Shown here in pieces: positions 1 to 64,000 of a DNA stretch of 64,000 bases. The notes beneath the pieces are model-generated. The model made no database searches. It had not been told where the DNA came from and saw nothing but the letters and a program-made list of their open reading frames with translations. The DNA is from a virus: the IMG/VR virus record IMGVR_UViG_3300020455_000616. One strand, 5' to 3'. Position 1 is the stretch's first letter. Every line of letters starts with the position of its first letter. A program made the position numbers and the translations under genes.

Positions 1-792
1 TATTTCTCTTTGCCCATCGTCTTGTATTTGTCTTCCATTCATCTCAATACCACCTGGTAATTTGACTCCTTGGAATTTGCTTAAATTTATACCCCATTGC
101 TTCTTGATTAATGCAGTCAAATAAGGTTTTAAAAATCTATCATTCCAAATTTGATCAGAAGTAGCAGGATCAAGTGCCCTATAACAATCTAAAATTAAAT
201 AGTTACCTGGAACCTGTGTTCTCCAATCAATATCAAGATAAAGTCTATCTTCTCTCTGATTATATCTTATTTGTTTTTGAGTTGATAATAACCAATCCAA
301 ATCTTCAAGATAACTCTTGGTCATTGAATATGTTAGTAATTCAGTTGATCCCAAATAATAAATGTCATTTAAAAATAACTGATACTTGATACTGAACATT
401 CCAGCAGAAAGTCCACCACCACCTTCAAATTTAAAAATCTTTGATACACCCATAACTGAGGGTGGGACTTTTATATAATTACCATTCTCATACCAATTAA
501 AAGTTACATTCCCTTGACCAGGAATATTATCTGTTACAGAAGTAGTAGCAATACCAACTTTACCTCCTTCATGTGGATACTCAACAGTACCCCTATCAAT
601 ATCTTCTTGAGTTATTTTATACTTCAAGAATGCTTGAGTAGTACCATCAAAATGACGTTCATGGAATAATTGAATAGCATCATCTACCAGATCGTCGATC
701 TGTTCTTCTGCAACGTTGATTTCCAATACAGGAGAACCAAGTTGTCTCCTACAATAATCTATTAATCCTTGACGACTGGTTGGTTTGGCCAT
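1..792 (-). CDS. gp13: Neck protein gp13 (runs off the left edge; not in ORF track)
   Basis: Manual translation from ATG at 792: MAKPTSRQGLIDYCRRQLGSPVLEINVAEEQIDDLVDDAIQLFHERHFDG...KQWGINLSKFQGVKLPGGIEMNG, typical of T4-like gp13. Confidence 0.92.
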   Translation of the reverse strand, partial: MAKPTSRQGLIDYCRRQLGSPVLEINVAEEQIDDLVDDAIQLFHERHFDGTTQAFLKYKITQEDIDRGTVEYPHEGGKVGIATTSVTDNIPGQGNVTFNWYENGNYIKVPPSVMGVSKIFKFEGGGGLSAGMFSIKYQLFLNDIYYLGSTELLTYSMTKSYLEDLDWLLSTQKQIRYNQREDRLYLDIDWRTQVPGNYLILDCYRALDPATSDQIWNDRFLKPYLTALIKKQWGINLSKFQGVKLPGGIEMNGRQIQDDGQREI

Positions 793-793
793 T

Positions 794-1024
794 TTACTTA
801 TCTAACAATTGTCCTAACATAGATTTTATATCACTTAGATCAGACTTAAGCCCTTGAATATCTTGTTCAAGGGTTTGTACTTTGTCTATCTCTTTTGATT
901 TTGCTCTCTTTAGGGCAAGGTATTGTTCATGTCCTTTTTTATCGTTATTGATAATGGCATTGGTCTTAGTATCCCTTACGAGATAACTATGACCTTCAAC
1001 CTTTAAAAAACGTGGATTGTACAT
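794..1024 (-). CDS. Conserved cyanophage hypothetical protein (76 aa, C-terminal coiled coil)
   Basis: KVEGHSYLVRDTKTNAIIN motif; tightly packed between the DUF4815 gene and gp13. Confidence 0.8.
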   Translation of the reverse strand: MYNPRFLKVEGHSYLVRDTKTNAIINNDKKGHEQYLALKRAKSKEIDKVQTLEQDIQGLKSDLSDIKSMLGQLLDK

Positions 1025-1026
1025 AA

Positions 1027-4000
1027 TTACGCTAATGCAATTGCCCTTAAGTCACGTATCCTTGGTGGATATGCTTGATCTGTTCCAGTTCCAACAATCT
1101 TAATACTGAAGTATCTAAACTCAGGAAGATCGTCAACACTAAATTCATAATCTGTGAACGGAAGATCATCACTACCATGAGCAAGAACATCCGTCTTAGG
1201 AATTTTCTTATCAGGTAGTCCACTGTTCTTAGCAATATCTTTGATTGCACCATTGACATCCAAATTATCATATCCAGGGAATGGATAGTAAATTGGGTCT
1301 GATTCTAAATCATTTGATATTGAATAGAAGCATCTCAGATCACTAGAAGTATTAGTATATGCTGCCATCAAGACTTTAATCGAAGTAGCAGAATTTTCTA
1401 GTGTAATTGGTTTATTAGCATAGATGAACGCTGTTGGATCTTCTACGATTGTCGATGCTCTAGAATCACCAGCATAATCGGTAATTGGAGCATTAACTCT
1501 GTTACTAATAAGAACCATACCAACTCTATCCAAGTCAATGACTGGAGAGATATCGCTATCTGAGGAAGATAATGTAAATGTTACTTCCATAGACTTGTTA
1601 CCAGGACGACTGTCTAAACGCTCAAGTTCATTGACTCGTGAGGCAATCATTCTAGGTGCATCAAGGTAAGTATCTTCTTCAATATTGATTGGAGTTGCTT
1701 CAGTCTCAACAAAGGACTGTTCAATACCATCAATACTTGTGGCAGTAGTATTCTTCATCTCTGCCTTAATATTAGTATCTGGTAGAACCATTGTTTGAAC
1801 AACAGGTCTTATTGCTTCAAACTGGATGTTTTGAGTTGCATGCATCTCTTCACCACCAGCAGACTTGGATTCATTGATAAACAATTTAGGGAACCCAATT
1901 CCAGTACTACGATCTGTTCCATCAAGAGATGGGTTGATCTTAATGAAGTAAGAATCAAGAGTAATAGATCTTGCAGGAGTAGCATCTTGAAGATCATGTG
2001 TCTTGTTGATACGTCTTAAGGATATTCCATTAATCTCATACTTCTCAACTGGTGTTTTAGATGGATAAGTAAACGGAGTTGTTTGATCAATAGATCTAGT
2101 AATTCCTGTTAACTGACCAGCAGCAATTCCAGTGTAGGAGATGATTTCATCATTAACCCTAATATAGCCAGGGTTAGTAGCAGCAACACCAACATTCTCA
2201 AAGGATTCAAATCCTGAAGTATTAGCAATACCAATAGCAGCAGAACTAGAATTTGAGTACTCTGCGGACAGAGTAGTTATTTTAGTATCAGACTGTACAT
2301 CAGCAATAATAACTTTGTTAGTGTCTTGATGCATACCGTGGTTCTTATGGTTCACTTTAATATGCATACCATCTTCTTCTAAAGTACTTAGTGCATAATC
2401 ACTAATGTTTACATCAGAACCAAATCCAACGGATACCATAGTGGTAATTCCCGTAGAAGGACTAACATATTGAAGTGGTTTTGTACTACTAATTTCAAAG
2501 TCACCTTGAATATCATCTAGAATTAATTCATTAATTCCAGTAACTGCACCTAATGATAGTTGCATGTTTCTACCCAACTGATCATTACCAATTGTAGGTA
2601 TTGATAGAACATCACCAACTTGATATCCAGATCCACCAGCATTAATGGTTGCAGCAATAGCAACACCATTTACACCGTTAGATGTACCAACTGTAATGTC
2701 TGCAGTTGCATTCTTACCATTTCCACTAAAGGAGTCTAAAGATACACCAGTAAAGGTAAACTGAGAACCATTAGTAGGTGTGTATCCAATACCAGCATTA
2801 ATAATACTTAGATCACCAGTTGCAGAACCACCAGCACCAACATAATTTGCAGATGCATTAGCATTTTTCTGAATAACTGTATTTCCAAGAACTAAACCAC
2901 TTGTGTTTACAAGATCATCTGTTGTTACAATAAGTTTCTTAGAATTAAATTCTAGAGAATCTTTAACCAAAGTAGCAATTTGGTTATTACCTTTTGCTAG
3001 TTCTGGGTTGTAGAATGATATTGTTCCAGAGTTTGAAGTAAAGTCAGCATGGTAAAGACTAAACTTAAGATCTTCATACTGACTTGGGTTCCATGTTGAA
3101 CCATTCTGCGACTTGAATAGAGATCCAAGACTTGGTTGTGCGGATACAACAACCTGTCTAGATTCTGGTTGCAGAAGAGTTGTAATGTCAACTTCACCCA
3201 TTCTGGAGATCCAAACTGTATATTCGTTAGACTGTGATAGTAAAACGATACAATGGTCTGTCTTAGGTTCTAAGTAAACAGGTGATGGGAACTTAACCGT
3301 AGTAGGTGTTCCAGCATCTGCTGACTCAAAAATGTCTTTTGCCTCTACAATTGTTTCACCAAAAGGATAAACCTCTTCTGAAGGAACACCAGCAACCATC
3401 GGTCTCAACTGTACCGTTACAGGTAGCAGTGGATCTTTTGTTCTAAAGAAGATGTCTACTTGAGTTACAAAGAATCCAGCATCATTTTGAACAGAGAATG
3501 ACTGTGCAAGAGGATCTTTACCGCCCCTTGCTGGTCTCCTAGGAGGCGTTGGGGGTGGTGTTGGGATTGGGGGTGGTGGAGGTGGAGGAGGGGGTGGTAC
3601 TGGCCTAGGTGGTCTAGGTGGTGGAACCGTAATTATTAGTATCGGTGGTCTAGGTCTAGGTGGTGGCTGTACTGGTGGCCTTGGTGGTGGCGTAGGGGGT
3701 GGTGGGGGAGGTGGAGGTGGAGGTGGTAATGGTACTCTCGTTGTCTCATTACTTGTACTTACTGATTGTGTAGATGTAACATCTGTAGCAGCACGAGTTT
3801 CAGAAGCATTTTGTACATCAAACCTAGGTCTTCTAGTAGATCTGATAGTCTCCTGCATATTATTAATTGTACCTTGAGCAAAGTATGACTCTTCACCAAA
3901 TGTTCCAGTCATTCCACCAATAGTACTATTAGTAGCATTACTTGTTAATCTGAATAACTTAGTTCCAACTTCAAATGATGGGTTAGAAGTAATATTTGGA

Positions 4001-7000
4001 TTAGGAATGAAGAATGATCCAAGAACTGTTCCTACATGATCACTGAATAATCTTATATTAGTAATTTCTGCTTCACCAGTAGCACTTCTAAGTCTCATTC
4101 CTGCTCTTATAAAACCACTATAAAGACCCTGTGTTTGGTCTGCTAGTGATACTGTATCTACGTTAACAAGAACTGAAGAACTTGAATAAGTTGCAGGAAC
4201 TGTATATGACTCATCATAAGGACTTGTTGTAAACACGTCAGTTGGTGAAGCAATTGGTCCTAACTTATGGTTAGATGTTGCTACTCTAAATGATACTCTA
4301 GGAGTTGCTGCATTAGTTGCTGTAACTGTACCTGCAGCCATTGTTCCGTTAACAAGTTGACCAATAGTAAATGTACCACTAATCATCTTAACTTCGATTA
4401 ATTTTGGTACAACAAATGCATTTACATCTTGACCATCAAAGAATCCATAAAGTCTTGTTAATGGTTTGAACTTACGTCCTGTAAATTCTATGTTTCTAGA
4501 CCTCATAAATGCGATGACTGAGGTACTTACTACCTTGTCTCCTTCATTTACAGTATCTGTTTGCTCACTAATTCTAAGTCTTTCACCTGCTCTGGTTGAT
4601 GTACCAGTTCTAGTAGTAGTTGTAGTAGTTGTAGTCTGGAATGAGTTTGTAGTTACAATCTGACTTCCATTATTTCTAGAATTAGATCCTGTTTGTATTC
4701 TATTAGAAGTGTTAGTAGAACTAGATCCAGTCCATGTAGTATTCCATGTACCCCATCTAACAGGTCCTAAACCAGTTTGTGGATCATATCCATCAAATTC
4801 TAACTGTCTACGGGTTTGAGTATAGTTGTCAACTTCAATTCTTTGTGGTTGAAGTCTAACTTGGTCTATCCATATATCAGATGATGGGAATAGTACAATG
4901 TTACCTGTGTAAGTAGTTACAAGATAAGGAGTAACATTCTCAACTCTAGTAGCAAATCCCTGTACAATTCTTGGTGCATCTTGGTAATCTAGGGTTAATA
5001 ATTGACCAGTTCTCTTAATACCATTTCCTATTAAGTCAGTAACAAATCTAGGATCAGCAGTTGCTGAAGCAGTTGTTCCTATACCAATTAAAGATCTAGA
5101 ACCAAGCAATAAATCAACTTCAGTTGTATAGTGTGTTGGTCTTAATTCAAGATTTGATGGGTCAACACTATTAGTTACCTTACCAAGTTTTAATTGAGTT
5201 GCAGTTCCTGAGAAGTTATCAACGTAAATACCAGATTTAAATCGTGTTAAACCAGCATTATCAGGAATAAACAGACTCTCAGTATTAGACTCTAGAAGAG
5301 AGAGTGCAGTATAGTACTCTAAGTTCTGGATTCTATCTTCCAATAATGCAATATCTTGCATCCTATATCTCTTATGAGACTTAAGTAATACTTCTATGTT
5401 CTCAGTATTACAAATATATGGAGGTAATTTACATAAAGCAACTTCCAATGCATCCTCAATGGGAATAGGTGGAACTGGTGTATCAGCAGGAATACCTTTA
5501 ATTAGTTGGAATTGACCATTCTTAGTTAAATATATTCTATCAATTCTTGGTTGATAGTATGAATATTGAATATTAATTGACTCATCAGATGCTAAAATAT
5601 TCTTAGCGGAGTTTGTAGCATCAGAAAATACTCTTGCATTAAATTCAAATGGAGATACCGCAGTTGAATTTAAATCAAAATTAGTTACTCTTGGTCTAAT
5701 ATCAATAATATCACTTAATCTTGTACCTTCTTTGACATCAGGTAATACACAATAATCAATTTGATCATATGATGAAACTGTTGTTATATCACCATCATCA
5801 GTAGATGCATATTCTGCAGATTCAAAAATAACTCTTAATTTTTTCCTAGGATCTTTAGAATTAGGTTTTCTAATAAGACGAGCATAGTCACAAATAGTTT
5901 CTCTTTGTCCACTATCTAAACTAAATCTATCCATAATATTATTGTCACCAGGATCAAAATCATTAATAGTAGCAACTATACCACTCTCAACAAATTCAAT
6001 TTGCTCATTTAATTCAAATCTTAAATCACTTAAGTATACAAATGCTGCTTTGGCACTGTTAATTCTTTCAATATAAAGACCTATTGCACCTGTTGTTTTA
6101 CCAACAAATTCTTCACCAGCAATTAAGTCATCAACACGTCCAGTTGGACCATTCATGTTGAATACAGTAACAGATGGAATTAATGGATCTGCAATACCAC
6201 CAGACTCAAATACACCATAAACTTTAGTTACATCTGGTTCTCCAAGACAAATATCAGTATCCTGAACTCTTAAACCATAACCATAATTACCATAAGTTAA
6301 TCCATCATTTAATGAGGTTGTACCAACACCAGAAGTTACTAATTTAGACTTATTAACAATAATTGAGTTAGTTCTTATTCTATTTTTAACTTTATTCTTA
6401 ATATTAATTTTATTAAGAGTAGCAACTAATCTTGCAGATCCTGCAGTAGCAGATAATCCAAATATTCTTAATTCTCTACCACCATTTGTAAAACGTAATT
6501 TATCTGGTGTTAATTCTTCAGTAACACCTGCATCATTAGTTAAAACATATCTTTCTTCATCATATGCTAAGAATGTTTCATTCTGTCCTGCTTGTATAGT
6601 ATTAGTAGCATTAGCAGTAATAGTTACATCATATTCTTTTCTAATTGTTATATTAGACTCTGTTAAATCAACATTAGCAATCCATGATTTAGGTAGTGGT
6701 GTGTAGAGACTATTATCTGTAGATGATTGGAACTTAGATCCAATTAATTCAAAATCAACTGGTTGAGCTGCTGCAGCAGGAAGACCACCATCACAAACAC
6801 CTGCAACTGTAGTTATACCTGCAATAATAATATTATTATCATCAGTATAACTATCAACTACAGCAAATGTTCTAACTGTTGTTCCACCTAATAAAGGATT
6901 AGTAAATGATACTAAATCACCTGCTTTTACTTTATTCCTAAAACCACCATTAGGAACTGTAACTGTTGATATTCCAGGTGCTGTTCCAGACTTAGGAGTA

Positions 7001-8721
7001 ATGTTTACATTACCGTAAGCAATCTTTGTAAATGGTTTAACATCAGCATTAAATGTACCAACACCAACTGAACTATGAATAGACTCAACTGCACCTATAG
7101 AATGTGCTGTTATTGCTGTTGCAATTCTATTATTATCTACACCATTAAAGATTAATTTTTCACCTGGTGTAAATGTTCCACTTGAGTTATATGCAGTTAT
7201 AATCCCAGTAGTAGTCCCAAACCTTAAGTGTGCTGTTGAACCACTAGACTTACCTTTAATAAAAGTAGGTACAGTTAAAGTTACTGCTTGGTTTACTGTT
7301 ATCTCAGTATATGGTTGAATATCATAAAGTGTTACATCAAACTCATTAGTTGCTGGAAGTGCTGAAGAATATGATCCAGACTCTAATGCATAGTCATATA
7401 CTCTAGCAACACCAATCTCTTTACCTGATGCAACATGATTATCAGCACCAATTCTAGAGTCTCTAAGACTAATACTAGAAGTTGTTGTAAATCCTATTCT
7501 AGGACAACCATATGCTCTATTAACAGTTAGAGTTGGTCCTGTATAGTAGTTTACTGCTTGATTTTTTAATACCTTTTTGACTCTTGTCTTCTCAAAATCT
7601 AGATATACAACATTTCTTACAGGAACTTCAAATCCTTTAATAAATGCTTTACCTGGAGATATTTTATATGTACCTAAATCTGGACTTGGTGTGCTATTAC
7701 CATAAGTTAATTGATTTATACCAAATACACCATTATTACCCTTGTTGTCATTTAATGACTCTTTTGCAGAAATTGTAAATGGTTTTACATAAAAATCACC
7801 AGCATGACTATATGTTCTTCTTGCTAATTCATTTCCAAGTTCATTATACTTAATCTTATCATCAATATGAGATACTGAACCTCCATTGATAACCATCAAC
7901 TCAACAAAGTTCTCATTCTTGTCAGACTCTAAAGGTCTCTTACCTAATTTTACACTAATCTTTAATCTATCTGCACCAGGAGCAGCAAAGTTATTAAATC
8001 CTTTAGCATTATCAGTTAAAGACTGATCTTTACTTGAAGTAATTATCTCTTCTGTAATCTCTAAACCAACTCTATATGTTGGATTCTCATCATGAGGATC
8101 AAGAACCAACATTTCATCTTCGACTCTTACAAACTGTCCTCTTATAAAATATACACCCTCAGATATGAATACTGCAGATCCAATTGATGTAGAATTAGTA
8201 GGAGCAGTTTTAGCACAACCTTGTCCTGCCTGTAAGGTTATCTGTGCTACTTCAGCTACTACATTTTCTTTAAGTAGTAAAGTCTCATTATCATCAAAAA
8301 CATCTTTATCATTAATACCAGACCCAAGATAACTTATGAATAAAGTGACATATCCTCTTGGAGAGAAAAATGGCTCCATATAATCTATAATCTTGGCTTT
8401 TACACCAGAATTAGATCCACTAACTACCTCATTTATTAAATTACTACAATAGTCTAATACGTTTGTACCTAAAAAACTCTCTTCAACTTCAACAGCAAAC
8501 AAGTTGTTGTTATAGTTTATTTGACCTGGAATAACACAAGATCCTTCCTTAAACAGGTGAGTTCCTACTTGCTCTACCTGATTTTGAAGGATCGACTGTA
8601 ATGTTGTTAATTCCCTAGCCTGAATTGGCAATCCTGGCTTGAATAATACCTTATGGAAATTCTTCTCTGCATCAAAATCGTCAAAATAAGGCGATACATT
8701 GAGATTAGTTTCTTGTGCCAT
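1027..8721 (-). CDS. Large virion structural protein, DUF4815 / VrlC-like (2564 aa)
   Basis: N-terminus TNLNVSPYFDDF...VLFKPG...QARELTTLQSILQNQ, APGADRLKI, DPLAQSF, C-terminal PPRIRDLRAIALA; position downstream of gp8. Confidence 0.85.
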   Translation of the reverse strand: MAQETNLNVSPYFDDFDAEKNFHKVLFKPGLPIQARELTTLQSILQNQVEQVGTHLFKEGSCVIPGQINYNNNLFAVEVEESFLGTNVLDYCSNLINEVVSGSNSGVKAKIIDYMEPFFSPRGYVTLFISYLGSGINDKDVFDDNETLLLKENVVAEVAQITLQAGQGCAKTAPTNSTSIGSAVFISEGVYFIRGQFVRVEDEMLVLDPHDENPTYRVGLEITEEIITSSKDQSLTDNAKGFNNFAAPGADRLKISVKLGKRPLESDKNENFVELMVINGGSVSHIDDKIKYNELGNELARRTYSHAGDFYVKPFTISAKESLNDNKGNNGVFGINQLTYGNSTPSPDLGTYKISPGKAFIKGFEVPVRNVVYLDFEKTRVKKVLKNQAVNYYTGPTLTVNRAYGCPRIGFTTTSSISLRDSRIGADNHVASGKEIGVARVYDYALESGSYSSALPATNEFDVTLYDIQPYTEITVNQAVTLTVPTFIKGKSSGSTAHLRFGTTTGIITAYNSSGTFTPGEKLIFNGVDNNRIATAITAHSIGAVESIHSSVGVGTFNADVKPFTKIAYGNVNITPKSGTAPGISTVTVPNGGFRNKVKAGDLVSFTNPLLGGTTVRTFAVVDSYTDDNNIIIAGITTVAGVCDGGLPAAAAQPVDFELIGSKFQSSTDNSLYTPLPKSWIANVDLTESNITIRKEYDVTITANATNTIQAGQNETFLAYDEERYVLTNDAGVTEELTPDKLRFTNGGRELRIFGLSATAGSARLVATLNKINIKNKVKNRIRTNSIIVNKSKLVTSGVGTTSLNDGLTYGNYGYGLRVQDTDICLGEPDVTKVYGVFESGGIADPLIPSVTVFNMNGPTGRVDDLIAGEEFVGKTTGAIGLYIERINSAKAAFVYLSDLRFELNEQIEFVESGIVATINDFDPGDNNIMDRFSLDSGQRETICDYARLIRKPNSKDPRKKLRVIFESAEYASTDDGDITTVSSYDQIDYCVLPDVKEGTRLSDIIDIRPRVTNFDLNSTAVSPFEFNARVFSDATNSAKNILASDESINIQYSYYQPRIDRIYLTKNGQFQLIKGIPADTPVPPIPIEDALEVALCKLPPYICNTENIEVLLKSHKRYRMQDIALLEDRIQNLEYYTALSLLESNTESLFIPDNAGLTRFKSGIYVDNFSGTATQLKLGKVTNSVDPSNLELRPTHYTTEVDLLLGSRSLIGIGTTASATADPRFVTDLIGNGIKRTGQLLTLDYQDAPRIVQGFATRVENVTPYLVTTYTGNIVLFPSSDIWIDQVRLQPQRIEVDNYTQTRRQLEFDGYDPQTGLGPVRWGTWNTTWTGSSSTNTSNRIQTGSNSRNNGSQIVTTNSFQTTTTTTTTRTGTSTRAGERLRISEQTDTVNEGDKVVSTSVIAFMRSRNIEFTGRKFKPLTRLYGFFDGQDVNAFVVPKLIEVKMISGTFTIGQLVNGTMAAGTVTATNAATPRVSFRVATSNHKLGPIASPTDVFTTSPYDESYTVPATYSSSSVLVNVDTVSLADQTQGLYSGFIRAGMRLRSATGEAEITNIRLFSDHVGTVLGSFFIPNPNITSNPSFEVGTKLFRLTSNATNSTIGGMTGTFGEESYFAQGTINNMQETIRSTRRPRFDVQNASETRAATDVTSTQSVSTSNETTRVPLPPPPPPPPPPPTPPPRPPVQPPPRPRPPILIITVPPPRPPRPVPPPPPPPPPPIPTPPPTPPRRPARGGKDPLAQSFSVQNDAGFFVTQVDIFFRTKDPLLPVTVQLRPMVAGVPSEEVYPFGETIVEAKDIFESADAGTPTTVKFPSPVYLEPKTDHCIVLLSQSNEYTVWISRMGEVDITTLLQPESRQVVVSAQPSLGSLFKSQNGSTWNPSQYEDLKFSLYHADFTSNSGTISFYNPELAKGNNQIATLVKDSLEFNSKKLIVTTDDLVNTSGLVLGNTVIQKNANASANYVGAGGSATGDLSIINAGIGYTPTNGSQFTFTGVSLDSFSGNGKNATADITVGTSNGVNGVAIAATINAGGSGYQVGDVLSIPTIGNDQLGRNMQLSLGAVTGINELILDDIQGDFEISSTKPLQYVSPSTGITTMVSVGFGSDVNISDYALSTLEEDGMHIKVNHKNHGMHQDTNKVIIADVQSDTKITTLSAEYSNSSSAAIGIANTSGFESFENVGVAATNPGYIRVNDEIISYTGIAAGQLTGITRSIDQTTPFTYPSKTPVEKYEINGISLRRINKTHDLQDATPARSITLDSYFIKINPSLDGTDRSTGIGFPKLFINESKSAGGEEMHATQNIQFEAIRPVVQTMVLPDTNIKAEMKNTTATSIDGIEQSFVETEATPINIEEDTYLDAPRMIASRVNELERLDSRPGNKSMEVTFTLSSSDSDISPVIDLDRVGMVLISNRVNAPITDYAGDSRASTIVEDPTAFIYANKPITLENSATSIKVLMAAYTNTSSDLRCFYSISNDLESDPIYYPFPGYDNLDVNGAIKDIAKNSGLPDKKIPKTDVLAHGSDDLPFTDYEFSVDDLPEFRYFSIKIVGTGTDQAYPPRIRDLRAIALA
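3533..3735 (-). repeat. Polyproline low-complexity segment within the DUF4815 protein
   Basis: PLPPPPPPPPPPPTPPPRPPVQPPPRPRPP...PPPPPPPPPPIPTPPPTPPRRP immediately before DPLAQSF. Confidence 0.95.
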
Positions 8722-8739
8722 ATCTTTTAAATGATTCCC

Positions 8740-10323
8740 TTAGAATTGCAAAATGACTTTAATGTCTTCTCGTTGATTAGCAGACCTAGTAATAGAAGGT
8801 CTATTGTCAACATAGAGGATAGTACCACTGTACTTTTCAACCTCTGGGTTCGCTACACCTTTAATAAATGTTTGACCCAAGTAATATGTTTTATTATTTA
8901 TGACGGTACTTATACCAGGATTACTGATTGATCCGAATCCGTTGTCTATATATAAGTCTTTCGTACCACCTACAATCTTCAAGTTACCACCAGTAGCAGT
9001 AGTTCCTGTAAAATCGTTTAGTCCATATCCAAATGTAGGAGATGTTTTTTGCGTACCGTCAGTATTAAATCCAACTAAAGATCTATCCTGCCAATATCTA
9101 AGAACACCTGTAGTTTTATCATAAGATACAACTCTTCCTACAGCAGTTTGTCCAGTTCCAACTTGCTGAGTAATATATGAATTTGATTCAAAAGTTGTAG
9201 TTTTATAGTCATCATCATTTGGAGATAATCCTTTTAAAATTATTCCGTTAACAGCACTTGCTCTATCATCTGTAATTACAGAAGTAGATTCAAATGCTTG
9301 TGGATTTTCAACAATTCCAATTCTAGCAACCTTTGTTCCTGTAACAAAGTCTGGGTTTGAATCGTCATTTTCAATTCTAGAGAAGATTAGTACGTTTGAT
9401 GCACCCAACTCTCTGTAAACGTCATATCCATGACCTCCTGCTGGAGGAATAATAATATTAAAGATTGGTGTAGTATTACCAACAGGAACATTACCTGCAA
9501 CTAAATCAACTGATCCATAAGTATAACCACTACCACCATTTGAGATAGTAATTGATTCTACTTTAGAGTCATTGTTTATAACAATAGTACATTCAGCACC
9601 ATATCCATCACCTTTAATTGGAACCCTTGTATATGTCGTGTTAGCAGGACCAACAAGATATCCCCTATTAGCAATAGTAGCAACCTTTATTTGACCACTT
9701 GTTTTAGCGTTATTCCTAATAGGTGTAAAATCACTGTTTGTCTCCCAATCTACAGGAAGAGGAATAAAGTTAAGAGAGTCAAATTTAATAATATCACTAG
9801 GACTAATTGTATAAAGATACTTCCAAATGTATCCATCACCAGAAGTACCAGCAACACGAGGTTCTAAATCAGTGAATTTTGGTTCATCTAGAGATGGTTT
9901 ACCATTTGGGTTTTCTGGATCAATACCATTATGCAAACAAATATAAACTCTAAATTCACTATTTACAACATAAAAGTTAGAAGAATATAAACTAGTCTTA
10001 TTTGAGGAATCTGATAGATTATTCCTGTTTATGTCATGTCTATACATGTCATAGATTGTTGCAGATGCCCAACCCAACTTCCGAACAACGGGTCGAATGT
10101 CATCAGCAGAGATCTTCTTCATTGCGATCATAGTGTCCCAATAGAAGTTTTCGTCATCAAAACAATCCCTAGGAGCAGGAGGACTACTATCCCAGTCGGA
10201 TTTGTTTTCTACAGCATTTGGGAGACCTATGAAGGTATAGTAAGAATCTGTCGAGGAACGAATCTTATCTATAAACGTTCTCGCATTCTTAATTCTCAAC
10301 TGATCAGTTATAATCGCAGCCAT
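8740..10323 (-). CDS. gp8: Baseplate wedge subunit gp8
   Basis: MAAIITDQLRI, YRVYICLHNG, DGYIWKYLYTI, C-terminal SGTILYVDNRPSITRSANQREDIKVILQF; synteny gp6-gp7-gp8. Confidence 0.9.
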   Translation of the reverse strand: MAAIITDQLRIKNARTFIDKIRSSTDSYYTFIGLPNAVENKSDWDSSPPAPRDCFDDENFYWDTMIAMKKISADDIRPVVRKLGWASATIYDMYRHDINRNNLSDSSNKTSLYSSNFYVVNSEFRVYICLHNGIDPENPNGKPSLDEPKFTDLEPRVAGTSGDGYIWKYLYTISPSDIIKFDSLNFIPLPVDWETNSDFTPIRNNAKTSGQIKVATIANRGYLVGPANTTYTRVPIKGDGYGAECTIVINNDSKVESITISNGGSGYTYGSVDLVAGNVPVGNTTPIFNIIIPPAGGHGYDVYRELGASNVLIFSRIENDDSNPDFVTGTKVARIGIVENPQAFESTSVITDDRASAVNGIILKGLSPNDDDYKTTTFESNSYITQQVGTGQTAVGRVVSYDKTTGVLRYWQDRSLVGFNTDGTQKTSPTFGYGLNDFTGTTATGGNLKIVGGTKDLYIDNGFGSISNPGISTVINNKTYYLGQTFIKGVANPEVEKYSGTILYVDNRPSITRSANQREDIKVILQF

Positions 10324-10350
10324 TTTTAGAATTTAAGATTTGCTATGTTT

Positions 10351-10357
10351 TATTTAT
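10351..10357 (-). promoter_or_regulatory. T4-type late promoter (ATAAATA) upstream of gp8
   Basis: Plus-strand tatttat about 28 nt before the gp8 ATG. Confidence 0.6.
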
Positions 10358-13300
10358 TATGAAATAATATAACCCTTATAACGAAGTGGATTTTTTCTTC
10401 TTATAACTGGGTTAGATCCAATACCAGACTGACTGGTTCCATGAACTGCTTCAAATATTTGTTTTGTTCCTAATCTGATAGTTAGATTAACTTTACCCCA
10501 AGTATAATCACCATAACTTGCAGTTGTACCGTATCCAACTACATTTGTAAAGTTAGCAATCTTAGCAACAACAGTTGTAACCGTAGTTGCAATACCAACA
10601 GAAGTTCCACTTATTTCGGGTGGAATGAACCTAGTATTATGAGAGTAGTGAGCAACTTCAAAAGTTGCATCCATACAAGTAGTGCCAATTCCAAGAACAG
10701 AATTATCTGCTCTTAGTGTTGTTAAAGGACCATTGACACCTGTTCCTGTAACATTGAATAGATATCCAGTTTGAATTCCACTCTGTACTAAAGAGAATCC
10801 AGATTTTAATTTAGAATCCTGAGGTATATAGAAATCAAAGGTAATTCCAGTTGATGCAACACCGACAATGGTAGTTGTACCAATACCAACAATTATTCCA
10901 TAATCACCTTCAACAGTTGATTTTGGCACATCTTCAACTTTTCTTGTTGGTGGAGCAATCATAACTTCAGGTCCACTAATAGCACCAACAGTAAATTTAA
11001 TTGGAGTTGTAAGTGCCCATCTTCTATTAGTAGTTCCTAATCCAACGTTATCATATACATCAACAGATAATGTATCACCTGGTTGATAACCAGTTCCACC
11101 TTCAACAATTGATATAGCAGATACTTCATAATTTAAAGTGCTAATATCAATATTAATAGATGCACCTCTACCAGATCCAGTTACACTATTTAATTTAGCA
11201 CCCAACATTACATTGGTTGAAGCATCTAAGAATGGGAATCCAATACCATTCTGAGCAATACTAAGAGAAGTTAACGGTCCAAATATGTAACCAGTTCCAC
11301 CCATACCAACAGAAATACCAGTAACAGTTCCACCTGCCCCAATAGTAGCAGTAGCAGTAGCAGCAGTTGCAACTCCTACAACATCAAATGGTTTTTGAAC
11401 AGTAACTATTGGAGCAGCAGTGTATCCAAAACCAGGATTGGTAACGGTAATAGCACTAACAGCACCATTAGAGATGGTAGTTGTTGCAGTTGCATATTCA
11501 ATATTTTCTTGGGTAATAAGTTCTACCTTCTCTCTATCTGCAGCTAACATCGCTTCTTTAGGATCATCAAATAGAGATCTCAAAGAATATACAAATACTG
11601 AACTAGAATTAACACCAATAGTCTCAAGAATGTTAGTTTGTGGGTTAATTACTGGTTCATAATAAACTCTATCTTTACCAACTTCATTAGTATCAATAAT
11701 CTTATCAACATCTTGCTTAGACCAAGAAATTGGTCTTGTTAACAGTTCATTTGGTGTAACACCTTGACCCGCATAGTTATTAGTTGTAACAGAGTCTGCT
11801 GACTTAACATCCATAACAAGACGTTCATCTTGATTGAATGTAACATCAGTATCACTATAAAGTTGAACATCATCACCCACTTTAAGTGTAGGTAATACAT
11901 CAACTTCTCTAACATCAATACTTTGTGTACCAGTATACATTAAGACTTTACACTTATCTCCAGTTGTAGTAAATCCTGTTACACCACCCTTCGGTGCTTC
12001 TGAGAATCTAAGAGTACTACCTCCAGTAAAGGTATAACCTTCACCAGGAGTTTGTAGTATGTCATTAACAAATACTAATAGGTTAGATTGCAAATTAATA
12101 CCTGCGTTTGCTCTTGCAAAGAATGATATTCTGTCGCCATTAACTGATAATGGGAACAATCTTCTAGTTCCATTAAAGAATGGAGTAATGTCGTCAAGAA
12201 CTAAGAAATCACCAACGTTCCAACCAGAGAACTTAGATGCATAAGTCTCATCAACAGTTAACTGGAATTCACTGTAAGATCCAACTCCAACAAATTGGTG
12301 GACATATCTCTTACCAATAGGAGCCATGCCAACATTCATTCTAATAGTTGTTGGAGTTGTAGAAGCAATACCAACACCACCATAAATTGGATCGGTTTTT
12401 CTTGGATATGCATTCTTAGAACCATAGTTATCACTAGAACATGTGAATATTAAAGATTCATTTGCAAGTCTAATTCTATCTCCTGTCTTCAAACTATGCT
12501 GTCCTACAGTAAGAATCATTTCACCAGTAAATCCATCATAATCAGCATCCATAACCTTAAATCTCTTCTCAGCAGGTGCTTTACCAATATTCAAACTAAT
12601 TGTATTAGCAGTTGTTGCTCCAACTGATACTGCACTGTTGTAATAAGGATCTGAAGTTGTAATACCAGACTTACCAACATCAATTGTAATTGTGGTTAAA
12701 GTAGTTGCTGCAATACCTATTGTTGCATTGTGTGCTGGATCTGTTGTACGTGGGTAAGGATGCTCTGTACGATAATCATCCAAATCACAGGTAAATGTTA
12801 TACCTCCTGTGATAATACCAACAGTATTAGAACCTGCAGTTAAATTGTGTTCTGGGAATGTTAAAACTAGATTACCAGTATTACCATCATAATAAGCAGC
12901 AGTTGGTGTTAATGCAGTTCCTACATTAGGTACAACAGATCCAGCAGCAGATCTTACAAATCTTGTTTCATTTTTAGTAGAACGAGGATAACTATGTTCA
13001 CTTGAGTAATCGTCCATCTCACATTTGAATGTAAGACCATTTTCACTTAAACGAATAGATTCACCTGCCTTTTGAAGACCGTTTGCAGATGCAGAGACAA
13101 ATGTATGTGGATAGTTACCACCAGATCTTACTGCATTTGTTGCACTGCTAAGACCAGCAATAAATCTATGATCAGAATCAGTACCAATACCAACAAATAA
13201 TGTAATTGAGGTATCACCTACACCAGTAATAGGAGTACCAATTCCAGAAATAGGGTCAGTGCCTGGACGAGGATATTGATGAGCAGTTGCGTAATTATCT

Positions 13301-16300
13301 TGAGAACACTGGAAGTTAATACTATTGTCTGCAATTAAAATAGGTTCTCCTATATTGAGATCATGTTCACCAATTGCAAGAGTCATATATCCAGTAGATG
13401 AATTGTATTCAGCACCTACAGGAGTGTAGTAAACAGTAACAGATGCACCAACCATAACATCAATGTTATCTGTAGTAACACCAACAACAGGCAACCACTT
13501 ATTACTGCTAGGATCAGTTGCTCTTGGATATGACTTCGCAGAAGCATTAGGATCTAAAGTACAAGTAAAGTTTACCGAATTATCAACAAATCTAACTCTA
13601 TCACCAACAGTAATTGCATTAAGTGTTGTAATTCCTGCAAGAGTCAACGACATACCACCAGTACCAGCATTATACAATGCATGAGTCACTGTATAGTCCT
13701 CAGAACCCTTTAATCCATGATCAGGGATCGTAAGTACCATTTCACCAGTTACTGGGTCATAGGTAGCATTATTAACAGAATACCCAACAGTAGTGGATGC
13801 TCCAACATTAATAGTAATCGTATTTGTATCTTTTGCGGTAATTGCAGTTACACCATAACCAAGAACAGGATCACCAGGTCTTGGATATGCATGATTAGTT
13901 GCATCACCATCCATCAAACACTTAAATGTAATTGCACCTGTTGAGAGTCCAACAGTTTGACTAGTTGTATATGGATGACCAGCAATGGTTAAAACCATAT
14001 CACCAGTAGATGCATCATATGTCGCATCAGTTGGTGTAAAGTTTCCAACACCAGTTACTGATACTCCATTAGTTAAAGCACTTACAAAAGTATGAGCGTA
14101 TGCACCACCACTAATAACAGCACTATTTGCTGCACCAACAAAGGTATGTGGATAGCGACCACCATAAACTACTGGTTTAACAGCATTTGATGTCTTAGTA
14201 GCAAATGTTGGGATTCCAACAGTACCACCAATAGCAACAGTTAGAATATCATCTGAACCATATGCATATCCAAATTTATTGATTTCAAAATTACTAACAC
14301 CACTTACATTACTAACTTCAATATCAACAGTTGCACCAGTTCCTAATCCAGTTATTATATTGTCTTCAGAGTAAATTAATGGTATATCTTCATAACCAAG
14401 GGGAGAATCAACTCTAACTTTTATGTCTTGAGTAACTTCACCTGCTCTCTTATAGAAGTGTGCATAAGGAGAGATTCCAGAATCACACTCAAATGTATAC
14501 TCATTAAGAATATTAGTTACCGCAGTTCCATCAAATGCAACGTCCTGAGTAGATGGACTGTTATTAACTGCTCTAGGTGCAAGAATAATCTCTTCTAGAT
14601 AACCACCAGACTTATAATAAGTTGGTACATTAGCAACACCAACATTAATTTCAAACTCTGTATTTGAATTAATTCTTGATACCTTAGTTCCCGCATAGAT
14701 TGGGTCACCTGCTCTTGGATAACGATGTTTAGTAACATTACTATCTTGAGAACATGTGAATACTAAAGATCCAGTAGCAACTTTAACACTAGTTCCTTTG
14801 CTTAGATGATGTGTACCTATACCTAATACTAAGTTACCAGTTGCGGGGTCATATGTTGCAGTAGATACACCATAAGGAATAATAGTTGATATACCAACAT
14901 CAACAGTAATAGTATCAGAAGTTGTTGATGCAACACCAATAGTCTTTCTGTAAATTGGATCAGTTCTACGTGGATATACATGCTCACTACCATGTTTGTC
15001 CATATCACAAGACAACTTAATAGATTCTGTTGCGATTCCGATTGTATTTTGTGCTATCTTAATACCATTTGCTGCAGCAGCAAAGAATGCATGAACTGAA
15101 GTATTTGTAGAAGGAATAGATTCTAATACTTGAACTTCAAAAGTTGTTATTGAAGTTACATTTGCCTGTAACCAATTAGTTCCTGCAGGGTCTGCTGCTC
15201 TTGGATATTTGTGCTCTGAATTAAAACTATCTAATCCACACTTGAATGTTAAAGATTCGTCAGCAAACTTAATCCATTGTCCATTAGTTATATTGTGTCC
15301 ACCAGATACTGTACAAGTTAAAATACCTGTATTACCATCATACGCTGCTCCTGTTGCAGTAGTAGTTGCTGCACCAGATAAGTTATGATTTGGAATTGTT
15401 AGTACAAGAGAACCGTCAGTAGCAGCATATGATACATTAGTTGGAGTATATTTGGTATTTGTTCCACCAACACTAATCGAGTCTGTTTCAGCACTAACGA
15501 ATAGATGATTATAAACACCACCAGTACGAAGAACAGATCTGCTTATTCCACCAGTAGTAGCAGATACAAATGTATGAACACCCACGTTTGTAGATGGAAT
15601 AGTATCTAAAACTTGAACATCAAAAGTATCTGTAGTGATATTAGTTGCTGCAATCCACTTATTATTGATTGGATCAGTTGCTCTTGGATAAGCATGATTT
15701 GAACCATGACCATCTTGAACACAAGTAAATGTTATTGCACTTTGAGCAATTCCAACATAATCCCCATCTCTGAATGGATGATTAGCGATAGTAAGTGTCA
15801 TTACACCTGTAGTGGGGTTATATGCCACTCCAGTAGGTGTAAAAGTATCTGCACCATCAAATGTATGCGTAAACTGGTGCTTAGGACCAGAAGGACCAAC
15901 ATCTAATGTAATTGTACCGTTATTATGTGTAAGACCGTTATTACTTGCTGATACAAATGTATGAGCATCTACATTAGTAGATGGAATAGTCTCTAGTACT
16001 TGTATCTTAAGGGTATTAACAGTTGTATTGGCAATTCCTACCCACTGACCATAAATTGGATCATTCTTTCTAGGATAAGAATGTGTTGAAGCATGATTGT
16101 TTTTAGCACATGTAAATGTTAATGATTTTTCAGCAAGTTTAACTTTATCACCAACATGGAATCCATGATTATTGATAGTCAACGTCATAATACCCGTTGT
16201 TGGGTTATATGCTGCGTTACTTACTGTATGGTCAGTTCCATCCGCAATAATTGCAACAGAAGTATCTGTAATTGTATCTCTATTTCTAGGATAGGTATGA

Positions 16301-19300
16301 ACTTCAGTACTCATACCACAAGTCATTCCTAATCCAGTTAATGCTATATCAGTACCAACTTTAAGTTTATGACCAAGGATTACTTCACCACCACTTACAT
16401 AAGAATGAGGAATTGTAGAAATTCCTGCTTGGAATGTAAGAGTGTACATATTTGGAGCATCTATGCAAGCAAAGGTATCTCCAGTTGGTGAATTCTGAGC
16501 ATTGCCTGGGAATATGCTAGTAGTAATACCAACTTGAACAACACCTCCATTGTTCCATGTATGTCTTATACTTGATACACCAACATTAGTAGTGAATGAA
16601 GTTGCTGCTACACCAATTGTCTTAAATGAATATCCTTGTGATCCATCTGGGAAGACAGATGTAGTAATACCAGCATTAACTGTACCACCAGACACATAGG
16701 TATGTGGTAATGTAGAAACACCTGCATTAAATGTAAATTGATTTGATGTAGGAACAGTAAGTGCTGTAAATGTATATCCTTGAGTTCCATCTGGATATAT
16801 TGAGTTACCAAATGCACAGTTGAGACCAATATTGTCTAATCTAACTTCACTACCAACTCCAATAACACCTGCAATAGATGTTGCAGTAGTTACAGTACAT
16901 AAACCAGTTAAATTATCATATGTAAATCCATTAATACCAAATTGTTGACCATATCCTTCAGCACCACCAAGAGGACATGTAAAGTTTAATTGTCTTAGTT
17001 TAACATCCTCAGTTGCAGTTAAACCATGATTACCAACAGTAAATATTGTTGCAATACCAGTTGTTTGATCGTATTGAGCACTATGTACTGCGAATGTTTG
17101 ACCATAACCCACACAAGTTAAGGCAATTCCAGATAAAGCAAATGTTCTACCAACTGCAGTCTGTTTAACAATATTATGAGGTAATGTCGTAGTAATAGTT
17201 GCAATACCAGTGGTATTTGTATAAATGAAGTCACTGATTGGAACAGAAGTTGAAGCAACAGATACTGTCATAATACCAGTAGTATTATTGTATACTGCAT
17301 TGGTAAGATCAATAGGTGCATAGTAATCACAAGTGAATGCTGCACCAACAACAGTAATCTCATCACCAAGGTCTAATCCATGCTTTTGAGTTGTTTGTAT
17401 AGTGGTTATTCCAGTGATAGAACTATAACCAACGTTAATAATATTTCTTGGTTTATAGAATCTTGCAACCCTATCTACAACTACATCAGTAACATGTCCA
17501 CCAGTTATAGTTGCATTACCAACATAAGTGTAACTTGCTATTCCTACACTTCTAGTTTGAATGGCAACACCAACTGTTTGTAATCCAGATCTATATCCAG
17601 ATCCAGTAAGACCTATAGCAACTGCAGTAATAGTACCAGCACTTGATACAACAGCAGTACCACCTGCAGCAACTAATGGTTGGAATCCATATCCGTCTGT
17701 TGATCCAACACTAACGATAATTCCACCTCTTGGAACATCATTAACATTAATATCTTTATTAGAATCATAGTCAGATATCGTACCATTGAACCCTAGAAGC
17801 GTCTGTGTATTGCTATTGTGTTGTTCAATCTTATAATCACCTTGTATGGTAGTTATTTCATTACCAAGTCTCTGTGGACCTTGGAAGATATCATTTATAA
17901 GAACAATTGCATTACCTGCAGTAATAGTATCAATATCATTACCCTTATACTTTAATATAAAGGAAGTTGTTATTCCATTAAACTTACTTGATAGATCATC
18001 AAATACAAAGTTATTATCGTATGCTTTAACAAAACTAGTTGTGAATGCTTCATTAATTGCAGATCTTAAAAATACTCTTCCACTAAATCTACTGCTAGTT
18101 GTAAGTCCAGTATAATCAATCTCATTACTATCTGTAGCAGTTGTACCAAAACCAATTGGTTGATTACCCCATGCTGCTTCACTAAAATGAATATCATTCT
18201 CTACAATACTAAAGTTACCAACTAACTTTGTAATTGTAGATAATCCAGCATGAGTTGCTGCAGTACTACCCATCCATGCTCTTCTTACAGTCAATAAATT
18301 ATTAGTTTTATCAACACCAGCAACCAACATGGTTTCATCATTAACTTTGACTAAATCACCACTAAAGATTGATGAAATACCACTTATACCAAATACAGTA
18401 GTACCAACACCAACACTAGATGAACCAACAGCAAAAGTATTACCAGTTGCTACAACAGGTGATTGAATTGTGCCATTAACTGTTAATAGTAATCTATTAT
18501 TTGGATCTTTTCCTCTAAAGATATGAGTAGTTCCAATACCAACACTAGCAATACCAACAAATACAGGATTAAACCTAAGTGAATCAGTAGCAGATACTGC
18601 AACCTGTACCTTTTGATTATCAAGTTTAATTACATGGAATGATCCTGGAAGTTTTGTAGTAGTTCCAATTCCTGGTCCAAAGTCTGTAGAATCAATTACA
18701 ATGGCATTTGCAAAGTCATTACCAGGTGGAATATATTCAATTTCTTCACCAGATACGAAGTAATGATTAACAAGATTAATTGACTGTTCGTTAGTGTCTA
18801 CAACAGTATCATCACTACCATCAAATGATTGTTCAAAAATTGGATCACCTGCACAGAATAAACCAAAATCTCTTTTTACACCATCAAACTCAGCACTAAA
18901 ATCGTCAATAGGAAGAACTCTGTTACCAATAAATTCTTGATATTTTGCTAAGAATGGTAATCCAAAGAGAATCTCATTAGATACCAATTTATTGTTTACA
19001 GTAATTGCCTTTTCTCTTGCAGTATCAAAGTCCTTAATCATGTTAAGGTCAACAACACTAGTTAAGTCAGATACTGCAATAAATGCATTTAAGTCTTGTG
19101 CTGTACCCATTCCAACGATAGATGGGTCATATGAATCTGCTAATAACTCACCAAACTTCTTATACCCAGTAGTATGGTTTAGATTACTTACATAAGCATT
19201 CCATTTTTCAAATGATATAGAAGATCTTACTGCATATGAGAAGTACTGATAATAATCATTATCATGCATTCTTTGGAAGAATCTATTTAACTTACCAGTA

Positions 19301-22300
19301 TCTTTTAAGAATCCCTTCTTAGTAATACTATTAGAACTAATTGAATATGTACCCTTAATTCCATCAACAGAAGATATCAATCCTTGGTTTTGAGTAGATT
19401 GACCAATAATTACATCACCTTTATTAAATTGATCTGCAGATCTTACTTTTAAGAACTCGTTCCTATTATCATAGTCTTGAACTACACCACTATTATCAAG
19501 TTGGTTAGTAATAAACTCACCTTTTGCAAATGAATCCTTCTCAAGGAATACTTCAAATGTTGGGAAATATGATTCTGGAGTTATAGTTCCAAATGATTCA
19601 AAACTATCAAATTCACCAGGTTGTTCACCAGGATTTAATAGTCCACTTAAACTATACTTAATTGTTGGGAAGTCACCACCAACATTAGCATCTGCTTCAG
19701 TAAGAGTGAATAACTTATATGCATAAGCAGCAGAGTTATATCCTCTACCAACTGAATTAAGAGTATTAGTATTCTCAACTAGTATTCTATTACCAACTTT
19801 ATATGGATAAGCATCAATAGATGAGAATGTTACAGCAAATGCAACAGTAACATCTAAAGTAGAAGAGTCAAAAGTAATACTATCAATCCTTGTACCATTA
19901 GGATTATTAGTTGGCATTAAAACTGGAGTAACATTATACAAACCAGTTGTATTTCTAACAATTTCTACTTCAGTATCACCAACATCATATCTTAAGAATG
20001 CTTCAGTATTAACACGACCAGTAAATCCATCAACAACAACTATATCAGGTGTTAAGAAGTAATTAACGCCAGGATCTTTAACCTTAACACGTTCAAACTT
20101 AGATAGTGGTTCAATTTTATATGTTGCTGGTAATGAGGCAGCAGGTCTCAATGTATTGTCTGCAGGATAGTCAAATCCAATATCAGTCAATACTACCTCA
20201 TTAAGTTTACCAATAGATCTACTTCTTGGGAGGAATAGTGCTCCTGTTCCTGCAGCACTAACAACTTTAGAGACATATGGAAGACTCTTATATCCAGCAC
20301 CACCAGAATCTAATGCAATTGTACCAACAGGTCCAGTAGCAGTAGCAGATGTTGTTTGATAGATGATAGCTGCTTCACCTGTACTGTAAGATGGTCTTTC
20401 TGGAGTATCAAACAGAGTATAATTAAAGGTATTAGTAGTTAAACCACTAACAGTTGTTTTTGCATCATATTTACTACTAACTATAGATAACCTGTTTGGA
20501 TTAGTGATTTGGAAGGTATCACTAAGCATTTCAGTCTTAGAAGCAGCAGCACCAGAACTCTTAATTGGTTGTAGATTATAATAGAGATTATTTGGAGTAC
20601 TCTTATCAATAATTAAAGTTAAGTTTGCATTTTGCTGTCCAATAGTACCATTTTTCTTTACATGGAAGTCTAAAACAATAGTTGATATACCAGCATTTGC
20701 TTCAGAAGTGAAATATAGATCAGTAAAGGCAGAATCTCTAAAGACATTAAAGTCAAAGGCAGATAGTCCACTATTTGATAATGAAGAATCTGATAAGTCA
20801 AAAACAACAGTATTATTACGATATGCTTTAATTTCTGGGTTAATAGGACTAAATGTACCAAATGATGCTGAAGATATACCAACAATTTGGACTCCTTCAT
20901 TAGATGTTATTTGTTTATAGTAATTGTTAGATAACTTAATTGTATTTTGGTCAATAACAATTACATAATAGATTTGAGAATTATTAATTCCTCCAGTAGG
21001 ACTAGATGAGTTATGAAGAACTTTAGTACCTGTTGTCCATCCATGATCTACAATAGTAAACCTATTATTATCTGTATCAACATCCGCTTCAAGGAATCCT
21101 CTTGGATCAATTAATAATCTTCGATTACCATCATCATACTTAACAACAACAGTAGTTTGGATACCTGAAGTAACTGTTAAATCAACAAAATCACCCTCAC
21201 TTAAATAATGAGATGCACCAGTACTAACAGTAGCAGTCTTCTTAAGAATATCTCCAGTAATGATGTTATCATAAGCAGTTTTAAAACTATGTAATCTTCC
21301 AGTTCCTGGAGTATCAATAGTCAATAATCCCATAGATGCAGTAGTTCCAAGACCTACAAAATTACCTGTAGTTCCTATACCAATTTGGTTTGTTGATATA
21401 CCAATAAAGTTTTCGTCATGTACTGCAGCATATAATGTTGTGTTATCAGTTAAGTAATAACTTGTTCCTGAAGCACTTACGTTTGGACCACTACTTCCAG
21501 CACCAACATTGTATATAATCTTCTCACCAGTTTTTAATCCATGACCAGGAATATAGAAGGAATCCTTAATTGGACTAATCTTGTCAATACCTGCACCTGG
21601 ATTTTGTAAATATGTCTTACCTACCTTTTTAGCAGATGCTAAAACTTGAGTATCATAAGTTGCAATATAAGGAGTCATAAACTCACTTTGCTCAACTTGT
21701 AAACCTGCAACATAGAATATAGGTCTACTGTTTAAAGTTGCTCTAATAGTAGTTCCTGATCCTACAGCAACACCATCAGCACCAAACTTCATTCTATGAG
21801 GATTAGCATTAGTTGCTACAGTAAACTTGAATCTCTTCCAGTCTCTAGTAAGAGTTACTTTTTGATGATAGTAAACATTTACACCAGTATCTTGAAGAAT
21901 CATCCATACTTCTTCTCCACCTTGATCACCTTTTAAGAATGCAGATACTGTATGAACATTACCTGAAAGTGTAAATGTACCATTTTGTATTACGATGGTA
22001 TCAGTAGCAGACGTTGTTGTAGCAATTCCAACTTTAGCAGCAGAAATATTACCATCTGGAGTCTTAGAATGATAGAATGTTACTGTTCCTATTCCATTAC
22101 CTGCAGTTGCTTTAGTCCATGTACCACCAGTAAGAGAAGGTGATACAGGATCAGAATAAACAACTAAGTTCTCACTTATAACTCCAGCTACCTCTTCAGG
22201 TTCAAAATAAAGTGTTCTATCAATTTTATATTGAGTTGTAGTTTGGAATCCAGTATTAATAGTAAATCTTCTTGGATCTTCACTTAAAATATCACCACTT

Positions 22301-25300
22301 AGATGAGAAGCAAAGGTTGAAACTCCAGTAATATCTCTTTGTACTCTAATTCTCTTAGATGAACTATCAATATTCAATATTTTAACAATCTCAGAATTAA
22401 TAATATAGAAGTCATTTACAACAGTAGTTGGGAAAGTTAAATCACCATCCACACTGAAATATGTCGTAATGCCTGTAGATTGGGCAGTACCAACATTATT
22501 CCTTAAAACAAGTTGGTTAGTAGAGACACCAACAGTATAATTTTTAGATAACTCTGTAGATAATAAATTTAGATTCTGTAAATCTATAATATCACCAGCA
22601 TTAAATTCATGAGAAACAGTTCCAAATCCAACAAATCTACCTTTACCTAAAGTTGGAGTAAACTGTATATGATTAAATTTCTTAGTAGTATATGTAATAT
22701 TAGTTACTTCTGGTCCTAAAATTTGCCCTATACGTGCATATGCGCCACCACCTTGAGTTCCTTCATCATTAAAGAAGATATTATCAGAAATATTATACTT
22801 ATCACCTGGTGCAATAATATTAAGTGAATCGACTGCTCCTGAAGATGCTGATACAACCTCAGTAAAACCTTCACTGAATACATTGGGTTGAAGGAATCCT
22901 TTATACCTAGAGTTTTTACCTCTAATACCATATTGACTGGTATAACGTATATAATTACCATCATTTAGATTAGTAAAACTTAAAGTAGCAAATTGACTGA
23001 AATTATAAGTTTGAGGTAATCCTTTAAATTGAGGACCTATAGCATATGGGAATACTGGTTTTAGATACCCCGCAAATGGTCCTGCAACCTCTGCAGAAGC
23101 GTCAACTGTTAAGAAGTAAGCATATGTACCATTAGGGAATTCAGGGGTCTTACAGAAGCGTCCATTGAACTCATCTAAATCACCTTTACCAACAAATTTA
23201 TAATCTTCGATAAACATACCAGATCCATAACTTGGTGGTCTGATACCAGACACATCAACTCTTAATTCATAACTGGTTTCTATTCTCTTAACTGCACCAC
23301 CCTCTCTATCTGCATATCCATAAGGACCATAGATTGGGAATCCATCAAATGCCCATCCTATAATAGGAGAGTGGTATTTGTCTGTATTAGTTTCGTTTAA
23401 TATGTCTGCTCTAAAAATTACACTTCCATCAATGTCAATTGAAGTTGATAGAACCTTTCTTCTAAGTTCTCTAGGAGCAAATGCATGTGTATACTCAATC
23501 TCTTTACTAGAATCAAGTGAAAGTGCCAATACACCATCATCTTGAGGTATTTCACCTGTTAACATCAATTTTTGTACTAAGTTAATAGTCCAAGATTTAA
23601 TTTGAGCATTAAATTTAGCACCACTACCAGTTGATATAACAAATAGATTTGTATTAGTGTTTTTATAACCAAATCCACTATTAATAATTTTTACATCAAC
23701 AAGTTTACCATCAACAATAATTGGATTTAAGATTGCACCATTACCATCACCAGTAATCTCAATAACTGGTGGAGAGTTATATCCAGATCCTGAATTATTG
23801 ATAATAATATCAATAATCTTACCTTCAGATGATACTAGTGGACTTACTTGTGCATTTTCACCATTTATTAAACTAATTACAGGTTGTCTATTATAGTTAA
23901 GAATTTCAGCATCACCATAATTTTCACCATGAGAACTTAACGAGATAGATTCTATATCACCAGTAAATACGGGATTAATTTTTGCTCTAAAGTCTTGTCC
24001 TGCAAAAGTTCCAACACCAATTGGTCCTTCAATCTTTACTTCAATTGGAGTGTATACTAGTTTGTGAATTCCTGTTCCAGTATCTGGGAAATCAACAAAT
24101 CTATTATTAACGTAATAGTAATCATCACCAAGACTATCACCAGTACTAACAATTCTTCTCTCAGCAAGTCTAATATTATCTTTATCTATTACATTGACTA
24201 AAAATTGTGTAGTTGAAGCAACACCAACAGGGAAAGAACCACCTTCATTAATGAATTGTACAAGTTCCCTATCTTTAAGACTATGATCCTGAATATTGAG
24301 TTTGTTATCAAATATATCTACCTTAGATGGTTGGAAATAAAGGGTTTTATTCCTATAGTCATAACCAGCATTAACAACTTCAATAGAAGATATAACCTTT
24401 TTCTTCTCAAATGCTTCTATAGTTTGTAGACCAGAACCATATGTGGTTATTCCTACAGTATTAATTCCAATAATAGCATCATCTATATTGGTATGAAGTT
24501 TAATTGATTTTTCATCTACAAGACTAGCAAAATAGATTGCTTGATTGGATAGTCCACCTAATACTGCTTGATCTTCAGATTTGTATATAACCTTCTCTTG
24601 AGGTCTTAATTTGTGGTATGTAGCAAACCCAATTACATTAGTGGCAAGATCTACATCAATATACTCTGCACCTGCATTAAAATTAATCTTATGAGTAAGG
24701 TTGGATACATTACATTGCGCTTCTGCACCAGTACCTTGACCACCAGTAATAGTTACTTTTGGAGTTGTAATATAATCAAAACCAGTTTCAATTACATCAA
24801 TTCTCTTTAAAGACCCATTAATATTACATACACCAGTAGCACCTGTACCAACATTAGTAGTTCCTGCTCCAATACCATCTTCAATATGTAATGCTGGTGG
24901 ATTAATTACATCATAATTTGAATCACCAGATGAAGTAACCTGAACCTCGTCAATTTGACCATAATATACTAAATCACTAGATTTATAGTTTGTTAATTCA
25001 ACTCCATTAACAAACATACCAGTTTGTCCAGGTGTTGTATCAACTTGTACTCCACCTAATTTTGGTTTACTAAACTTTCTAACAAGATCCTGTCTTTTAA
25101 GAGATTTTCCTCTAAAATCAAGTAATTCAAGTTTATTATTTGTTACTGTACCAAAAACACTTATAAAAATACCATTCCTAATATTTGATTTACTAGTAGC
25201 AAGACTAATTGTACTTGCATTTACCTTTTTAATAAAATACTGCCCTTCGGGTATATTAAGTGGAATATTATTATTAGCACTATACCAAACAGGGTCACCA

Positions 25301-27051
25301 GTAAAGAATGGATTTGATCCAATTATTAACTGATCTCCATTAAACTGTCCACTAAACAACATTGATAGTGGTTTTGGATCTATTGGGGTATTAAAGTAAT
25401 CAGGTAATGAAGGTGATACAGCATATGTGTTATCATCATCGTCAATATACATGTTCTGCATATTTGCAGACATATTTGCCAATTCAGGAAGATTGACAGC
25501 AGCAACTTTTGATATCCCTCGTCTAATAATATATTTTACATTTACAATAGGAATATTAGCAGGTAAGTTAACATCAAAACTCTTATCATCCGCAACACCA
25601 AGAACACTAACATCATAAACAGTGCCATCATTAGCAGTTAGTGTACCAATGTCACCTAAAGTGAATACATGAGAATCAAATGTCTCTACTCTATATTGAG
25701 CAGCACCATTAATGTTATTTGTTAGTTTTACTAATCCAGCAACATCATATTCTGGTGTAATATTTAAAATCCAACTCTTAAGAATTTGATCTTCAGAATC
25801 ATGACCAAGAGAGACTATTTCTACTTGATCTCCTTCTTGATAATAGTTAGATCCTTGTCTGTCAAAGGTTAATTGACCAAGAACACCACTTATTTTAACT
25901 CTTATCTCTTCACCAGCAGAATTAATAGTATATGCAAAATCTGGTGTCTCAACAGTCGTATCAACAGGGATACTAATTGGAGAACTTAAACCAAAGAATT
26001 GAGTAGATGACTTAGATGTGTATGAAATCTCATAAGTAACTCCATCTACAACTACACTTAAAATGCCAGAATCAGGGAAACTAATAGTAGAATCAACATC
26101 TATCCAAACCTGATTTAAACCTACTGCTGCAGTAATTTTAGTTTTAGGATGTACTGAAAATTTAAACTGCTCAAGATCAGGGTTATAGTCTAAACTTAAT
26201 CTGAAATATGATACTCCATCTTTAATTATCTCTTCTACTGAAGTAATAGAACCAGTTGCTTTTACAAGATTAGGTGTCTCATCTTGGAAAAGAGTTCTAT
26301 TTACTAAGTCATTTGGATCACCTTGTAATTGCTTAACAACTAAATCTCTAACAATTCTATAATCCGCATCTGATGCTTGCAGTAAAAAGTCCCTTGGTTT
26401 AACAATTGATACATCAACACCAAAAATTACCTTAAAAAGTATGTCAAAGGATGATGTAGAACCTTTAGAAGAATAGAAATCTTTTAATCTAGATACAATA
26501 TTCTTTTCATTTACTGCATCAAAGAATTTAACCTCTTCAAAACCAGGTGTATATTGCTTCTTAAACTTCTTATAAAACTCAAATAGGAATAATGCATGTA
26601 AATTATAAACAACCGTGTCAGAGGCGTGTGTAGACACCCCTGTTTGACTAAAAATAAGACTGTCGTCTTCTTGTCCCTTATAAGAGGTTATTCCACTAAA
26701 TCCTCTTGAGCAATTAACAAAGGAGACAGGAGTTTTTGATTCATAACTGATAATCTCACTATCAATTTGAATTAAACCGTTATTATCAGGAAAACCTTGT
26801 GTATTATCTACTTCTATTGTATCAGAGAACAAATCACTACTAGATGTAGTATTTGTTGTATAGACTAATTCAGATAAATTCTCTAACCTTACATATTGAT
26901 CAATATTATTAAGTATATCAGTAGGACCAGCAGGAGACTCCAATGATCCATAGTAAGACCTAAGAAACCCCTGAAATTCAGGAAAATTATCTTTTACAAA
27001 ATTGGGAAGATGATCCTGTACTAAATGACGGACCTTTACTCTATTATGCAT
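10357..27051 (-). CDS. gp7: Giant baseplate wedge initiator gp7-like protein (5564 aa)
   Basis: N-terminus ...LPNFVKDNFPEFQGFLRSYY...KDFYSSKGSTSSFDILFKVIFG; MHDNDYYQYFSYAV..HTTGYKKFG motif; lies between gp6 and gp8. Confidence 0.85.
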   Translation of the reverse strand: MHNRVKVRHLVQDHLPNFVKDNFPEFQGFLRSYYGSLESPAGPTDILNNIDQYVRLENLSELVYTTNTTSSSDLFSDTIEVDNTQGFPDNNGLIQIDSEIISYESKTPVSFVNCSRGFSGITSYKGQEDDSLIFSQTGVSTHASDTVVYNLHALFLFEFYKKFKKQYTPGFEEVKFFDAVNEKNIVSRLKDFYSSKGSTSSFDILFKVIFGVDVSIVKPRDFLLQASDADYRIVRDLVVKQLQGDPNDLVNRTLFQDETPNLVKATGSITSVEEIIKDGVSYFRLSLDYNPDLEQFKFSVHPKTKITAAVGLNQVWIDVDSTISFPDSGILSVVVDGVTYEISYTSKSSTQFFGLSSPISIPVDTTVETPDFAYTINSAGEEIRVKISGVLGQLTFDRQGSNYYQEGDQVEIVSLGHDSEDQILKSWILNITPEYDVAGLVKLTNNINGAAQYRVETFDSHVFTLGDIGTLTANDGTVYDVSVLGVADDKSFDVNLPANIPIVNVKYIIRRGISKVAAVNLPELANMSANMQNMYIDDDDNTYAVSPSLPDYFNTPIDPKPLSMLFSGQFNGDQLIIGSNPFFTGDPVWYSANNNIPLNIPEGQYFIKKVNASTISLATSKSNIRNGIFISVFGTVTNNKLELLDFRGKSLKRQDLVRKFSKPKLGGVQVDTTPGQTGMFVNGVELTNYKSSDLVYYGQIDEVQVTSSGDSNYDVINPPALHIEDGIGAGTTNVGTGATGVCNINGSLKRIDVIETGFDYITTPKVTITGGQGTGAEAQCNVSNLTHKINFNAGAEYIDVDLATNVIGFATYHKLRPQEKVIYKSEDQAVLGGLSNQAIYFASLVDEKSIKLHTNIDDAIIGINTVGITTYGSGLQTIEAFEKKKVISSIEVVNAGYDYRNKTLYFQPSKVDIFDNKLNIQDHSLKDRELVQFINEGGSFPVGVASTTQFLVNVIDKDNIRLAERRIVSTGDSLGDDYYYVNNRFVDFPDTGTGIHKLVYTPIEVKIEGPIGVGTFAGQDFRAKINPVFTGDIESISLSSHGENYGDAEILNYNRQPVISLINGENAQVSPLVSSEGKIIDIIINNSGSGYNSPPVIEITGDGNGAILNPIIVDGKLVDVKIINSGFGYKNTNTNLFVISTGSGAKFNAQIKSWTINLVQKLMLTGEIPQDDGVLALSLDSSKEIEYTHAFAPRELRRKVLSTSIDIDGSVIFRADILNETNTDKYHSPIIGWAFDGFPIYGPYGYADREGGAVKRIETSYELRVDVSGIRPPSYGSGMFIEDYKFVGKGDLDEFNGRFCKTPEFPNGTYAYFLTVDASAEVAGPFAGYLKPVFPYAIGPQFKGLPQTYNFSQFATLSFTNLNDGNYIRYTSQYGIRGKNSRYKGFLQPNVFSEGFTEVVSASSGAVDSLNIIAPGDKYNISDNIFFNDEGTQGGGAYARIGQILGPEVTNITYTTKKFNHIQFTPTLGKGRFVGFGTVSHEFNAGDIIDLQNLNLLSTELSKNYTVGVSTNQLVLRNNVGTAQSTGITTYFSVDGDLTFPTTVVNDFYIINSEIVKILNIDSSSKRIRVQRDITGVSTFASHLSGDILSEDPRRFTINTGFQTTTQYKIDRTLYFEPEEVAGVISENLVVYSDPVSPSLTGGTWTKATAGNGIGTVTFYHSKTPDGNISAAKVGIATTTSATDTIVIQNGTFTLSGNVHTVSAFLKGDQGGEEVWMILQDTGVNVYYHQKVTLTRDWKRFKFTVATNANPHRMKFGADGVAVGSGTTIRATLNSRPIFYVAGLQVEQSEFMTPYIATYDTQVLASAKKVGKTYLQNPGAGIDKISPIKDSFYIPGHGLKTGEKIIYNVGAGSSGPNVSASGTSYYLTDNTTLYAAVHDENFIGISTNQIGIGTTGNFVGLGTTASMGLLTIDTPGTGRLHSFKTAYDNIITGDILKKTATVSTGASHYLSEGDFVDLTVTSGIQTTVVVKYDDGNRRLLIDPRGFLEADVDTDNNRFTIVDHGWTTGTKVLHNSSSPTGGINNSQIYYVIVIDQNTIKLSNNYYKQITSNEGVQIVGISSASFGTFSPINPEIKAYRNNTVVFDLSDSSLSNSGLSAFDFNVFRDSAFTDLYFTSEANAGISTIVLDFHVKKNGTIGQQNANLTLIIDKSTPNNLYYNLQPIKSSGAAASKTEMLSDTFQITNPNRLSIVSSKYDAKTTVSGLTTNTFNYTLFDTPERPSYSTGEAAIIYQTTSATATGPVGTIALDSGGAGYKSLPYVSKVVSAAGTGALFLPRSRSIGKLNEVVLTDIGFDYPADNTLRPAASLPATYKIEPLSKFERVKVKDPGVNYFLTPDIVVVDGFTGRVNTEAFLRYDVGDTEVEIVRNTTGLYNVTPVLMPTNNPNGTRIDSITFDSSTLDVTVAFAVTFSSIDAYPYKVGNRILVENTNTLNSVGRGYNSAAYAYKLFTLTEADANVGGDFPTIKYSLSGLLNPGEQPGEFDSFESFGTITPESYFPTFEVFLEKDSFAKGEFITNQLDNSGVVQDYDNRNEFLKVRSADQFNKGDVIIGQSTQNQGLISSVDGIKGTYSISSNSITKKGFLKDTGKLNRFFQRMHDNDYYQYFSYAVRSSISFEKWNAYVSNLNHTTGYKKFGELLADSYDPSIVGMGTAQDLNAFIAVSDLTSVVDLNMIKDFDTAREKAITVNNKLVSNEILFGLPFLAKYQEFIGNRVLPIDDFSAEFDGVKRDFGLFCAGDPIFEQSFDGSDDTVVDTNEQSINLVNHYFVSGEEIEYIPPGNDFANAIVIDSTDFGPGIGTTTKLPGSFHVIKLDNQKVQVAVSATDSLRFNPVFVGIASVGIGTTHIFRGKDPNNRLLLTVNGTIQSPVVATGNTFAVGSSSVGVGTTVFGISGISSIFSGDLVKVNDETMLVAGVDKTNNLLTVRRAWMGSTAATHAGLSTITKLVGNFSIVENDIHFSEAAWGNQPIGFGTTATDSNEIDYTGLTTSSRFSGRVFLRSAINEAFTTSFVKAYDNNFVFDDLSSKFNGITTSFILKYKGNDIDTITAGNAIVLINDIFQGPQRLGNEITTIQGDYKIEQHNSNTQTLLGFNGTISDYDSNKDINVNDVPRGGIIVSVGSTDGYGFQPLVAAGGTAVVSSAGTITAVAIGLTGSGYRSGLQTVGVAIQTRSVGIASYTYVGNATITGGHVTDVVVDRVARFYKPRNIINVGYSSITGITTIQTTQKHGLDLGDEITVVGAAFTCDYYAPIDLTNAVYNNTTGIMTVSVASTSVPISDFIYTNTTGIATITTTLPHNIVKQTAVGRTFALSGIALTCVGYGQTFAVHSAQYDQTTGIATIFTVGNHGLTATEDVKLRQLNFTCPLGGAEGYGQQFGINGFTYDNLTGLCTVTTATSIAGVIGVGSEVRLDNIGLNCAFGNSIYPDGTQGYTFTALTVPTSNQFTFNAGVSTLPHTYVSGGTVNAGITTSVFPDGSQGYSFKTIGVAATSFTTNVGVSSIRHTWNNGGVVQVGITTSIFPGNAQNSPTGDTFACIDAPNMYTLTFQAGISTIPHSYVSGGEVILGHKLKVGTDIALTGLGMTCGMSTEVHTYPRNRDTITDTSVAIIADGTDHTVSNAAYNPTTGIMTLTINNHGFHVGDKVKLAEKSLTFTCAKNNHASTHSYPRKNDPIYGQWVGIANTTVNTLKIQVLETIPSTNVDAHTFVSASNNGLTHNNGTITLDVGPSGPKHQFTHTFDGADTFTPTGVAYNPTTGVMTLTIANHPFRDGDYVGIAQSAITFTCVQDGHGSNHAYPRATDPINNKWIAATNITTDTFDVQVLDTIPSTNVGVHTFVSATTGGISRSVLRTGGVYNHLFVSAETDSISVGGTNTKYTPTNVSYAATDGSLVLTIPNHNLSGAATTTATGAAYDGNTGILTCTVSGGHNITNGQWIKFADESLTFKCGLDSFNSEHKYPRAADPAGTNWLQANVTSITTFEVQVLESIPSTNTSVHAFFAAAANGIKIAQNTIGIATESIKLSCDMDKHGSEHVYPRRTDPIYRKTIGVASTTSDTITVDVGISTIIPYGVSTATYDPATGNLVLGIGTHHLSKGTSVKVATGSLVFTCSQDSNVTKHRYPRAGDPIYAGTKVSRINSNTEFEINVGVANVPTYYKSGGYLEEIILAPRAVNNSPSTQDVAFDGTAVTNILNEYTFECDSGISPYAHFYKRAGEVTQDIKVRVDSPLGYEDIPLIYSEDNIITGLGTGATVDIEVSNVSGVSNFEINKFGYAYGSDDILTVAIGGTVGIPTFATKTSNAVKPVVYGGRYPHTFVGAANSAVISGGAYAHTFVSALTNGVSVTGVGNFTPTDATYDASTGDMVLTIAGHPYTTSQTVGLSTGAITFKCLMDGDATNHAYPRPGDPVLGYGVTAITAKDTNTITINVGASTTVGYSVNNATYDPVTGEMVLTIPDHGLKGSEDYTVTHALYNAGTGGMSLTLAGITTLNAITVGDRVRFVDNSVNFTCTLDPNASAKSYPRATDPSSNKWLPVVGVTTDNIDVMVGASVTVYYTPVGAEYNSSTGYMTLAIGEHDLNIGEPILIADNSINFQCSQDNYATAHQYPRPGTDPISGIGTPITGVGDTSITLFVGIGTDSDHRFIAGLSSATNAVRSGGNYPHTFVSASANGLQKAGESIRLSENGLTFKCEMDDYSSEHSYPRSTKNETRFVRSAAGSVVPNVGTALTPTAAYYDGNTGNLVLTFPEHNLTAGSNTVGIITGGITFTCDLDDYRTEHPYPRTTDPAHNATIGIAATTLTTITIDVGKSGITTSDPYYNSAVSVGATTANTISLNIGKAPAEKRFKVMDADYDGFTGEMILTVGQHSLKTGDRIRLANESLIFTCSSDNYGSKNAYPRKTDPIYGGVGIASTTPTTIRMNVGMAPIGKRYVHQFVGVGSYSEFQLTVDETYASKFSGWNVGDFLVLDDITPFFNGTRRLFPLSVNGDRISFFARANAGINLQSNLLVFVNDILQTPGEGYTFTGGSTLRFSEAPKGGVTGFTTTGDKCKVLMYTGTQSIDVREVDVLPTLKVGDDVQLYSDTDVTFNQDERLVMDVKSADSVTTNNYAGQGVTPNELLTRPISWSKQDVDKIIDTNEVGKDRVYYEPVINPQTNILETIGVNSSSVFVYSLRSLFDDPKEAMLAADREKVELITQENIEYATATTTISNGAVSAITVTNPGFGYTAAPIVTVQKPFDVVGVATAATATATIGAGGTVTGISVGMGGTGYIFGPLTSLSIAQNGIGFPFLDASTNVMLGAKLNSVTGSGRGASINIDISTLNYEVSAISIVEGGTGYQPGDTLSVDVYDNVGLGTTNRRWALTTPIKFTVGAISGPEVMIAPPTRKVEDVPKSTVEGDYGIIVGIGTTTIVGVASTGITFDFYIPQDSKLKSGFSLVQSGIQTGYLFNVTGTGVNGPLTTLRADNSVLGIGTTCMDATFEVAHYSHNTRFIPPEISGTSVGIATTVTTVVAKIANFTNVVGYGTTASYGDYTWGKVNLTIRLGTKQIFEAVHGTSQSGIGSNPVIRRKNPLRYKGYIIS
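12300..17450 (-). repeat. Array of ~100-110-aa internal repeats in gp7
   Basis: 12 copies of a YPR(xxDP) motif within units like AxYxPxTGxMxLTIxxH...LTFTC..D...HxYPRxxDP...HTFVSA, plus divergent units upstream. Confidence 0.9.
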
Positions 27052-27055
27052 ATCT

Positions 27056-28963
27056 TTATAGTCTTACGTAATCCCCGTTTAGGTAGCTAGACGATACTAT
27101 ATATCCCGATCCTGAGAGTTCTGCTCCAGAAGCAATTGAATCGGAAACCATTGTTAATGAAGAAGATTCAGAACTTAATTGTAAGTATAAATCTTGTTTT
27201 CCAATGATGTCATTGGACTTTGGTATGGCAGAGAATTCGATAATCTCATCACCAGATGCTTTTTTAGCAGTAGATATAATGTTAACTGCGTTAATTAGTA
27301 CCTCACCCTTTACATAATCAATAGTACCAACATTTTTTCGTACAACTACAGGTTGCTGTTTAGCATCAAGTCTAATCATAACCATAGTTCCTGTTAAGAA
27401 TCCTGCATCAGGTACATCAGTGAAGTAAACAGTTCCCGTTACACCACTAATACCAACACCAGAAGTCTTAATATTGTATCCTGAAGTATTCTTAATATGG
27501 AATTCATTACCAAAACATACTTCATATTCTGCAAATTGATTCATTAAGACCCTAAGATCTCTTCTAATTTGCACATTTGTAATGTTTGAAGTGATAGCAC
27601 TACCAGAATCATCAATCAGTTTAAGGAATTTACTGTATTTAAATCTTGAACCATACTTATTTAAATCTGTAGACTTACTATACTTCTCAATATTAGAAGC
27701 AATTGTCTTTTTAAGTGTTGCTGCGTCACCAGTATTAGCATTATAATAGACAGCAGACTCATATTCAATGTAAAGGTACTTCAAATCAATGAATTCAGGG
27801 ATAATTCCTGCAACTGCATACTTCTTCAGAGCAATTTTTAGGTTATCTTTGATGTTATTTGGTAAATATGTACCATTTTTAGGTTTAACTGTGATATAAA
27901 CCTTACCAAATTGAGGTGGAGTTAACTCTTCACCACCAAAAACAGATACAGACTCGGTTTCTGGGAAGATCTGAGGTAAAATAGTCTCATAATCAGTAGC
28001 AGTTACTGCTCTATTCTGGGAAGCATAGACTCTAGGAGCAAACTTCTTGATAGAAGAGATAGTTTCAATGGCAGTACCACCACCTGATGCCTCATCAACC
28101 GTTATAATTGGAGAAGATACCTTAACACTGTTGCCATTATTGTCAAATAATCGCCCTACAAAGGTAAAATCAGATACTCCATTAGCATCTTGTGCTGCTG
28201 TAGTGATATAAGAAGCAATAATATAGTTACCATCCTGTAATTTACGTCCAAAAACACCATCACCAAAGAATAATTCATATTTTTGGTCTTGAATTTCATT
28301 CAAAAAGAAAACATCTTGAGTTGCATCAACTTCAGTGATGTTATTGACGTACTTATACTTCCTACTAATGGAACTTGTCTTCGATTCTCTTACGTCTATT
28401 CTCAATAAGGTAGTATCTATAGCGTTGTTATTGAGAATGAACCTCTGATCCTTGTTTAAACTGTCATAGGTGAAGGATTCTGTAAGGTATATCCCTTCAT
28501 AAACATCAATTCCTGAAAAAGTAGCAATTCCACCCGATACAGGGATTGTTATATCCTCTGGGATGGAGAAAGTAAAGGATTGAGTACCAAAATTTGATGA
28601 ACTAGTACATACAATACCCTTCCTAAGAGTCAATGTAATAGGATTAGTCCCTAATGTTGCTGTAGAGACGAAAAATGATATCTTTGCCTTCGCTGATATG
28701 GGTGATCTCGGTATATAACCAACATTTCTTGCTAATGATACGACATTTTCCCTTAAAGTCGCAGCATCAATGAACACCTCATTCGCTAACATGTTAGCAT
28801 TATAAGAGGAGATGTATGTATTGTATGCTAAGGTGTCTAAAAGGATAGAAAAGTTTGATCCATCAAAGTCAAAGTCTGTAAAGTCACTATTTGTACGTAG
28901 ATAACTCTTAATTTGACTTTTTATTTGGTCAAAATCTAAATTTGAAAAATTTACTAACGCCAT
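27056..28963 (-). CDS. gp6: Baseplate wedge subunit gp6
   Basis: LDFDQIKSQIKSYL...FTDFDFDGSNFSILLDTLAYNTY, YELFFGDGVFG, QNRAVTATDYE. Confidence 0.95.
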   Translation of the reverse strand: MALVNFSNLDFDQIKSQIKSYLRTNSDFTDFDFDGSNFSILLDTLAYNTYISSYNANMLANEVFIDAATLRENVVSLARNVGYIPRSPISAKAKISFFVSTATLGTNPITLTLRKGIVCTSSSNFGTQSFTFSIPEDITIPVSGGIATFSGIDVYEGIYLTESFTYDSLNKDQRFILNNNAIDTTLLRIDVRESKTSSISRKYKYVNNITEVDATQDVFFLNEIQDQKYELFFGDGVFGRKLQDGNYIIASYITTAAQDANGVSDFTFVGRLFDNNGNSVKVSSPIITVDEASGGGTAIETISSIKKFAPRVYASQNRAVTATDYETILPQIFPETESVSVFGGEELTPPQFGKVYITVKPKNGTYLPNNIKDNLKIALKKYAVAGIIPEFIDLKYLYIEYESAVYYNANTGDAATLKKTIASNIEKYSKSTDLNKYGSRFKYSKFLKLIDDSGSAITSNITNVQIRRDLRVLMNQFAEYEVCFGNEFHIKNTSGYNIKTSGVGISGVTGTVYFTDVPDAGFLTGTMVMIRLDAKQQPVVVRKNVGTIDYVKGEVLINAVNIISTAKKASGDEIIEFSAIPKSNDIIGKQDLYLQLSSESSSLTMVSDSIASGAELSGSGYIVSSSYLNGDYVRL

Positions 28964-28966
28964 TAT

Positions 28967-29368
28967 TTACCTAGTAGGAAGCAACACGAATTCTAACTGT
29001 TGCGGTTGTGCATCAATTCCAACTATTAGATAGATTACAGTTACATTCATTGCATTACCCCTAAAATCGGGTTCTACAGAGACTGTATCTACTTCTACTC
29101 GTGGTTCATAATTTTCTATTACAGTTTCAATCTCTCTTCTCAAGTTATCTGCTGTAAAGGTGTCAATTGTCTCAAAAAGGAGTCTGTTAACCGCACAACC
29201 AAGATCAGGATCAAATATTTTTTCCCCCTGTATAGTCAATACAAGGTTTTGAACGGAACGTGCAATAGCAGACTCATTCTTAAGTACCAAAAGGTCTTTA
29301 GTAATGGGATTCCTTTTTAAAGACAAACTAATATCTTTAAATCCAATGCTGGACCGCTCTAGAGGCAT
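28967..29368 (-). CDS. gp25: Baseplate wedge subunit gp25
   Basis: FKDISLS...NPITKDL...NESAIARSVQNLVLT..GEKIFDPDLG...IENYEPRV. Confidence 0.95.
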   Translation of the reverse strand: MPLERSSIGFKDISLSLKRNPITKDLLVLKNESAIARSVQNLVLTIQGEKIFDPDLGCAVNRLLFETIDTFTADNLRREIETVIENYEPRVEVDTVSVEPDFRGNAMNVTVIYLIVGIDAQPQQLEFVLLPTR

Positions 29369-29370
29369 GA

Positions 29371-29377
29371 TATTTAT
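29371..29377 (-). promoter_or_regulatory. Late promoter-like ATAAATA immediately upstream of gp25
   Basis: Plus-strand tatttat at 29371; a second tatttag at about 29392. Confidence 0.45.
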
Positions 29378-29390
29378 TAGTTATTAATTA

Positions 29391-29558
29391 TTATTTAGCG
29401 ACTTCCCAATCAGTTCCTACTTCGGTAGGATCATATAGTTCTTCTTTGTGTAAGTTTCGATTGCGTTTAGCAGTCTTATCCAAATACTTGTCTGAATCTG
29501 TTTCAGTTAAGAGACCGCTATCTTTAGCAGTATAATCAGGGTTTACCCAAATATCCAT
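29391..29558 (-). CDS. Small hypothetical protein (55 aa; not in ORF track)
   Basis: MDIWVNPDYTAKDSGLLTETDSDKYLDKTAKRNRNLHKEELYDPTEVGTDWEVAK; lies downstream of a late promoter. Confidence 0.7.
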   Translation of the reverse strand: MDIWVNPDYTAKDSGLLTETDSDKYLDKTAKRNRNLHKEELYDPTEVGTDWEVAK

Positions 29559-29583
29559 GAGTTCGAGGGGGTTGGTCGTACTA

Positions 29584-29591
29584 TATTTATA
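29584..29591 (-). promoter_or_regulatory. T4 late promoter TATAAATA
   Basis: Exact consensus (plus-strand tatttata) right after a terminator, at the head of the baseplate operon. Confidence 0.8.
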
Positions 29592-29595
29592 CGGT

Positions 29596-29623
29596 AATAA
29601 AAAAGCATCCGTGGAGGATGCTT
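29596..29623 (-). terminator. Rho-independent terminator
   Basis: 8-bp stem aagcatcc/ggatgctt, 5-nt loop, U-tract on the minus strand. Confidence 0.85.
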
Positions 29624-29662
29624 AAAGAAAACGAGCGATTGCGGCGGTTATGTCTTTTAAAT

Positions 29663-29815
29663 TTATTTGCCTTGTCCTTTATATCTCTTCTTGGCACTAT
29701 TTCGAGACGTTGCGGCATATTTTGTATGCTTACCTCTTCCTTGACGAGACTTTTTCGGGGTAGTCTCTACAAATTGGAATGATCCGAATTGTCCTGATTT
29801 AGTCTTGACTGGCAT
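29663..29815 (-). CDS. Small, highly basic protein (50 aa; not in ORF track)
   Basis: MPVKTKSGQFGSFQFVETTPKKSRQGRGKHTKYAATSRNSAKKRYKGQGK. Confidence 0.8.
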   Translation of the reverse strand: MPVKTKSGQFGSFQFVETTPKKSRQGRGKHTKYAATSRNSAKKRYKGQGK

Positions 29816-29817
29816 TA

Positions 29818-29988
29818 CTATCTCCGTTGTGGTTGTACATCAATTTTTTCTGGGTCTATATTGTTTACTGTGTCCGAGAAAAAGCGGTCTGCTAAGTCTT
29901 GTAGAACCTCGCCCAACTCATCTTCAGTGAGGCACTGATAAAGTACCTCGTTGTCATAGTATAGATTATATAAGGTTCCGTTGTTCAT
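29818..29988 (-). CDS. Hypothetical protein (56 aa from the MNNGTLY start)
   Basis: Start abuts the upstream stop; acidic small ORF. Confidence 0.65.
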   Translation of the reverse strand: MNNGTLYNLYYDNEVLYQCLTEDELGEVLQDLADRFFSDTVNNIDPEKIDVQPQRR

Positions 29989-30776
29989 TAGATGACCCTT
30001 GTCTTCTCGTGACCGACTCTGATACGAGGATCGCACCAAGTCTCAACGTCTGCTTCTTTGGCATCTAGACAGAATGAGACATCTTCGCCACACATGTCTT
30101 GTACTTTACCAGACTCAAAGACTTGCATCTTAGGAGCAAACCAAGGATATTCGAGACGTTCAAAGACACCCTTACGTATAAGAACCCAACCAAATCCTGT
30201 GTAATCGACAGTGAATGGTTTGCGACGTTTGCCCATAGACTCTACAGTCTCATGATTCATAACTCCACCGTTCTTACGGAAGTCATCTTCATCTAACCAG
30301 TGAGCAACTGAGGTAGTGTGTCCATCTTCAGTGGCATACCATCCAGCAGTAATCTCCTTCTCTGGTTGAGGAACTCCGTCTTTGTCTGGACCAGGTACTG
30401 CAAGATCACATAATTGCCAGAACTTCTCTGTGCTGAATACAATGTCACTATCAATCCATAACTGATAGTCATACTTAAGTTTACCATCCCAAGGTATCTG
30501 CTTAGGACCACGTAATACATTTGCTCCAAGACACTTGCAACGTGCAAAGTTAACCATAGAGGAGTAATCCTGTGATATCTGAATACTCATCTGGTTTTGT
30601 ACAAGGTCAAAGCATAACTGAACAAAACTCTTTAGGAACTGATAAGAACATCCTCTACCAGGTAAGCAAAATACTATTGCTTTACCTCGCATACGTTCTT
30701 TGATCTCATCATAGTTCCATTCCTCTGCTTTTTTCTTAGTAGGCGCAGCAGCCTTTACCGTAAAACCTTTTGCCAT
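29988..30776 (-). CDS. GT-A fold glycosyltransferase-like protein
   Basis: NFARCKCLG, YDYQLWIDSD (DxD), VDYTGFGWVLI, GEDVSFC..A...DPRIRVGH. Confidence 0.8.
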   Translation of the reverse strand: MAKGFTVKAAAPTKKKAEEWNYDEIKERMRGKAIVFCLPGRGCSYQFLKSFVQLCFDLVQNQMSIQISQDYSSMVNFARCKCLGANVLRGPKQIPWDGKLKYDYQLWIDSDIVFSTEKFWQLCDLAVPGPDKDGVPQPEKEITAGWYATEDGHTTSVAHWLDEDDFRKNGGVMNHETVESMGKRRKPFTVDYTGFGWVLIRKGVFERLEYPWFAPKMQVFESGKVQDMCGEDVSFCLDAKEADVETWCDPRIRVGHEKTRVI

Positions 30777-30799
30777 TGTGGATAATTACCTTCAAGTCA

Positions 30800-30828
30800 A
30801 TTTTAACTGTATAAGTCTTATTTGTCAA
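30800..30828 (-). promoter_or_regulatory. Sigma70-type promoter TTGACA-N17-TAAAAT
   Basis: tgtcaa 30823-28 and atttta 30800-05 on the plus strand; 17-nt spacer. Confidence 0.8.
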
Positions 30829-30998
30829 TAAGAACCTTCTATAAGTTCATCGTTTATCTCTTCCTCTAATTCCTCATAGTCTAACTTATCTGGATGATCT
30901 TTAATTTCTTTCTCCCAGTGTTTATGGAATGTCTCTTCAGACACACAGGGGGCAATGCATGTTTCTTCGTCGTAGATATGATAGATTTTGTCAGTCAT
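30825..30998 (-). CDS. Small acidic hypothetical protein (57 aa; not in ORF track)
   Basis: MTDKIYHIYDEETCIAPCVSEETFHKHWEKEIKDHPDKLDYEELEEEINDELIEGSY. Confidence 0.7.
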   Translation of the reverse strand: MTDKIYHIYDEETCIAPCVSEETFHKHWEKEIKDHPDKLDYEELEEEINDELIEGSY

Positions 30999-31019
30999 AA
31001 GATGGAGTTATAAGTTCTC

Positions 31020-31240
31020 AGAACACATAGTATATATCGACCCTTTTGGGAGGATTTTTTCCCTGAGAATTTTTTCATATACATTATAACACACACTCGA
31101 ATTGTCACCTCTGTAGGTTAGGGTCTCTATCCATTTTTATTTCGCACGGCCGCTTCGCTAATCGGCACACGCCCCTAAACCACTGTCAAATAAGACTACT
31201 GTCTGTAGGCATGTACTCACGAATGACTACTACGAATAGG
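31020..31240. other. Non-coding boundary between the early region and the structural operon
   Basis: No ORF; GC-rich patch cgcacggccgcttcgc...ggcacacgcccc flanked by T/A tracts; extended -10 TGTTATAAT at 31083-31091 (minus). Confidence 0.55.
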
Positions 31241-31243
31241 CAT

Positions 31244-31271
31244 AAAAAAAACCCCTCCCGTTAGGGAGAGG
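31244..31271 (-). terminator. Rho-independent terminator
   Basis: CCUCUCCC-UAAC-GGGAGGGG followed by U8. Confidence 0.8.
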
Positions 31272-31290
31272 CGGTTGCACTCTTCGTGCA

Positions 31291-31539
31291 TTATGCCATA
31301 ATCAGAGAAGCGAGTCTATCTCTTTTTCTGATTTGGCGAATTGACCAGAGATTACGCTTACCGTTTTTCTTAGTAGCGTGTAATACACCAGCGTCTTCAA
31401 GATCTACCATGAATCCATGAATAGTGCCTTTGTGACGTACTGGGTCTAATCCCATAGTGCGAACCAAATCGCTACAAGTTAGTTTGCCATGTTTGATTAA
31501 ACCTGATCTAATTTTGCAGCGAATGAGTGATGATAACAT
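31291..31539 (-). CDS. Putative winged-helix DNA-binding protein (82 aa)
   Basis: LTCSDLVRTMGL...IHGFMVDLEDAGVL..TKKNGKRNLWSI resembles HTH plus wing. Confidence 0.55.
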   Translation of the reverse strand: MLSSLIRCKIRSGLIKHGKLTCSDLVRTMGLDPVRHKGTIHGFMVDLEDAGVLHATKKNGKRNLWSIRQIRKRDRLASLIMA

Positions 31540-31569
31540 AAGGAGCGACCTTGTGATGTGTACCCTTTT

Positions 31570-31602
31570 ATTATAACCAATAAAAAACCCCCTTAGTGGG
31601 GG
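31570..31602 (-). promoter_or_regulatory. Terminator hairpin fused to a TATAAT -10 (cassette 1)
   Basis: Minus strand: CCCCC-ACTAA-GGGGG-TTTTTT-ATTGGT-TATAAT. Confidence 0.75.
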
Positions 31603-31625
31603 TGTTGCCTTATCGTAACATTTAG

Positions 31626-32258
31626 TTATATAAGGTTTTTATGTATCCTGCGATATGCGACCCACGTTATCGCTTGAATTTCAGATGCTGTTAGGATTTC
31701 GCCTGTCTCACTTTCTGTGATACTTGAGATTTCCATTGCCGCTTTTCTGTAATCATCTTGAATCAATTTGTATGTTTTAGGAGTCATGTTTGGTACGTCG
31801 TTTAGGTTAGTAACAGTACCATTCCATACATTGTAAGCATGCCCATCTATAGTGCAATCAGTTGTTTTTCCGTTAGTGCTAATATTAGCATAAAAGGATT
31901 TTGTCTTTTGCCCTGATAGTATGCCCTTAAGGGTTTCGTCATCACTAACGTTTCCTTCAAGAATAGCAATTGCTTTTAACTTTTGCTTACCATAAGTGCT
32001 AGGTTTGCACTCGGTTAAGTCTAAGTCATAAGAATTTGCCCTTAGCATCATTTCGGCATCTTCAACATTTCTATTCCATTTGTTGCTAGGACTTAAGGCA
32101 CTGATAACGGCACTTACTGTATTAGAGTGAACACCGTATTTTTTGCCTAAAGTGCAAGCGATAGAATAAGCATTTGAATACCAATTTTTGCCTTTGACTC
32201 TATCTACCTTAGAAGAACTAAAGTACATAGCGATTATAGAATCAATGTGACGAGTCAT
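31626..32258 (-). CDS. Conserved phage early protein, possibly HhH-GPD/endonuclease III-like fold (210 aa)
   Basis: KGKNWY, VISALSPSNKWNRN, GQKTKSFY and TIDGHAY (cf. G-x-K-T and V-D-x-H of HhH glycosylases). Confidence 0.55.
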   Translation of the reverse strand: MTRHIDSIIAMYFSSSKVDRVKGKNWYSNAYSIACTLGKKYGVHSNTVSAVISALSPSNKWNRNVEDAEMMLRANSYDLDLTECKPSTYGKQKLKAIAILEGNVSDDETLKGILSGQKTKSFYANISTNGKTTDCTIDGHAYNVWNGTVTNLNDVPNMTPKTYKLIQDDYRKAAMEISSITESETGEILTASEIQAITWVAYRRIHKNLI

Positions 32259-32331
32259 GATTTATTGCTTAACTATATTAATAATAACATAGCATAGGCA
32301 CGTTTCCAGACTGTTAACAATACTGTAACAA

Positions 32332-32538
32332 TTAAAAAAGCGATAATTGCATAGTGGTATTTGCTTCTTTAATATCTGTTATAGTCTCATCATACCAACC
32401 GTAATCCGTCGTCATGTCTTCATGAATTCCAGAGTTAAAAAACTCAATTGCCTCTTCTTTGTTTTTTGCCCTTACGACATAATCACAATAAGTCCAGTGC
32501 TTTGCTTCAATATAGAAGTCTTTAGTATCTTCAATCAT
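32332..32538 (-). CDS. Small hypothetical protein (start likely MIEDTK)
   Basis: ATGA overlap with the upstream ORF; VxAxNKEEA motif shared with the 34187 ORF. Confidence 0.65.
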   Translation of the reverse strand: MIEDTKDFYIEAKHWTYCDYVVRAKNKEEAIEFFNSGIHEDMTTDYGWYDETITDIKEANTTMQLSLF

Positions 32539-32651
32539 AATCCGTACCTTACTGTATTTGCTGACCATTGTAAACCGTCGGCAACTGTATTTCTAGCAGT
32601 TGGATTTTGACATATGATAACCGCTATTAAAGCGATAAGAATTAATTTCAT
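32535..32651 (-). CDS. 38-aa membrane/signal-peptide micro-protein (not in ORF track)
   Basis: MKLILIALIAVIICQNPTARNTVADGLQWSANTVRYGL; follows a promoter cassette. Confidence 0.7.
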   Translation of the reverse strand: MKLILIALIAVIICQNPTARNTVADGLQWSANTVRYGL

Positions 32652-32652
32652 A

Positions 32653-32728
32653 GTGGGTGAATAGACTCTGACTTTATTCTAACATAAAAAAAAGACCCCT
32701 TAAGAGGTCTTAATAATATTGTTGTAAT
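32653..32728 (-). repeat. 76-bp direct repeat, copy 1 (terminator + extended -10 + leader)
   Basis: 73/76 identical to 32838-32913; TGT-TAGAAT follows the U8 tract. Confidence 0.95.
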
Positions 32729-32837
32729 CGGTTAGAGTGTGGCGAGGATAAGGGCAGCGAGCGTAGTATTTTACAGGGCATGTAGCGGGTATGCTCTTAA
32801 AGCATATATCAACTATTTGTTGTGATGTTAGTTGCAT
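32700..32837 (-). CDS. 45-aa micro-ORF between the 76-bp repeats (not in ORF track)
   Basis: MQLTSQQIVDICFKSIPATCPVKYYARCPYPRHTLTDYNNIIKTS; ATG directly follows the repeat leader. Confidence 0.45.
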   Translation of the reverse strand: MQLTSQQIVDICFKSIPATCPVKYYARCPYPRHTLTDYNNIIKTS

Positions 32838-32913
32838 GTGGGTGAATAGACTCTGACTTTATTTTAACATAAAAAAAAGACCCCTTGCGAGGTCTTAATA
32901 ATATTGTTGTAAT
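32838..32913 (-). repeat. 76-bp direct repeat, copy 2
   Basis: Same unit with TGT-TAAAAT and a different hairpin loop. Confidence 0.95.
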
Positions 32914-33005
32914 TAGTCTTGTGATACAATAGCGTCAAGTGTTACTAATAGTTCATGACCATTTTCACATTCTGCTAGTAGATCAATCATTACATCAAAT
33001 GCCAT
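32913..33005 (-). CDS. 30-aa acidic micro-protein (not in ORF track)
   Basis: MAFDVMIDLLAECENGHELLVTLDAIVSQD. Confidence 0.6.
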   Translation of the reverse strand: MAFDVMIDLLAECENGHELLVTLDAIVSQD

Positions 33006-33034
33006 TTTAATAAATGCGAGGTTATAATAAAAAA

Positions 33035-33106
33035 ACGGGTAACTGTCACTCAAAGACATCTTACCCGTAATAATTGGCAACTGTCACTCAAAGACATCTT
33101 ACCAAT
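33035..33106 (-). repeat. Two tandem 34-nt hairpins (38-nt period) with identical apical sequence; the downstream one is a terminator
   Basis: AUUGGUAA-GAUGUCUUUGAGUGACAG-UUGCCAAU and ACGGGUAA-GAUGUCUUUGAGUGACAG-UUACCCGU followed by a U-tract. Confidence 0.9.
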
Positions 33107-33114
33107 AAAAAGAG

Positions 33115-33264
33115 TTAATCAATTAACTCTTCATACTCACGCCATTGTTTAGCGGAGATGTTTTCCCGTGGTGCGGATTCGTCAAGCGAGATTCCGAATA
33201 GTTCGGTATCATCGGCACTAACATCAAATAGAGATTCGTAGATCTCAGGAGTTAAAGCGTTCAT
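33115..33264 (-). CDS. 49-aa acidic micro-protein (not in ORF track)
   Basis: MNALTPEIYESLFDVSADDTELFGISLDESAPRENISAKQWREYEELID. Confidence 0.6.
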   Translation of the reverse strand: MNALTPEIYESLFDVSADDTELFGISLDESAPRENISAKQWREYEELID

Positions 33265-33282
33265 AATAAAAAGCACCTCAAG

Positions 33283-33313
33283 AATAATAAAACTAGGGAA
33301 TTGCTTCCCTAGT
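33283..33313 (-). terminator. Rho-independent terminator after the KTSC gene
   Basis: 8-bp stem actaggga/tccctagt followed by UUUUAUUAUU on the minus strand. Confidence 0.75.
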
Positions 33314-33324
33314 GGTATCCTATC

Positions 33325-33543
33325 TTAAACAGCAGTTAATGTGCCGCTTTTGATAGAATTGTTTACAAACCTTCCAACTGATTCGTTAGAAGTAACAACT
33401 CTTGATAGAGCAGTTGCAAATGCGTTTAGGTCAGTTAAACCGTAGGTATAAGATCTACCACCGTTAAAAGTGACTTCAACTGTATCTGCTTTAGCACCTT
33501 CTTTGATTGATTCAATCGCTGTGCTTGTGAATGTTGGGAACAT
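33325..33543 (-). CDS. KTSC-like domain protein
   Basis: STAIESI...VEVTFNGGRSYTY...SVGRFVNNSIK matches the KTSC pattern. Confidence 0.7.
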   Translation of the reverse strand: MFPTFTSTAIESIKEGAKADTVEVTFNGGRSYTYGLTDLNAFATALSRVVTSNESVGRFVNNSIKSGTLTAV

Positions 33544-33612
33544 AACAAAAAAATGTTTTTGGACAATTTAGGTTTTTTGAACGGGATGCCTAACCCCCGT
33601 TTGATATATTCT

Positions 33613-33641
33613 ATTATTGCATGAATTCAGGGATATGTCAA
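33613..33641 (-). promoter_or_regulatory. Sigma70-type promoter TTGACA-N17-AATAAT
   Basis: tgtcaa 33636-41 and attatt 33613-18 on the plus strand. Confidence 0.6.
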
Positions 33642-33768
33642 CATGTGCATGTGACGATATTTGAACTGGAATGTTGAGGCACGGATAACCAACGAATCGG
33701 TTTTATAGTGGGTTATTTAAGACGAACCCCTAACCTGCCCCCTATATCTAGACAAAAGTATTTTTGTA

Positions 33769-34023
33769 CTAGGTATAACTAGCAGCATCCTTGGCAATCT
33801 CGTGCCTAGCATTGTCTAGCAATTCTTCAAATAATTCCTCATCGTATTCATCAATCAATTCTTTTAATTCGATTCCCGAACAATCTCTAGTATGGAAGTC
33901 CATCATGCTATCATAACAGTATTGATACATTGTCTTCCAGTCCATACCATCGAGGATAATCTCCGTGTATTGTTCTGCAATACTCTCGAATTCATCAGAT
34001 TTTAAATCGTTAGGATTTGTCAT
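33769..34023 (-). CDS. Acidic early hypothetical protein
   Basis: YTEIILDGMDWKTMYQY...ELIDEYDEELFEEL; ATGA overlap. Confidence 0.75.
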   Translation of the reverse strand: MTNPNDLKSDEFESIAEQYTEIILDGMDWKTMYQYCYDSMMDFHTRDCSGIELKELIDEYDEELFEELLDNARHEIAKDAASYT

Positions 34024-34190
34024 TGTACCTCGATAGATTCAATAAATGTGTTACAATAAGTCTCAAGACGTGACCTGACCAAATCCTTACTGTATGGGAT
34101 TTTGTCATCATCTTCACCGACATAATAAAAAAATTGCCCTATGTTTGAGATCAAAGTCTCAAGAGCAATCTCGTTCTTTGTGTAACTCAT
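34020..34190 (-). CDS. Hypothetical protein (start likely MSYTKN)
   Basis: Coupled start/stop overlaps with both neighbours. Confidence 0.65.
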   Translation of the reverse strand: MSYTKNEIALETLISNIGQFFYYVGEDDDKIPYSKDLVRSRLETYCNTFIESIEVQ

Positions 34191-34354
34191 GCTAATAACA
34201 CCTCCTCGATCTCCCATTCAGATACTGCTTCCGAGATAACTTCATAAGCATTGACGTTTTTATGGACGAGATCTCTTGCCTCCTCAGCGTCTGGTGCTGT
34301 TACGGCGACAGTAAAATAAACTGTCTCGCTGCACATGACATTAAATTCAGGCAT
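34187..34354 (-). CDS. 55-aa hypothetical protein (not in ORF track)
   Basis: MPEFNVMCSETVYFTVAVTAPDAEEARDLVHKNVNAYEVISEAVSEWEIEEVLLA; GGAG upstream. Confidence 0.7.
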   Translation of the reverse strand: MPEFNVMCSETVYFTVAVTAPDAEEARDLVHKNVNAYEVISEAVSEWEIEEVLLA

Positions 34355-34359
34355 TTAAT

Positions 34360-34570
34360 CTCCGTGATAGTTTGGGGGGTGTGGAGTTCGACTTCAAAAC
34401 TGTCTTTTCAGATGTCCTAGAACATCAGCAGTACAAGAGGTTCGACTTAAAGAGTTTTCCACAGCGTGAATCAAAGATCATCTGAATTGTTTTACTCACC
34501 CGTGCCTTGCGTCTCACTCCACGATAAGTAGCAGATGTCTGACCGAAGTCTCAGGGATGCCAACTTATAC
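34360..34570 (-). ncRNA. Candidate structured leader or sRNA
   Basis: About 210 nt without a substantial ORF, behind an extended -10; cUUCGg hairpin, nested stems, duplicated AAGUCGAAC and GACAUCUG. Confidence 0.45.
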
Positions 34571-34574
34571 ATGT

Positions 34575-34583
34575 ATTATAACA
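34575..34583 (-). promoter_or_regulatory. Extended -10 promoter TGTTATAAT with two upstream GTCGAGAT boxes
   Basis: attataaca on the plus strand; boxes at 34612 and 34645. Confidence 0.65.
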
Positions 34584-34619
34584 TAGAATAGAGACTATCT
34601 ATGATATACTGGTCGAGAT

Positions 34620-34790
34620 TTAACAATCATTTAATGATTGACTGGTCGAGATTTGATCCTTGATACTATAATAGATTTTGTACAGTGGATCATCCTTAAG
34701 ATCAGGATCTTCACTAGATTCATCTATTATCCATTGATAACTATCAAGGATATCTTCAACCTCTGAATTGGTGAACTTAAGAACTACCAT
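34620..34790 (-). CDS. Hypothetical protein (start likely MVVLKF)
   Basis: ORF track; acidic. Confidence 0.55.
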   Translation of the reverse strand: MVVLKFTNSEVEDILDSYQWIIDESSEDPDLKDDPLYKIYYSIKDQISTSQSLNDC

Positions 34791-34962
34791 TGACTTCACT
34801 AGTATCTTGAATGGTGAACTCAACACCCATATCAAGGTAAAAACCAATGTCCTCTAATTGACAGTTGGTTAATGTGTCATTCTTTAAGTAGTAGAATGTC
34901 ACATCATCATCCCTATCGTACTTTGATAGGGATTCGATTAATTTTGATACCTTCATGACCAT
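34777..34962 (-). CDS. Hypothetical protein
   Basis: MKVSKLIESLSKYDRDDDV is a common phage small-protein N-terminal pattern. Confidence 0.65.
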   Translation of the reverse strand: MVMKVSKLIESLSKYDRDDDVTFYYLKNDTLTNCQLEDIGFYLDMGVEFTIQDTSEVNGSS

Positions 34963-35180
34963 TGACCCATGAGCAAACTCATGAATAAATTGTATTCTCT
35001 GTCAGTATAAGGTCTTCGGTCTTTAGGACTAAAATCCTGCCAGTCAGTGCCATCAATTTGGAATGATAGTTGACCATCTTTAACATACCACCAGAACTGA
35101 TCATCATCAGATTCATAATGATGTACGTAACCATCATCACCTGTATGTGCGAGGTCGTTATCAAATACGTAATCAATCAT
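34953..35180 (-). CDS. Hypothetical protein (start likely MIDYVF)
   Basis: ORF track; overlaps neighbours in operon fashion. Confidence 0.65.
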   Translation of the reverse strand: MIDYVFDNDLAHTGDDGYVHHYESDDDQFWWYVKDGQLSFQIDGTDWQDFSPKDRRPYTDREYNLFMSLLMGQWS

Positions 35181-35352
35181 CCAAGTCACCATAAAACGGG
35201 GTGAACTTATCCTGCTCCATGTGATATTTTGTCACTTGAGCGGTGCTCTCATATCCAGAATCCAAATATGCTTGAATCTCTTCGCATAGTGAATGTGGAT
35301 TAACGCCATCATCAGGAGCACATTCGATGATGCATGTGAATTTAAGTTCCAT
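35173..35352 (-). CDS. 59-aa hypothetical protein (not in ORF track)
   Basis: MELKFTCIIECAPDDGVNPHSLCEEIQAYLDSGYESTAQVTKYHMEQDKFTPFYGDLDD. Confidence 0.6.
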   Translation of the reverse strand: MELKFTCIIECAPDDGVNPHSLCEEIQAYLDSGYESTAQVTKYHMEQDKFTPFYGDLDD

Positions 35353-35409
35353 TAGATGTCATTCAGGGGAGATTGTCCCCTCCTGATCGGAGGGGTTTTG
35401 GATTGAGGT

Positions 35410-35547
35410 TTAGTTTGATGCAAAAACCTTCTCCCATAATGTATCAAATGCGTCTTGATCCATATGATCGGGGATGCCAACATCGCCAAGGAATGATAAA
35501 CATTCTGCGAGGACGATATCTTCTGCATCGGTGAATTCGTAATTCAT
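35410..35547 (-). CDS. 45-aa acidic micro-protein (not in ORF track)
   Basis: MNYEFTDAEDIVLAECLSFLGDVGIPDHMDQDAFDTLWEKVFASN; GAGG upstream. Confidence 0.65.
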   Translation of the reverse strand: MNYEFTDAEDIVLAECLSFLGDVGIPDHMDQDAFDTLWEKVFASN

Positions 35548-35578
35548 TGAAGATGATTCCTCGGTTGTTTACTCTTCT

Positions 35579-35612
35579 ATTATACAATAAAAAAGTCCCC
35601 TTAGTGGGGACT
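35579..35612 (-). promoter_or_regulatory. Terminator/-10 cassette
   Basis: AGTCCCC-ACTAA-GGGGACT-TTTTT-ATTG-TATAAT; same ACTAA loop as 31570. Confidence 0.75.
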
Positions 35613-35623
35613 GTAATAAAGAT

Positions 35624-35929
35624 TTAATGATTTGTAACCTTTGCTTCTTGCTGTTGTTTTAAAATGCAGAGGTGATGAATTGTGAATAGAATGTGGAAGT
35701 CCACATCTGACCAGTCATCCCACTCTCCAACATAACCAACAGTGTTTATGTCATATGCATCACCCTTAACAAATGATGCAGCAGAACAAAAGTCGTCATT
35801 ATCATCTAAGAAGAAGTGCATCCCAAAGACTTCGGAAGGCACTGGTTTATGAGATGGTTTGAGCATAGTCCCAAAGTTTGATAAAATTACGTAACCAAGC
35901 ATCATGTTCAGGTAAAAAATCCTGCTCAT
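35624..35929 (-). CDS. Hypothetical early protein (true start probably internal)
   Basis: FGMHFFLDDNDDFCSAASFVKG...VGEWDDW; a separate 31-aa ORF (35847-35942) overlaps its 5' end. Confidence 0.55.
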   Translation of the reverse strand: MSRIFYLNMMLGYVILSNFGTMLKPSHKPVPSEVFGMHFFLDDNDDFCSAASFVKGDAYDINTVGYVGEWDDWSDVDFHILFTIHHLCILKQQQEAKVTNH

Positions 35930-36022
35930 CTGCTGACACCATTGGCAGTTTATGCTTTATAACATAATCTGCATAGACTTCATGTAAGAAGTCTATCGCA
36001 TCCATTTGCATTGTGAGTCCCT

Positions 36023-36154
36023 TCATGACATAATCCTCTCAAAAAATGTGGTGATCTCAGGAGGTAAATCCTCAATCATGCCATTATCTCTAAGAAGATC
36101 GTAGAGTTTGATGAGATGATATTGTTCATCCCATGTAATCTCATAGGTGTTCAT
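36023..36154 (-). CDS. 43-aa micro-protein (not in ORF track)
   Basis: MNTYEITWDEQYHLIKLYDLLRDNGMIEDLPPEITTFFERIMS; ATGA coupling. Confidence 0.6.
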   Translation of the reverse strand: MNTYEITWDEQYHLIKLYDLLRDNGMIEDLPPEITTFFERIMS

Positions 36155-36312
36155 AATTGGTTCTCCCAAACTGTTGACTTAAAACGCTTAACTGCTTTAT
36201 CCAGCAGTTTGATGTCTCCGTCGCAAATGTCAGCGGCAGACTCATCCTCTATGTGAGCGAATGAGTTGTTAATATCTCCGATGAGAGTTAACAGTGCTTC
36301 GTAGTTAGTCAT
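36151..36312 (-). CDS. 53-aa micro-protein (not in ORF track)
   Basis: MTNYEALLTLIGDINNSFAHIEDESAADICDGDIKLLDKAVKRFKSTVWENQL; ATGA coupling. Confidence 0.6.
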   Translation of the reverse strand: MTNYEALLTLIGDINNSFAHIEDESAADICDGDIKLLDKAVKRFKSTVWENQL

Positions 36313-36449
36313 GCTACGCAAAACTCCCTCATGTAGTAATCACATGTGAGTTCCAAGCGTTCTGCTTCTAACTCAACTTCAGCAAAGAAGGCATCCATTG
36401 CCTTCTTCTCATCTGGTAAATGCTTGTGGATGTTTGCCCAGTTGATCAT
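36309..36449 (-). CDS. 46-aa micro-protein (not in ORF track)
   Basis: MINWANIHKHLPDEKKAMDAFFAEVELEAERLELTCDYYMREFCVA. Confidence 0.6.
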   Translation of the reverse strand: MINWANIHKHLPDEKKAMDAFFAEVELEAERLELTCDYYMREFCVA

Positions 36450-36501
36450 TACCTTAGCAACATTTAAATCTTCCATAGTAAGAATTGTATGTTACTCCTA
36501 T

Positions 36502-36535
36502 ATGATAACATAAAAAAAGCACCCCGAAGGGTGCT
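36502..36535 (-). promoter_or_regulatory. Terminator (UUCG loop) fused to an extended -10 TGT-TATCAT
   Basis: AGCACCC-TTCG-GGGTGCT-TTTTTT-A-TGT-TATCAT. Confidence 0.8.
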
Positions 36536-36557
36536 ATGATGAGATAGTAACAATTCG

Positions 36558-36971
36558 TTACGTAGGAATTGCAACTCTGTTGTGCTGGCATGGTCGCTTA
36601 ACTTCGGAGAATTGACCAAAATTATCAGTCTCCCAAGCATCCCATTTACCATCTCTGAAGAGATACGCATATTCACCGTCACTCTGCCAGGATAAAAATT
36701 CATTGACAGTCTGGTGAAGTTCGGGTGGACAATTCTCACCACGTAAAGAATAATACTGAACGTGTTCAGGAACTTCCTTTAGATCCCAATTGTGAGTACT
36801 CATGCAAGATGACATGTCGCCACCGTCGATGAGTTCACTTGCTTTGTCATAAGAATTAAATGACTTAACAAGTTTTTTGCCTAACCCTTCAGGGTATCCA
36901 TCCCAATGGTGGTATGCGCTAAGTACGCTGCCATCTTCTAGTTGAAGACCAATTCTGGAACGGGTTCCCAT
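36558..36971 (-). CDS. Conserved phage early protein (MGTRSRIG / HWDGYP family)
   Basis: MGTRSRIGLQL...YHHWDGYPEGLGKKL...GGDMSS...EYAYLF. Confidence 0.8.
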   Translation of the reverse strand: MGTRSRIGLQLEDGSVLSAYHHWDGYPEGLGKKLVKSFNSYDKASELIDGGDMSSCMSTHNWDLKEVPEHVQYYSLRGENCPPELHQTVNEFLSWQSDGEYAYLFRDGKWDAWETDNFGQFSEVKRPCQHNRVAIPT

Positions 36972-37165
36972 AAGATTCAATTTTGTAGGTACGCTCTTAT
37001 TATAGCAGCGGGGAACCTACATATGCTCACTCTTAATATAATTGTAATAAACTGAAATATTTAAATCCACACAAAAAATTGTCACACTGTCGTGTGGCGA
37101 TATTGTATTATATGGTACAATGATTGGTTATGTGGTGCGTCCATTCGACGTACCCTTGTGCCAAT

Positions 37166-37375
37166 TTACCATTCTGGTTCTTCGTTAACATAGTTAACTG
37201 TAGGAGTAGGGATCTCTAGATCCTCTACGTACACTTCTACGTCCTCCGATTCTTGTAAATCGAAGACTTTAGTGTAGTCTACTTGGCGAGGGTCGAAGTC
37301 CCCCATCACACTCATGTCGAGTGTTACACGATAACGTTGCAAATGTACGTCATCATATGCTTTAGTTGATCCCAT
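37166..37375 (-). CDS. Hypothetical protein (start likely MGSTKA)
   Basis: RYRVTLDMSVMGDFDPRQVDYTKVFDLQESE. Confidence 0.65.
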   Translation of the reverse strand: MGSTKAYDDVHLQRYRVTLDMSVMGDFDPRQVDYTKVFDLQESEDVEVYVEDLEIPTPTVNYVNEEPEW

Positions 37376-37479
37376 AATGGTGGCAGCATGTGAGATATGA
37401 TCATTATAACATAACCGCAGCACACTTGGCAAGGCGTGTGTGGTTCTCATAACATCTATTTAGTAATTGATGTTACACT

Positions 37480-37895
37480 TTGTTATGATTGAATGACATA
37501 AGATGATTATAGCACATGACACACATCTGGTCGAGACTTTATGAAGTAATATGACATGTGATACTAGTCGAGATTTCTGTGCGGTTATCCCTACTTGACT
37601 AATGATTGATTATTTTGGATATAATGACATGATATCTCGTCGAGATTTCTGTGATTTATGATGATATGAGGTCTCGTCGAGATTTGCTGACATCCCCTGT
37701 TATTTTTCTTCGCATCCCTTGACATTTTCGTGCGGTTGTGATAGGTCGCAGTCTAAGATCACAAGGATCTGACACCTATAAAATGATAGTAAAGGATAGT
37801 ATCCTGAGAATGACTATCAATAAGCATACAAAACACGCATTTATATTTAAAATAACCTTTTTTATATAAAATAAATGTATTTCTGTATCATTTAA
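37480..37895. other. Gene-free region with phased GTCGAGAT boxes, opposite-strand promoter-like elements and an AT-rich tract (origin candidate)
   Basis: Boxes at 37530, 37567, 37639, 37676; TTGACT-N19-TATAAT on plus (37595-37625); TTGACA at 37719; AT tract 37838-37895. Confidence 0.5.
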
Positions 37896-38056
37896 TACCT
37901 TTTGAACCTAATCTGTCTGTCTATACTATCTAACAATTCATCCATTGTTCGCAAGTCTATGTGTACTAAATCTATGCCTTTATTCCACCTACTTTGCAAT
38001 GGTGCTAACCCTCCTATAATTGGTGGTCTCCACCACATTGGTAGTCCATCATTCAT
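37892..38056 (-). CDS. 54-aa hypothetical protein (not in ORF track)
   Basis: MNDGLPMWWRPPIIGGLAPLQSRWNKGIDLVHIDLRTMDELLDSIDRQIRFKRY. Confidence 0.45.
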   Translation of the reverse strand: MNDGLPMWWRPPIIGGLAPLQSRWNKGIDLVHIDLRTMDELLDSIDRQIRFKRY

Positions 38057-38256
38057 GCTGAATTCCCCTGTAAATGTCTCTCATTGACTTGCGATAAGTC
38101 CTACTATGAGTACCATGTAAATACTGTTCAAAAACAGTAAATTATATACGGTTTTCTTACTGATATTTAACTTGTTCTTTAACCTGTATAATATCTGTAC
38201 ACACATCACCATAATGATGATGAATAACACTATGAGACTATCGGTTAATTCCCATA

Positions 38257-38898
38257 TCATATGATATCACCACTCACACATACTCTGTATAAGTTATGAT
38301 TAGTTCTACTTGCATGTACTTCGTGCATCATTCGACTTGGGAAGAATAACATTGTATTCTCTGCACCATCATGCATTTTTACATTTAACTTCTCTGGTAG
38401 TCCTATGATGTTACTATAGTGAAGTACAAAGTCACTACTCTCTGGATCTTCTAACTGTTCTACTTCATTGTTCGTTGGTACTTGTATCCATGCAGCAAAA
38501 GAGAATACACCATTGTGATAATGTGCAGGAGCATACTCATCTGGTGTGTTAATCCTTGCCCAGAATCTTTGCATCAGAGGTTTTTTATCTCCTTGTACCA
38601 AATGTTCAACTGCAAGATCAGACATGACACAATACTGAGTGATCACTGGTCTTATCACATCATTGAAGAATTCATCATTCTCATCTACCAACTCCATCAA
38701 GTCATTGGTAAATGTTGGTTTACGATTGACAACTGCATCACCACTGAACTCTAATGTATTAATCCATTGCTTACCCATTGTGGGATGTACCTTCTCATTT
38801 GCTTTTTTGATATACTTGAATAAGAGTTTAACATGTTCATCACTGAGATCAACACTGAGTATCGGATAATTTGGTACATCAAGTTTGCGTATCTTCAT
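38257..38898 (-). CDS. Putative 2OG-Fe(II) oxygenase (TIGR02466-like)
   Basis: PAHYHNGVFSFAAWIQVP...MLFFPSRMMHEV...RVCVSGDI. Confidence 0.8.
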   Translation of the reverse strand: MKIRKLDVPNYPILSVDLSDEHVKLLFKYIKKANEKVHPTMGKQWINTLEFSGDAVVNRKPTFTNDLMELVDENDEFFNDVIRPVITQYCVMSDLAVEHLVQGDKKPLMQRFWARINTPDEYAPAHYHNGVFSFAAWIQVPTNNEVEQLEDPESSDFVLHYSNIIGLPEKLNVKMHDGAENTMLFFPSRMMHEVHASRTNHNLYRVCVSGDII

Positions 38899-39278
38899 TA
38901 TCTCTTATATGCTTTGATACTTGTAATCTTACCTTCTGTGTTAATATGAATTACATCGACCACTTCTAATGACCATGTTAATGTCATCTGTGTATTACCA
39001 TCATCATCTACTTCCTGCTTTGCTTCTGCGTTCTCTCCATCTATGACAATCTCACATGCAAACCAGTCCTTATCATTGCTATAAAAATATACTGGTTTAA
39101 CTGTGATATACTTCACATTTGAGTATATGTCTTTAATTGCATCAAGTACATTCTCCTTACCTTCTACATCAATGTTCCAATCACACAAATGAATATCTTC
39201 AGCAAATGACTCTGCCAACCCTTCAATATTCTGATTGCTAAAGTCTTTGAAGTACTGTAGCACTGTGTTAGTCATCAT
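38898..39278 (-). CDS. SnoaL/NTF2-like protein
   Basis: YFKDFSNQNIEGLAESFAEDIHLCDW...GKENV...VVDVIHINTEGKITSIKAY. Confidence 0.8.
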   Translation of the reverse strand: MMTNTVLQYFKDFSNQNIEGLAESFAEDIHLCDWNIDVEGKENVLDAIKDIYSNVKYITVKPVYFYSNDKDWFACEIVIDGENAEAKQEVDDDGNTQMTLTWSLEVVDVIHINTEGKITSIKAYKR

Positions 39279-39404
39279 GATCTTCTCCTCCTACGTTTCT
39301 TTTTAAATAACCTTTGATAGATAGGTCTGACCAAAAACAGATCTATCAACTCATATAAAAATACAAATCCTAAGAATACTACCATTCCTACTATAACTAT
39401 GTAC

Positions 39405-39698
39405 TCAACGAGTTTCATCATGATCTTCTACCTTTGTGAATGAACTATCATAGTTATGTCCTTTATGTGGCAACCATCCTGTGAATGTTGCTCTATGACT
39501 CTGTACACATATTGCTCCTGACCATGACACTGCACTAAGCGTCCCTCCACCATAGCAACTCTTTGTTTTTGTGAGATAATCTAACAAGTAATCCCATTCA
39601 TCTGGGTTTATCTTGTGTTCTATCTCAACCAGTGCAATGATCCTATCCAAATCTTCTTTGGACATCAGTCGCATTACCTCTGATTTATCTCTGTTCAA
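39405..39698 (-). CDS. Hypothetical protein
   Basis: ORF directly downstream of a consensus promoter. Confidence 0.55.
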   Translation of the reverse strand: MNRDKSEVMRLMSKEDLDRIIALVEIEHKINPDEWDYLLDYLTKTKSCYGGGTLSAVSWSGAICVQSHRATFTGWLPHKGHNYDSSFTKVEDHDETR

Positions 39699-39719
39699 AG
39701 TCTCATACCCACTGCGTAT

Positions 39720-39747
39720 ATTATACTATCTCCTTCATTTTTGTCAA
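39720..39747 (-). promoter_or_regulatory. Sigma70-type promoter TTGACA-N16-TATAAT
   Basis: tgtcaa 39742-47 and attata 39720-25. Confidence 0.75.
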
Positions 39748-39823
39748 ACTTCCCTGTCGGGTCTTAAAGATATTATAGAGTATCCCCAAGCAACCATACA
39801 AAGGTATGTATAACCCTGAGATT

Positions 39824-40033
39824 TTACACCTCTCGTAAACTGTACAGTTCAATGTACTGTTCGTAATGTTCGACCAATCCCTCTGTATCAGAGTGACTCA
39901 TAATCCATGCATTGCTACACTCATAGACTGCTCGGTTATCCTCTCTGCCGACCTCATTGGCATGCTTGAGAAGTAAAATCAAACATTTTTGCCTGAGTTC
40001 TTCCTGTTCCTTAGTCCATTCATGTTGTGACAT
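39824..40033 (-). CDS. Hypothetical protein (start likely MSQHEW)
   Basis: WTKEQEELRQKCLILLLK...AVYECSNAW. Confidence 0.7.
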   Translation of the reverse strand: MSQHEWTKEQEELRQKCLILLLKHANEVGREDNRAVYECSNAWIMSHSDTEGLVEHYEQYIELYSLREV

Positions 40034-40365
40034 TAACATCCCTCCGACGAATGTACTCCATCCCACTCCTCTGTTACCCAAGGTGGGGTCTGGTCATTGT
40101 TAAAAATTGGCGTTTTCACATCCGTTTTCGGAGCGTTTTCTCTGAGTACTTCATCTAATCTATCTAAATCTTTGCCGTTCTTTGCTTTTGCTGCTTTACT
40201 ATGTCTCTTAATAACTGAATCAATTGGTTCGTTATTTGTATATGCTTCCTCTAAGACATAATCCAACTCTCTACTACCTGTGTATGTTGGAGTTGTTGGT
40301 TTATCTAAAATTGATAGTAATCTATCTAACTTAATGTTAATCGCTGCTAACTCCGAATCACTCAT
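40033..40365 (-). CDS. Hypothetical protein (start likely MSDSEL)
   Basis: ORF track; GGAG upstream. Confidence 0.65.
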   Translation of the reverse strand: MSDSELAAINIKLDRLLSILDKPTTPTYTGSRELDYVLEEAYTNNEPIDSVIKRHSKAAKAKNGKDLDRLDEVLRENAPKTDVKTPIFNNDQTPPWVTEEWDGVHSSEGC

Positions 40366-40555
40366 TGCCAGTCTCCTGTGTGTCATGTGCTATATTTAGA
40401 GGATTCTCAGGAAGGGAGACTCTCATGTCCAATGTATATAAAATACGTCCAATCTGCCTATTGATCAGTGTAGTATTGTACTTGTTACCTAAATCGGTAA
40501 GTGCTTCTTCAATCAATTCAAATTGGTCTTGAGTTACAAACATGAGTTGCTCCAA
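40358..40555 (-). CDS. Hypothetical protein
   Basis: ORF track; operon packing. Confidence 0.6.
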   Translation of the reverse strand: MEQLMFVTQDQFELIEEALTDLGNKYNTTLINRQIGRILYTLDMRVSLPENPLNIAHDTQETGNE

Positions 40556-40576
40556 ATAATTAAATGTTCAGGTGAG

Positions 40577-40828
40577 TTACTGCTCCCAGTACATAGCATT
40601 AAACTCTGCTATGTTAAGATAGTCATCATTATGACAATTTTGTAGAGAATCTACATCCTCTTCTCCATTATCATTATATGGGATGAATACAAATTCTTCG
40701 CAGAAGTATTCAACTGCAATACCACCAAGTCGTTCACACGCTCGGAGCATATCACCTATCTCATGATCTTCCATACCACATATGTCAATGCAAAATGCGA
40801 TATCACGTTCTAATTGAGTTTGAGACAT
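40577..40828 (-). CDS. Conserved cyanophage hypothetical protein
   Basis: LERDIAFCIDICGM...ACERLGGIAVEYFCEEF. Confidence 0.75.
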   Translation of the reverse strand: MSQTQLERDIAFCIDICGMEDHEIGDMLRACERLGGIAVEYFCEEFVFIPYNDNGEEDVDSLQNCHNDDYLNIAEFNAMYWEQ

Positions 40829-40846
40829 TGGATTTATGCAATGAAT

Positions 40847-41201
40847 AAAAAAAACAGCAAGGTCAAGAGGTGCTTCACCTGACTACATTAGACTTACAGG
40901 ACGTAATTTCCCTGCTGAACAGAGACAACCATAGATCCTTGCAATGGACAGGTACTAACTCATGCTGCGGTTAGTGTGAGAGGAACGTGGGGCACTGATC
41001 TGGGTTTCACCCATGTTGCCCAAATTTACCCTATGGGAATCGCTTACACCTGAACCCCCAAACTTAATCGGGGCATAGGAACCACATAAGTTACCTCTGC
41101 GGTCATCAACTGGAGGGGAAGTCAATTACCTTAACGTCATGTCTCCGCTTCTCACCAAAAATGGAATGTCGGAGTAGTTAAGAACCTCACTTATGTTGAT
41201 G
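40847..41201 (-). ncRNA. Large (~355 nt) multi-domain structured RNA candidate
   Basis: Own extended -10, at least 10 nested helices, terminal U8, no substantial ORF. Confidence 0.7.
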
Positions 41202-41206
41202 AACCT

Positions 41207-41244
41207 ATTATAACACAATAAAAAAGCATCCGTGAAGGATGCTT
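41207..41244 (-). promoter_or_regulatory. Terminator fused to extended -10 TGT-TATAAT (drives the ncRNA)
   Basis: Hairpin region 28/29 identical to the terminator at 29596-29624; TTCACG-N18-TATAAT. Confidence 0.8.
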
Positions 41245-41263
41245 AGGACAGTTTTATAATTGG

Positions 41264-41974
41264 TTACGGTGTGGGTGGTGTGTTAAAATTATATGGATGA
41301 AGTTTACCTGTATATTCAGGTTGTTCTCCTCCTGCTAATTCCTCTGGTGATACACCTCCAGTTCCATACATACCTGCTGGATTGCTCATAGAAGACGCTA
41401 CAGCAACTGTTGATTCACCACTAACTCCAGTACTATATGTTCCGTAATACCCTGTAGGATTTGCTTCTGCTGATGGTACAGGAGGATTAGGATTAGTGAA
41501 GTCTGCTGTTGTAACTGGTTCAACATAATATGGTCCAGCAGCATCATGATCATAATATCCTGCTGGATATGCGTCACTTGATGCTATACTGACCTCACCA
41601 CACATTTTTGTATCAACATTAAATGTTTGTGCATCTGTATCTGCTATACTAACATGCACATCACTATGACCATCAACAAAATATGCTGCTGTTGGATATG
41701 CTGCTGTATTACCAGCACCTGTTAATGTTATATCATCAGATGTAATGGTTACTGGATATGTACCTGTAGGTGCATCAAGCAGGTCAACTGCTCCACTAAC
41801 CTTATCTACCTTTTGTCTATAATAGTCTAACTGACTATTCAATTCTGCTTTAAACTCATCAATAATAACTTGTGCTGTTACTCCAGCATCACTCAAGTAG
41901 TCCGCAATAACAGATCTAAGTTTATCTCTTCTGTTATGTTCGTAATTTGACACTAACTGTTCCTCATTTGTCAT
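41264..41974 (-). CDS. Hypothetical protein: helical N-terminus plus Y/P/G/A/T-rich extension
   Basis: ORF directly behind a perfect promoter; start MTNEEQ. Confidence 0.75.
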   Translation of the reverse strand: MTNEEQLVSNYEHNRRDKLRSVIADYLSDAGVTAQVIIDEFKAELNSQLDYYRQKVDKVSGAVDLLDAPTGTYPVTITSDDITLTGAGNTAAYPTAAYFVDGHSDVHVSIADTDAQTFNVDTKMCGEVSIASSDAYPAGYYDHDAAGPYYVEPVTTADFTNPNPPVPSAEANPTGYYGTYSTGVSGESTVAVASSMSNPAGMYGTGGVSPEELAGGEQPEYTGKLHPYNFNTPPTP

Positions 41975-42000
41975 GTTATCCACCAAATTAATACTAGGAC

Positions 42001-42029
42001 ATTATATAGACACTGGTGGAGTGTGTCAA
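42001..42029 (-). promoter_or_regulatory. Perfect sigma70 promoter TTGACA-N17-TATAAT
   Basis: tgtcaa 42024-29 and attata 42001-06. Confidence 0.9.
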
Positions 42030-42042
42030 ATAATATTGTGTC

Positions 42043-42267
42043 CTAAAGTTGTTCTAATTCTTCAGCAATAGCATATAATTCTTGTGTTGCTTTTAATGTA
42101 AGAGTATCACATTCATCAACTACTAATCTTATAAACTGTGCTAATGCCTTAGATCCTATTTTACTCTTAGGTAACTTAGTTGTACGTGATAACTCTCCAA
42201 TGGTTCGCAAATAAGAATTCTGGAGAATCTCCGCTCTATGCATTTTTCCGTCCGATCCTAAACTCAT
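42043..42267 (-). CDS. Hypothetical protein (start likely MSLGSD)
   Basis: Start abuts the GT11 stop. Confidence 0.6.
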   Translation of the reverse strand: MSLGSDGKMHRAEILQNSYLRTIGELSRTTKLPKSKIGSKALAQFIRLVVDECDTLTLKATQELYAIAEELEQL

Positions 42268-42268
42268 G

Positions 42269-43342
42269 TTAATACACCAATGTAAACGCACGTTGGTCTG
42301 GATTATCTAATCCTACCCACTTATCATTTATAAAATGACCAGCAATGGTTGCAGTCTGGTCATAACCATCCAAGTCCATTACTATTTGATCATCTATGCT
42401 ATCTGCTACATGCGATCCTTGCATCCAATACTTAGGATACACTACCTTCTTGGTATTAGATAACTCAACACCCCAAACACTGAATGAACTGTTTGCCATT
42501 ATATGATAGTCACACATGTGCATCATACACATATCATATGAATAGTTATACAAGTTATTTTTTATTTTACGTTTACCAACTGCACTCATCTCCTTGACTA
42601 TTTGTGATACTGGAACACCAGTTCTATCTGACATTATCTTCAACACCATCTTATAATAGAATCTACCTATGCCACTCTCATCAACAATCTTTAACATCAT
42701 CTGTGTCCAGTCACAGTTGACTACCTCATTGTTATTCTCAATGTCATGTACTAAATGGAATCGTGAACCAATAAACTTAGGATTATTCATTACATAATCC
42801 TTATCGTTAGTAAAGATTAGCACTGGTAAACCATCAGGCATTTGCTTTAGTGCATCCTCATAGTAATCATCATCTATTAAGAACATGCCACTCTGTATAT
42901 CCTCAAAATCTCCTCTTCTAACGTGCATAGAGATTACAGGAGTATCACCAAACTTATCCTCTTTAAACTTCTTACATGCGTCAGTTATCTCATCTCTAAA
43001 TGTAAAATGCTGTTTAATATCTTTTATCTGTGTTGTGTCAATAGCATTAATTGGTGTGGGATATCCAAACAAAGGAACATTATCCTCTACTCTTGCTAAT
43101 ACATCCTCAAACTGTTCATCATCTAAGAACTCTATTACCTTATCAATATTAACTTCTTTTGGATCTATCTCATCAAATACTAATGATTGGTATGTTGCTC
43201 TTAATGCTACTAGGTCATGCTTACCAACACCATACTTCAACCCTGAACGATTACATAATGCTCTCATCATTGCATAACATGAGTGTTGATACCCAAGTCC
43301 AGTACCAGTCAATTGATGTTCTTCGTTTAATTTAAGTGCCAT
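42269..43342 (-). CDS. Alpha-1,2-fucosyltransferase, GT11 family
   Basis: GLGYQHSCYA, SMHVRRGDF, LIFTND, MHMCDYHIMANSSFSVWG. Confidence 0.85.
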   Translation of the reverse strand: MALKLNEEHQLTGTGLGYQHSCYAMMRALCNRSGLKYGVGKHDLVALRATYQSLVFDEIDPKEVNIDKVIEFLDDEQFEDVLARVEDNVPLFGYPTPINAIDTTQIKDIKQHFTFRDEITDACKKFKEDKFGDTPVISMHVRRGDFEDIQSGMFLIDDDYYEDALKQMPDGLPVLIFTNDKDYVMNNPKFIGSRFHLVHDIENNNEVVNCDWTQMMLKIVDESGIGRFYYKMVLKIMSDRTGVPVSQIVKEMSAVGKRKIKNNLYNYSYDMCMMHMCDYHIMANSSFSVWGVELSNTKKVVYPKYWMQGSHVADSIDDQIVMDLDGYDQTATIAGHFINDKWVGLDNPDQRAFTLVY

Positions 43343-43360
43343 AACAATATTTTTATGTAT

Positions 43361-44155
43361 TTAGAAGTACAACTGCCAAACACCATCACATTTAACACCA
43401 TGACCTTGAAGACTTACTCTCCTATCATTAAAGTCTGCATTATATGCTGGAGCAATTTGATGAACAAGTTTACCAATGAACCAAAACATCTCACCTGCTT
43501 TATATGGTACTACTGTTGGTTCATCATAATCACCCCACTTACTATAATCTAATTCCTTTATGTGCTTAGTGTATTTGTTATCAATCTCATACTGCTTCAT
43601 TGACTCCTCTTCCCAAGTATTCAGACCACCACCATTCATAGGAACCTGAAGTGGTAGAGTAAATGATAGTGTATTCTCAAGATCTACTTCTTTAAAGTGA
43701 CTCCATAAAAAGTCATGTTGCTCATGCTGTAAGTCAACATGTATAGTAGCACTTGGTTGCTCCATATACATTTTAGTTGCCATCTTTGGTTGTTCATTTG
43801 GTTTAGTACCAAAGATATGGAATCCTGGCGTTGCAAGGAATTCTGCTATCTGACATTTACCAATAGTATCCCATAATGCACGTACAACATAATCATACAA
43901 ATTTCCAAAATAATCATTAAAAACAGGATTTTGTTCTTTTATGTAATCATAATAATATTGTAGATTTGTTATACCATCAATGTATGTTGCTACACCCAAA
44001 GTATAAAAATCAACAGGATTCTCTTGATTGGCAGTGAATCCACCTTCACCACAATAGATACCTCTCGGTATCCACCAATCCTTCATTAAATCAATGCGTT
44101 CAATAGTATTGTCTATTACTGCCTGATCTAATACTTCAAGATAACCTGATCTCAT
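43361..44155 (-). CDS. 2OG-Fe(II) oxygenase-like protein
   Basis: IHVDLQ (HxD), SFTLPLQVP..GGGLNTW, GKLVHQIAP, RRVSLQGH. Confidence 0.7.
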   Translation of the reverse strand: MRSGYLEVLDQAVIDNTIERIDLMKDWWIPRGIYCGEGGFTANQENPVDFYTLGVATYIDGITNLQYYYDYIKEQNPVFNDYFGNLYDYVVRALWDTIGKCQIAEFLATPGFHIFGTKPNEQPKMATKMYMEQPSATIHVDLQHEQHDFLWSHFKEVDLENTLSFTLPLQVPMNGGGLNTWEEESMKQYEIDNKYTKHIKELDYSKWGDYDEPTVVPYKAGEMFWFIGKLVHQIAPAYNADFNDRRVSLQGHGVKCDGVWQLYF

Positions 44156-44226
44156 TTTTTAAAAACACCGAACTTCGATAGTAACCACAGTGTAACTATT
44201 GTCCAACCTATTACATACCACATCAC

Positions 44227-44640
44227 TTATGCAACCTCTTCCCAATGGGAGTCGTTACCATTTTCTTCCATTACTTTTACCTTACGAGTAACATTCTTTG
44301 GTTTAGCATTTACTGCTAATTGTGCAGTTACAGTATAGAAGCAATTAACACCACTACCAGCATTGTTCTTAACCTCTACTCTCTTACCCCACTCTAATGC
44401 ACCAACAAATAACTCTTGATAGTAACCAACAGGTGTTAACTGAACATTGATAGTATCAAAATCAATAGTTCTAACTGCTTCAGGTGGTGTCTTACCTGCC
44501 CAGTCATCTGGGAATTCAATATAATTACCACCATTTAATTGACCACTGAATTGCACACCCTGATTTGCTTCAAGGAATTGCAATGCACCAACTGCTTCAT
44601 CATATATGGCATACTTTGGTTTTGCGTTAGGATCAGTCAT
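44227..44640 (-). CDS. Stand-alone protein resembling the C-terminal domain of cyanophage fibre/spike proteins
   Basis: GQLNGGNYIEFPDDW...INVQLTPVGYYQELFV...CFYTVTA. Confidence 0.5.
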   Translation of the reverse strand: MTDPNAKPKYAIYDEAVGALQFLEANQGVQFSGQLNGGNYIEFPDDWAGKTPPEAVRTIDFDTINVQLTPVGYYQELFVGALEWGKRVEVKNNAGSGVNCFYTVTAQLAVNAKPKNVTRKVKVMEENGNDSHWEEVA

Positions 44641-44852
44641 TGATACTTCTCCTCCTTTGCTTCCTTCAATGCTTCAACAATAATTCTTCTAAGTTGATTT
44701 GCTTTCTTTTTACCGAGTCCTGCTCTTGTGTCTATTTGAACCTTAATCCAATAGAGTATAATCAATACGATAAGGAACTGTATTCCCTCACCCCATGACA
44801 TATTCCATGCTTCATTCAAATTAAGACTTGCTGCTGCTAACAGATTAGTCAT
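44637..44852 (-). CDS. Small single-TM membrane protein
   Basis: GIQFLIVLIILYWIK hydrophobic helix with a basic tail. Confidence 0.7.
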   Translation of the reverse strand: MTNLLAAASLNLNEAWNMSWGEGIQFLIVLIILYWIKVQIDTRAGLGKKKANQLRRIIVEALKEAKEEKYQ

Positions 44853-44995
44853 CTAAATTCTCCAATTTTGTTTAATTTTGCGTCAACAGATTCAGGTGTT
44901 GCTCTAACACGATAGTCCACCTCATCCTCCTTACCTAGTCTGGTTATCATCTCTGATACCTGATCCCATAGGTTTTTGTATTCGATGTCCTTCAT
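44849..44995 (-). CDS. 48-aa hypothetical protein (not in ORF track)
   Basis: MKDIEYKNLWDQVSEMITRLGKEDEVDYRVRATPESVDAKLNKIGEFR; ATGA overlaps at both ends. Confidence 0.7.
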   Translation of the reverse strand: MKDIEYKNLWDQVSEMITRLGKEDEVDYRVRATPESVDAKLNKIGEFR

Positions 44996-45651
44996 TTGCC
45001 TTTAATCCAATTAACAAGTAATGTCCAAAGAGACTTACGAGCACTGCCTTGAATCTCATCAAACATATACATGTTCAATTTGAACGCATAGTTTGCTTCA
45101 GATATTATAGCATCTATCTGCGATTGGTCAAGATCTATAGCATCTAAGGTAGCACGATAGTCATTCTTATATGCTTTAGCATCCTCTATCTTATCAAAAT
45201 CATAGAAGTGTAACCCTTCACCCTCTGGTAAATCAGGTAATGTCTTCTCTGCTATACCTTTGAGTATTTGTCCTCCTGATAGATCACCAATGTATCTGGT
45301 ATAATGATGACCAATCAACAACAACTTATCAACATCATATATGCGTTTAACATACTGTTGGCATGCGTCAGTTGGTTTTATGATTGATTTCCAATTATCA
45401 CCATAATAATATGCAAGATCCTTCTCAAGTGAATTAGTCCTGTATAATACAGGATCATCAATCACTGCTACTATAGGGTTCTTACTAATCTCCTCCTCCA
45501 TTGCTTTATAAACAAAGTAGAAGTTTGCTATGAGTTTACGATACTCTTCAGGATCAACCACACCTCTAAGGAATGATGCAACAAACTTGGTATTCTCTGC
45601 TGCTGAGTGTGACTTCTTAGTTCCTGTCTTTAATTCTGTTGATAGGGTCAT
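44992..45651 (-). CDS. ho1: Heme oxygenase (auxiliary metabolic gene)
   Basis: LKTGTKKSHSAAENTKF (proximal His), HHYTRYIGDLSGGQILK, EANYAFKLNMYMF. Confidence 0.97.
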   Translation of the reverse strand: MTLSTELKTGTKKSHSAAENTKFVASFLRGVVDPEEYRKLIANFYFVYKAMEEEISKNPIVAVIDDPVLYRTNSLEKDLAYYYGDNWKSIIKPTDACQQYVKRIYDVDKLLLIGHHYTRYIGDLSGGQILKGIAEKTLPDLPEGEGLHFYDFDKIEDAKAYKNDYRATLDAIDLDQSQIDAIISEANYAFKLNMYMFDEIQGSARKSLWTLLVNWIKGK

Positions 45652-45962
45652 AGGTCTAATTCTAATTGTGTATCTTTTATACTGCGTGACTTAATAAACT
45701 TTAACTGATGCCAGTTTTGCTCATTACATAAAAGTAAAGTATGAATCATTTGATGCTTCATTGGTTTACCACTGGTGTATTCACATACCAATTTAGGTTT
45801 AACATCTATTTCAATGGTAATATATCTAGGATTTGTTCTAAATCCCTTCTTAATCTCTGGGACATCACCTACAAAGTAAACCCATCCTTCATGCGATCCA
45901 TATTCACCTTGATCCCAAATAACATAGTCGTCAACTTTGGGGAAGTAATTGTCATTCGGCAT
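45648..45962 (-). CDS. Conserved cyanophage hypothetical protein
   Basis: YFPKVDDYVIW...HEGWVYF...YITIEI. Confidence 0.75.
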   Translation of the reverse strand: MPNDNYFPKVDDYVIWDQGEYGSHEGWVYFVGDVPEIKKGFRTNPRYITIEIDVKPKLVCEYTSGKPMKHQMIHTLLLCNEQNWHQLKFIKSRSIKDTQLELDL

Positions 45963-46158
45963 TATCCTCTTGGGTTAGGTCGTTTATGAATAACCAATTA
46001 TCTGGGCAATCTTCGTCATCTACAACGAACTCTCCACGTAATGCTTCCGCATCATCAAGTCTATTACTTGATACTAACTCCATGCACGTCGTCATGAAGT
46101 ATTCTTCCACATGCTCTATGCACTTCTCATGTCGTGCCTGTGCTATGATCTCATCCAT
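45952..46158 (-). CDS. Hypothetical protein
   Basis: ORF track; acidic. Confidence 0.65.
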   Translation of the reverse strand: MDEIIAQARHEKCIEHVEEYFMTTCMELVSSNRLDDAEALRGEFVVDDEDCPDNWLFINDLTQEDNAE

Positions 46159-46179
46159 GATGTTCTCCTAACATATTAT

Positions 46180-46416
46180 CTATGTCGTAAAAGACGACAC
46201 GATGCCAACATCTTCACATTCGTCAACTTTAAGTCTTATTGCTTTTTTAATATGTGGTAGTATATTACCTACATGATCCTCTTGATATCCATCATCTAAA
46301 CCTAAACAAAAATCAAAACATTCTTGGTCACTTTTAGCAACCACATTTACTTGACCACCATACTCTGACTGAGGGAATGGAACCCAATAGTCTACGATGT
46401 AAAGATACTTATCCAT
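46180..46416 (-). CDS. Conserved cyanophage hypothetical protein
   Basis: YLYIVDYWVPFPQSEYGG...GIVSSFTT. Confidence 0.8.
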   Translation of the reverse strand: MDKYLYIVDYWVPFPQSEYGGQVNVVAKSDQECFDFCLGLDDGYQEDHVGNILPHIKKAIRLKVDECEDVGIVSSFTT

Positions 46417-46464
46417 TGTTGGAGTGAAATTACCTGAGTATTCTAAAGTAAAAAACCCTCTCCG

Positions 46465-46575
46465 TCAAGCGGAGAAGGTGTCATCATCATCAAGTTGATC
46501 TTCGTTGAATGATTCAAATACATCCTCGTTAAGATCATCTTCTTGGTCTTGGATGAGAAGTAAATCGTCGTTCAT
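46465..46575 (-). CDS. 36-aa extremely acidic peptide (not in ORF track)
   Basis: MNDDLLLIQDQEDDLNEDVFESFNEDQLDDDDTFSA; AAAGGA upstream; promoter -10 at about 46600. Confidence 0.65.
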   Translation of the reverse strand: MNDDLLLIQDQEDDLNEDVFESFNEDQLDDDDTFSA

Positions 46576-46610
46576 AATGAATCCTTTTGGTATACCCTAT
46601 TATACACACA

Positions 46611-47078
46611 CTATCCTACATGCACCACCATTTTGTGACAGTTCTTAAAGTGCCTGTAAAATTTGGGATTACCAGTAAATTGTGAATATAATAAATGTTC
46701 TTTATTCCTAGCATCTATCTCATGTGGTTGGTTATCATAATCATCTCTGTTTATCTCCTCACCTTTATAATGCATCCTACTACACTTACTAGTAAGATTA
46801 CCAGTCACCCATTGATGTACATGTACCATCTCATGTAACAGTGTTGTAGTGTAATCATGTTTACTCATCCTTGATTGCAAAGAGATCTTAAACTCTCTAG
46901 GTCTTCTGAATCCATCTATAACATCACAAAAACCATATGAATTATCATATCTCAATCCACAATGGTGTACATCAATCTCTATCTTATACCTTGGCATATA
47001 CTCAGCACAAAACCACTGAAGTATATCAGTACAAAGACGTTTGGAGTATCCATAACCTGATGTGCTGTAAAGGAGCAT
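46611..47078 (-). CDS. SprT-like zinc metallopeptidase domain protein
   Basis: TTLLHEMVHVHQW (HExxH), QPHEIDA. Confidence 0.8.
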   Translation of the reverse strand: MLLYSTSGYGYSKRLCTDILQWFCAEYMPRYKIEIDVHHCGLRYDNSYGFCDVIDGFRRPREFKISLQSRMSKHDYTTTLLHEMVHVHQWVTGNLTSKCSRMHYKGEEINRDDYDNQPHEIDARNKEHLLYSQFTGNPKFYRHFKNCHKMVVHVG

Positions 47079-47321
47079 TAGAAGAACCTCATCTCAAGTG
47101 TACTGATAGATGCAAATGCAACACGTACACCCCAGTGCATCATCCATATGAATGAGACAATGAAGATTAACTTCTCCTTAGCAGTCATGTCTTTGCTCAT
47201 TGGCACAACTCCTCAAATCTTTGGTTTGTAATGTTTATTCTATCATCTTCATCCAAATATGGGAACTCCTCTGTTACCTCATCAAATAGGTTTAAGAGAA
47301 TCTCTTCATGATGTAGTGTGC

Positions 47322-47648
47322 TCATTTGTTATTCTCCTTCTCATCAAATAACCATACACAAAACCATAAGATTCCGAAGATCAATGCTATTCCAATGATG
47401 TACTGCCAATACATGTACACAAGGAACGCACCAATCCAGAATAAGAATGAAGTGATGCCTTCTAATGCACCCATGTCAAAACCTCCTGAGGTAGAATCGT
47501 CACTAACACGACGAATGTTGATAGTTTGTTGGGAACCATATACTCTCTCAAACTGTTGTGCAGCACCATTAAATGTTGCAGCATCAACCTGAAGATTTTG
47601 ATAACCTCCTTTGGTTCCAAGATAACATTTTGCGCTCCAAGTTGCCAT
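47322..47648 (-). CDS. Membrane protein with two C-terminal TM helices
   Basis: FLFWIGAFLVYMYWQYIIGIALIFGILWFCVWL. Confidence 0.75.
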   Translation of the reverse strand: MATWSAKCYLGTKGGYQNLQVDAATFNGAAQQFERVYGSQQTINIRRVSDDSTSGGFDMGALEGITSFLFWIGAFLVYMYWQYIIGIALIFGILWFCVWLFDEKENNK

Positions 47649-47650
47649 GA

Positions 47651-47845
47651 TTAAAAGTTTTTAGGGTGTGTAATTACATCACCATGTATCTCATCTATAT
47701 TAGCATGATCAATAGCATCAATGTGATCCAAATGATCTATATGCTCAATATGACCATGATCAATGGTAATGTGAATAGATCTCTCTTCAATGAGAGTAGC
47801 AATCTTCTCAAGACTACTAGCAATTCTATCTAATGATTCGCTCAT
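47651..47845 (-). CDS. 64-aa His/Asp-repeat protein (start MSESLD)
   Basis: IHITIDHGHIEHIDHLDHIDAIDHANIDEIH; 9 His. Confidence 0.75.
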   Translation of the reverse strand: MSESLDRIASSLEKIATLIEERSIHITIDHGHIEHIDHLDHIDAIDHANIDEIHGDVITHPKNF

Positions 47846-48042
47846 GACGCATAAACCTCCCATTGTGATTTGTCTACTGATTCCCTGCAACACTGACATG
47901 TGAGTGCAGACCAACTAAAGTGATATACTTTAGCAGTTTGAGAGCATTTAGGACAAGTGATCCATTTACCATCTTGTCCTGCTCTTGTGTAACGATTGAC
48001 TTTAGTCATGCTTAAGGTTACCCTCCTCATCATACCATTCAT
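47842..48042 (-). CDS. Small zinc-ribbon protein (start likely MTKVNR)
   Basis: CPKC...HFSWSALTCQCC. Confidence 0.75.
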   Translation of the reverse strand: MNGMMRRVTLSMTKVNRYTRAGQDGKWITCPKCSQTAKVYHFSWSALTCQCCRESVDKSQWEVYAS

Positions 48043-48370
48043 CTGTCACATTCTCAAGTTCAACAGATTCTTTGATCTTAGTGTATTCTGCTGTTGTGAA
48101 TGGTGGTCTAAGATTATTAGTCCAGTCTGGTTCATCAGCAGGATTGTCATAGTGCTTTGCAGGTACTACATTCTCAAGTACTTCAAAGATCTCATCCATT
48201 TCTTGAACAAGTTCTTCATCATCATTACCTTGACTGTATCCTTCAAGGACATAAAGAATAGTACTGATCTGACCCTCAGTGAGAGGACAGTTGAATGTTT
48301 GTGGTTTGAAGAGTTTCTTAGGCATGAGGATCGTATTTGCGAAGGATGTAAAGTGCGAGGGCAACACCAA
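48002..48370 (-). CDS. Hypothetical protein (true start probably MPKKLF)
   Basis: LTEGQISTILYVLEGY...ELVQEMDEIFEVLE. Confidence 0.65.
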   Translation of the reverse strand: MVLPSHFTSFANTILMPKKLFKPQTFNCPLTEGQISTILYVLEGYSQGNDDEELVQEMDEIFEVLENVVPAKHYDNPADEPDWTNNLRPPFTTAEYTKIKESVELENVTDEWYDEEGNLKHD

Positions 48371-48410
48371 TTGATGATGAACCGAGAATAATTAAAAGTA
48401 AAGGCATTTT

Positions 48411-48785
48411 TTAACGAATGTAAAGGTAACCACCTGCCCAGTCTGCTCTGTTGTAACATGCCATACGCTCTTGAATGATACGTAGGTCATATCTTACATG
48501 CTTTGCAGGTGCTCTCCAAGATGCTGCTTTGTAAACCTCACCAGTCTTCTTATCGACAAAAGCATGTACAGAGTTATCTGCAATAATCTTATGGTACTTA
48601 CGACCTGTTTGAATCTCAAAGGTGTAACGACCACTGTAAGCATTGCGATCATAGTCTGCTTGTAAATGAACGCATAGTTCATTAGTCCACTCAAGAACTC
48701 TCTCTTGAATAGTTTTATTCTGCACATCTTCGTACTTGTCGTAAGATGGAGAATCATATGTTAGTTCAACTGGTGTTGGGTTCAT
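48411..48785 (-). CDS. Conserved cyanophage early protein
   Basis: GRKYHKII...SVHAFVDKKTGEVYKAASWRAPAKHVRY...DWAGGYLY. Confidence 0.85.
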   Translation of the reverse strand: MNPTPVELTYDSPSYDKYEDVQNKTIQERVLEWTNELCVHLQADYDRNAYSGRYTFEIQTGRKYHKIIADNSVHAFVDKKTGEVYKAASWRAPAKHVRYDLRIIQERMACYNRADWAGGYLYIR

Positions 48786-48858
48786 AAGTCAGTTCTCTTG
48801 AGTACCTTCTTATTATACACGCAGTTCCTATCCTAGTACATACAGAGTGTGCAGGTTA

Positions 48859-49341
48859 CTAGAGTGGCATATTCTCTTCTGGATCTTTATTCAAGTAATA
48901 TCCATGACAGTCAGCAATCTTTAAACATTCATCTAAATCCCACCAATACTTCTTATTTGCTGTTGTCTGTGTTCTTGGTTTATATACTCTTCCATCAAAC
49001 ATATCCACAAAGCAATGTGCCTTGCAATCGTCATCATCAGTCAACTGCAAGACTCTATAGTATTTTCTATTGTTGTCATCAATAATAAATGATCCTATGT
49101 TATAATTATTATCTAACTCTCTCTTCATAAACTTCTTCTTAGTTGCATCATCCTCATGATCAGCAATGTGATGATGTACCCTAAAATATTCTCTTGTTAA
49201 TCTAAGACACAGTAACCCTGTTTTCTGCATCACCTCTTCAGGTTTATAAACTCTTGCTGCTAACCTTGCAGCATAATCTTCTTTAATATCATCTAACGAC
49301 TTGATGCCCTGTCTATACAGTTGGAGAAGATCATCATCCAT
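48859..49341 (-). CDS. Divergent paralogue of the 48411 protein
   Basis: RKYYRVLQ...AHCFVDMFDGRVYKP...ADCHGYYL. Confidence 0.7.
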   Translation of the reverse strand: MDDDLLQLYRQGIKSLDDIKEDYAARLAARVYKPEEVMQKTGLLCLRLTREYFRVHHHIADHEDDATKKKFMKRELDNNYNIGSFIIDDNNRKYYRVLQLTDDDDCKAHCFVDMFDGRVYKPRTQTTANKKYWWDLDECLKIADCHGYYLNKDPEENMPL

Positions 49342-49519
49342 TCACGTTACCAAATGCTATATTATATAGTTGAATTCTTATGTATTTTTTTCATTACCTT
49401 TTTATACATATCGAACTCAACTCCTTTATGCTTCAAGACAATTAGTTTTGTAACTGTCATCTCTTCATCATAAAAGAGAATTGGTTCATCATCCAGACAA
49501 TGTTGTAAGTCACCACTCA

Positions 49520-49801
49520 TTATACATTCACCATGTGTGAGATCTTTTCTTTACATACATATTTACCTTCCATATCATAAATGAGTTTGTAATTAGTTGT
49601 GTTAACATAATGACCCTTCAATTCACTACCATCGCAGTGCCATCCATATCCTCTTACTCGTTCCTCAATGCCATCAATGCGGAACTTCTTATCTCCCTTT
49701 AGATAAGATTCATACGTTTGGTCTAGGGCGATCATTGTTTTAGTCCTCGGTGTCGTTAGGGTTAAAAAAAGAACCATATGAACCAGTTGATCCTTGGTCA
49801 C
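49520..49801 (-). CDS. Conserved cyanophage hypothetical protein (start likely MIALDQ)
   Basis: YESYLKGDKKFRIDGIEERVRGYGWHCDG..GHYVNT. Confidence 0.7.
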   Translation of the reverse strand: MTKDQLVHMVLFLTLTTPRTKTMIALDQTYESYLKGDKKFRIDGIEERVRGYGWHCDGSELKGHYVNTTNYKLIYDMEGKYVCKEKISHMVNV

Positions 49802-50006
49802 GATTCTCTAATGCGTCTAATATACCATCTGCACTTTGTATTGTATCTATGGATGAGATCATCTTTGCGATCTCTTTACAAATCATAGGTCGTTCATTAC
49901 GAGCAGCAAATGCTAAAGCATTGCGAAGATTGGACTCTGCCTCTAAAAGAGACTCGATTACCTGTACAGAAAGTGCCATACGATACAAAAGTGTTGATAT
50001 AAACAC
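49740..50006 (-). CDS. Conserved hypothetical protein (start likely MALSVQ)
   Basis: SLLEAESNLRNALAFAARNERP. Confidence 0.75.
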   Translation of the reverse strand: MFISTLLYRMALSVQVIESLLEAESNLRNALAFAARNERPMICKEIAKMISSIDTIQSADGILDALENRDQGSTGSYGSFFNPNDTED

Positions 50007-50056
50007 ATATTACACTGTATATATCACATTTGTCAACTCTTAACGATTCCTTTATA

Positions 50057-51220
50057 TTATGTGAACCAAGTTATGATAGCATAACGTGTACCAGCGAGGA
50101 CTGGCATGATCTCATGAGGGTACATAAAGTTAGCAGGGAATATCACTGCTGAACCTGCTGAAGGTTTAATAATATGCTCTCTCTCAAAAAATGCTATCTC
50201 TCCACCATCATAATCATCATTCAACATCAATGACATTGCAACTGTTCTCGGTCTATCCTTATAGTTATCTGTGTGTATAGTATAGAATCCACCTTCATTA
50301 TATCTCAATAGATCATAACCACTATCAGTGCTGATGTTACAATGAGGGAACTCTTGAATGTATTGAGATGCTGCACCACCTGCCTTATCAAATACAAGTG
50401 TGTCTATCTTCCTTCTAATCTCTTCATTCTTACTAATTACTTCCTTTAAGGATATATGAGCAATCTCACATTTCCTAACATTATCCTTCTTTACACCTCC
50501 ACCAACCATTGCATCATACCAGTCCTTAGACTCACCATACTCATCAAGTATTAACTTACATTCTTTATGTGTAAGTATATTATCATAAACTCTTATATAC
50601 TGGTCGAGATTATTTGCTTTAGGTACTGGTAGCACCTTCACTGGCATCTGTTCCTTCTTACGTGGTTTATCTATCACTACCTTACGATCCTTATTAAAAT
50701 AGAATGTGGCATACTTACCTCTACTCCTAACATAATGCATGAATAGTTGTGTGCAAGCATTACCAGTGTACTCTTCTCTCCAATGTGGTGCGGTCATACC
50801 AAAATATATCATAGCATCACCACTATTCAATACAACCTCTTGTTTTTGTCCTTGAGGATTCTGTATCCATATAGACCAAGGTTCATCTGATTCTAGATTC
50901 ACAGTTAAAGAGATCTCACACTCTTCCTTATCAACATGTGGAGTGAGAACTGCACCATTCTCATATATCCTTGCGTAAGTATATGTTGGTAGCACAGTCT
51001 CACCAACCAGTTGAGATACCTGCACATTCTTCTCACATAATAACTCTACAAATGAGATATAATCATACTTACCAAGACACTTATCAACTTGAGGGTCATT
51101 AGTTATATCAAACTCCTCAGCATACAAGTTAAAATCTTTTGCTAGATCACTTGCCTTCTCTGCTGATATAAAGTTAGGAACAATCATATAATTGTTCTCT
51201 ATCAGTTTCTCATTCATCAT
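50057..51220 (-). CDS. Tandem two-domain 2OG-Fe(II) oxygenase (C-terminal prolyl 4-hydroxylase-like)
   Basis: Domain 1: LTPHVDKEECEISLT...APHWRE. Domain 2: YTIHTDN...LNDDYDGGEIAF...FPANFMYPHEIMPV..GTRYAIITW. Confidence 0.9.
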   Translation of the reverse strand: MMNEKLIENNYMIVPNFISAEKASDLAKDFNLYAEEFDITNDPQVDKCLGKYDYISFVELLCEKNVQVSQLVGETVLPTYTYARIYENGAVLTPHVDKEECEISLTVNLESDEPWSIWIQNPQGQKQEVVLNSGDAMIYFGMTAPHWREEYTGNACTQLFMHYVRSRGKYATFYFNKDRKVVIDKPRKKEQMPVKVLPVPKANNLDQYIRVYDNILTHKECKLILDEYGESKDWYDAMVGGGVKKDNVRKCEIAHISLKEVISKNEEIRRKIDTLVFDKAGGAASQYIQEFPHCNISTDSGYDLLRYNEGGFYTIHTDNYKDRPRTVAMSLMLNDDYDGGEIAFFEREHIIKPSAGSAVIFPANFMYPHEIMPVLAGTRYAIITWFT

Positions 51221-52140
51221 TTAAAAAGTCTTCTTCTTCCTATGTTTACTATTGGTGTGATTTGCCACCTTGCTGCTGTTAAATTAAAAGTTGAACCTCC
51301 ATGTGCCAGTATACTCTTAGAGTATGATAATGCAATGAAGTCCATTATAGATTCAAATACATCCTGATTCATATCATTTAAAGGACAAATCTTTTTAAAA
51401 TCATCAATCAGATCATTCTTGTCAACGATCTTATATGTATCCTTCCAATGAGCATAGTATTTACTAGGTATATCTGAAGCAATGTAATATTCCTTCTCAA
51501 TATCCATCTGATCAAAGTAATCACTATCCTGAATGTACTTATAAGTATCATCCTCAACTACATCATGATTTTGATTCAATTTATTATATAATTCTAAGTA
51601 ATCATCCTTTAAATCAACAGGTATAGAATTAATATCATCATCTGTAAACCACATACCAGCACCCCTTCTCAAATGAACACCATGATACTTACCAAACAAA
51701 GTCTTAAACTTCTTATGATTCTCTGGATCTTTTACTGTAATGGTGCTTATGATATTATCTTCTAACTTTATTTGACCTGCCATATTCTGTAACCATGTCT
51801 CTTCCCATTGATCTTGCAAGTTCTCTAAAATATTATCCCAACTACCATCATCCTCAAATATACTATTTGGGAAGTTCAAGAACTCACTCTCAGGATAGTA
51901 TTTCTTCTCAAATGATAAGACATACTCTGCTCCATATAATAATTGTGCTTGCTCCCAATGATATAATCTATTACCTAAGGAAGTATCATGAGGTTGATAT
52001 CCATCCCAAGGATCATCACCCAACTTACATCTCATTATTGTTTTATTATCTTTTTGCTTCCAATTCTTTATCAGGAGTTCCAACTCCTTTATTCTCTCAT
52101 TTGCAACCTTGATCTTTTCATCCAGATTGGTGTTACTCAT
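51217..52140 (-). CDS. GT-B fucosyltransferase-like protein (GT11/O-FucT-like)
   Basis: SLGNRL, YHGVHLRRG, YYIASD, DFIALSYSKSILAHGGSTF. Confidence 0.65.
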   Translation of the reverse strand: MSNTNLDEKIKVANERIKELELLIKNWKQKDNKTIMRCKLGDDPWDGYQPHDTSLGNRLYHWEQAQLLYGAEYVLSFEKKYYPESEFLNFPNSIFEDDGSWDNILENLQDQWEETWLQNMAGQIKLEDNIISTITVKDPENHKKFKTLFGKYHGVHLRRGAGMWFTDDDINSIPVDLKDDYLELYNKLNQNHDVVEDDTYKYIQDSDYFDQMDIEKEYYIASDIPSKYYAHWKDTYKIVDKNDLIDDFKKICPLNDMNQDVFESIMDFIALSYSKSILAHGGSTFNLTAARWQITPIVNIGRRRLFK

Positions 52141-52313
52141 AGATCTAACTTACGAAGACGGAACGAGAGTGCCTTACGTTCTCCCTTATCTGTATGTATG
52201 ACAGGTTGACCGTGGTCATCTAGGGATATATCAGTGATAATAGTTCTGACGTTTCTAAACTTACCAACGTCTATTTTATCACCAATTTTAAGTTCAATAT
52301 TAAAAGAGTCCAC
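52137..52313 (-). CDS. 58-aa SH3/KOW-like protein (GTG start; not in ORF track)
   Basis: DSFNIELKIGDKIDVGKFRNVRTIITDISLDDHGQPVIHTDKGERKALSFRLRKLDL. Confidence 0.6.
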   Translation of the reverse strand: MDSFNIELKIGDKIDVGKFRNVRTIITDISLDDHGQPVIHTDKGERKALSFRLRKLDL

Positions 52314-52354
52314 ATTACTGGGTATTCATCATCTTAAATATTATACACCATATG

Positions 52355-52723
52355 TCAATGTCTGACAACTACTATATCTCCACCATCGTCATCGTCATCC
52401 TCATCATCATCCTCCCAAGGATCATCAATCCCCTCATTCAAAGCATTTATCCTATCTTGTAATGATATGTTTAGAGGATCACGAGTATCCTTATCAAAAT
52501 TTACAACTAAGAGTTCATCATCACCCTTGATCTCTTGAACCTCTGGATGATTAGAGTTTAATGGGTTCTCTGGTTTTTTATCCATTGGTTTGCTCTTAGG
52601 TTCAATATATTTATTAATATCTCTTAAATTAGAGTACATTAAAGCAAATGCTCCTCCTGCTATTGCAGTAGAACATAATATAAAAAGCAATACTTCAATC
52701 ATCTCCATTCTTTCTCTTCTCAC
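52355..52723 (-). CDS. DUF2973-like membrane protein
   Basis: N-terminal TM helix, NHPE, DELLVVNF, acidic tail. Confidence 0.7.
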   Translation of the reverse strand: MRRERMEMIEVLLFILCSTAIAGGAFALMYSNLRDINKYIEPKSKPMDKKPENPLNSNHPEVQEIKGDDELLVVNFDKDTRDPLNISLQDRINALNEGIDDPWEDDDEDDDDDGGDIVVVRH

Positions 52724-52800
52724 GTATCACTGACATCATAGCCAAGCGTTCAATGAATAAGTACACCCAAAAAATGCTTAACATTATGATAGCAAACAAT

Positions 52801-53010
52801 CTAACATTCTGAGCATTGACAACAATTGTTCCCATCTTTGACCTTCCTATTCTGTTTCTTGATCATTTTAGCATACCAGACATCCTCTCTTGTCCAAAGA
52901 TCAGGATTCCTCTTGCGTTGTTTAATTAATCTTTTTGCAATTTTTCTTAAATTTTTACGTTCGGCATCGCTATCCAAACTAATCCTCCATCTTGTTTTCG
53001 TCATCCTCAA
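52801..53010 (-). CDS. Small basic hypothetical protein
   Basis: RKIAKRLIKQRKRNPDLWTREDVWYAKM. Confidence 0.5.
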   Translation of the reverse strand: MRMTKTRWRISLDSDAERKNLRKIAKRLIKQRKRNPDLWTREDVWYAKMIKKQNRKVKDGNNCCQCSEC

Positions 53011-53890
53011 TAATCAACTTCTCAATCTCATCAACAACAGGAACTTCTTCCTCTTCAAACATCATTTCCAAATCAAACTCATCATCTAGTTTACTTAAAT
53101 CAAAGTTCTGGAACTCACTATCTCCATCTCTAGAATTATATTTAACATCATTACTCTCCTTGCGGATCTGTTCATCCACAAAATCTTGAGAATCATCAAC
53201 TCCAGTTGCTTGATCAAAATATTTATCATCAATAGCATCATCAAATAAAGATTCATCAACTTCACCATCAAATAATGTTACCATAGGTGATAACTTACCA
53301 TTATCTGCCTTCGGTAAACCATCAAACATACCTTGACTATCTTTTGCAATATCCTCCATCTCATCTTGGTTCATGAAGATCTCATCATGATCCTTCATAA
53401 CCTGCTGTTGGATACGTTCTACTTGAAGTTCATGATCCTTCATTAAGAATGTCATTTGTCTCTTATGTTCCTTCTCATGTAATTCAGCATTAGTATATAA
53501 TCTGTCCTTCTCAGTATCATGCTTTAATTCAATTTCTTTCATCTCATCATCATGATTCTTCTGCATACTCTCCATCTGCAACTCAAGTTCTGCCATTGCT
53601 TCTTCCCATGACACAATCTTCTTCTTCTCTTCTTCTTCCTTTGCCTTTTGCTCTGCTATCTGACGTTCATTCTCTATGTTAAAATGATCAACATACTTTT
53701 TAATATCTTTCTCTGTGATAGGAGTATGTGGTATAGCACTATCATATTCTACCCATCCACTACCATTCTTCCATTGGATTGCCCATAGATGCTCAATATC
53801 ATTAAAAGGCCAATTCTCTTTACTAAAGAATATACCCTTATCGTCAACTTTAATGTAACGATCTGCTTCTATTAAAGTGAATACCTTCAT
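52979..53890 (-). CDS. Fibre-associated protein: tail-assembly-like N-terminal domain plus acidic coiled coil
   Basis: HLWAIQWKNGSGWVEY; adjacent to the fibre genes. Confidence 0.6.
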   Translation of the reverse strand: MKVFTLIEADRYIKVDDKGIFFSKENWPFNDIEHLWAIQWKNGSGWVEYDSAIPHTPITEKDIKKYVDHFNIENERQIAEQKAKEEEEKKKIVSWEEAMAELELQMESMQKNHDDEMKEIELKHDTEKDRLYTNAELHEKEHKRQMTFLMKDHELQVERIQQQVMKDHDEIFMNQDEMEDIAKDSQGMFDGLPKADNGKLSPMVTLFDGEVDESLFDDAIDDKYFDQATGVDDSQDFVDEQIRKESNDVKYNSRDGDSEFQNFDLSKLDDEFDLEMMFEEEEVPVVDEIEKLIIEDDENKMED

Positions 53891-54246
53891 TGCGATCCTC
53901 CAAGTTCATGAGTATGGTCATTATCATCCTTTGTATCTACATCAGTAGCATTGATGATCTTTCTTTCTTGCATCATCTGTGCAGCAGCAGATAATACATT
54001 TATGTTATTTTCATTTGCCTTCACCATCTCATTTCTAAATGACTCAACAGCAGCACCAGTAGATCTAGATTGCTGTGATGTTTCTATCAATAACATAGGC
54101 AACCATGTTACTGCACATCCCCACTCATCAACAGGTTCACCTGTTTGTGGGTTAGCACCCCTAATTTGTGTGTACCATGAACAACCAAGTTTTTTACACT
54201 TGTCTTGTATCAAGGGACAAAAATCTTCTGGTTCTAACTGTGCCAT
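53887..54246 (-). CDS. Conserved Cys-containing fibre-associated protein
   Basis: CPLIQDKCKKLGCSWY...EWGCAVTWLPMLLIETSQQSRSTGAAVESFRNEMVK. Confidence 0.8.
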   Translation of the reverse strand: MAQLEPEDFCPLIQDKCKKLGCSWYTQIRGANPQTGEPVDEWGCAVTWLPMLLIETSQQSRSTGAAVESFRNEMVKANENNINVLSAAAQMMQERKIINATDVDTKDDNDHTHELGGSQ

Positions 54247-54261
54247 AATAATATTATGTAT

Positions 54262-54840
54262 CTAGTCCAGTTCACATACTATAACATCTAAGTATTGGAT
54301 TGCCAAGTTAGATGTTGCAGTATATGTTCCTTGAATTTGTACTGTACCATTAAAGGGATGGTCATGAGGACCACCAGCAGCACCTTGATCTACTCCACCA
54401 GTGTTAGTATTACCATCTCTTACCCTAGATCCTACATTACTAAATGGTGTAGCATTTGCACCACCAGTAGGTCCAAGTAAGTGTTCGTGTTGGTGTTCTG
54501 GTAACTCAGCAATTGATAGAGTGTGGTCACCCACCACTTTTGGTATACCTGAAGGTGGTAAAATAGATTCAGTATTGTTTACAGTTATTGTTATATCTCT
54601 AGCAGCAGATAATACTGTGGTAAAATTGAATGTACCACCAGATCCACCAGCAGTTCCTGTTACTACTCTAAGTGATTTATTATTAACAGATGCATTAGTT
54701 ATCTGAGTCCATCCTGGTGGTGCAGATGCTTCCCAAAATAACTTCCTTGTTCCAGCAGGATACATCCAATAAAATGAATTGATGGAATCACTAGCATCCG
54801 CTAAGTTAAATTGTACTCCACTGGATGTTAATTTCGCCAT
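54262..54840 (-). CDS. Short tail-fibre-like protein
   Basis: YPAGTRKLFWEASAPPGWTQ, VGDHTLSIAELPEHQH, LAIQYLDVIVC. Confidence 0.8.
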   Translation of the reverse strand: MAKLTSSGVQFNLADASDSINSFYWMYPAGTRKLFWEASAPPGWTQITNASVNNKSLRVVTGTAGGSGGTFNFTTVLSAARDITITVNNTESILPPSGIPKVVGDHTLSIAELPEHQHEHLLGPTGGANATPFSNVGSRVRDGNTNTGGVDQGAAGGPHDHPFNGTVQIQGTYTATSNLAIQYLDVIVCELD

Positions 54841-54841
54841 G

Positions 54842-55408
54842 TCAACTAAAGGTGCATATTAGTACATCAACATATTGAAGTCTTAAGTCAATCTGTCCTG
54901 CTCCTGTAGCAGAGAATGTTGCTGACCCATTGAAGGGATGATCGTGTGGTTGTCCTATTTGTCCACTAGGAGATACCACATTACCTGTAGGTGATGATCC
55001 TGAAACCCTAAAAGTTCCACCTCCACCTGAAGCAGAAGCAGTACCACCTGTTAATGAGTTATGAGTATGATCTGGTATTTGTGAGATTGCCAAAGTAGTA
55101 CCACCAACTGTACCAGATACAGTCGTAGCAGCACTAAATGGTACTGCTAATGATGAGGTAGTATTAGGGAATACTTGAGAGAATGTTAACCCACCAGCAC
55201 CAGAAGTTCCACCAAATCCAAATCCACCACCTGTTCCATTGACAAGTCTTAATGCTTTATCGTTATGTGAATTTTCTTTTACCCATCCAGTTGGAGCAGC
55301 AGCTTGGAAGAATACCATAGCAGCACCCTGCTCAACTACACCATACTTTGATGCCAGTGAGGTAGAGTCTCCAAACGTAATTCCAGTCGCAGTTAATGTT
55401 GCAGACAT
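54842..55408 (-). CDS. Short tail-fibre-like protein (paralogue of 54262)
   Basis: FFQAAAPTGWVK, GTTLAISQIPDHTH, LRLQYVDVLICTFS. Confidence 0.8.
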   Translation of the reverse strand: MSATLTATGITFGDSTSLASKYGVVEQGAAMVFFQAAAPTGWVKENSHNDKALRLVNGTGGGFGFGGTSGAGGLTFSQVFPNTTSSLAVPFSAATTVSGTVGGTTLAISQIPDHTHNSLTGGTASASGGGGTFRVSGSSPTGNVVSPSGQIGQPHDHPFNGSATFSATGAGQIDLRLQYVDVLICTFS

Positions 55409-55428
55409 TGTATAAGACTTCTATTCCT

Positions 55429-55797
55429 TTATTCTTTATTTAGCACCTTTTTAGATCCGTCATTTATCCAGAACCCATCATCAGTCAATTCCCATCCATC
55501 TTCTTGCATTGCTTTCCAACTACCATACCTCTCCATTCCCTCCTCACTTAGATTCATCTTGATCCAAGCAGGCCAAAGTTCCTCCTCAACTTGAGGCATT
55601 TGTAATTGCTGTCTACGATCCATTGCATACTCACGATACATCTCTTGAGTCCACCCATCATTATAAGATGACTGTGCTTGTATCTCAGCATCCATCAACT
55701 TATAATCAAACAGTAATTCTCTCTCTTTATCTGGAGTGTCAGTGTCCCTGACATAAACAGTCTTACCACCGTCAGGGGATTCGTAGATCTTAGCCAT
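55429..55797 (-). CDS. Conserved hypothetical protein (start MAKIYESPDGG)
   Basis: KIYESPDGGKTVYVR motif. Confidence 0.75.
   Translation of the reverse strand: MAKIYESPDGGKTVYVRDTDTPDKERELLFDYKLMDAEIQAQSSYNDGWTQEMYREYAMDRRQQLQMPQVEEELWPAWIKMNLSEEGMERYGSWKAMQEDGWELTDDGFWINDGSKKVLNKE
55437..55443 (-). promoter_or_regulatory. Late promoter-like CTAAATA upstream of the fibre module
   Basis: Plus-strand tatttag about 30 nt before the ATG. Confidence 0.6.
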
Positions 55798-56449
55798 TGG
55801 ATAGCGATGCCTCCGCATAGTCACGATTGAATAGATCAAGACCTTCTCTTGTTAGCACACTGTTATACATGCTATCGAATGTCTTAATAGGTAATGTAAG
55901 GACATGAGCACCATACAATAAGCAACGTGATGCTTGATGTGCTTCTCTAATAGATGCTGCTAAAACCTTAGTCTCCATCTTATGTTCCTTCTGAACACCA
56001 CAGATTGCTTTGATTAACTCAACACCACTAAAACTATTATCATTAAGTCTACCCACAAATGGTGAGAGATATGTAGCACCTGCCTTCATTGCTAAACATG
56101 CTTGAGCAACAGAGAATACTAAGGTTACATTAGTCTTAATACCACCATCACTTAATCTCTTACATGCTTTAAGTCCTTCAACTGTGCAAGGTACTTTAAT
56201 AGTAACAGCAGGAGCAAGTGGATAGAATGTCTCTGCCTGTGCAATCATCTCGTCAGCAGTCTCAGCAACTACCTCAGCAGATATGCTCTCCATCAAAGGG
56301 AATCTTTCTGCAAGTTCTTTGATAACATCATGTTGAGTACGACCTGACTTCAGTATTAATGTAGGATTTGTGGTGACACCATCTATTAGTCCAGTCTCAT
56401 ATCTGGATGCAATAGCGTCAACGTCTGCGGTATCTAAAAAAAATCTCAT
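55790..56449 (-). CDS. talC: Transaldolase (auxiliary metabolic gene)
   Basis: FFLDTAD, DGVTTNPTLI, TIKVPCT (Schiff-base Lys), ATYLSPFVGR, LAASIR. Confidence 0.97.
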   Translation of the reverse strand: MRFFLDTADVDAIASRYETGLIDGVTTNPTLILKSGRTQHDVIKELAERFPLMESISAEVVAETADEMIAQAETFYPLAPAVTIKVPCTVEGLKACKRLSDGGIKTNVTLVFSVAQACLAMKAGATYLSPFVGRLNDNSFSGVELIKAICGVQKEHKMETKVLAASIREAHQASRCLLYGAHVLTLPIKTFDSMYNSVLTREGLDLFNRDYAEASLSNG

Positions 56450-56451
56450 GT

Positions 56452-56480
56452 TTGTTATTTGTAAGTGTACGGATCATGTT
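56452..56480 (-). repeat. 29-bp direct repeat, copy 1 (just upstream of talC)
   Basis: ttgttatttgtaagtgtacggatcatgtt, identical to 57076-57104. Confidence 0.95.
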
Positions 56481-56557
56481 GTTGGTTTACTGAAATTTCT
56501 GTAGAAAACATAAGCACAGTAACTCATGCTAAGTATGAAGAAGACTTTTTCAATCAT
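56474..56557 (-). CDS. 27-aa hydrophobic micro-protein (not in ORF track)
   Basis: [27 protein letters not shown]; downstream of a consensus promoter. Confidence 0.5.
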
Positions 56558-56599
56558 GACATTGGATGAAATAATAAATCAGGAAAGTAATAATTAAAC

Positions 56600-56628
56600 A
56601 TTATAAGTATAACTGATGTAATTGTCAA
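56600..56628 (-). promoter_or_regulatory. Perfect sigma70 promoter TTGACA-N17-TATAAT driving talC
   Basis: tgtcaa 56623-28 and attata 56600-05. Confidence 0.9.
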
Positions 56629-56693
56629 CCATATAGTTGCAATAACTGGTGCAGACCTAAACCATTTTGTATAAAATATTTTAAATAAAGATT

Positions 56694-56942
56694 TCATTTT
56701 TTTGTTGGATCAGGTAGAATAAAAGGTGGTGCATCATTTAAAGATGACTTTCCATACTTTTCATATTCCTTATACCCTGTCATCTTACCACTAGTTTTCA
56801 TAAGTGCCGACATAAATGAAATAATTAGAAACACTACAGGTGCTCCGATGATAAGAGCAGCAGCGAAAATATAACCAACAATGAATTCAGGAATAGAATG
56901 GTTGCCCAGAAAGTCATGATTCTCCAATAAAAAATTGATCAT
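56694..56942 (-). CDS. Small membrane protein (start MINFLL)
   Basis: [25 protein letters not shown]; ATGA overlap with the Cys-rich ORF. Confidence 0.75.
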
Positions 56943-57073
56943 GATGCACAAGAACAGTCATCACAATCATAACATTCGCAGTCAGTAGGACACTTACAAC
57001 CACATCCAATACAAGGTTCTTGTATCTTTTGGTGTTGATGTGCTGCTAGGTTGTCTAAAAAATCGTTTATCAT
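56939..57073 (-). CDS. Metallothionein-like Cys-rich peptide (44 aa; not in ORF track)
   Basis: [44 protein letters not shown]; 9 Cys in the last 24 residues. Confidence 0.75.
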   Translation of the reverse strand: MINDFLDNLAAHQHQKIQEPCIGCGCKCPTDCECYDCDDCSCAS

Positions 57074-57075
57074 AA

Positions 57076-57104
57076 TTGTTATTTGTAAGTGTACGGATCA
57101 TGTT
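57076..57104 (-). repeat. 29-bp direct repeat, copy 2 (just upstream of the Cys-rich ORF)
   Basis: Identical to 56452-56480. Confidence 0.95.
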
Positions 57105-57159
57105 CCGTGGATTTCTTCTTCTGGAACCAGTCTCTAATCTTCCTCAGTAGTCTCTTCAT
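57079..57159 (-). CDS. 26-aa basic micro-protein (not in ORF track)
   Basis: MKRLLRKIRDWFQKKKSTEHDPYTYK. Confidence 0.6.
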   Translation of the reverse strand: MKRLLRKIRDWFQKKKSTEHDPYTYK

Positions 57160-57376
57160 TAGGAACCTCCTCTCTTCCTTCTGGTCCTATAAAACCGACA
57201 ATTTTAGTTCGACGGTCTCTATTTACGTAACCAATGTTAACAACGACATCCATAACCCTTAAAATATCCTTAACGGATGTTCCTTCTGGGCATCTTGTCA
57301 TGATAAAATCAAATTTATTAAAGAACTCATCAGCGGCATCTGTGAGTTCTTCCATTGATAGGTTATCAGTCTTCAT
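57134..57376 (-). CDS. Hypothetical protein
   Basis: ORF track; ATGA overlap. Confidence 0.7.
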   Translation of the reverse strand: MKTDNLSMEELTDAADEFFNKFDFIMTRCPEGTSVKDILRVMDVVVNIGYVNRDRRTKIVGFIGPEGREEVPNEETTEED

Positions 57377-57525
57377 TTATGTATACCTTCACTTAGATCT
57401 TCAAGATCAGGTTGTACTGTCTGATGCAGTTTTTTAACTGCTTCAATCACTTCAGGAGTTTCTTCCCACTCCCAAACAGACTCACGTCCCTTGTTATCAG
57501 TGGTTTTAAACTGCTTTTTAGTCAT
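57373..57525 (-). CDS. 50-aa hypothetical protein (not in ORF track)
   Basis: MTKKQFKTTDNKGRESVWEWEETPEVIEAVKKLHQTVQPDLEDLSEGIHK; GGAG upstream. Confidence 0.7.
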   Translation of the reverse strand: MTKKQFKTTDNKGRESVWEWEETPEVIEAVKKLHQTVQPDLEDLSEGIHK

Positions 57526-57552
57526 CTGGTCTCCTAGTATGTTAACAGTATA

Positions 57553-58299
57553 TCACAATGACAACTGTTGGGCAATACATTTTGCTACATTGTTGTAGGT
57601 TTTAACACCTCCATGTGAGAGATCCCTACCATGATCTATAATAGGACAATATGGAACATCCAAAATATTCTCAACACTTTTGAACAAAGTAAACTCAGCA
57701 GTCATACCCAAACGCCTAGCAATTAGTTGTTGTAACTGTAATACACTATGACCATGCCAATCATAGCGTCTCATTGATTTACCAAGTTCAGCAGGATCAT
57801 CTCTCCATGATCCACAATGAACAATACGATCCTTTAAGTATAAGGGAACTCTACTTGCATCTGGCCAACCAATAGCAATTGCTTTTGGTTTATAATATTC
57901 CAATAAACATGCTAAATTATGTACTGCGAACTGTCCAGATGAACCAGAGACACCCATGTTAACAACATAATGTCCTGTTATCTCACTCAACTGACTTGAT
58001 ATTGTATCCTTCTCAGAAACACCAACACCATATACTAAAGAACATCCAAAGACAACAATAGATTTCTTCCAGTTGATTTTATTTAATTCTTTGGTGCGAT
58101 ACCCAAGAGAATTGTTTTGATATGTTATAGTCTCAGTTCTATACTTCCAATCAGATGGAGTCCTTTGTAGATTTTGTTTGAACTTTGCTTCACCATCACT
58201 ATCATGATACCAGTGCTCTTTACTAGAACACAAACGATCCTCAGTCTTAAAGATCTTTACACTTCTACCCCCCGTTGGATTGTCAGTATATATTGTCAT
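57553..58299 (-). CDS. SGNH/GDSL hydrolase-fold protein
   Basis: VVFGCSLVYG, VNMGVSGSS, GRDLSHGG (DxxH). Confidence 0.7.
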   Translation of the reverse strand: MTIYTDNPTGGRSVKIFKTEDRLCSSKEHWYHDSDGEAKFKQNLQRTPSDWKYRTETITYQNNSLGYRTKELNKINWKKSIVVFGCSLVYGVGVSEKDTISSQLSEITGHYVVNMGVSGSSGQFAVHNLACLLEYYKPKAIAIGWPDASRVPLYLKDRIVHCGSWRDDPAELGKSMRRYDWHGHSVLQLQQLIARRLGMTAEFTLFKSVENILDVPYCPIIDHGRDLSHGGVKTYNNVAKCIAQQLSL

Positions 58300-59711
58300 G
58301 AAAACACCTCAACATTATTAATCTTTGCAAATCTCTTTGCATCATCTATATCATTAACCATAGGTTCACCCTTTACATTAAGACTAGTATTCAATAACAT
58401 TGGACAACCAGTTTTAGACTTCCATAATCTAAGTAAGTTATATAGTGGTTTGTTATCACGCATTGTTACAGTTTGTACTCTGCTAGTACCATCTACATGG
58501 GTAATACTACTGTATCTGTCAGGGAAGTTACACTTTGCTGTGAATTGCATGTATGGTGAGCGTTTTACAGGTAGATCAAAGTATATCTTAGCATACTCTT
58601 CTAATATCACTGGAGCAAATGGTCTGAATGATTCTCTACCCTTAATCTCATTTACTTTATCTTTAATTGTTATATCTCTAGGATCTGCTAGTAAACTTCT
58701 ATTACCCAATGCTCTAGGTCCAAACTCTGCTCTTCCTCTAGCAACACCACATATCTTATTTTCTAACAAATGATTAGCAATAAGTTCATTATCATACTTA
58801 GATGTTATATTAACTCCTGTATATGGAGTGTATGTGATATGCTTCTTCTTATGTGCTAACACTGCACCTATGGCAGATCCATTATCACCTGGTGCTGGCA
58901 TGATCCATACATTCTTAAAGAATGAATATGCTTTAGAATTAGCAGCACAGTTCAAAGCACAACCACCCATTAAAACTAAATTATCAAAATTAACTAATCT
59001 CTTTGCTTTTCTCAATATTAACTCAAATAATATCTCATAAACATCCTGTGTTGCTGCTGCAATATCATATATGTTCTCATCTGGTCGCCAATCTTTACAT
59101 CCCTTATGAAGATTCTTCTTAAACTTAAAATCATCACCAATAAAGTCATTGAACATTGCTTGCCTTAACTTATTAGGATCACCCAATGCAGACATTGCCA
59201 TAAGGATATACTCCTCCTCATTTGGTTTTAATCCACACCTTTGAGTCATAGCAGTGTACCAAAGTCCAATACTATTAGGATATCTCTTCTGATACTTTAA
59301 TGATAAATTATTTCCAACTGCTTGCCATATTGTTAGAGTCTGGAACTCTCCAATTGCATCAATAACAACTACACATGCATTTTTAAAATTACTGGTATAA
59401 TATCCACCACACGCATGAGTATAATGATGTCCATAAAACTTCACTGGTGCATCAACATACTCTTTAAAATTCTCATTTAAACCTTGACCAGCACGTAGTT
59501 GTCTTAACTGTTTTCTAAATGGTCTTTCATACCAACAAACCAAGTCTGGTTTACCATATTGTAGAGCATGATGTATAAGATTATCGGGTATTACTGGATC
59601 ATTCTTTATACGACTAAATCTCTCACTCTCAGAAGCAAACAACAACCTATCATCTGCAAACACTGCTAGTGCTGCATTATGACTCTCGGATGACATCCCC
59701 CATGTTATCAT
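58296..59711 (-). CDS. O-carbamoyltransferase, NodU/CmcH/TobZ family
   Basis: HNAALAV..ESERFSRIKND, HHYTHA, VIDAIGE, EFGPRALGNRS, RPFAP, HVDGTSRVQTV, LLNTSLN. Confidence 0.93.
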   Translation of the reverse strand: MITWGMSSESHNAALAVFADDRLLFASESERFSRIKNDPVIPDNLIHHALQYGKPDLVCWYERPFRKQLRQLRAGQGLNENFKEYVDAPVKFYGHHYTHACGGYYTSNFKNACVVVIDAIGEFQTLTIWQAVGNNLSLKYQKRYPNSIGLWYTAMTQRCGLKPNEEEYILMAMSALGDPNKLRQAMFNDFIGDDFKFKKNLHKGCKDWRPDENIYDIAAATQDVYEILFELILRKAKRLVNFDNLVLMGGCALNCAANSKAYSFFKNVWIMPAPGDNGSAIGAVLAHKKKHITYTPYTGVNITSKYDNELIANHLLENKICGVARGRAEFGPRALGNRSLLADPRDITIKDKVNEIKGRESFRPFAPVILEEYAKIYFDLPVKRSPYMQFTAKCNFPDRYSSITHVDGTSRVQTVTMRDNKPLYNLLRLWKSKTGCPMLLNTSLNVKGEPMVNDIDDAKRFAKINNVEVFS

Positions 59712-60534
59712 TGCGGTTCTCCCAATAACTAATTGGCATAGTTGGATCTGGTTTAGTGTATGGTTCTACTTCATTAGCAGGACACATAGAACAAAATGAT
59801 TCTTCCTTCTTATTTAAGAAGTTTTTTAATTCCTCATCAGTACATTCTACCTCTAATGGTTTATACTTCAAGTATTCATCCCACTTTGCTGACAGATTAT
59901 ACTTCTCTGCTTGCATAGGAAGATATGCTAGAGGTGGACACTTCCACAGTTTACCTTCATGTAATTGTAAAGCATCTTTTGATATACAATGCTTCCAACT
60001 CTTCTTAGGATTCTCATCCTCGAATGGCATCATTTTATCACCATATCCCTTATATTGTCTAATCCATTCTTTATTAGTAAAATCCCAAAACTCTACATGA
60101 ACACCCATACCATTTTTCCAGTCTTTAGCAATCTCATATCCACGTTTAAACTTCCTAACATAATTCATATGTTCTATACTATGAATTGATACTGCTAGAT
60201 TAGCCTGTGTTGCTAATAATATATGTGGTAACTTAGGATGCAAATGTAAACCAGTTGCATTGGTTATCAAATCAATCTCAGTATATGGATCTGGGAACAT
60301 ACCCCGAACCATGTATAATATATCAGATAAGTCCCTATGTAATGTTGGTTCACCACCAAGTATAGTAAAAACCTTTGGTCTTATTCTCTTACTCCAAGTA
60401 TATAACCACTCCTCACACTCCTCTAATGTTATGTTACCTTTATGCCCATGATTTGAATAGTGAGAACATCCCTCACATGTAAAATTACAAGCATGAGTAA
60501 CATGAAGTTCTAATTGTTTGACATCATATACCAT
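59677..60534 (-). CDS. Radical SAM protein with a C-terminal twitch-like Cys cluster
   Basis: CNFTCEGC (CX3CX2C), GGEPTLH, ITNA, C...LWKC...FCSMCP. Confidence 0.92.
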   Translation of the reverse strand: MVYDVKQLELHVTHACNFTCEGCSHYSNHGHKGNITLEECEEWLYTWSKRIRPKVFTILGGEPTLHRDLSDILYMVRGMFPDPYTEIDLITNATGLHLHPKLPHILLATQANLAVSIHSIEHMNYVRKFKRGYEIAKDWKNGMGVHVEFWDFTNKEWIRQYKGYGDKMMPFEDENPKKSWKHCISKDALQLHEGKLWKCPPLAYLPMQAEKYNLSAKWDEYLKYKPLEVECTDEELKNFLNKKEESFCSMCPANEVEPYTKPDPTMPISYWENRNDNMGDVIRES

Positions 60535-61072
60535 CTATATGTTTGTCCTTTGGGACATAATAGTTAAAGTTAATTATTATTCTACGATCCTCATCAGTAC
60601 ATGTACTACCAGTATGCTTCAAAAAGTGTGGGAACCTAACCAATCTATTTGCTTTACTCTCAACATACTTACCATCCTCAAAGATAGTCTTACCATCATT
60701 TGAATTAACATAGTATATTGATGTTATTGCTTCATCACCCAACTCAGAGAAGTCAGTATGAAATGCCCAATCAAATATTATTTGTTCTTCAGTTTTAATA
60801 AGACAATTTGCTTTAATCCTAGCAAGAGCAATGACTTCCTCCCTCTCAAGTATTGGTTTTAATAATTGAAATGCTGGACTAAGAATAGTATGATCAGTGT
60901 ATACTTGATGTACAAATTGGAAGTGACCATCATTTGGAATTGAGATACCACCCAACCAACTCCAACAACAAGAATTTTGAAGATCTCCTTTATCCATGTG
61001 ACCCATGAAGTAATCATAGATCATCTTATGATCCTGCTCTTCTAGATAATCATCAATTATCTCAATCATCAA
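60524..61072 (-). CDS. 2OG-Fe(II) oxygenase
   Basis: AFHTDF, TSIYYVNSNDGKT, ANRLVRFP..LKHTG..RIIINFNY. Confidence 0.85.
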   Translation of the reverse strand: MMIEIIDDYLEEQDHKMIYDYFMGHMDKGDLQNSCCWSWLGGISIPNDGHFQFVHQVYTDHTILSPAFQLLKPILEREEVIALARIKANCLIKTEEQIIFDWAFHTDFSELGDEAITSIYYVNSNDGKTIFEDGKYVESKANRLVRFPHFLKHTGSTCTDEDRRIIINFNYYVPKDKHIDGI

Positions 61073-61613
61073 TATATCCTGTCTCTTTTAACATATCAAT
61101 CGCTTCATTCCAACTTGTATCTAACAACTGCATACAAATCGCTCTCCTTCTTATTGGTTTTGGACCATCAGGTGTTGGAACCAATGCGTGTGGATGTGAT
61201 ACATTCAACAAGTATGCTTGCTTTGAATGTGCCATGAATCTAGTAGACTTCTTAAGATACTTATCATGGAAGATAGCACCATCAGTCTGGTTAGCAATCT
61301 GAACTGTCTCAATATCCTCTCTTGGGTGATAGAACTGTGTTATGATTCTATCATCAGTCATATAAAAGTTTATTATTGCTTCAATACCACTATCAGTATG
61401 TGCTGGTATCTTATGATTAACTTCCATCAAAGAGAATGTACATCTATCTCTATATTTTGCAGGAATAACCTTTAATAATGGATCTTCTTTTAATCTAACA
61501 TATGAATATTTTATTCCAGCAAATCCCATTGGAGTATCAATTCCATACTCAATCTTCTTACCAGTCTTGGTTAGTGAATCTATTTCAAATTCACGATTCA
61601 ATCTCTTGTACAT
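61062..61613 (-). CDS. Cupin/2OG-Fe(II) dioxygenase-like protein
   Basis: IPAHTDS, YLLNVSHPHAL, RRAICMQ. Confidence 0.7.
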   Translation of the reverse strand: MYKRLNREFEIDSLTKTGKKIEYGIDTPMGFAGIKYSYVRLKEDPLLKVIPAKYRDRCTFSLMEVNHKIPAHTDSGIEAIINFYMTDDRIITQFYHPREDIETVQIANQTDGAIFHDKYLKKSTRFMAHSKQAYLLNVSHPHALVPTPDGPKPIRRRAICMQLLDTSWNEAIDMLKETGYIDD

Positions 61614-61614
61614 G

Positions 61615-61842
61615 TTATTGTAGTTTAAGGTCGATTAAAATTTCTTCTATAGTGCCTGATACAACATCTTTAAAATGTTTGTCATCATGTATCTTAGTAT
61701 AACTTCCTGCCTCAGCGACAGTGTGCATGATATCTGGTCTACTCTTCAACCAATCAAGTTGATCACCTGATAACTGAGATATATCACCATCTTTAATCTT
61801 CGTAAGAAGATTTAAATATAAGATCTTCTCATAACTATCCAT
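61615..61842 (-). CDS. Small hypothetical protein within the modification operon
   Basis: 75 aa, tightly coupled to both neighbours. Confidence 0.7.
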   Translation of the reverse strand: MDSYEKILYLNLLTKIKDGDISQLSGDQLDWLKSRPDIMHTVAEAGSYTKIHDDKHFKDVVSGTIEEILIDLKLQ

Positions 61843-62482
61843 TGTTTACACTCCTGTAATATTCTAACTTATAGGGAGCAACGAAGTCAACCACCAGTAC
61901 ACACCTATAATAATCTTTAGCAACCATTGGTTCTGGATTAACTGGTTGATGATTAACATTTGACTGGTGTATTAAGAGAGAGTTCTCGTCACCTGGAATA
62001 ATTATCTCTCTATCATCATTCTCTATGAGAGTACCATAGATTCTAGAAGGATTCTTGAGATAGTATATCATTCCTAAATCAAAATGCTCATGTTTATGTG
62101 TGTTACCATAATTTATATACAGTTGCCTATCATATAGTTTCTGTGTAACACCCTTCATTCTCTTTGCCCAACAAGAAGCAACCTTAAGTTTTCTAATCTC
62201 TGGATCACCAATTTGATTAGCATAATTATAGAGATGCTTCTTAACTAACTTAAAGAATAATCTCCAAGTCTGCATGTGAACCAACTTCCTTCTAACCAAG
62301 TAATTAGTAACTTCAGTACATCTATCCCACTTGTCATCATGCTGCTTCAATTCATCATCAATCTCCCACAGCAAATTCTCCCGATCATAATCACTTAAAA
62401 GATTATATGCTCGGTACAACTCATTACCACAAAATGACCAATGAGTTGTTGTTCTATTATCTACCCAAGGATCATGTGTCAT
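61835..62482 (-). CDS. 2OG-Fe(II) oxygenase-like protein
   Basis: THKHEHFDLGMIYYL, NSLLIHQSNVNHQP, RCVLVVDF. Confidence 0.6.
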   Translation of the reverse strand: MTHDPWVDNRTTTHWSFCGNELYRAYNLLSDYDRENLLWEIDDELKQHDDKWDRCTEVTNYLVRRKLVHMQTWRLFFKLVKKHLYNYANQIGDPEIRKLKVASCWAKRMKGVTQKLYDRQLYINYGNTHKHEHFDLGMIYYLKNPSRIYGTLIENDDREIIIPGDENSLLIHQSNVNHQPVNPEPMVAKDYYRCVLVVDFVAPYKLEYYRSVNNG

Positions 62483-63281
62483 ATAGTTTCTTCCAATAAC
62501 CTACAGGAAGTAATGGATCTGCTGGTTTAAAATACTCTGCATGAGCAGGACACATAGAACAAAAAGATTCTGCCTTACGAAGGAAGAACTTTTTAATATC
62601 TCCATCAGGACTCAATGGTACATATTTTAAATATGGATTCCATTTATCCGATAGATTATACTTCTCTGCTTGCATAGGAAGATATGCTAAACCAGGACAC
62701 TTCCATAGTTTACCTTCCCATAACTGAACACACAACCGTGATACACACACATCCCAACTTGATACAGGATCATTATCTTCATAGGGTTCCATCTTATCAC
62801 CAAACCCTTTATATTGTCTTTGCCAATGTCTTATAGAAGGTCTAAGTTCAACTTGAACACCTCTATCTATCCACTCTCGTGCCAACTCATAAACTGGTTT
62901 AAATCTCTCCAAATATTTCTTATCTTCATTACTATGTACTGATATTGCAAGTACAGTCTTTGTCTTCCTTAAAGGTTCATACAAATTAGGATGCCTAGGT
63001 AATAAGAATCCATTAGTAACTACCTCAGTATATGAATTTGGCCACCTCTTCCTTGTCTCCCACACAAAATTCCCCAGATCAGGATGGATACAAGGTTCTC
63101 CACCCATCAGGGTAAATCTTTTAGGTATAATTTTATCCTTCCAGTTATCCATCCACTCAATTGCAGTCTCCAATGATACATTACCAGTATGACCTTGATT
63201 CATATAATGAGTGCATCCTTCACATGTTAGATTGCATGAATGGGATACATGTAACTGGAACTCATGCGGTACTTTAAGCAT
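62472..63281 (-). CDS. Radical SAM protein (paralogue of 59677)
   Basis: CNLTCEGC, GGEPCIH, VTNG, LWKCPGLAYLPMQAEKYNLS, FCSMCP. Confidence 0.92.
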   Translation of the reverse strand: MLKVPHEFQLHVSHSCNLTCEGCTHYMNQGHTGNVSLETAIEWMDNWKDKIIPKRFTLMGGEPCIHPDLGNFVWETRKRWPNSYTEVVTNGFLLPRHPNLYEPLRKTKTVLAISVHSNEDKKYLERFKPVYELAREWIDRGVQVELRPSIRHWQRQYKGFGDKMEPYEDNDPVSSWDVCVSRLCVQLWEGKLWKCPGLAYLPMQAEKYNLSDKWNPYLKYVPLSPDGDIKKFFLRKAESFCSMCPAHAEYFKPADPLLPVGYWKKLYDT

Positions 63282-63829
63282 TAGTTCATGTTCATTGAGA
63301 GTATTATACGGGGTTCATCACTCTTATTCACGGGAACATAATGTGGTAAGGAAGTTGGGAATACAATTAATGTTCCCTCCTCTACATCATCTGGTTCATA
63401 TTCTATAATATTACCATCTATATTACTCATAAATGGTGCTACAAAAAAAGTTGGTGAGTGTTTCTCTGAATTGAACTTCAAATACAATACAGAACTAAAT
63501 CCACCAAACCCATGATTATGTATATAATGAGAGTGTTTTTTATTATACTGTTGGAACCATGCAGAGTTTATTCTAAACTGCTTATCTCCATACCCAAACT
63601 CCTTCTTAATCTTAATAAGATCATCCATAAGGATTCCTTCAAGCAACAGATGATACTGACGATTACTATCATAATCAGTCAACTGATCACCCTCTACCAT
63701 ATTCTTTTTAAATCTATCAAATATTGCCCAGAGTTGTTTACTTTTTGCTTCCCAATCACTTATCTTACCCTTCCAAAATGGAATAGCAAACTTCTTTAGA
63801 TAAGGACCAGAGTAATTATCATCGTACAT
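63281..63829 (-). CDS. 2OG-Fe(II) oxygenase (TIGR02466-like)
   Basis: WFQQY..HSHYIHNHG..FSSVLYL, EGTLIVFPTSLPHYV..RIILSMN. Confidence 0.85.
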   Translation of the reverse strand: MYDDNYSGPYLKKFAIPFWKGKISDWEAKSKQLWAIFDRFKKNMVEGDQLTDYDSNRQYHLLLEGILMDDLIKIKKEFGYGDKQFRINSAWFQQYNKKHSHYIHNHGFGGFSSVLYLKFNSEKHSPTFFVAPFMSNIDGNIIEYEPDDVEEGTLIVFPTSLPHYVPVNKSDEPRIILSMNMN

Positions 63830-64000
63830 TATTCCATCTCCTCCAAATAATTTATCACACTCTTCCTTGCTCTCTTCAACTCCAACATATCTATCCCATC
63901 AGATTGTGCTTTGGAACGAAGTTTCTGAGTGATCTCTTCACTCAATATAAAATTAAGTACGAACTGAGATGCTTTAGACATTGTAAAAAGTATACTTCAA
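63829..64000 (-). CDS. Partial hypothetical protein (starts beyond the right edge)
   Basis: Open frame ...EVYFLQCLKHLSSYLIFILSEEITQKLRSKAQSGIDMLELKRARKSVINYLEEME*, coupled to the next ATG. Confidence 0.55.

Follow-up and report, generated by a model that had tools for sequence, protein, structure and literature searches.

The minus strand of an uncultured marine cyanophage-like virus carries, between positions 41201 and 40847 of the window (the whole 64,000-nucleotide stretch of DNA that was analyzed), four autonomous, separately folding RNA modules, not one multi-domain molecule. We call them E, A, D, and B, the last nested in the hairpin tip of D (Table 1). In each module, helices form a scaffold that frames internal-loop or junction strands of almost fixed sequence, and each scaffold possesses one tolerant hairpin tip that accepts other modules. 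Comparison across relatives shows that all four modules keep their helices by compensatory changes and that, by this measure, the fold of each is real, conserved, and strand-specific.

Table 1. Modules, helices, conserved strands, and flanking signals, listed in the order of transcription (window coordinates).
Feature	Position	Strand	Basis or remark
Terminator hairpin and U-run of upstream gene	41218..41244	minus	hairpin 41244-41224; terminator scan
Extended -10, TGnTATAAT (predicted)	41215-41207 (TATAAT 41212-41207)	minus	promoter scan, 10/12 with TG
Module E, irregular hairpin	41104..41201	minus	covariation, relatives
E helices, outer and second	41201-41195/41110-41104; 41188-41185/41116-41113	minus	
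E helices, inner	41182-41177/41135-41130; 41174-41170/41147-41143	minus	
Module A, three-way junction	40979..41098	minus	covariance model R1 and covariation
A helix P1	41098-41094/40983-40979, plus 41092-41090/40986-40984	minus	
A helix P2	41085-41082/40990-40987	minus	
A helix P3	41079-41074/41035-41030	minus	
A helix P4	41073-41068/41061-41056	minus	
A helix P5	41021-41018/40993-40990	minus	
A helix P5a	41013-41010/41004-41001	minus	
A near-invariant single strands	41056-41035, 41029-41022, loop 41009-41005	minus	
Module D	40854..40968	minus	covariation, 19 copies
D helix P1	40968-40961/40861-40854, bulged A 40960, then 40959-40955/40866-40862	minus	
D helix P2	40953-40949/40881-40877	minus	tip carries module B
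D conserved 10-nt bulge	40876-40867	minus	
Module B, nested in D	40886..40946	minus	covariation, 71 copies
B helices	P0 40946-40942/40890-40886; P1 40939-40935/40902-40898; P2 40925-40920/40914-40909	minus	
B loop	40919-40915	minus	UUCAG
U8 run	40854-40847	minus	directly after closing helix of D
First downstream ORF, 83 aa	40577..40828	minus	starts 18 nt after U8; no family match

Module A is a three-way junction with about 40 near-invariant unpaired nucleotides. A covariance model of A, called R1 and seeded with a 34-sequence alignment that includes the window sequence, has a single match in the window (125.8 bits; model positions 1–127 of 127; 41101–40974), while independent copies score 53–151 bits. 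The window copy is matched over its full length, with P1 to P5a and the invariant junction strands all present, and counts as a member of the family on that basis. In the seed alignment, 96.7% of cells are paired and 18 pairs have changed on both sides; across the 101 copies that R1 identifies in 100 sources, 93.9% of cells are paired and 25 of 32 pairs have changed on both sides. None of 500 shuffles reaches the values observed for the 101 copies, and slid controls fall to 31–54%. The 22-nt junction strand exists exactly in at least 120 IMG/VR contigs; without its last base (21 nt), it has no exact copy in 185,579 prokaryote genomes. A second, independent pattern recovers variants of A, in which only three junction-strand positions vary. 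The tolerant site is P4, a plain hairpin in 46 of 122 copies; the other 76 carry inserts of ~30 to 210 nt, and these inserts are other modules. A mutual-information search for tertiary pairs in A returned only the nested helices; the junction strands, because they are invariant, are uninformative to this measure. The 3′ strand of P1 was compared with the Yfr1 motif ACUCCUCACAC (PMC2518516) and the comparison was dropped: the match is inexact, and the copy of A in the window lacks it.

Module E, an irregular hairpin, is present in 54 distinct copies in related loci. In its core, the two inner helices, 96.2% of cells are paired across 17 copies, 9 of 13 pairs have changed on both sides, and 0 of 500 shuffles reach the covariation score. 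The innermost helix occurs in eight Watson–Crick variants, it is flanked by the conserved strands AGAAGC and ACAUGA, and its loop is the insertion site, housing B, D, and other inserts in some copies.

Module D was compared in 19 distinct copies (95.1% paired; 7 pairs changed on both sides; 0 of 500 shuffles). Its closing helix changes completely between lineages, and a C-G/G-C swap connects the two conserved strands of P1. Two G-U pairs are invariant in all 19 copies, which makes the fold of D strand-specific. P2 has four compensating variants, and its tip holds nothing, a small hairpin, other inserts, or, as in the window, B. The conserved bulge of D was considered, by eye, as an anti-Shine–Dalgarno mimic; it did not fit.

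Module B aligns without indels in 71 distinct copies, with 93.9% of cells paired and a covariation score reached by 0 of 500 shuffles. Its P1 is 99.7% paired with five pair types, and its P2 is 100% paired with two fully compensated variants; one U-G pair of the module is invariant. The internal loops and a GUAAGU bulge are conserved. The B pattern is present in at least 120 IMG/VR viral contigs, and neither the pattern nor the invariant strands of B have a match in the 185,579 prokaryote genomes. Host mimicry by A or B was set aside, as the invariant strands have no exact copy in those genomes. Some short strings recur between modules: UCAGGUG followed by (U)AAGC is common to A (41054–41042) and D (40882–40872), UUCAG is common to the junction of A and the loop of B, and GGUAA follows the 3′ strand of P3 in both A and E. 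These strings, common to otherwise unrelated modules, may represent a shared recognition element or common descent.

Folding energy tells a different story. The minimum free energy (MFE) of the region is no better than that of shuffled sequence (z-score −0.30). The comparative structure comes to −76 kcal/mol (−87.7 when enforced) versus −97.8 kcal/mol for the unconstrained minimum, and energy minimization alone mis-folds 41201–40847. Thus, with stability at chance level, the evidence for structure is the covariation.

The original prediction, made from the letters of this one DNA, proposed 13 helices, and eight of them hold. The pairing CAUCAAC/GUUGAUG, which it had named as an alternative, is assigned as the outer helix of E by analogy with the outer helix of relatives. 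Covariation bears out seven others: CUUAAC/GUUAAG and CUCCG/CGGAG are the inner helices of E, CCUAUG/CAUAGG, CCCCGA/UUGGGG, GGGCA/UGCCC, and UGGG/CCCA belong to A, and UCUCUG/CAGGGA belongs to B. The remaining five are contradicted, including all three domain closures and two arms. In the preferred 5′ closure, ACAUAAGU/ACUUAUGU, four close relatives have a U replaced by G in the 3′ strand with no compensating change opposite, and that strand belongs to A. The pairing ACUAAC/GUUAGU has an uncompensated A-to-U change in the related locus L133; its GUUAG is the conserved P1 strand of D, whose partner is UUGAC. The closure GCAAGG/CCUUGC is broken in L133 and in a second related locus, L102; the real closure is the outer part of D's P1, a perfect 8 bp in L133. 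Of the arms, UUACG/UGUAA competes with the almost fully paired P1 of B, and AGGUG/CACCU goes uncompensated where P2 of D changes. A single integrated multi-domain RNA does not survive this comparison, as its three closures carry uncompensated changes in L102, L133, L017, or L160. Likewise, what had been separated as domains 2 and 3 is one module, A, closed by P1 and P2. These two helices, P1 and P2 of D, and P0 and P1 of B had no place in the earlier reading.

Autonomy is visible in how the modules are distributed. When a 6-kb query and the 436-nt gap that houses the modules were compared with 50,697 phage records, nucleotide similarity ran through the RNA only. The matching records are P-SSM2, P-SSM5, and five single-cell records named "Marine virus AG-345," with identities of 72–98% and flanking genes that cannot be aligned. 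In the complete genome of P-SSM2, A (by R1) and B and D (by pattern) occur once each, within 55.9–56.9 kb; the window has one copy of A by R1. In P-SSM4, Syn9, P-HM1, S-SM1, and S-SSM7, R1 detects no copy of A, and the B and D patterns detect no copy of either module; A, B, and D are absent from these five other cyanomyovirus genera. The kit is found here in P-SSM2, P-SSM5, and uncultured relatives, a single phage lineage. The E pattern has no match in P-SSM2, whose copy of E is a sequence variant.

Among the relatives, the modules stand alone, reordered, nested in each other's hairpin tips, or split into two transcription units around an ORF. An ORF separates one piece on its upstream side from the others on its downstream side in P-SSM2 and AG-345-L05, each behind its own TATAAT, and in AG-345-E15 one module sits inside the hairpin of another. 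Module B alone can follow A, occupy P4 of A, the loop of E, or the tip of D, or form a unit of its own ahead of an ORF. At the 93 loci with enough flank, the neighborhood of A, out to 1.2 kb, contains E at 52, B and a further F-type module at 30 each, an H-type module at 21, and D at 19; about a dozen of the listed A copies stand without a neighboring module. In the window and its closest relatives, L102 and L133, the four modules follow one another within a single unit. The locus L160, a close relative, matches the window through the upstream cassette, E, and the beginning of A on its 5′ side, and then continues with different modules and a different ORF, which suggests that units have recombined at or within modules. 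The modules lie on the same strand as their neighbors, the exception being one antisense chance match in 93 loci.

The arrays nearly always reside in 5′ untranslated regions, often 15–50 nt before a start codon, and U-rich tracts are common before downstream start codons in related loci. At 130 loci, the ORFs that come first after A sort into 28 unrelated clusters, the largest of which has 23 members. Thus, gene-specific control is unlikely. We note one recurrent gene–module pairing, the only one seen: the PSSM2_070 family (phrog_1987; 144–149 aa; L001 2637–3086; also L012, L034, L041, L054, L089, and others) very often directly follows E. The family carries no functional annotation and has no match in Pfam or PDB. 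In AG-345-L05, the ORF between the two RNA units (L004 1638–2042) has a weak match to the antirestriction protein ArdA (E = 0.0048; 18 bits; below the Pfam cut-off), which hints that module cassettes may lie among early anti-defence genes.

Further module types are recognized by motif only, for example at L001 2555–2610, L003 1430–1495, L004 2120–2210, and downstream of A in L016 and L065. An F-type module (GGAGAUGGAUGUGCC...) is usually the last before a U-rich tract and an ORF; G-type (GGUGAGAGUCC...), H-type (CCCUUUGGURGUUUCAG), and I-type (UCAUUUUGGAU) modules also recur. None of the F, G, H, and I types has an Rfam family. In P-SSM2, the gap between PSSM2_068 and PSSM2_070 (L001 2340–2640; 55.82–56.12 kb) has a TATAAT that is followed by three modules: the E variant, B, and one of F type. 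The P-SSM2 record has no annotated feature in this gap, and locus tag 069 is missing.

The modules are absent from Rfam and are undescribed within the literature we searched. At gathering thresholds, Rfam 15, with manA, wcaG, PhotoRC-I/II, tmRNA, RNase P, group I and II introns, known ribozymes, and riboswitches among its families, has no match in the 64-kb window or in 125 kb covering 17 related loci, and at E ≤ 10 the region 40700–41350 gives chance-level matches only. ARAGORN finds no tRNA or tmRNA gene in the window. These results agree with the original prediction, which saw no hallmarks of tmRNA, RNase P, or group I introns and could assign no named family, and they include no full-length match to a characterized family such as manA, wcaG, or PhotoRC. 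Full-text literature searches found no published description of the modules. Hammerhead, k-turn, T-loop, and tetraloop-receptor motifs, compared by eye, did not fit them. A group I intron or homing element was suggested by the P-SSM2 BLAST pieces, which lie 800 bp apart around an ORF; this reading was abandoned, as the pieces are permuted in two separate units, each bounded by a promoter, the flanks do not make up the halves of a split gene, and the intervening P-SSM2 ORF (phrog_1987) has no nuclease or PDB match.

The unit occupies a 436-nt ORF-poor gap on the minus strand, between the stop of an ORF at 41264..41986 and an ATG at 40828. The boundaries first given for it, 40847 and 41201, were right with respect to promoter, ORF-free stretch, and terminal U8. 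So was the claim that it holds no substantial ORF: no ATG or GTG ORF inside it exceeds 34 aa. The central claim, a non-coding structured phage RNA behind its own predicted promoter, is supported by the covariation and the −10 element, and the U-tract is present as U8. Coding potential was considered and rejected, as the ORFs are short and unconserved and an AUG in the 5′ strand of A is lost in covarying variants. Immediately upstream, the terminator hairpin of the preceding gene and the −10 that follows it make up a terminator–promoter cassette resembling the promoter-early stem-loop (PeSL) cassettes of T4-type phages. Close relatives have different hairpins at the same place. From this promoter, predicted to be an early one, transcription is predicted to start near 41200–41201, a position supported by stand-alone E copies that start 7–9 nt after a TATAAT-like hexamer in several unrelated contexts. 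The hairpin and U-run are repeated with one mismatch at 29597–29623 (minus strand), 11.6 kb away, with 0 such repeats expected by chance; cassette shuffling could be mediated by this repeat. Two giant ORFs adjoin on the minus strand (10357–27051, 5564 aa; 1027–8721, 2564 aa).

At the other end, the closing stem of D (40968–40955/40866–40854) is paired at 12 of 13 positions, with one A bulged out, encloses ~85 nt, and runs directly into U8. A closing helix followed by U6–U7 is kept in L102 and L133; the combination belongs to the window lineage only, being absent in P-SSM2, L003, and others. A simple terminator scan calls the upstream hairpin and does not call the U8 site. U8 is a candidate intrinsic terminator or attenuator, or else a candidate U-rich leader for the 83-aa ORF. 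The promoter scan finds none between U8 and this ORF. Because the next consensus promoter on the minus strand lies only downstream, at 39747–39720, the ORF is probably expressed by read-through. With a closing helix that abuts U8, an ORF 18 nt farther on, and no promoter between them, the unit may be a stable RNA, an attenuated leader, or both. Homologs of the 83-aa ORF (e.g., in L027, L127, and L133) constitute an acidic ~80-aa family directly downstream of module-A arrays at 11 of 130 loci; the family has no match in Pfam, PHROG, or PDB.

The reading we favor, tentatively and at somewhat below even confidence, is that the modules serve autonomously as binding platforms and are produced together in one compact early RNA, with partial termination at the closing helix of D and U8. 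The notion is that host RNA polymerase would start at ~41200 and that the 5′ end would at once be locked in the outer helix of E. Transcription would continue through A and D with its nested B, whereupon the closing helix and U8 would stop part of the polymerases. Stopped polymerases would deliver a compact RNA of ~355 nt, and the remainder would carry on into the small early ORFs. The RNA itself would be the functional product. Specifically, each module alone would act early in infection as a specific binding platform, decoy, or scaffold, whose partner could be a host or phage protein or a small ligand; chaining and nesting would provide compact, nuclease-resistant co-expression only.

Several observations point to binding platforms. 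Over more than 100 contigs, the strands of loops and junctions hardly vary, a pattern typical of specific recognition surfaces. The free order of the modules, and the existence of A alone, argue that no fixed mutual geometry is needed. One copy each of A, B, and D in a complete genome, P-SSM2, and one A in the window make the modules gene-like, unlike a general mRNA feature. Given that A, B, and D are single-copy in P-SSM2, the one complete genome behind this count, that their neighbors vary, and that unpaired strands of 10–22 nt are invariant, we infer that selection acts on the RNA itself and not on a neighboring gene. There are counterpoints: MFE stability does not exceed that of shuffled controls, the siting of arrays in 5′ untranslated regions fits a cis role equally well, and partial termination must be set against a scan that misses U8 and against the commonness of U-rich tracts before start codons. 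We also speculate, with low confidence, that the kit holds at least one new functional RNA class, be it an aptamer for a metabolite, a ribozyme that cleaves itself, or a decoy that engages an RNase or defence protein of the host. The prime candidate would be module A, and plug-in nesting would be a general route to composite early RNAs in P-SSM2-like cyanophages.

Nearly as likely as binding platforms, if doubtful in its own right, is a role as a general cis-acting early leader, which would protect the 5′ end from host 5′-end-dependent RNases (RNase E/J) or recruit ribosomes without a Shine–Dalgarno sequence, the U-tract being a ribosome landing site. Such a leader would account for arrays that, at almost every locus, follow an early promoter and precede the first ORF, an outer helix of E that begins at +1, the lack of a promoter between U8 and the 83-aa ORF, and the U-rich tracts that precede many downstream start codons. 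The "very complex leader" that the original prediction kept as a fallback is as plausible as its stand-alone non-coding RNA. However, a generic stabilizer would be expected on many early transcripts, whereas A, B, and D are single-copy in P-SSM2, and simple protection does not require invariant unpaired strands of 10–22 nt. That the leader senses a ligand we consider improbable. In this riboswitch-like scheme, one or more modules would be aptamers, and a ligand-stabilized P1 of D would complete a terminator before U8 and tune read-through into early ORFs. Covarying helices around invariant junctions do have an aptamer-like architecture, the 3′ strand of D's P1 abuts the U-run in the window, L102, and L133, and manA and wcaG have been proposed as riboswitch candidates (PMC2864571). 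Yet no consistent gene or pathway lies downstream (28 clusters at 130 loci), D lacks a following U-run in most loci, and nested, permuted modules make a conserved expression platform unlikely. Of the riboswitch criteria, an aptamer-like covarying fold is present, and association with one gene family or pathway is not.

We give equally little credence to the idea that the modules are processing signals or self-cleaving ribozymes, marking cuts made by themselves or by host RNases that would release module RNAs and define mRNA ends. The modules do sit between transcript parts and before ORFs, and B, like other modules, has a GUAAGU(CC)-type motif where it ends on the 3′ side. Against this stand the lack of any ribozyme or tRNA-like model match even at E ≤ 10, modules in which tRNA-like acceptor/T-arm geometry is not recognized, and the nesting itself, as a cut at an inner module would destroy the outer one. 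It is very improbable that the blocks are selfish or DNA-level elements, either recombination substrates that shuffle cassettes or mobile DNA, whose RNA has no function. This explanation draws on the more than 90% nucleotide identity to P-SSM2 amid otherwise unalignable DNA, on variable positions and recombinants (L160, with its E and 5′ half of A in common with the window), and on the PeSL-like cassette directly upstream. But compensatory change is extensive, with invariant G-U pairs that an opposite-strand transcript would turn into A-C mismatches; the modules keep one orientation with respect to transcription, and insertions occur only at hairpin tips with each fold preserved. Together, compensatory change, constant orientation, and tip-only insertion show selection on the RNA fold. 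Scarcely credible, finally, is one integrated ~355-nt machine, a large ribozyme or scaffold with domains acting together. Contiguity of the four modules in the window, L102, and L133 and the placement of the P-SSM2 modules within ~1 kb are consistent with it, but the three proposed domain closures fail in relatives, co-occurrence near A is partial (E at 52, B at 30, D at 19 of 93 loci), order and nesting vary freely, and the P-SSM2 set is split over two units with an ORF between.

How do these modules, read as separable platforms, relate to known phage RNAs? GOLLD and ROOL, both in Rfam, are large orphan RNAs carried by phages; they have several domains, some of them variable insertions, and no assigned biochemical role. 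Our unit resembles them in being a large, multi-domain, phage-borne RNA with variable insertions. GOLLD and ROOL, however, are single integrated folds, whereas the modules here are separable, freely reordered, and without an Rfam match. The stable RNAs C and D (species 1 and 2) of the T4 tRNA region are small non-coding RNAs, co-transcribed with other genes and still without an assigned function. They are akin to ours by description, as non-coding RNA of a T4-type phage; ours are modular and nested, and C and D are not known to be either.

Closer in habitat are manA (RF01745) and wcaG (RF01761), orphan structured RNAs of unknown function that are supported by covariation and come almost exclusively from marine metagenomes and T4-like cyanophages (Weinberg et al. 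2010, PMC2864571). Like these, our modules are orphan, structured, covarying, and usually in 5′ untranslated regions. Unlike them, the modules belong to a larger kit (at least A, B, D, and E, plus F to J by motif), nest in one another, and have no pathway link, and they match neither RNA in sequence or structure. PeSL cassettes were described in the T4-type phages RB49 and phi1, where recombination shuffles the cassettes that PeSLs delimit in hyperplastic regions (Arbiol et al. 2010, PMC2839356). By the definition in that paper, a sigma-70-like early promoter joined to a terminator stem-loop in an intergenic gap of a T4-type phage, the upstream cassette has the make-up of a PeSL: a terminator hairpin at 41244–41224 and a −10 at 41212–41207, intergenic and repeated in the window. 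Analogous to PeSL cassettes, the RNA units here appear to be shuffled by recombination. A PeSL, though, is a promoter and one stem-loop flanking an ORF, whereas the cargo here is a 355-nt multi-module RNA with no ORF; and PeSLs were described in RB49 and phi1, not in cyanophages, whereas this PeSL-like cassette resides in a cyanophage-like virus.

Here, we have described a set of RNA modules that is more conserved than any neighboring protein gene. Modules A and B are abundant in marine viromes (at least 120 contigs each) and are present neither in the 185,579 prokaryote genomes searched nor in Rfam. Among natural RNAs of bacteria or phages, it is unusual for intact folds to be permuted freely and nested at defined hairpin tips, and the module borders provide ready-made boundaries for biochemical dissection. 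Prochlorococcus and Synechococcus viruses turn over a large share of the ocean's primary producers, and the early phase of host takeover is poorly understood. The modules are predicted to be expressed from early promoters, and given that A, B, D, and a variant of E lie together within 1.1 kb in P-SSM2, a phage with a culturable host, the question of their role is directly testable.
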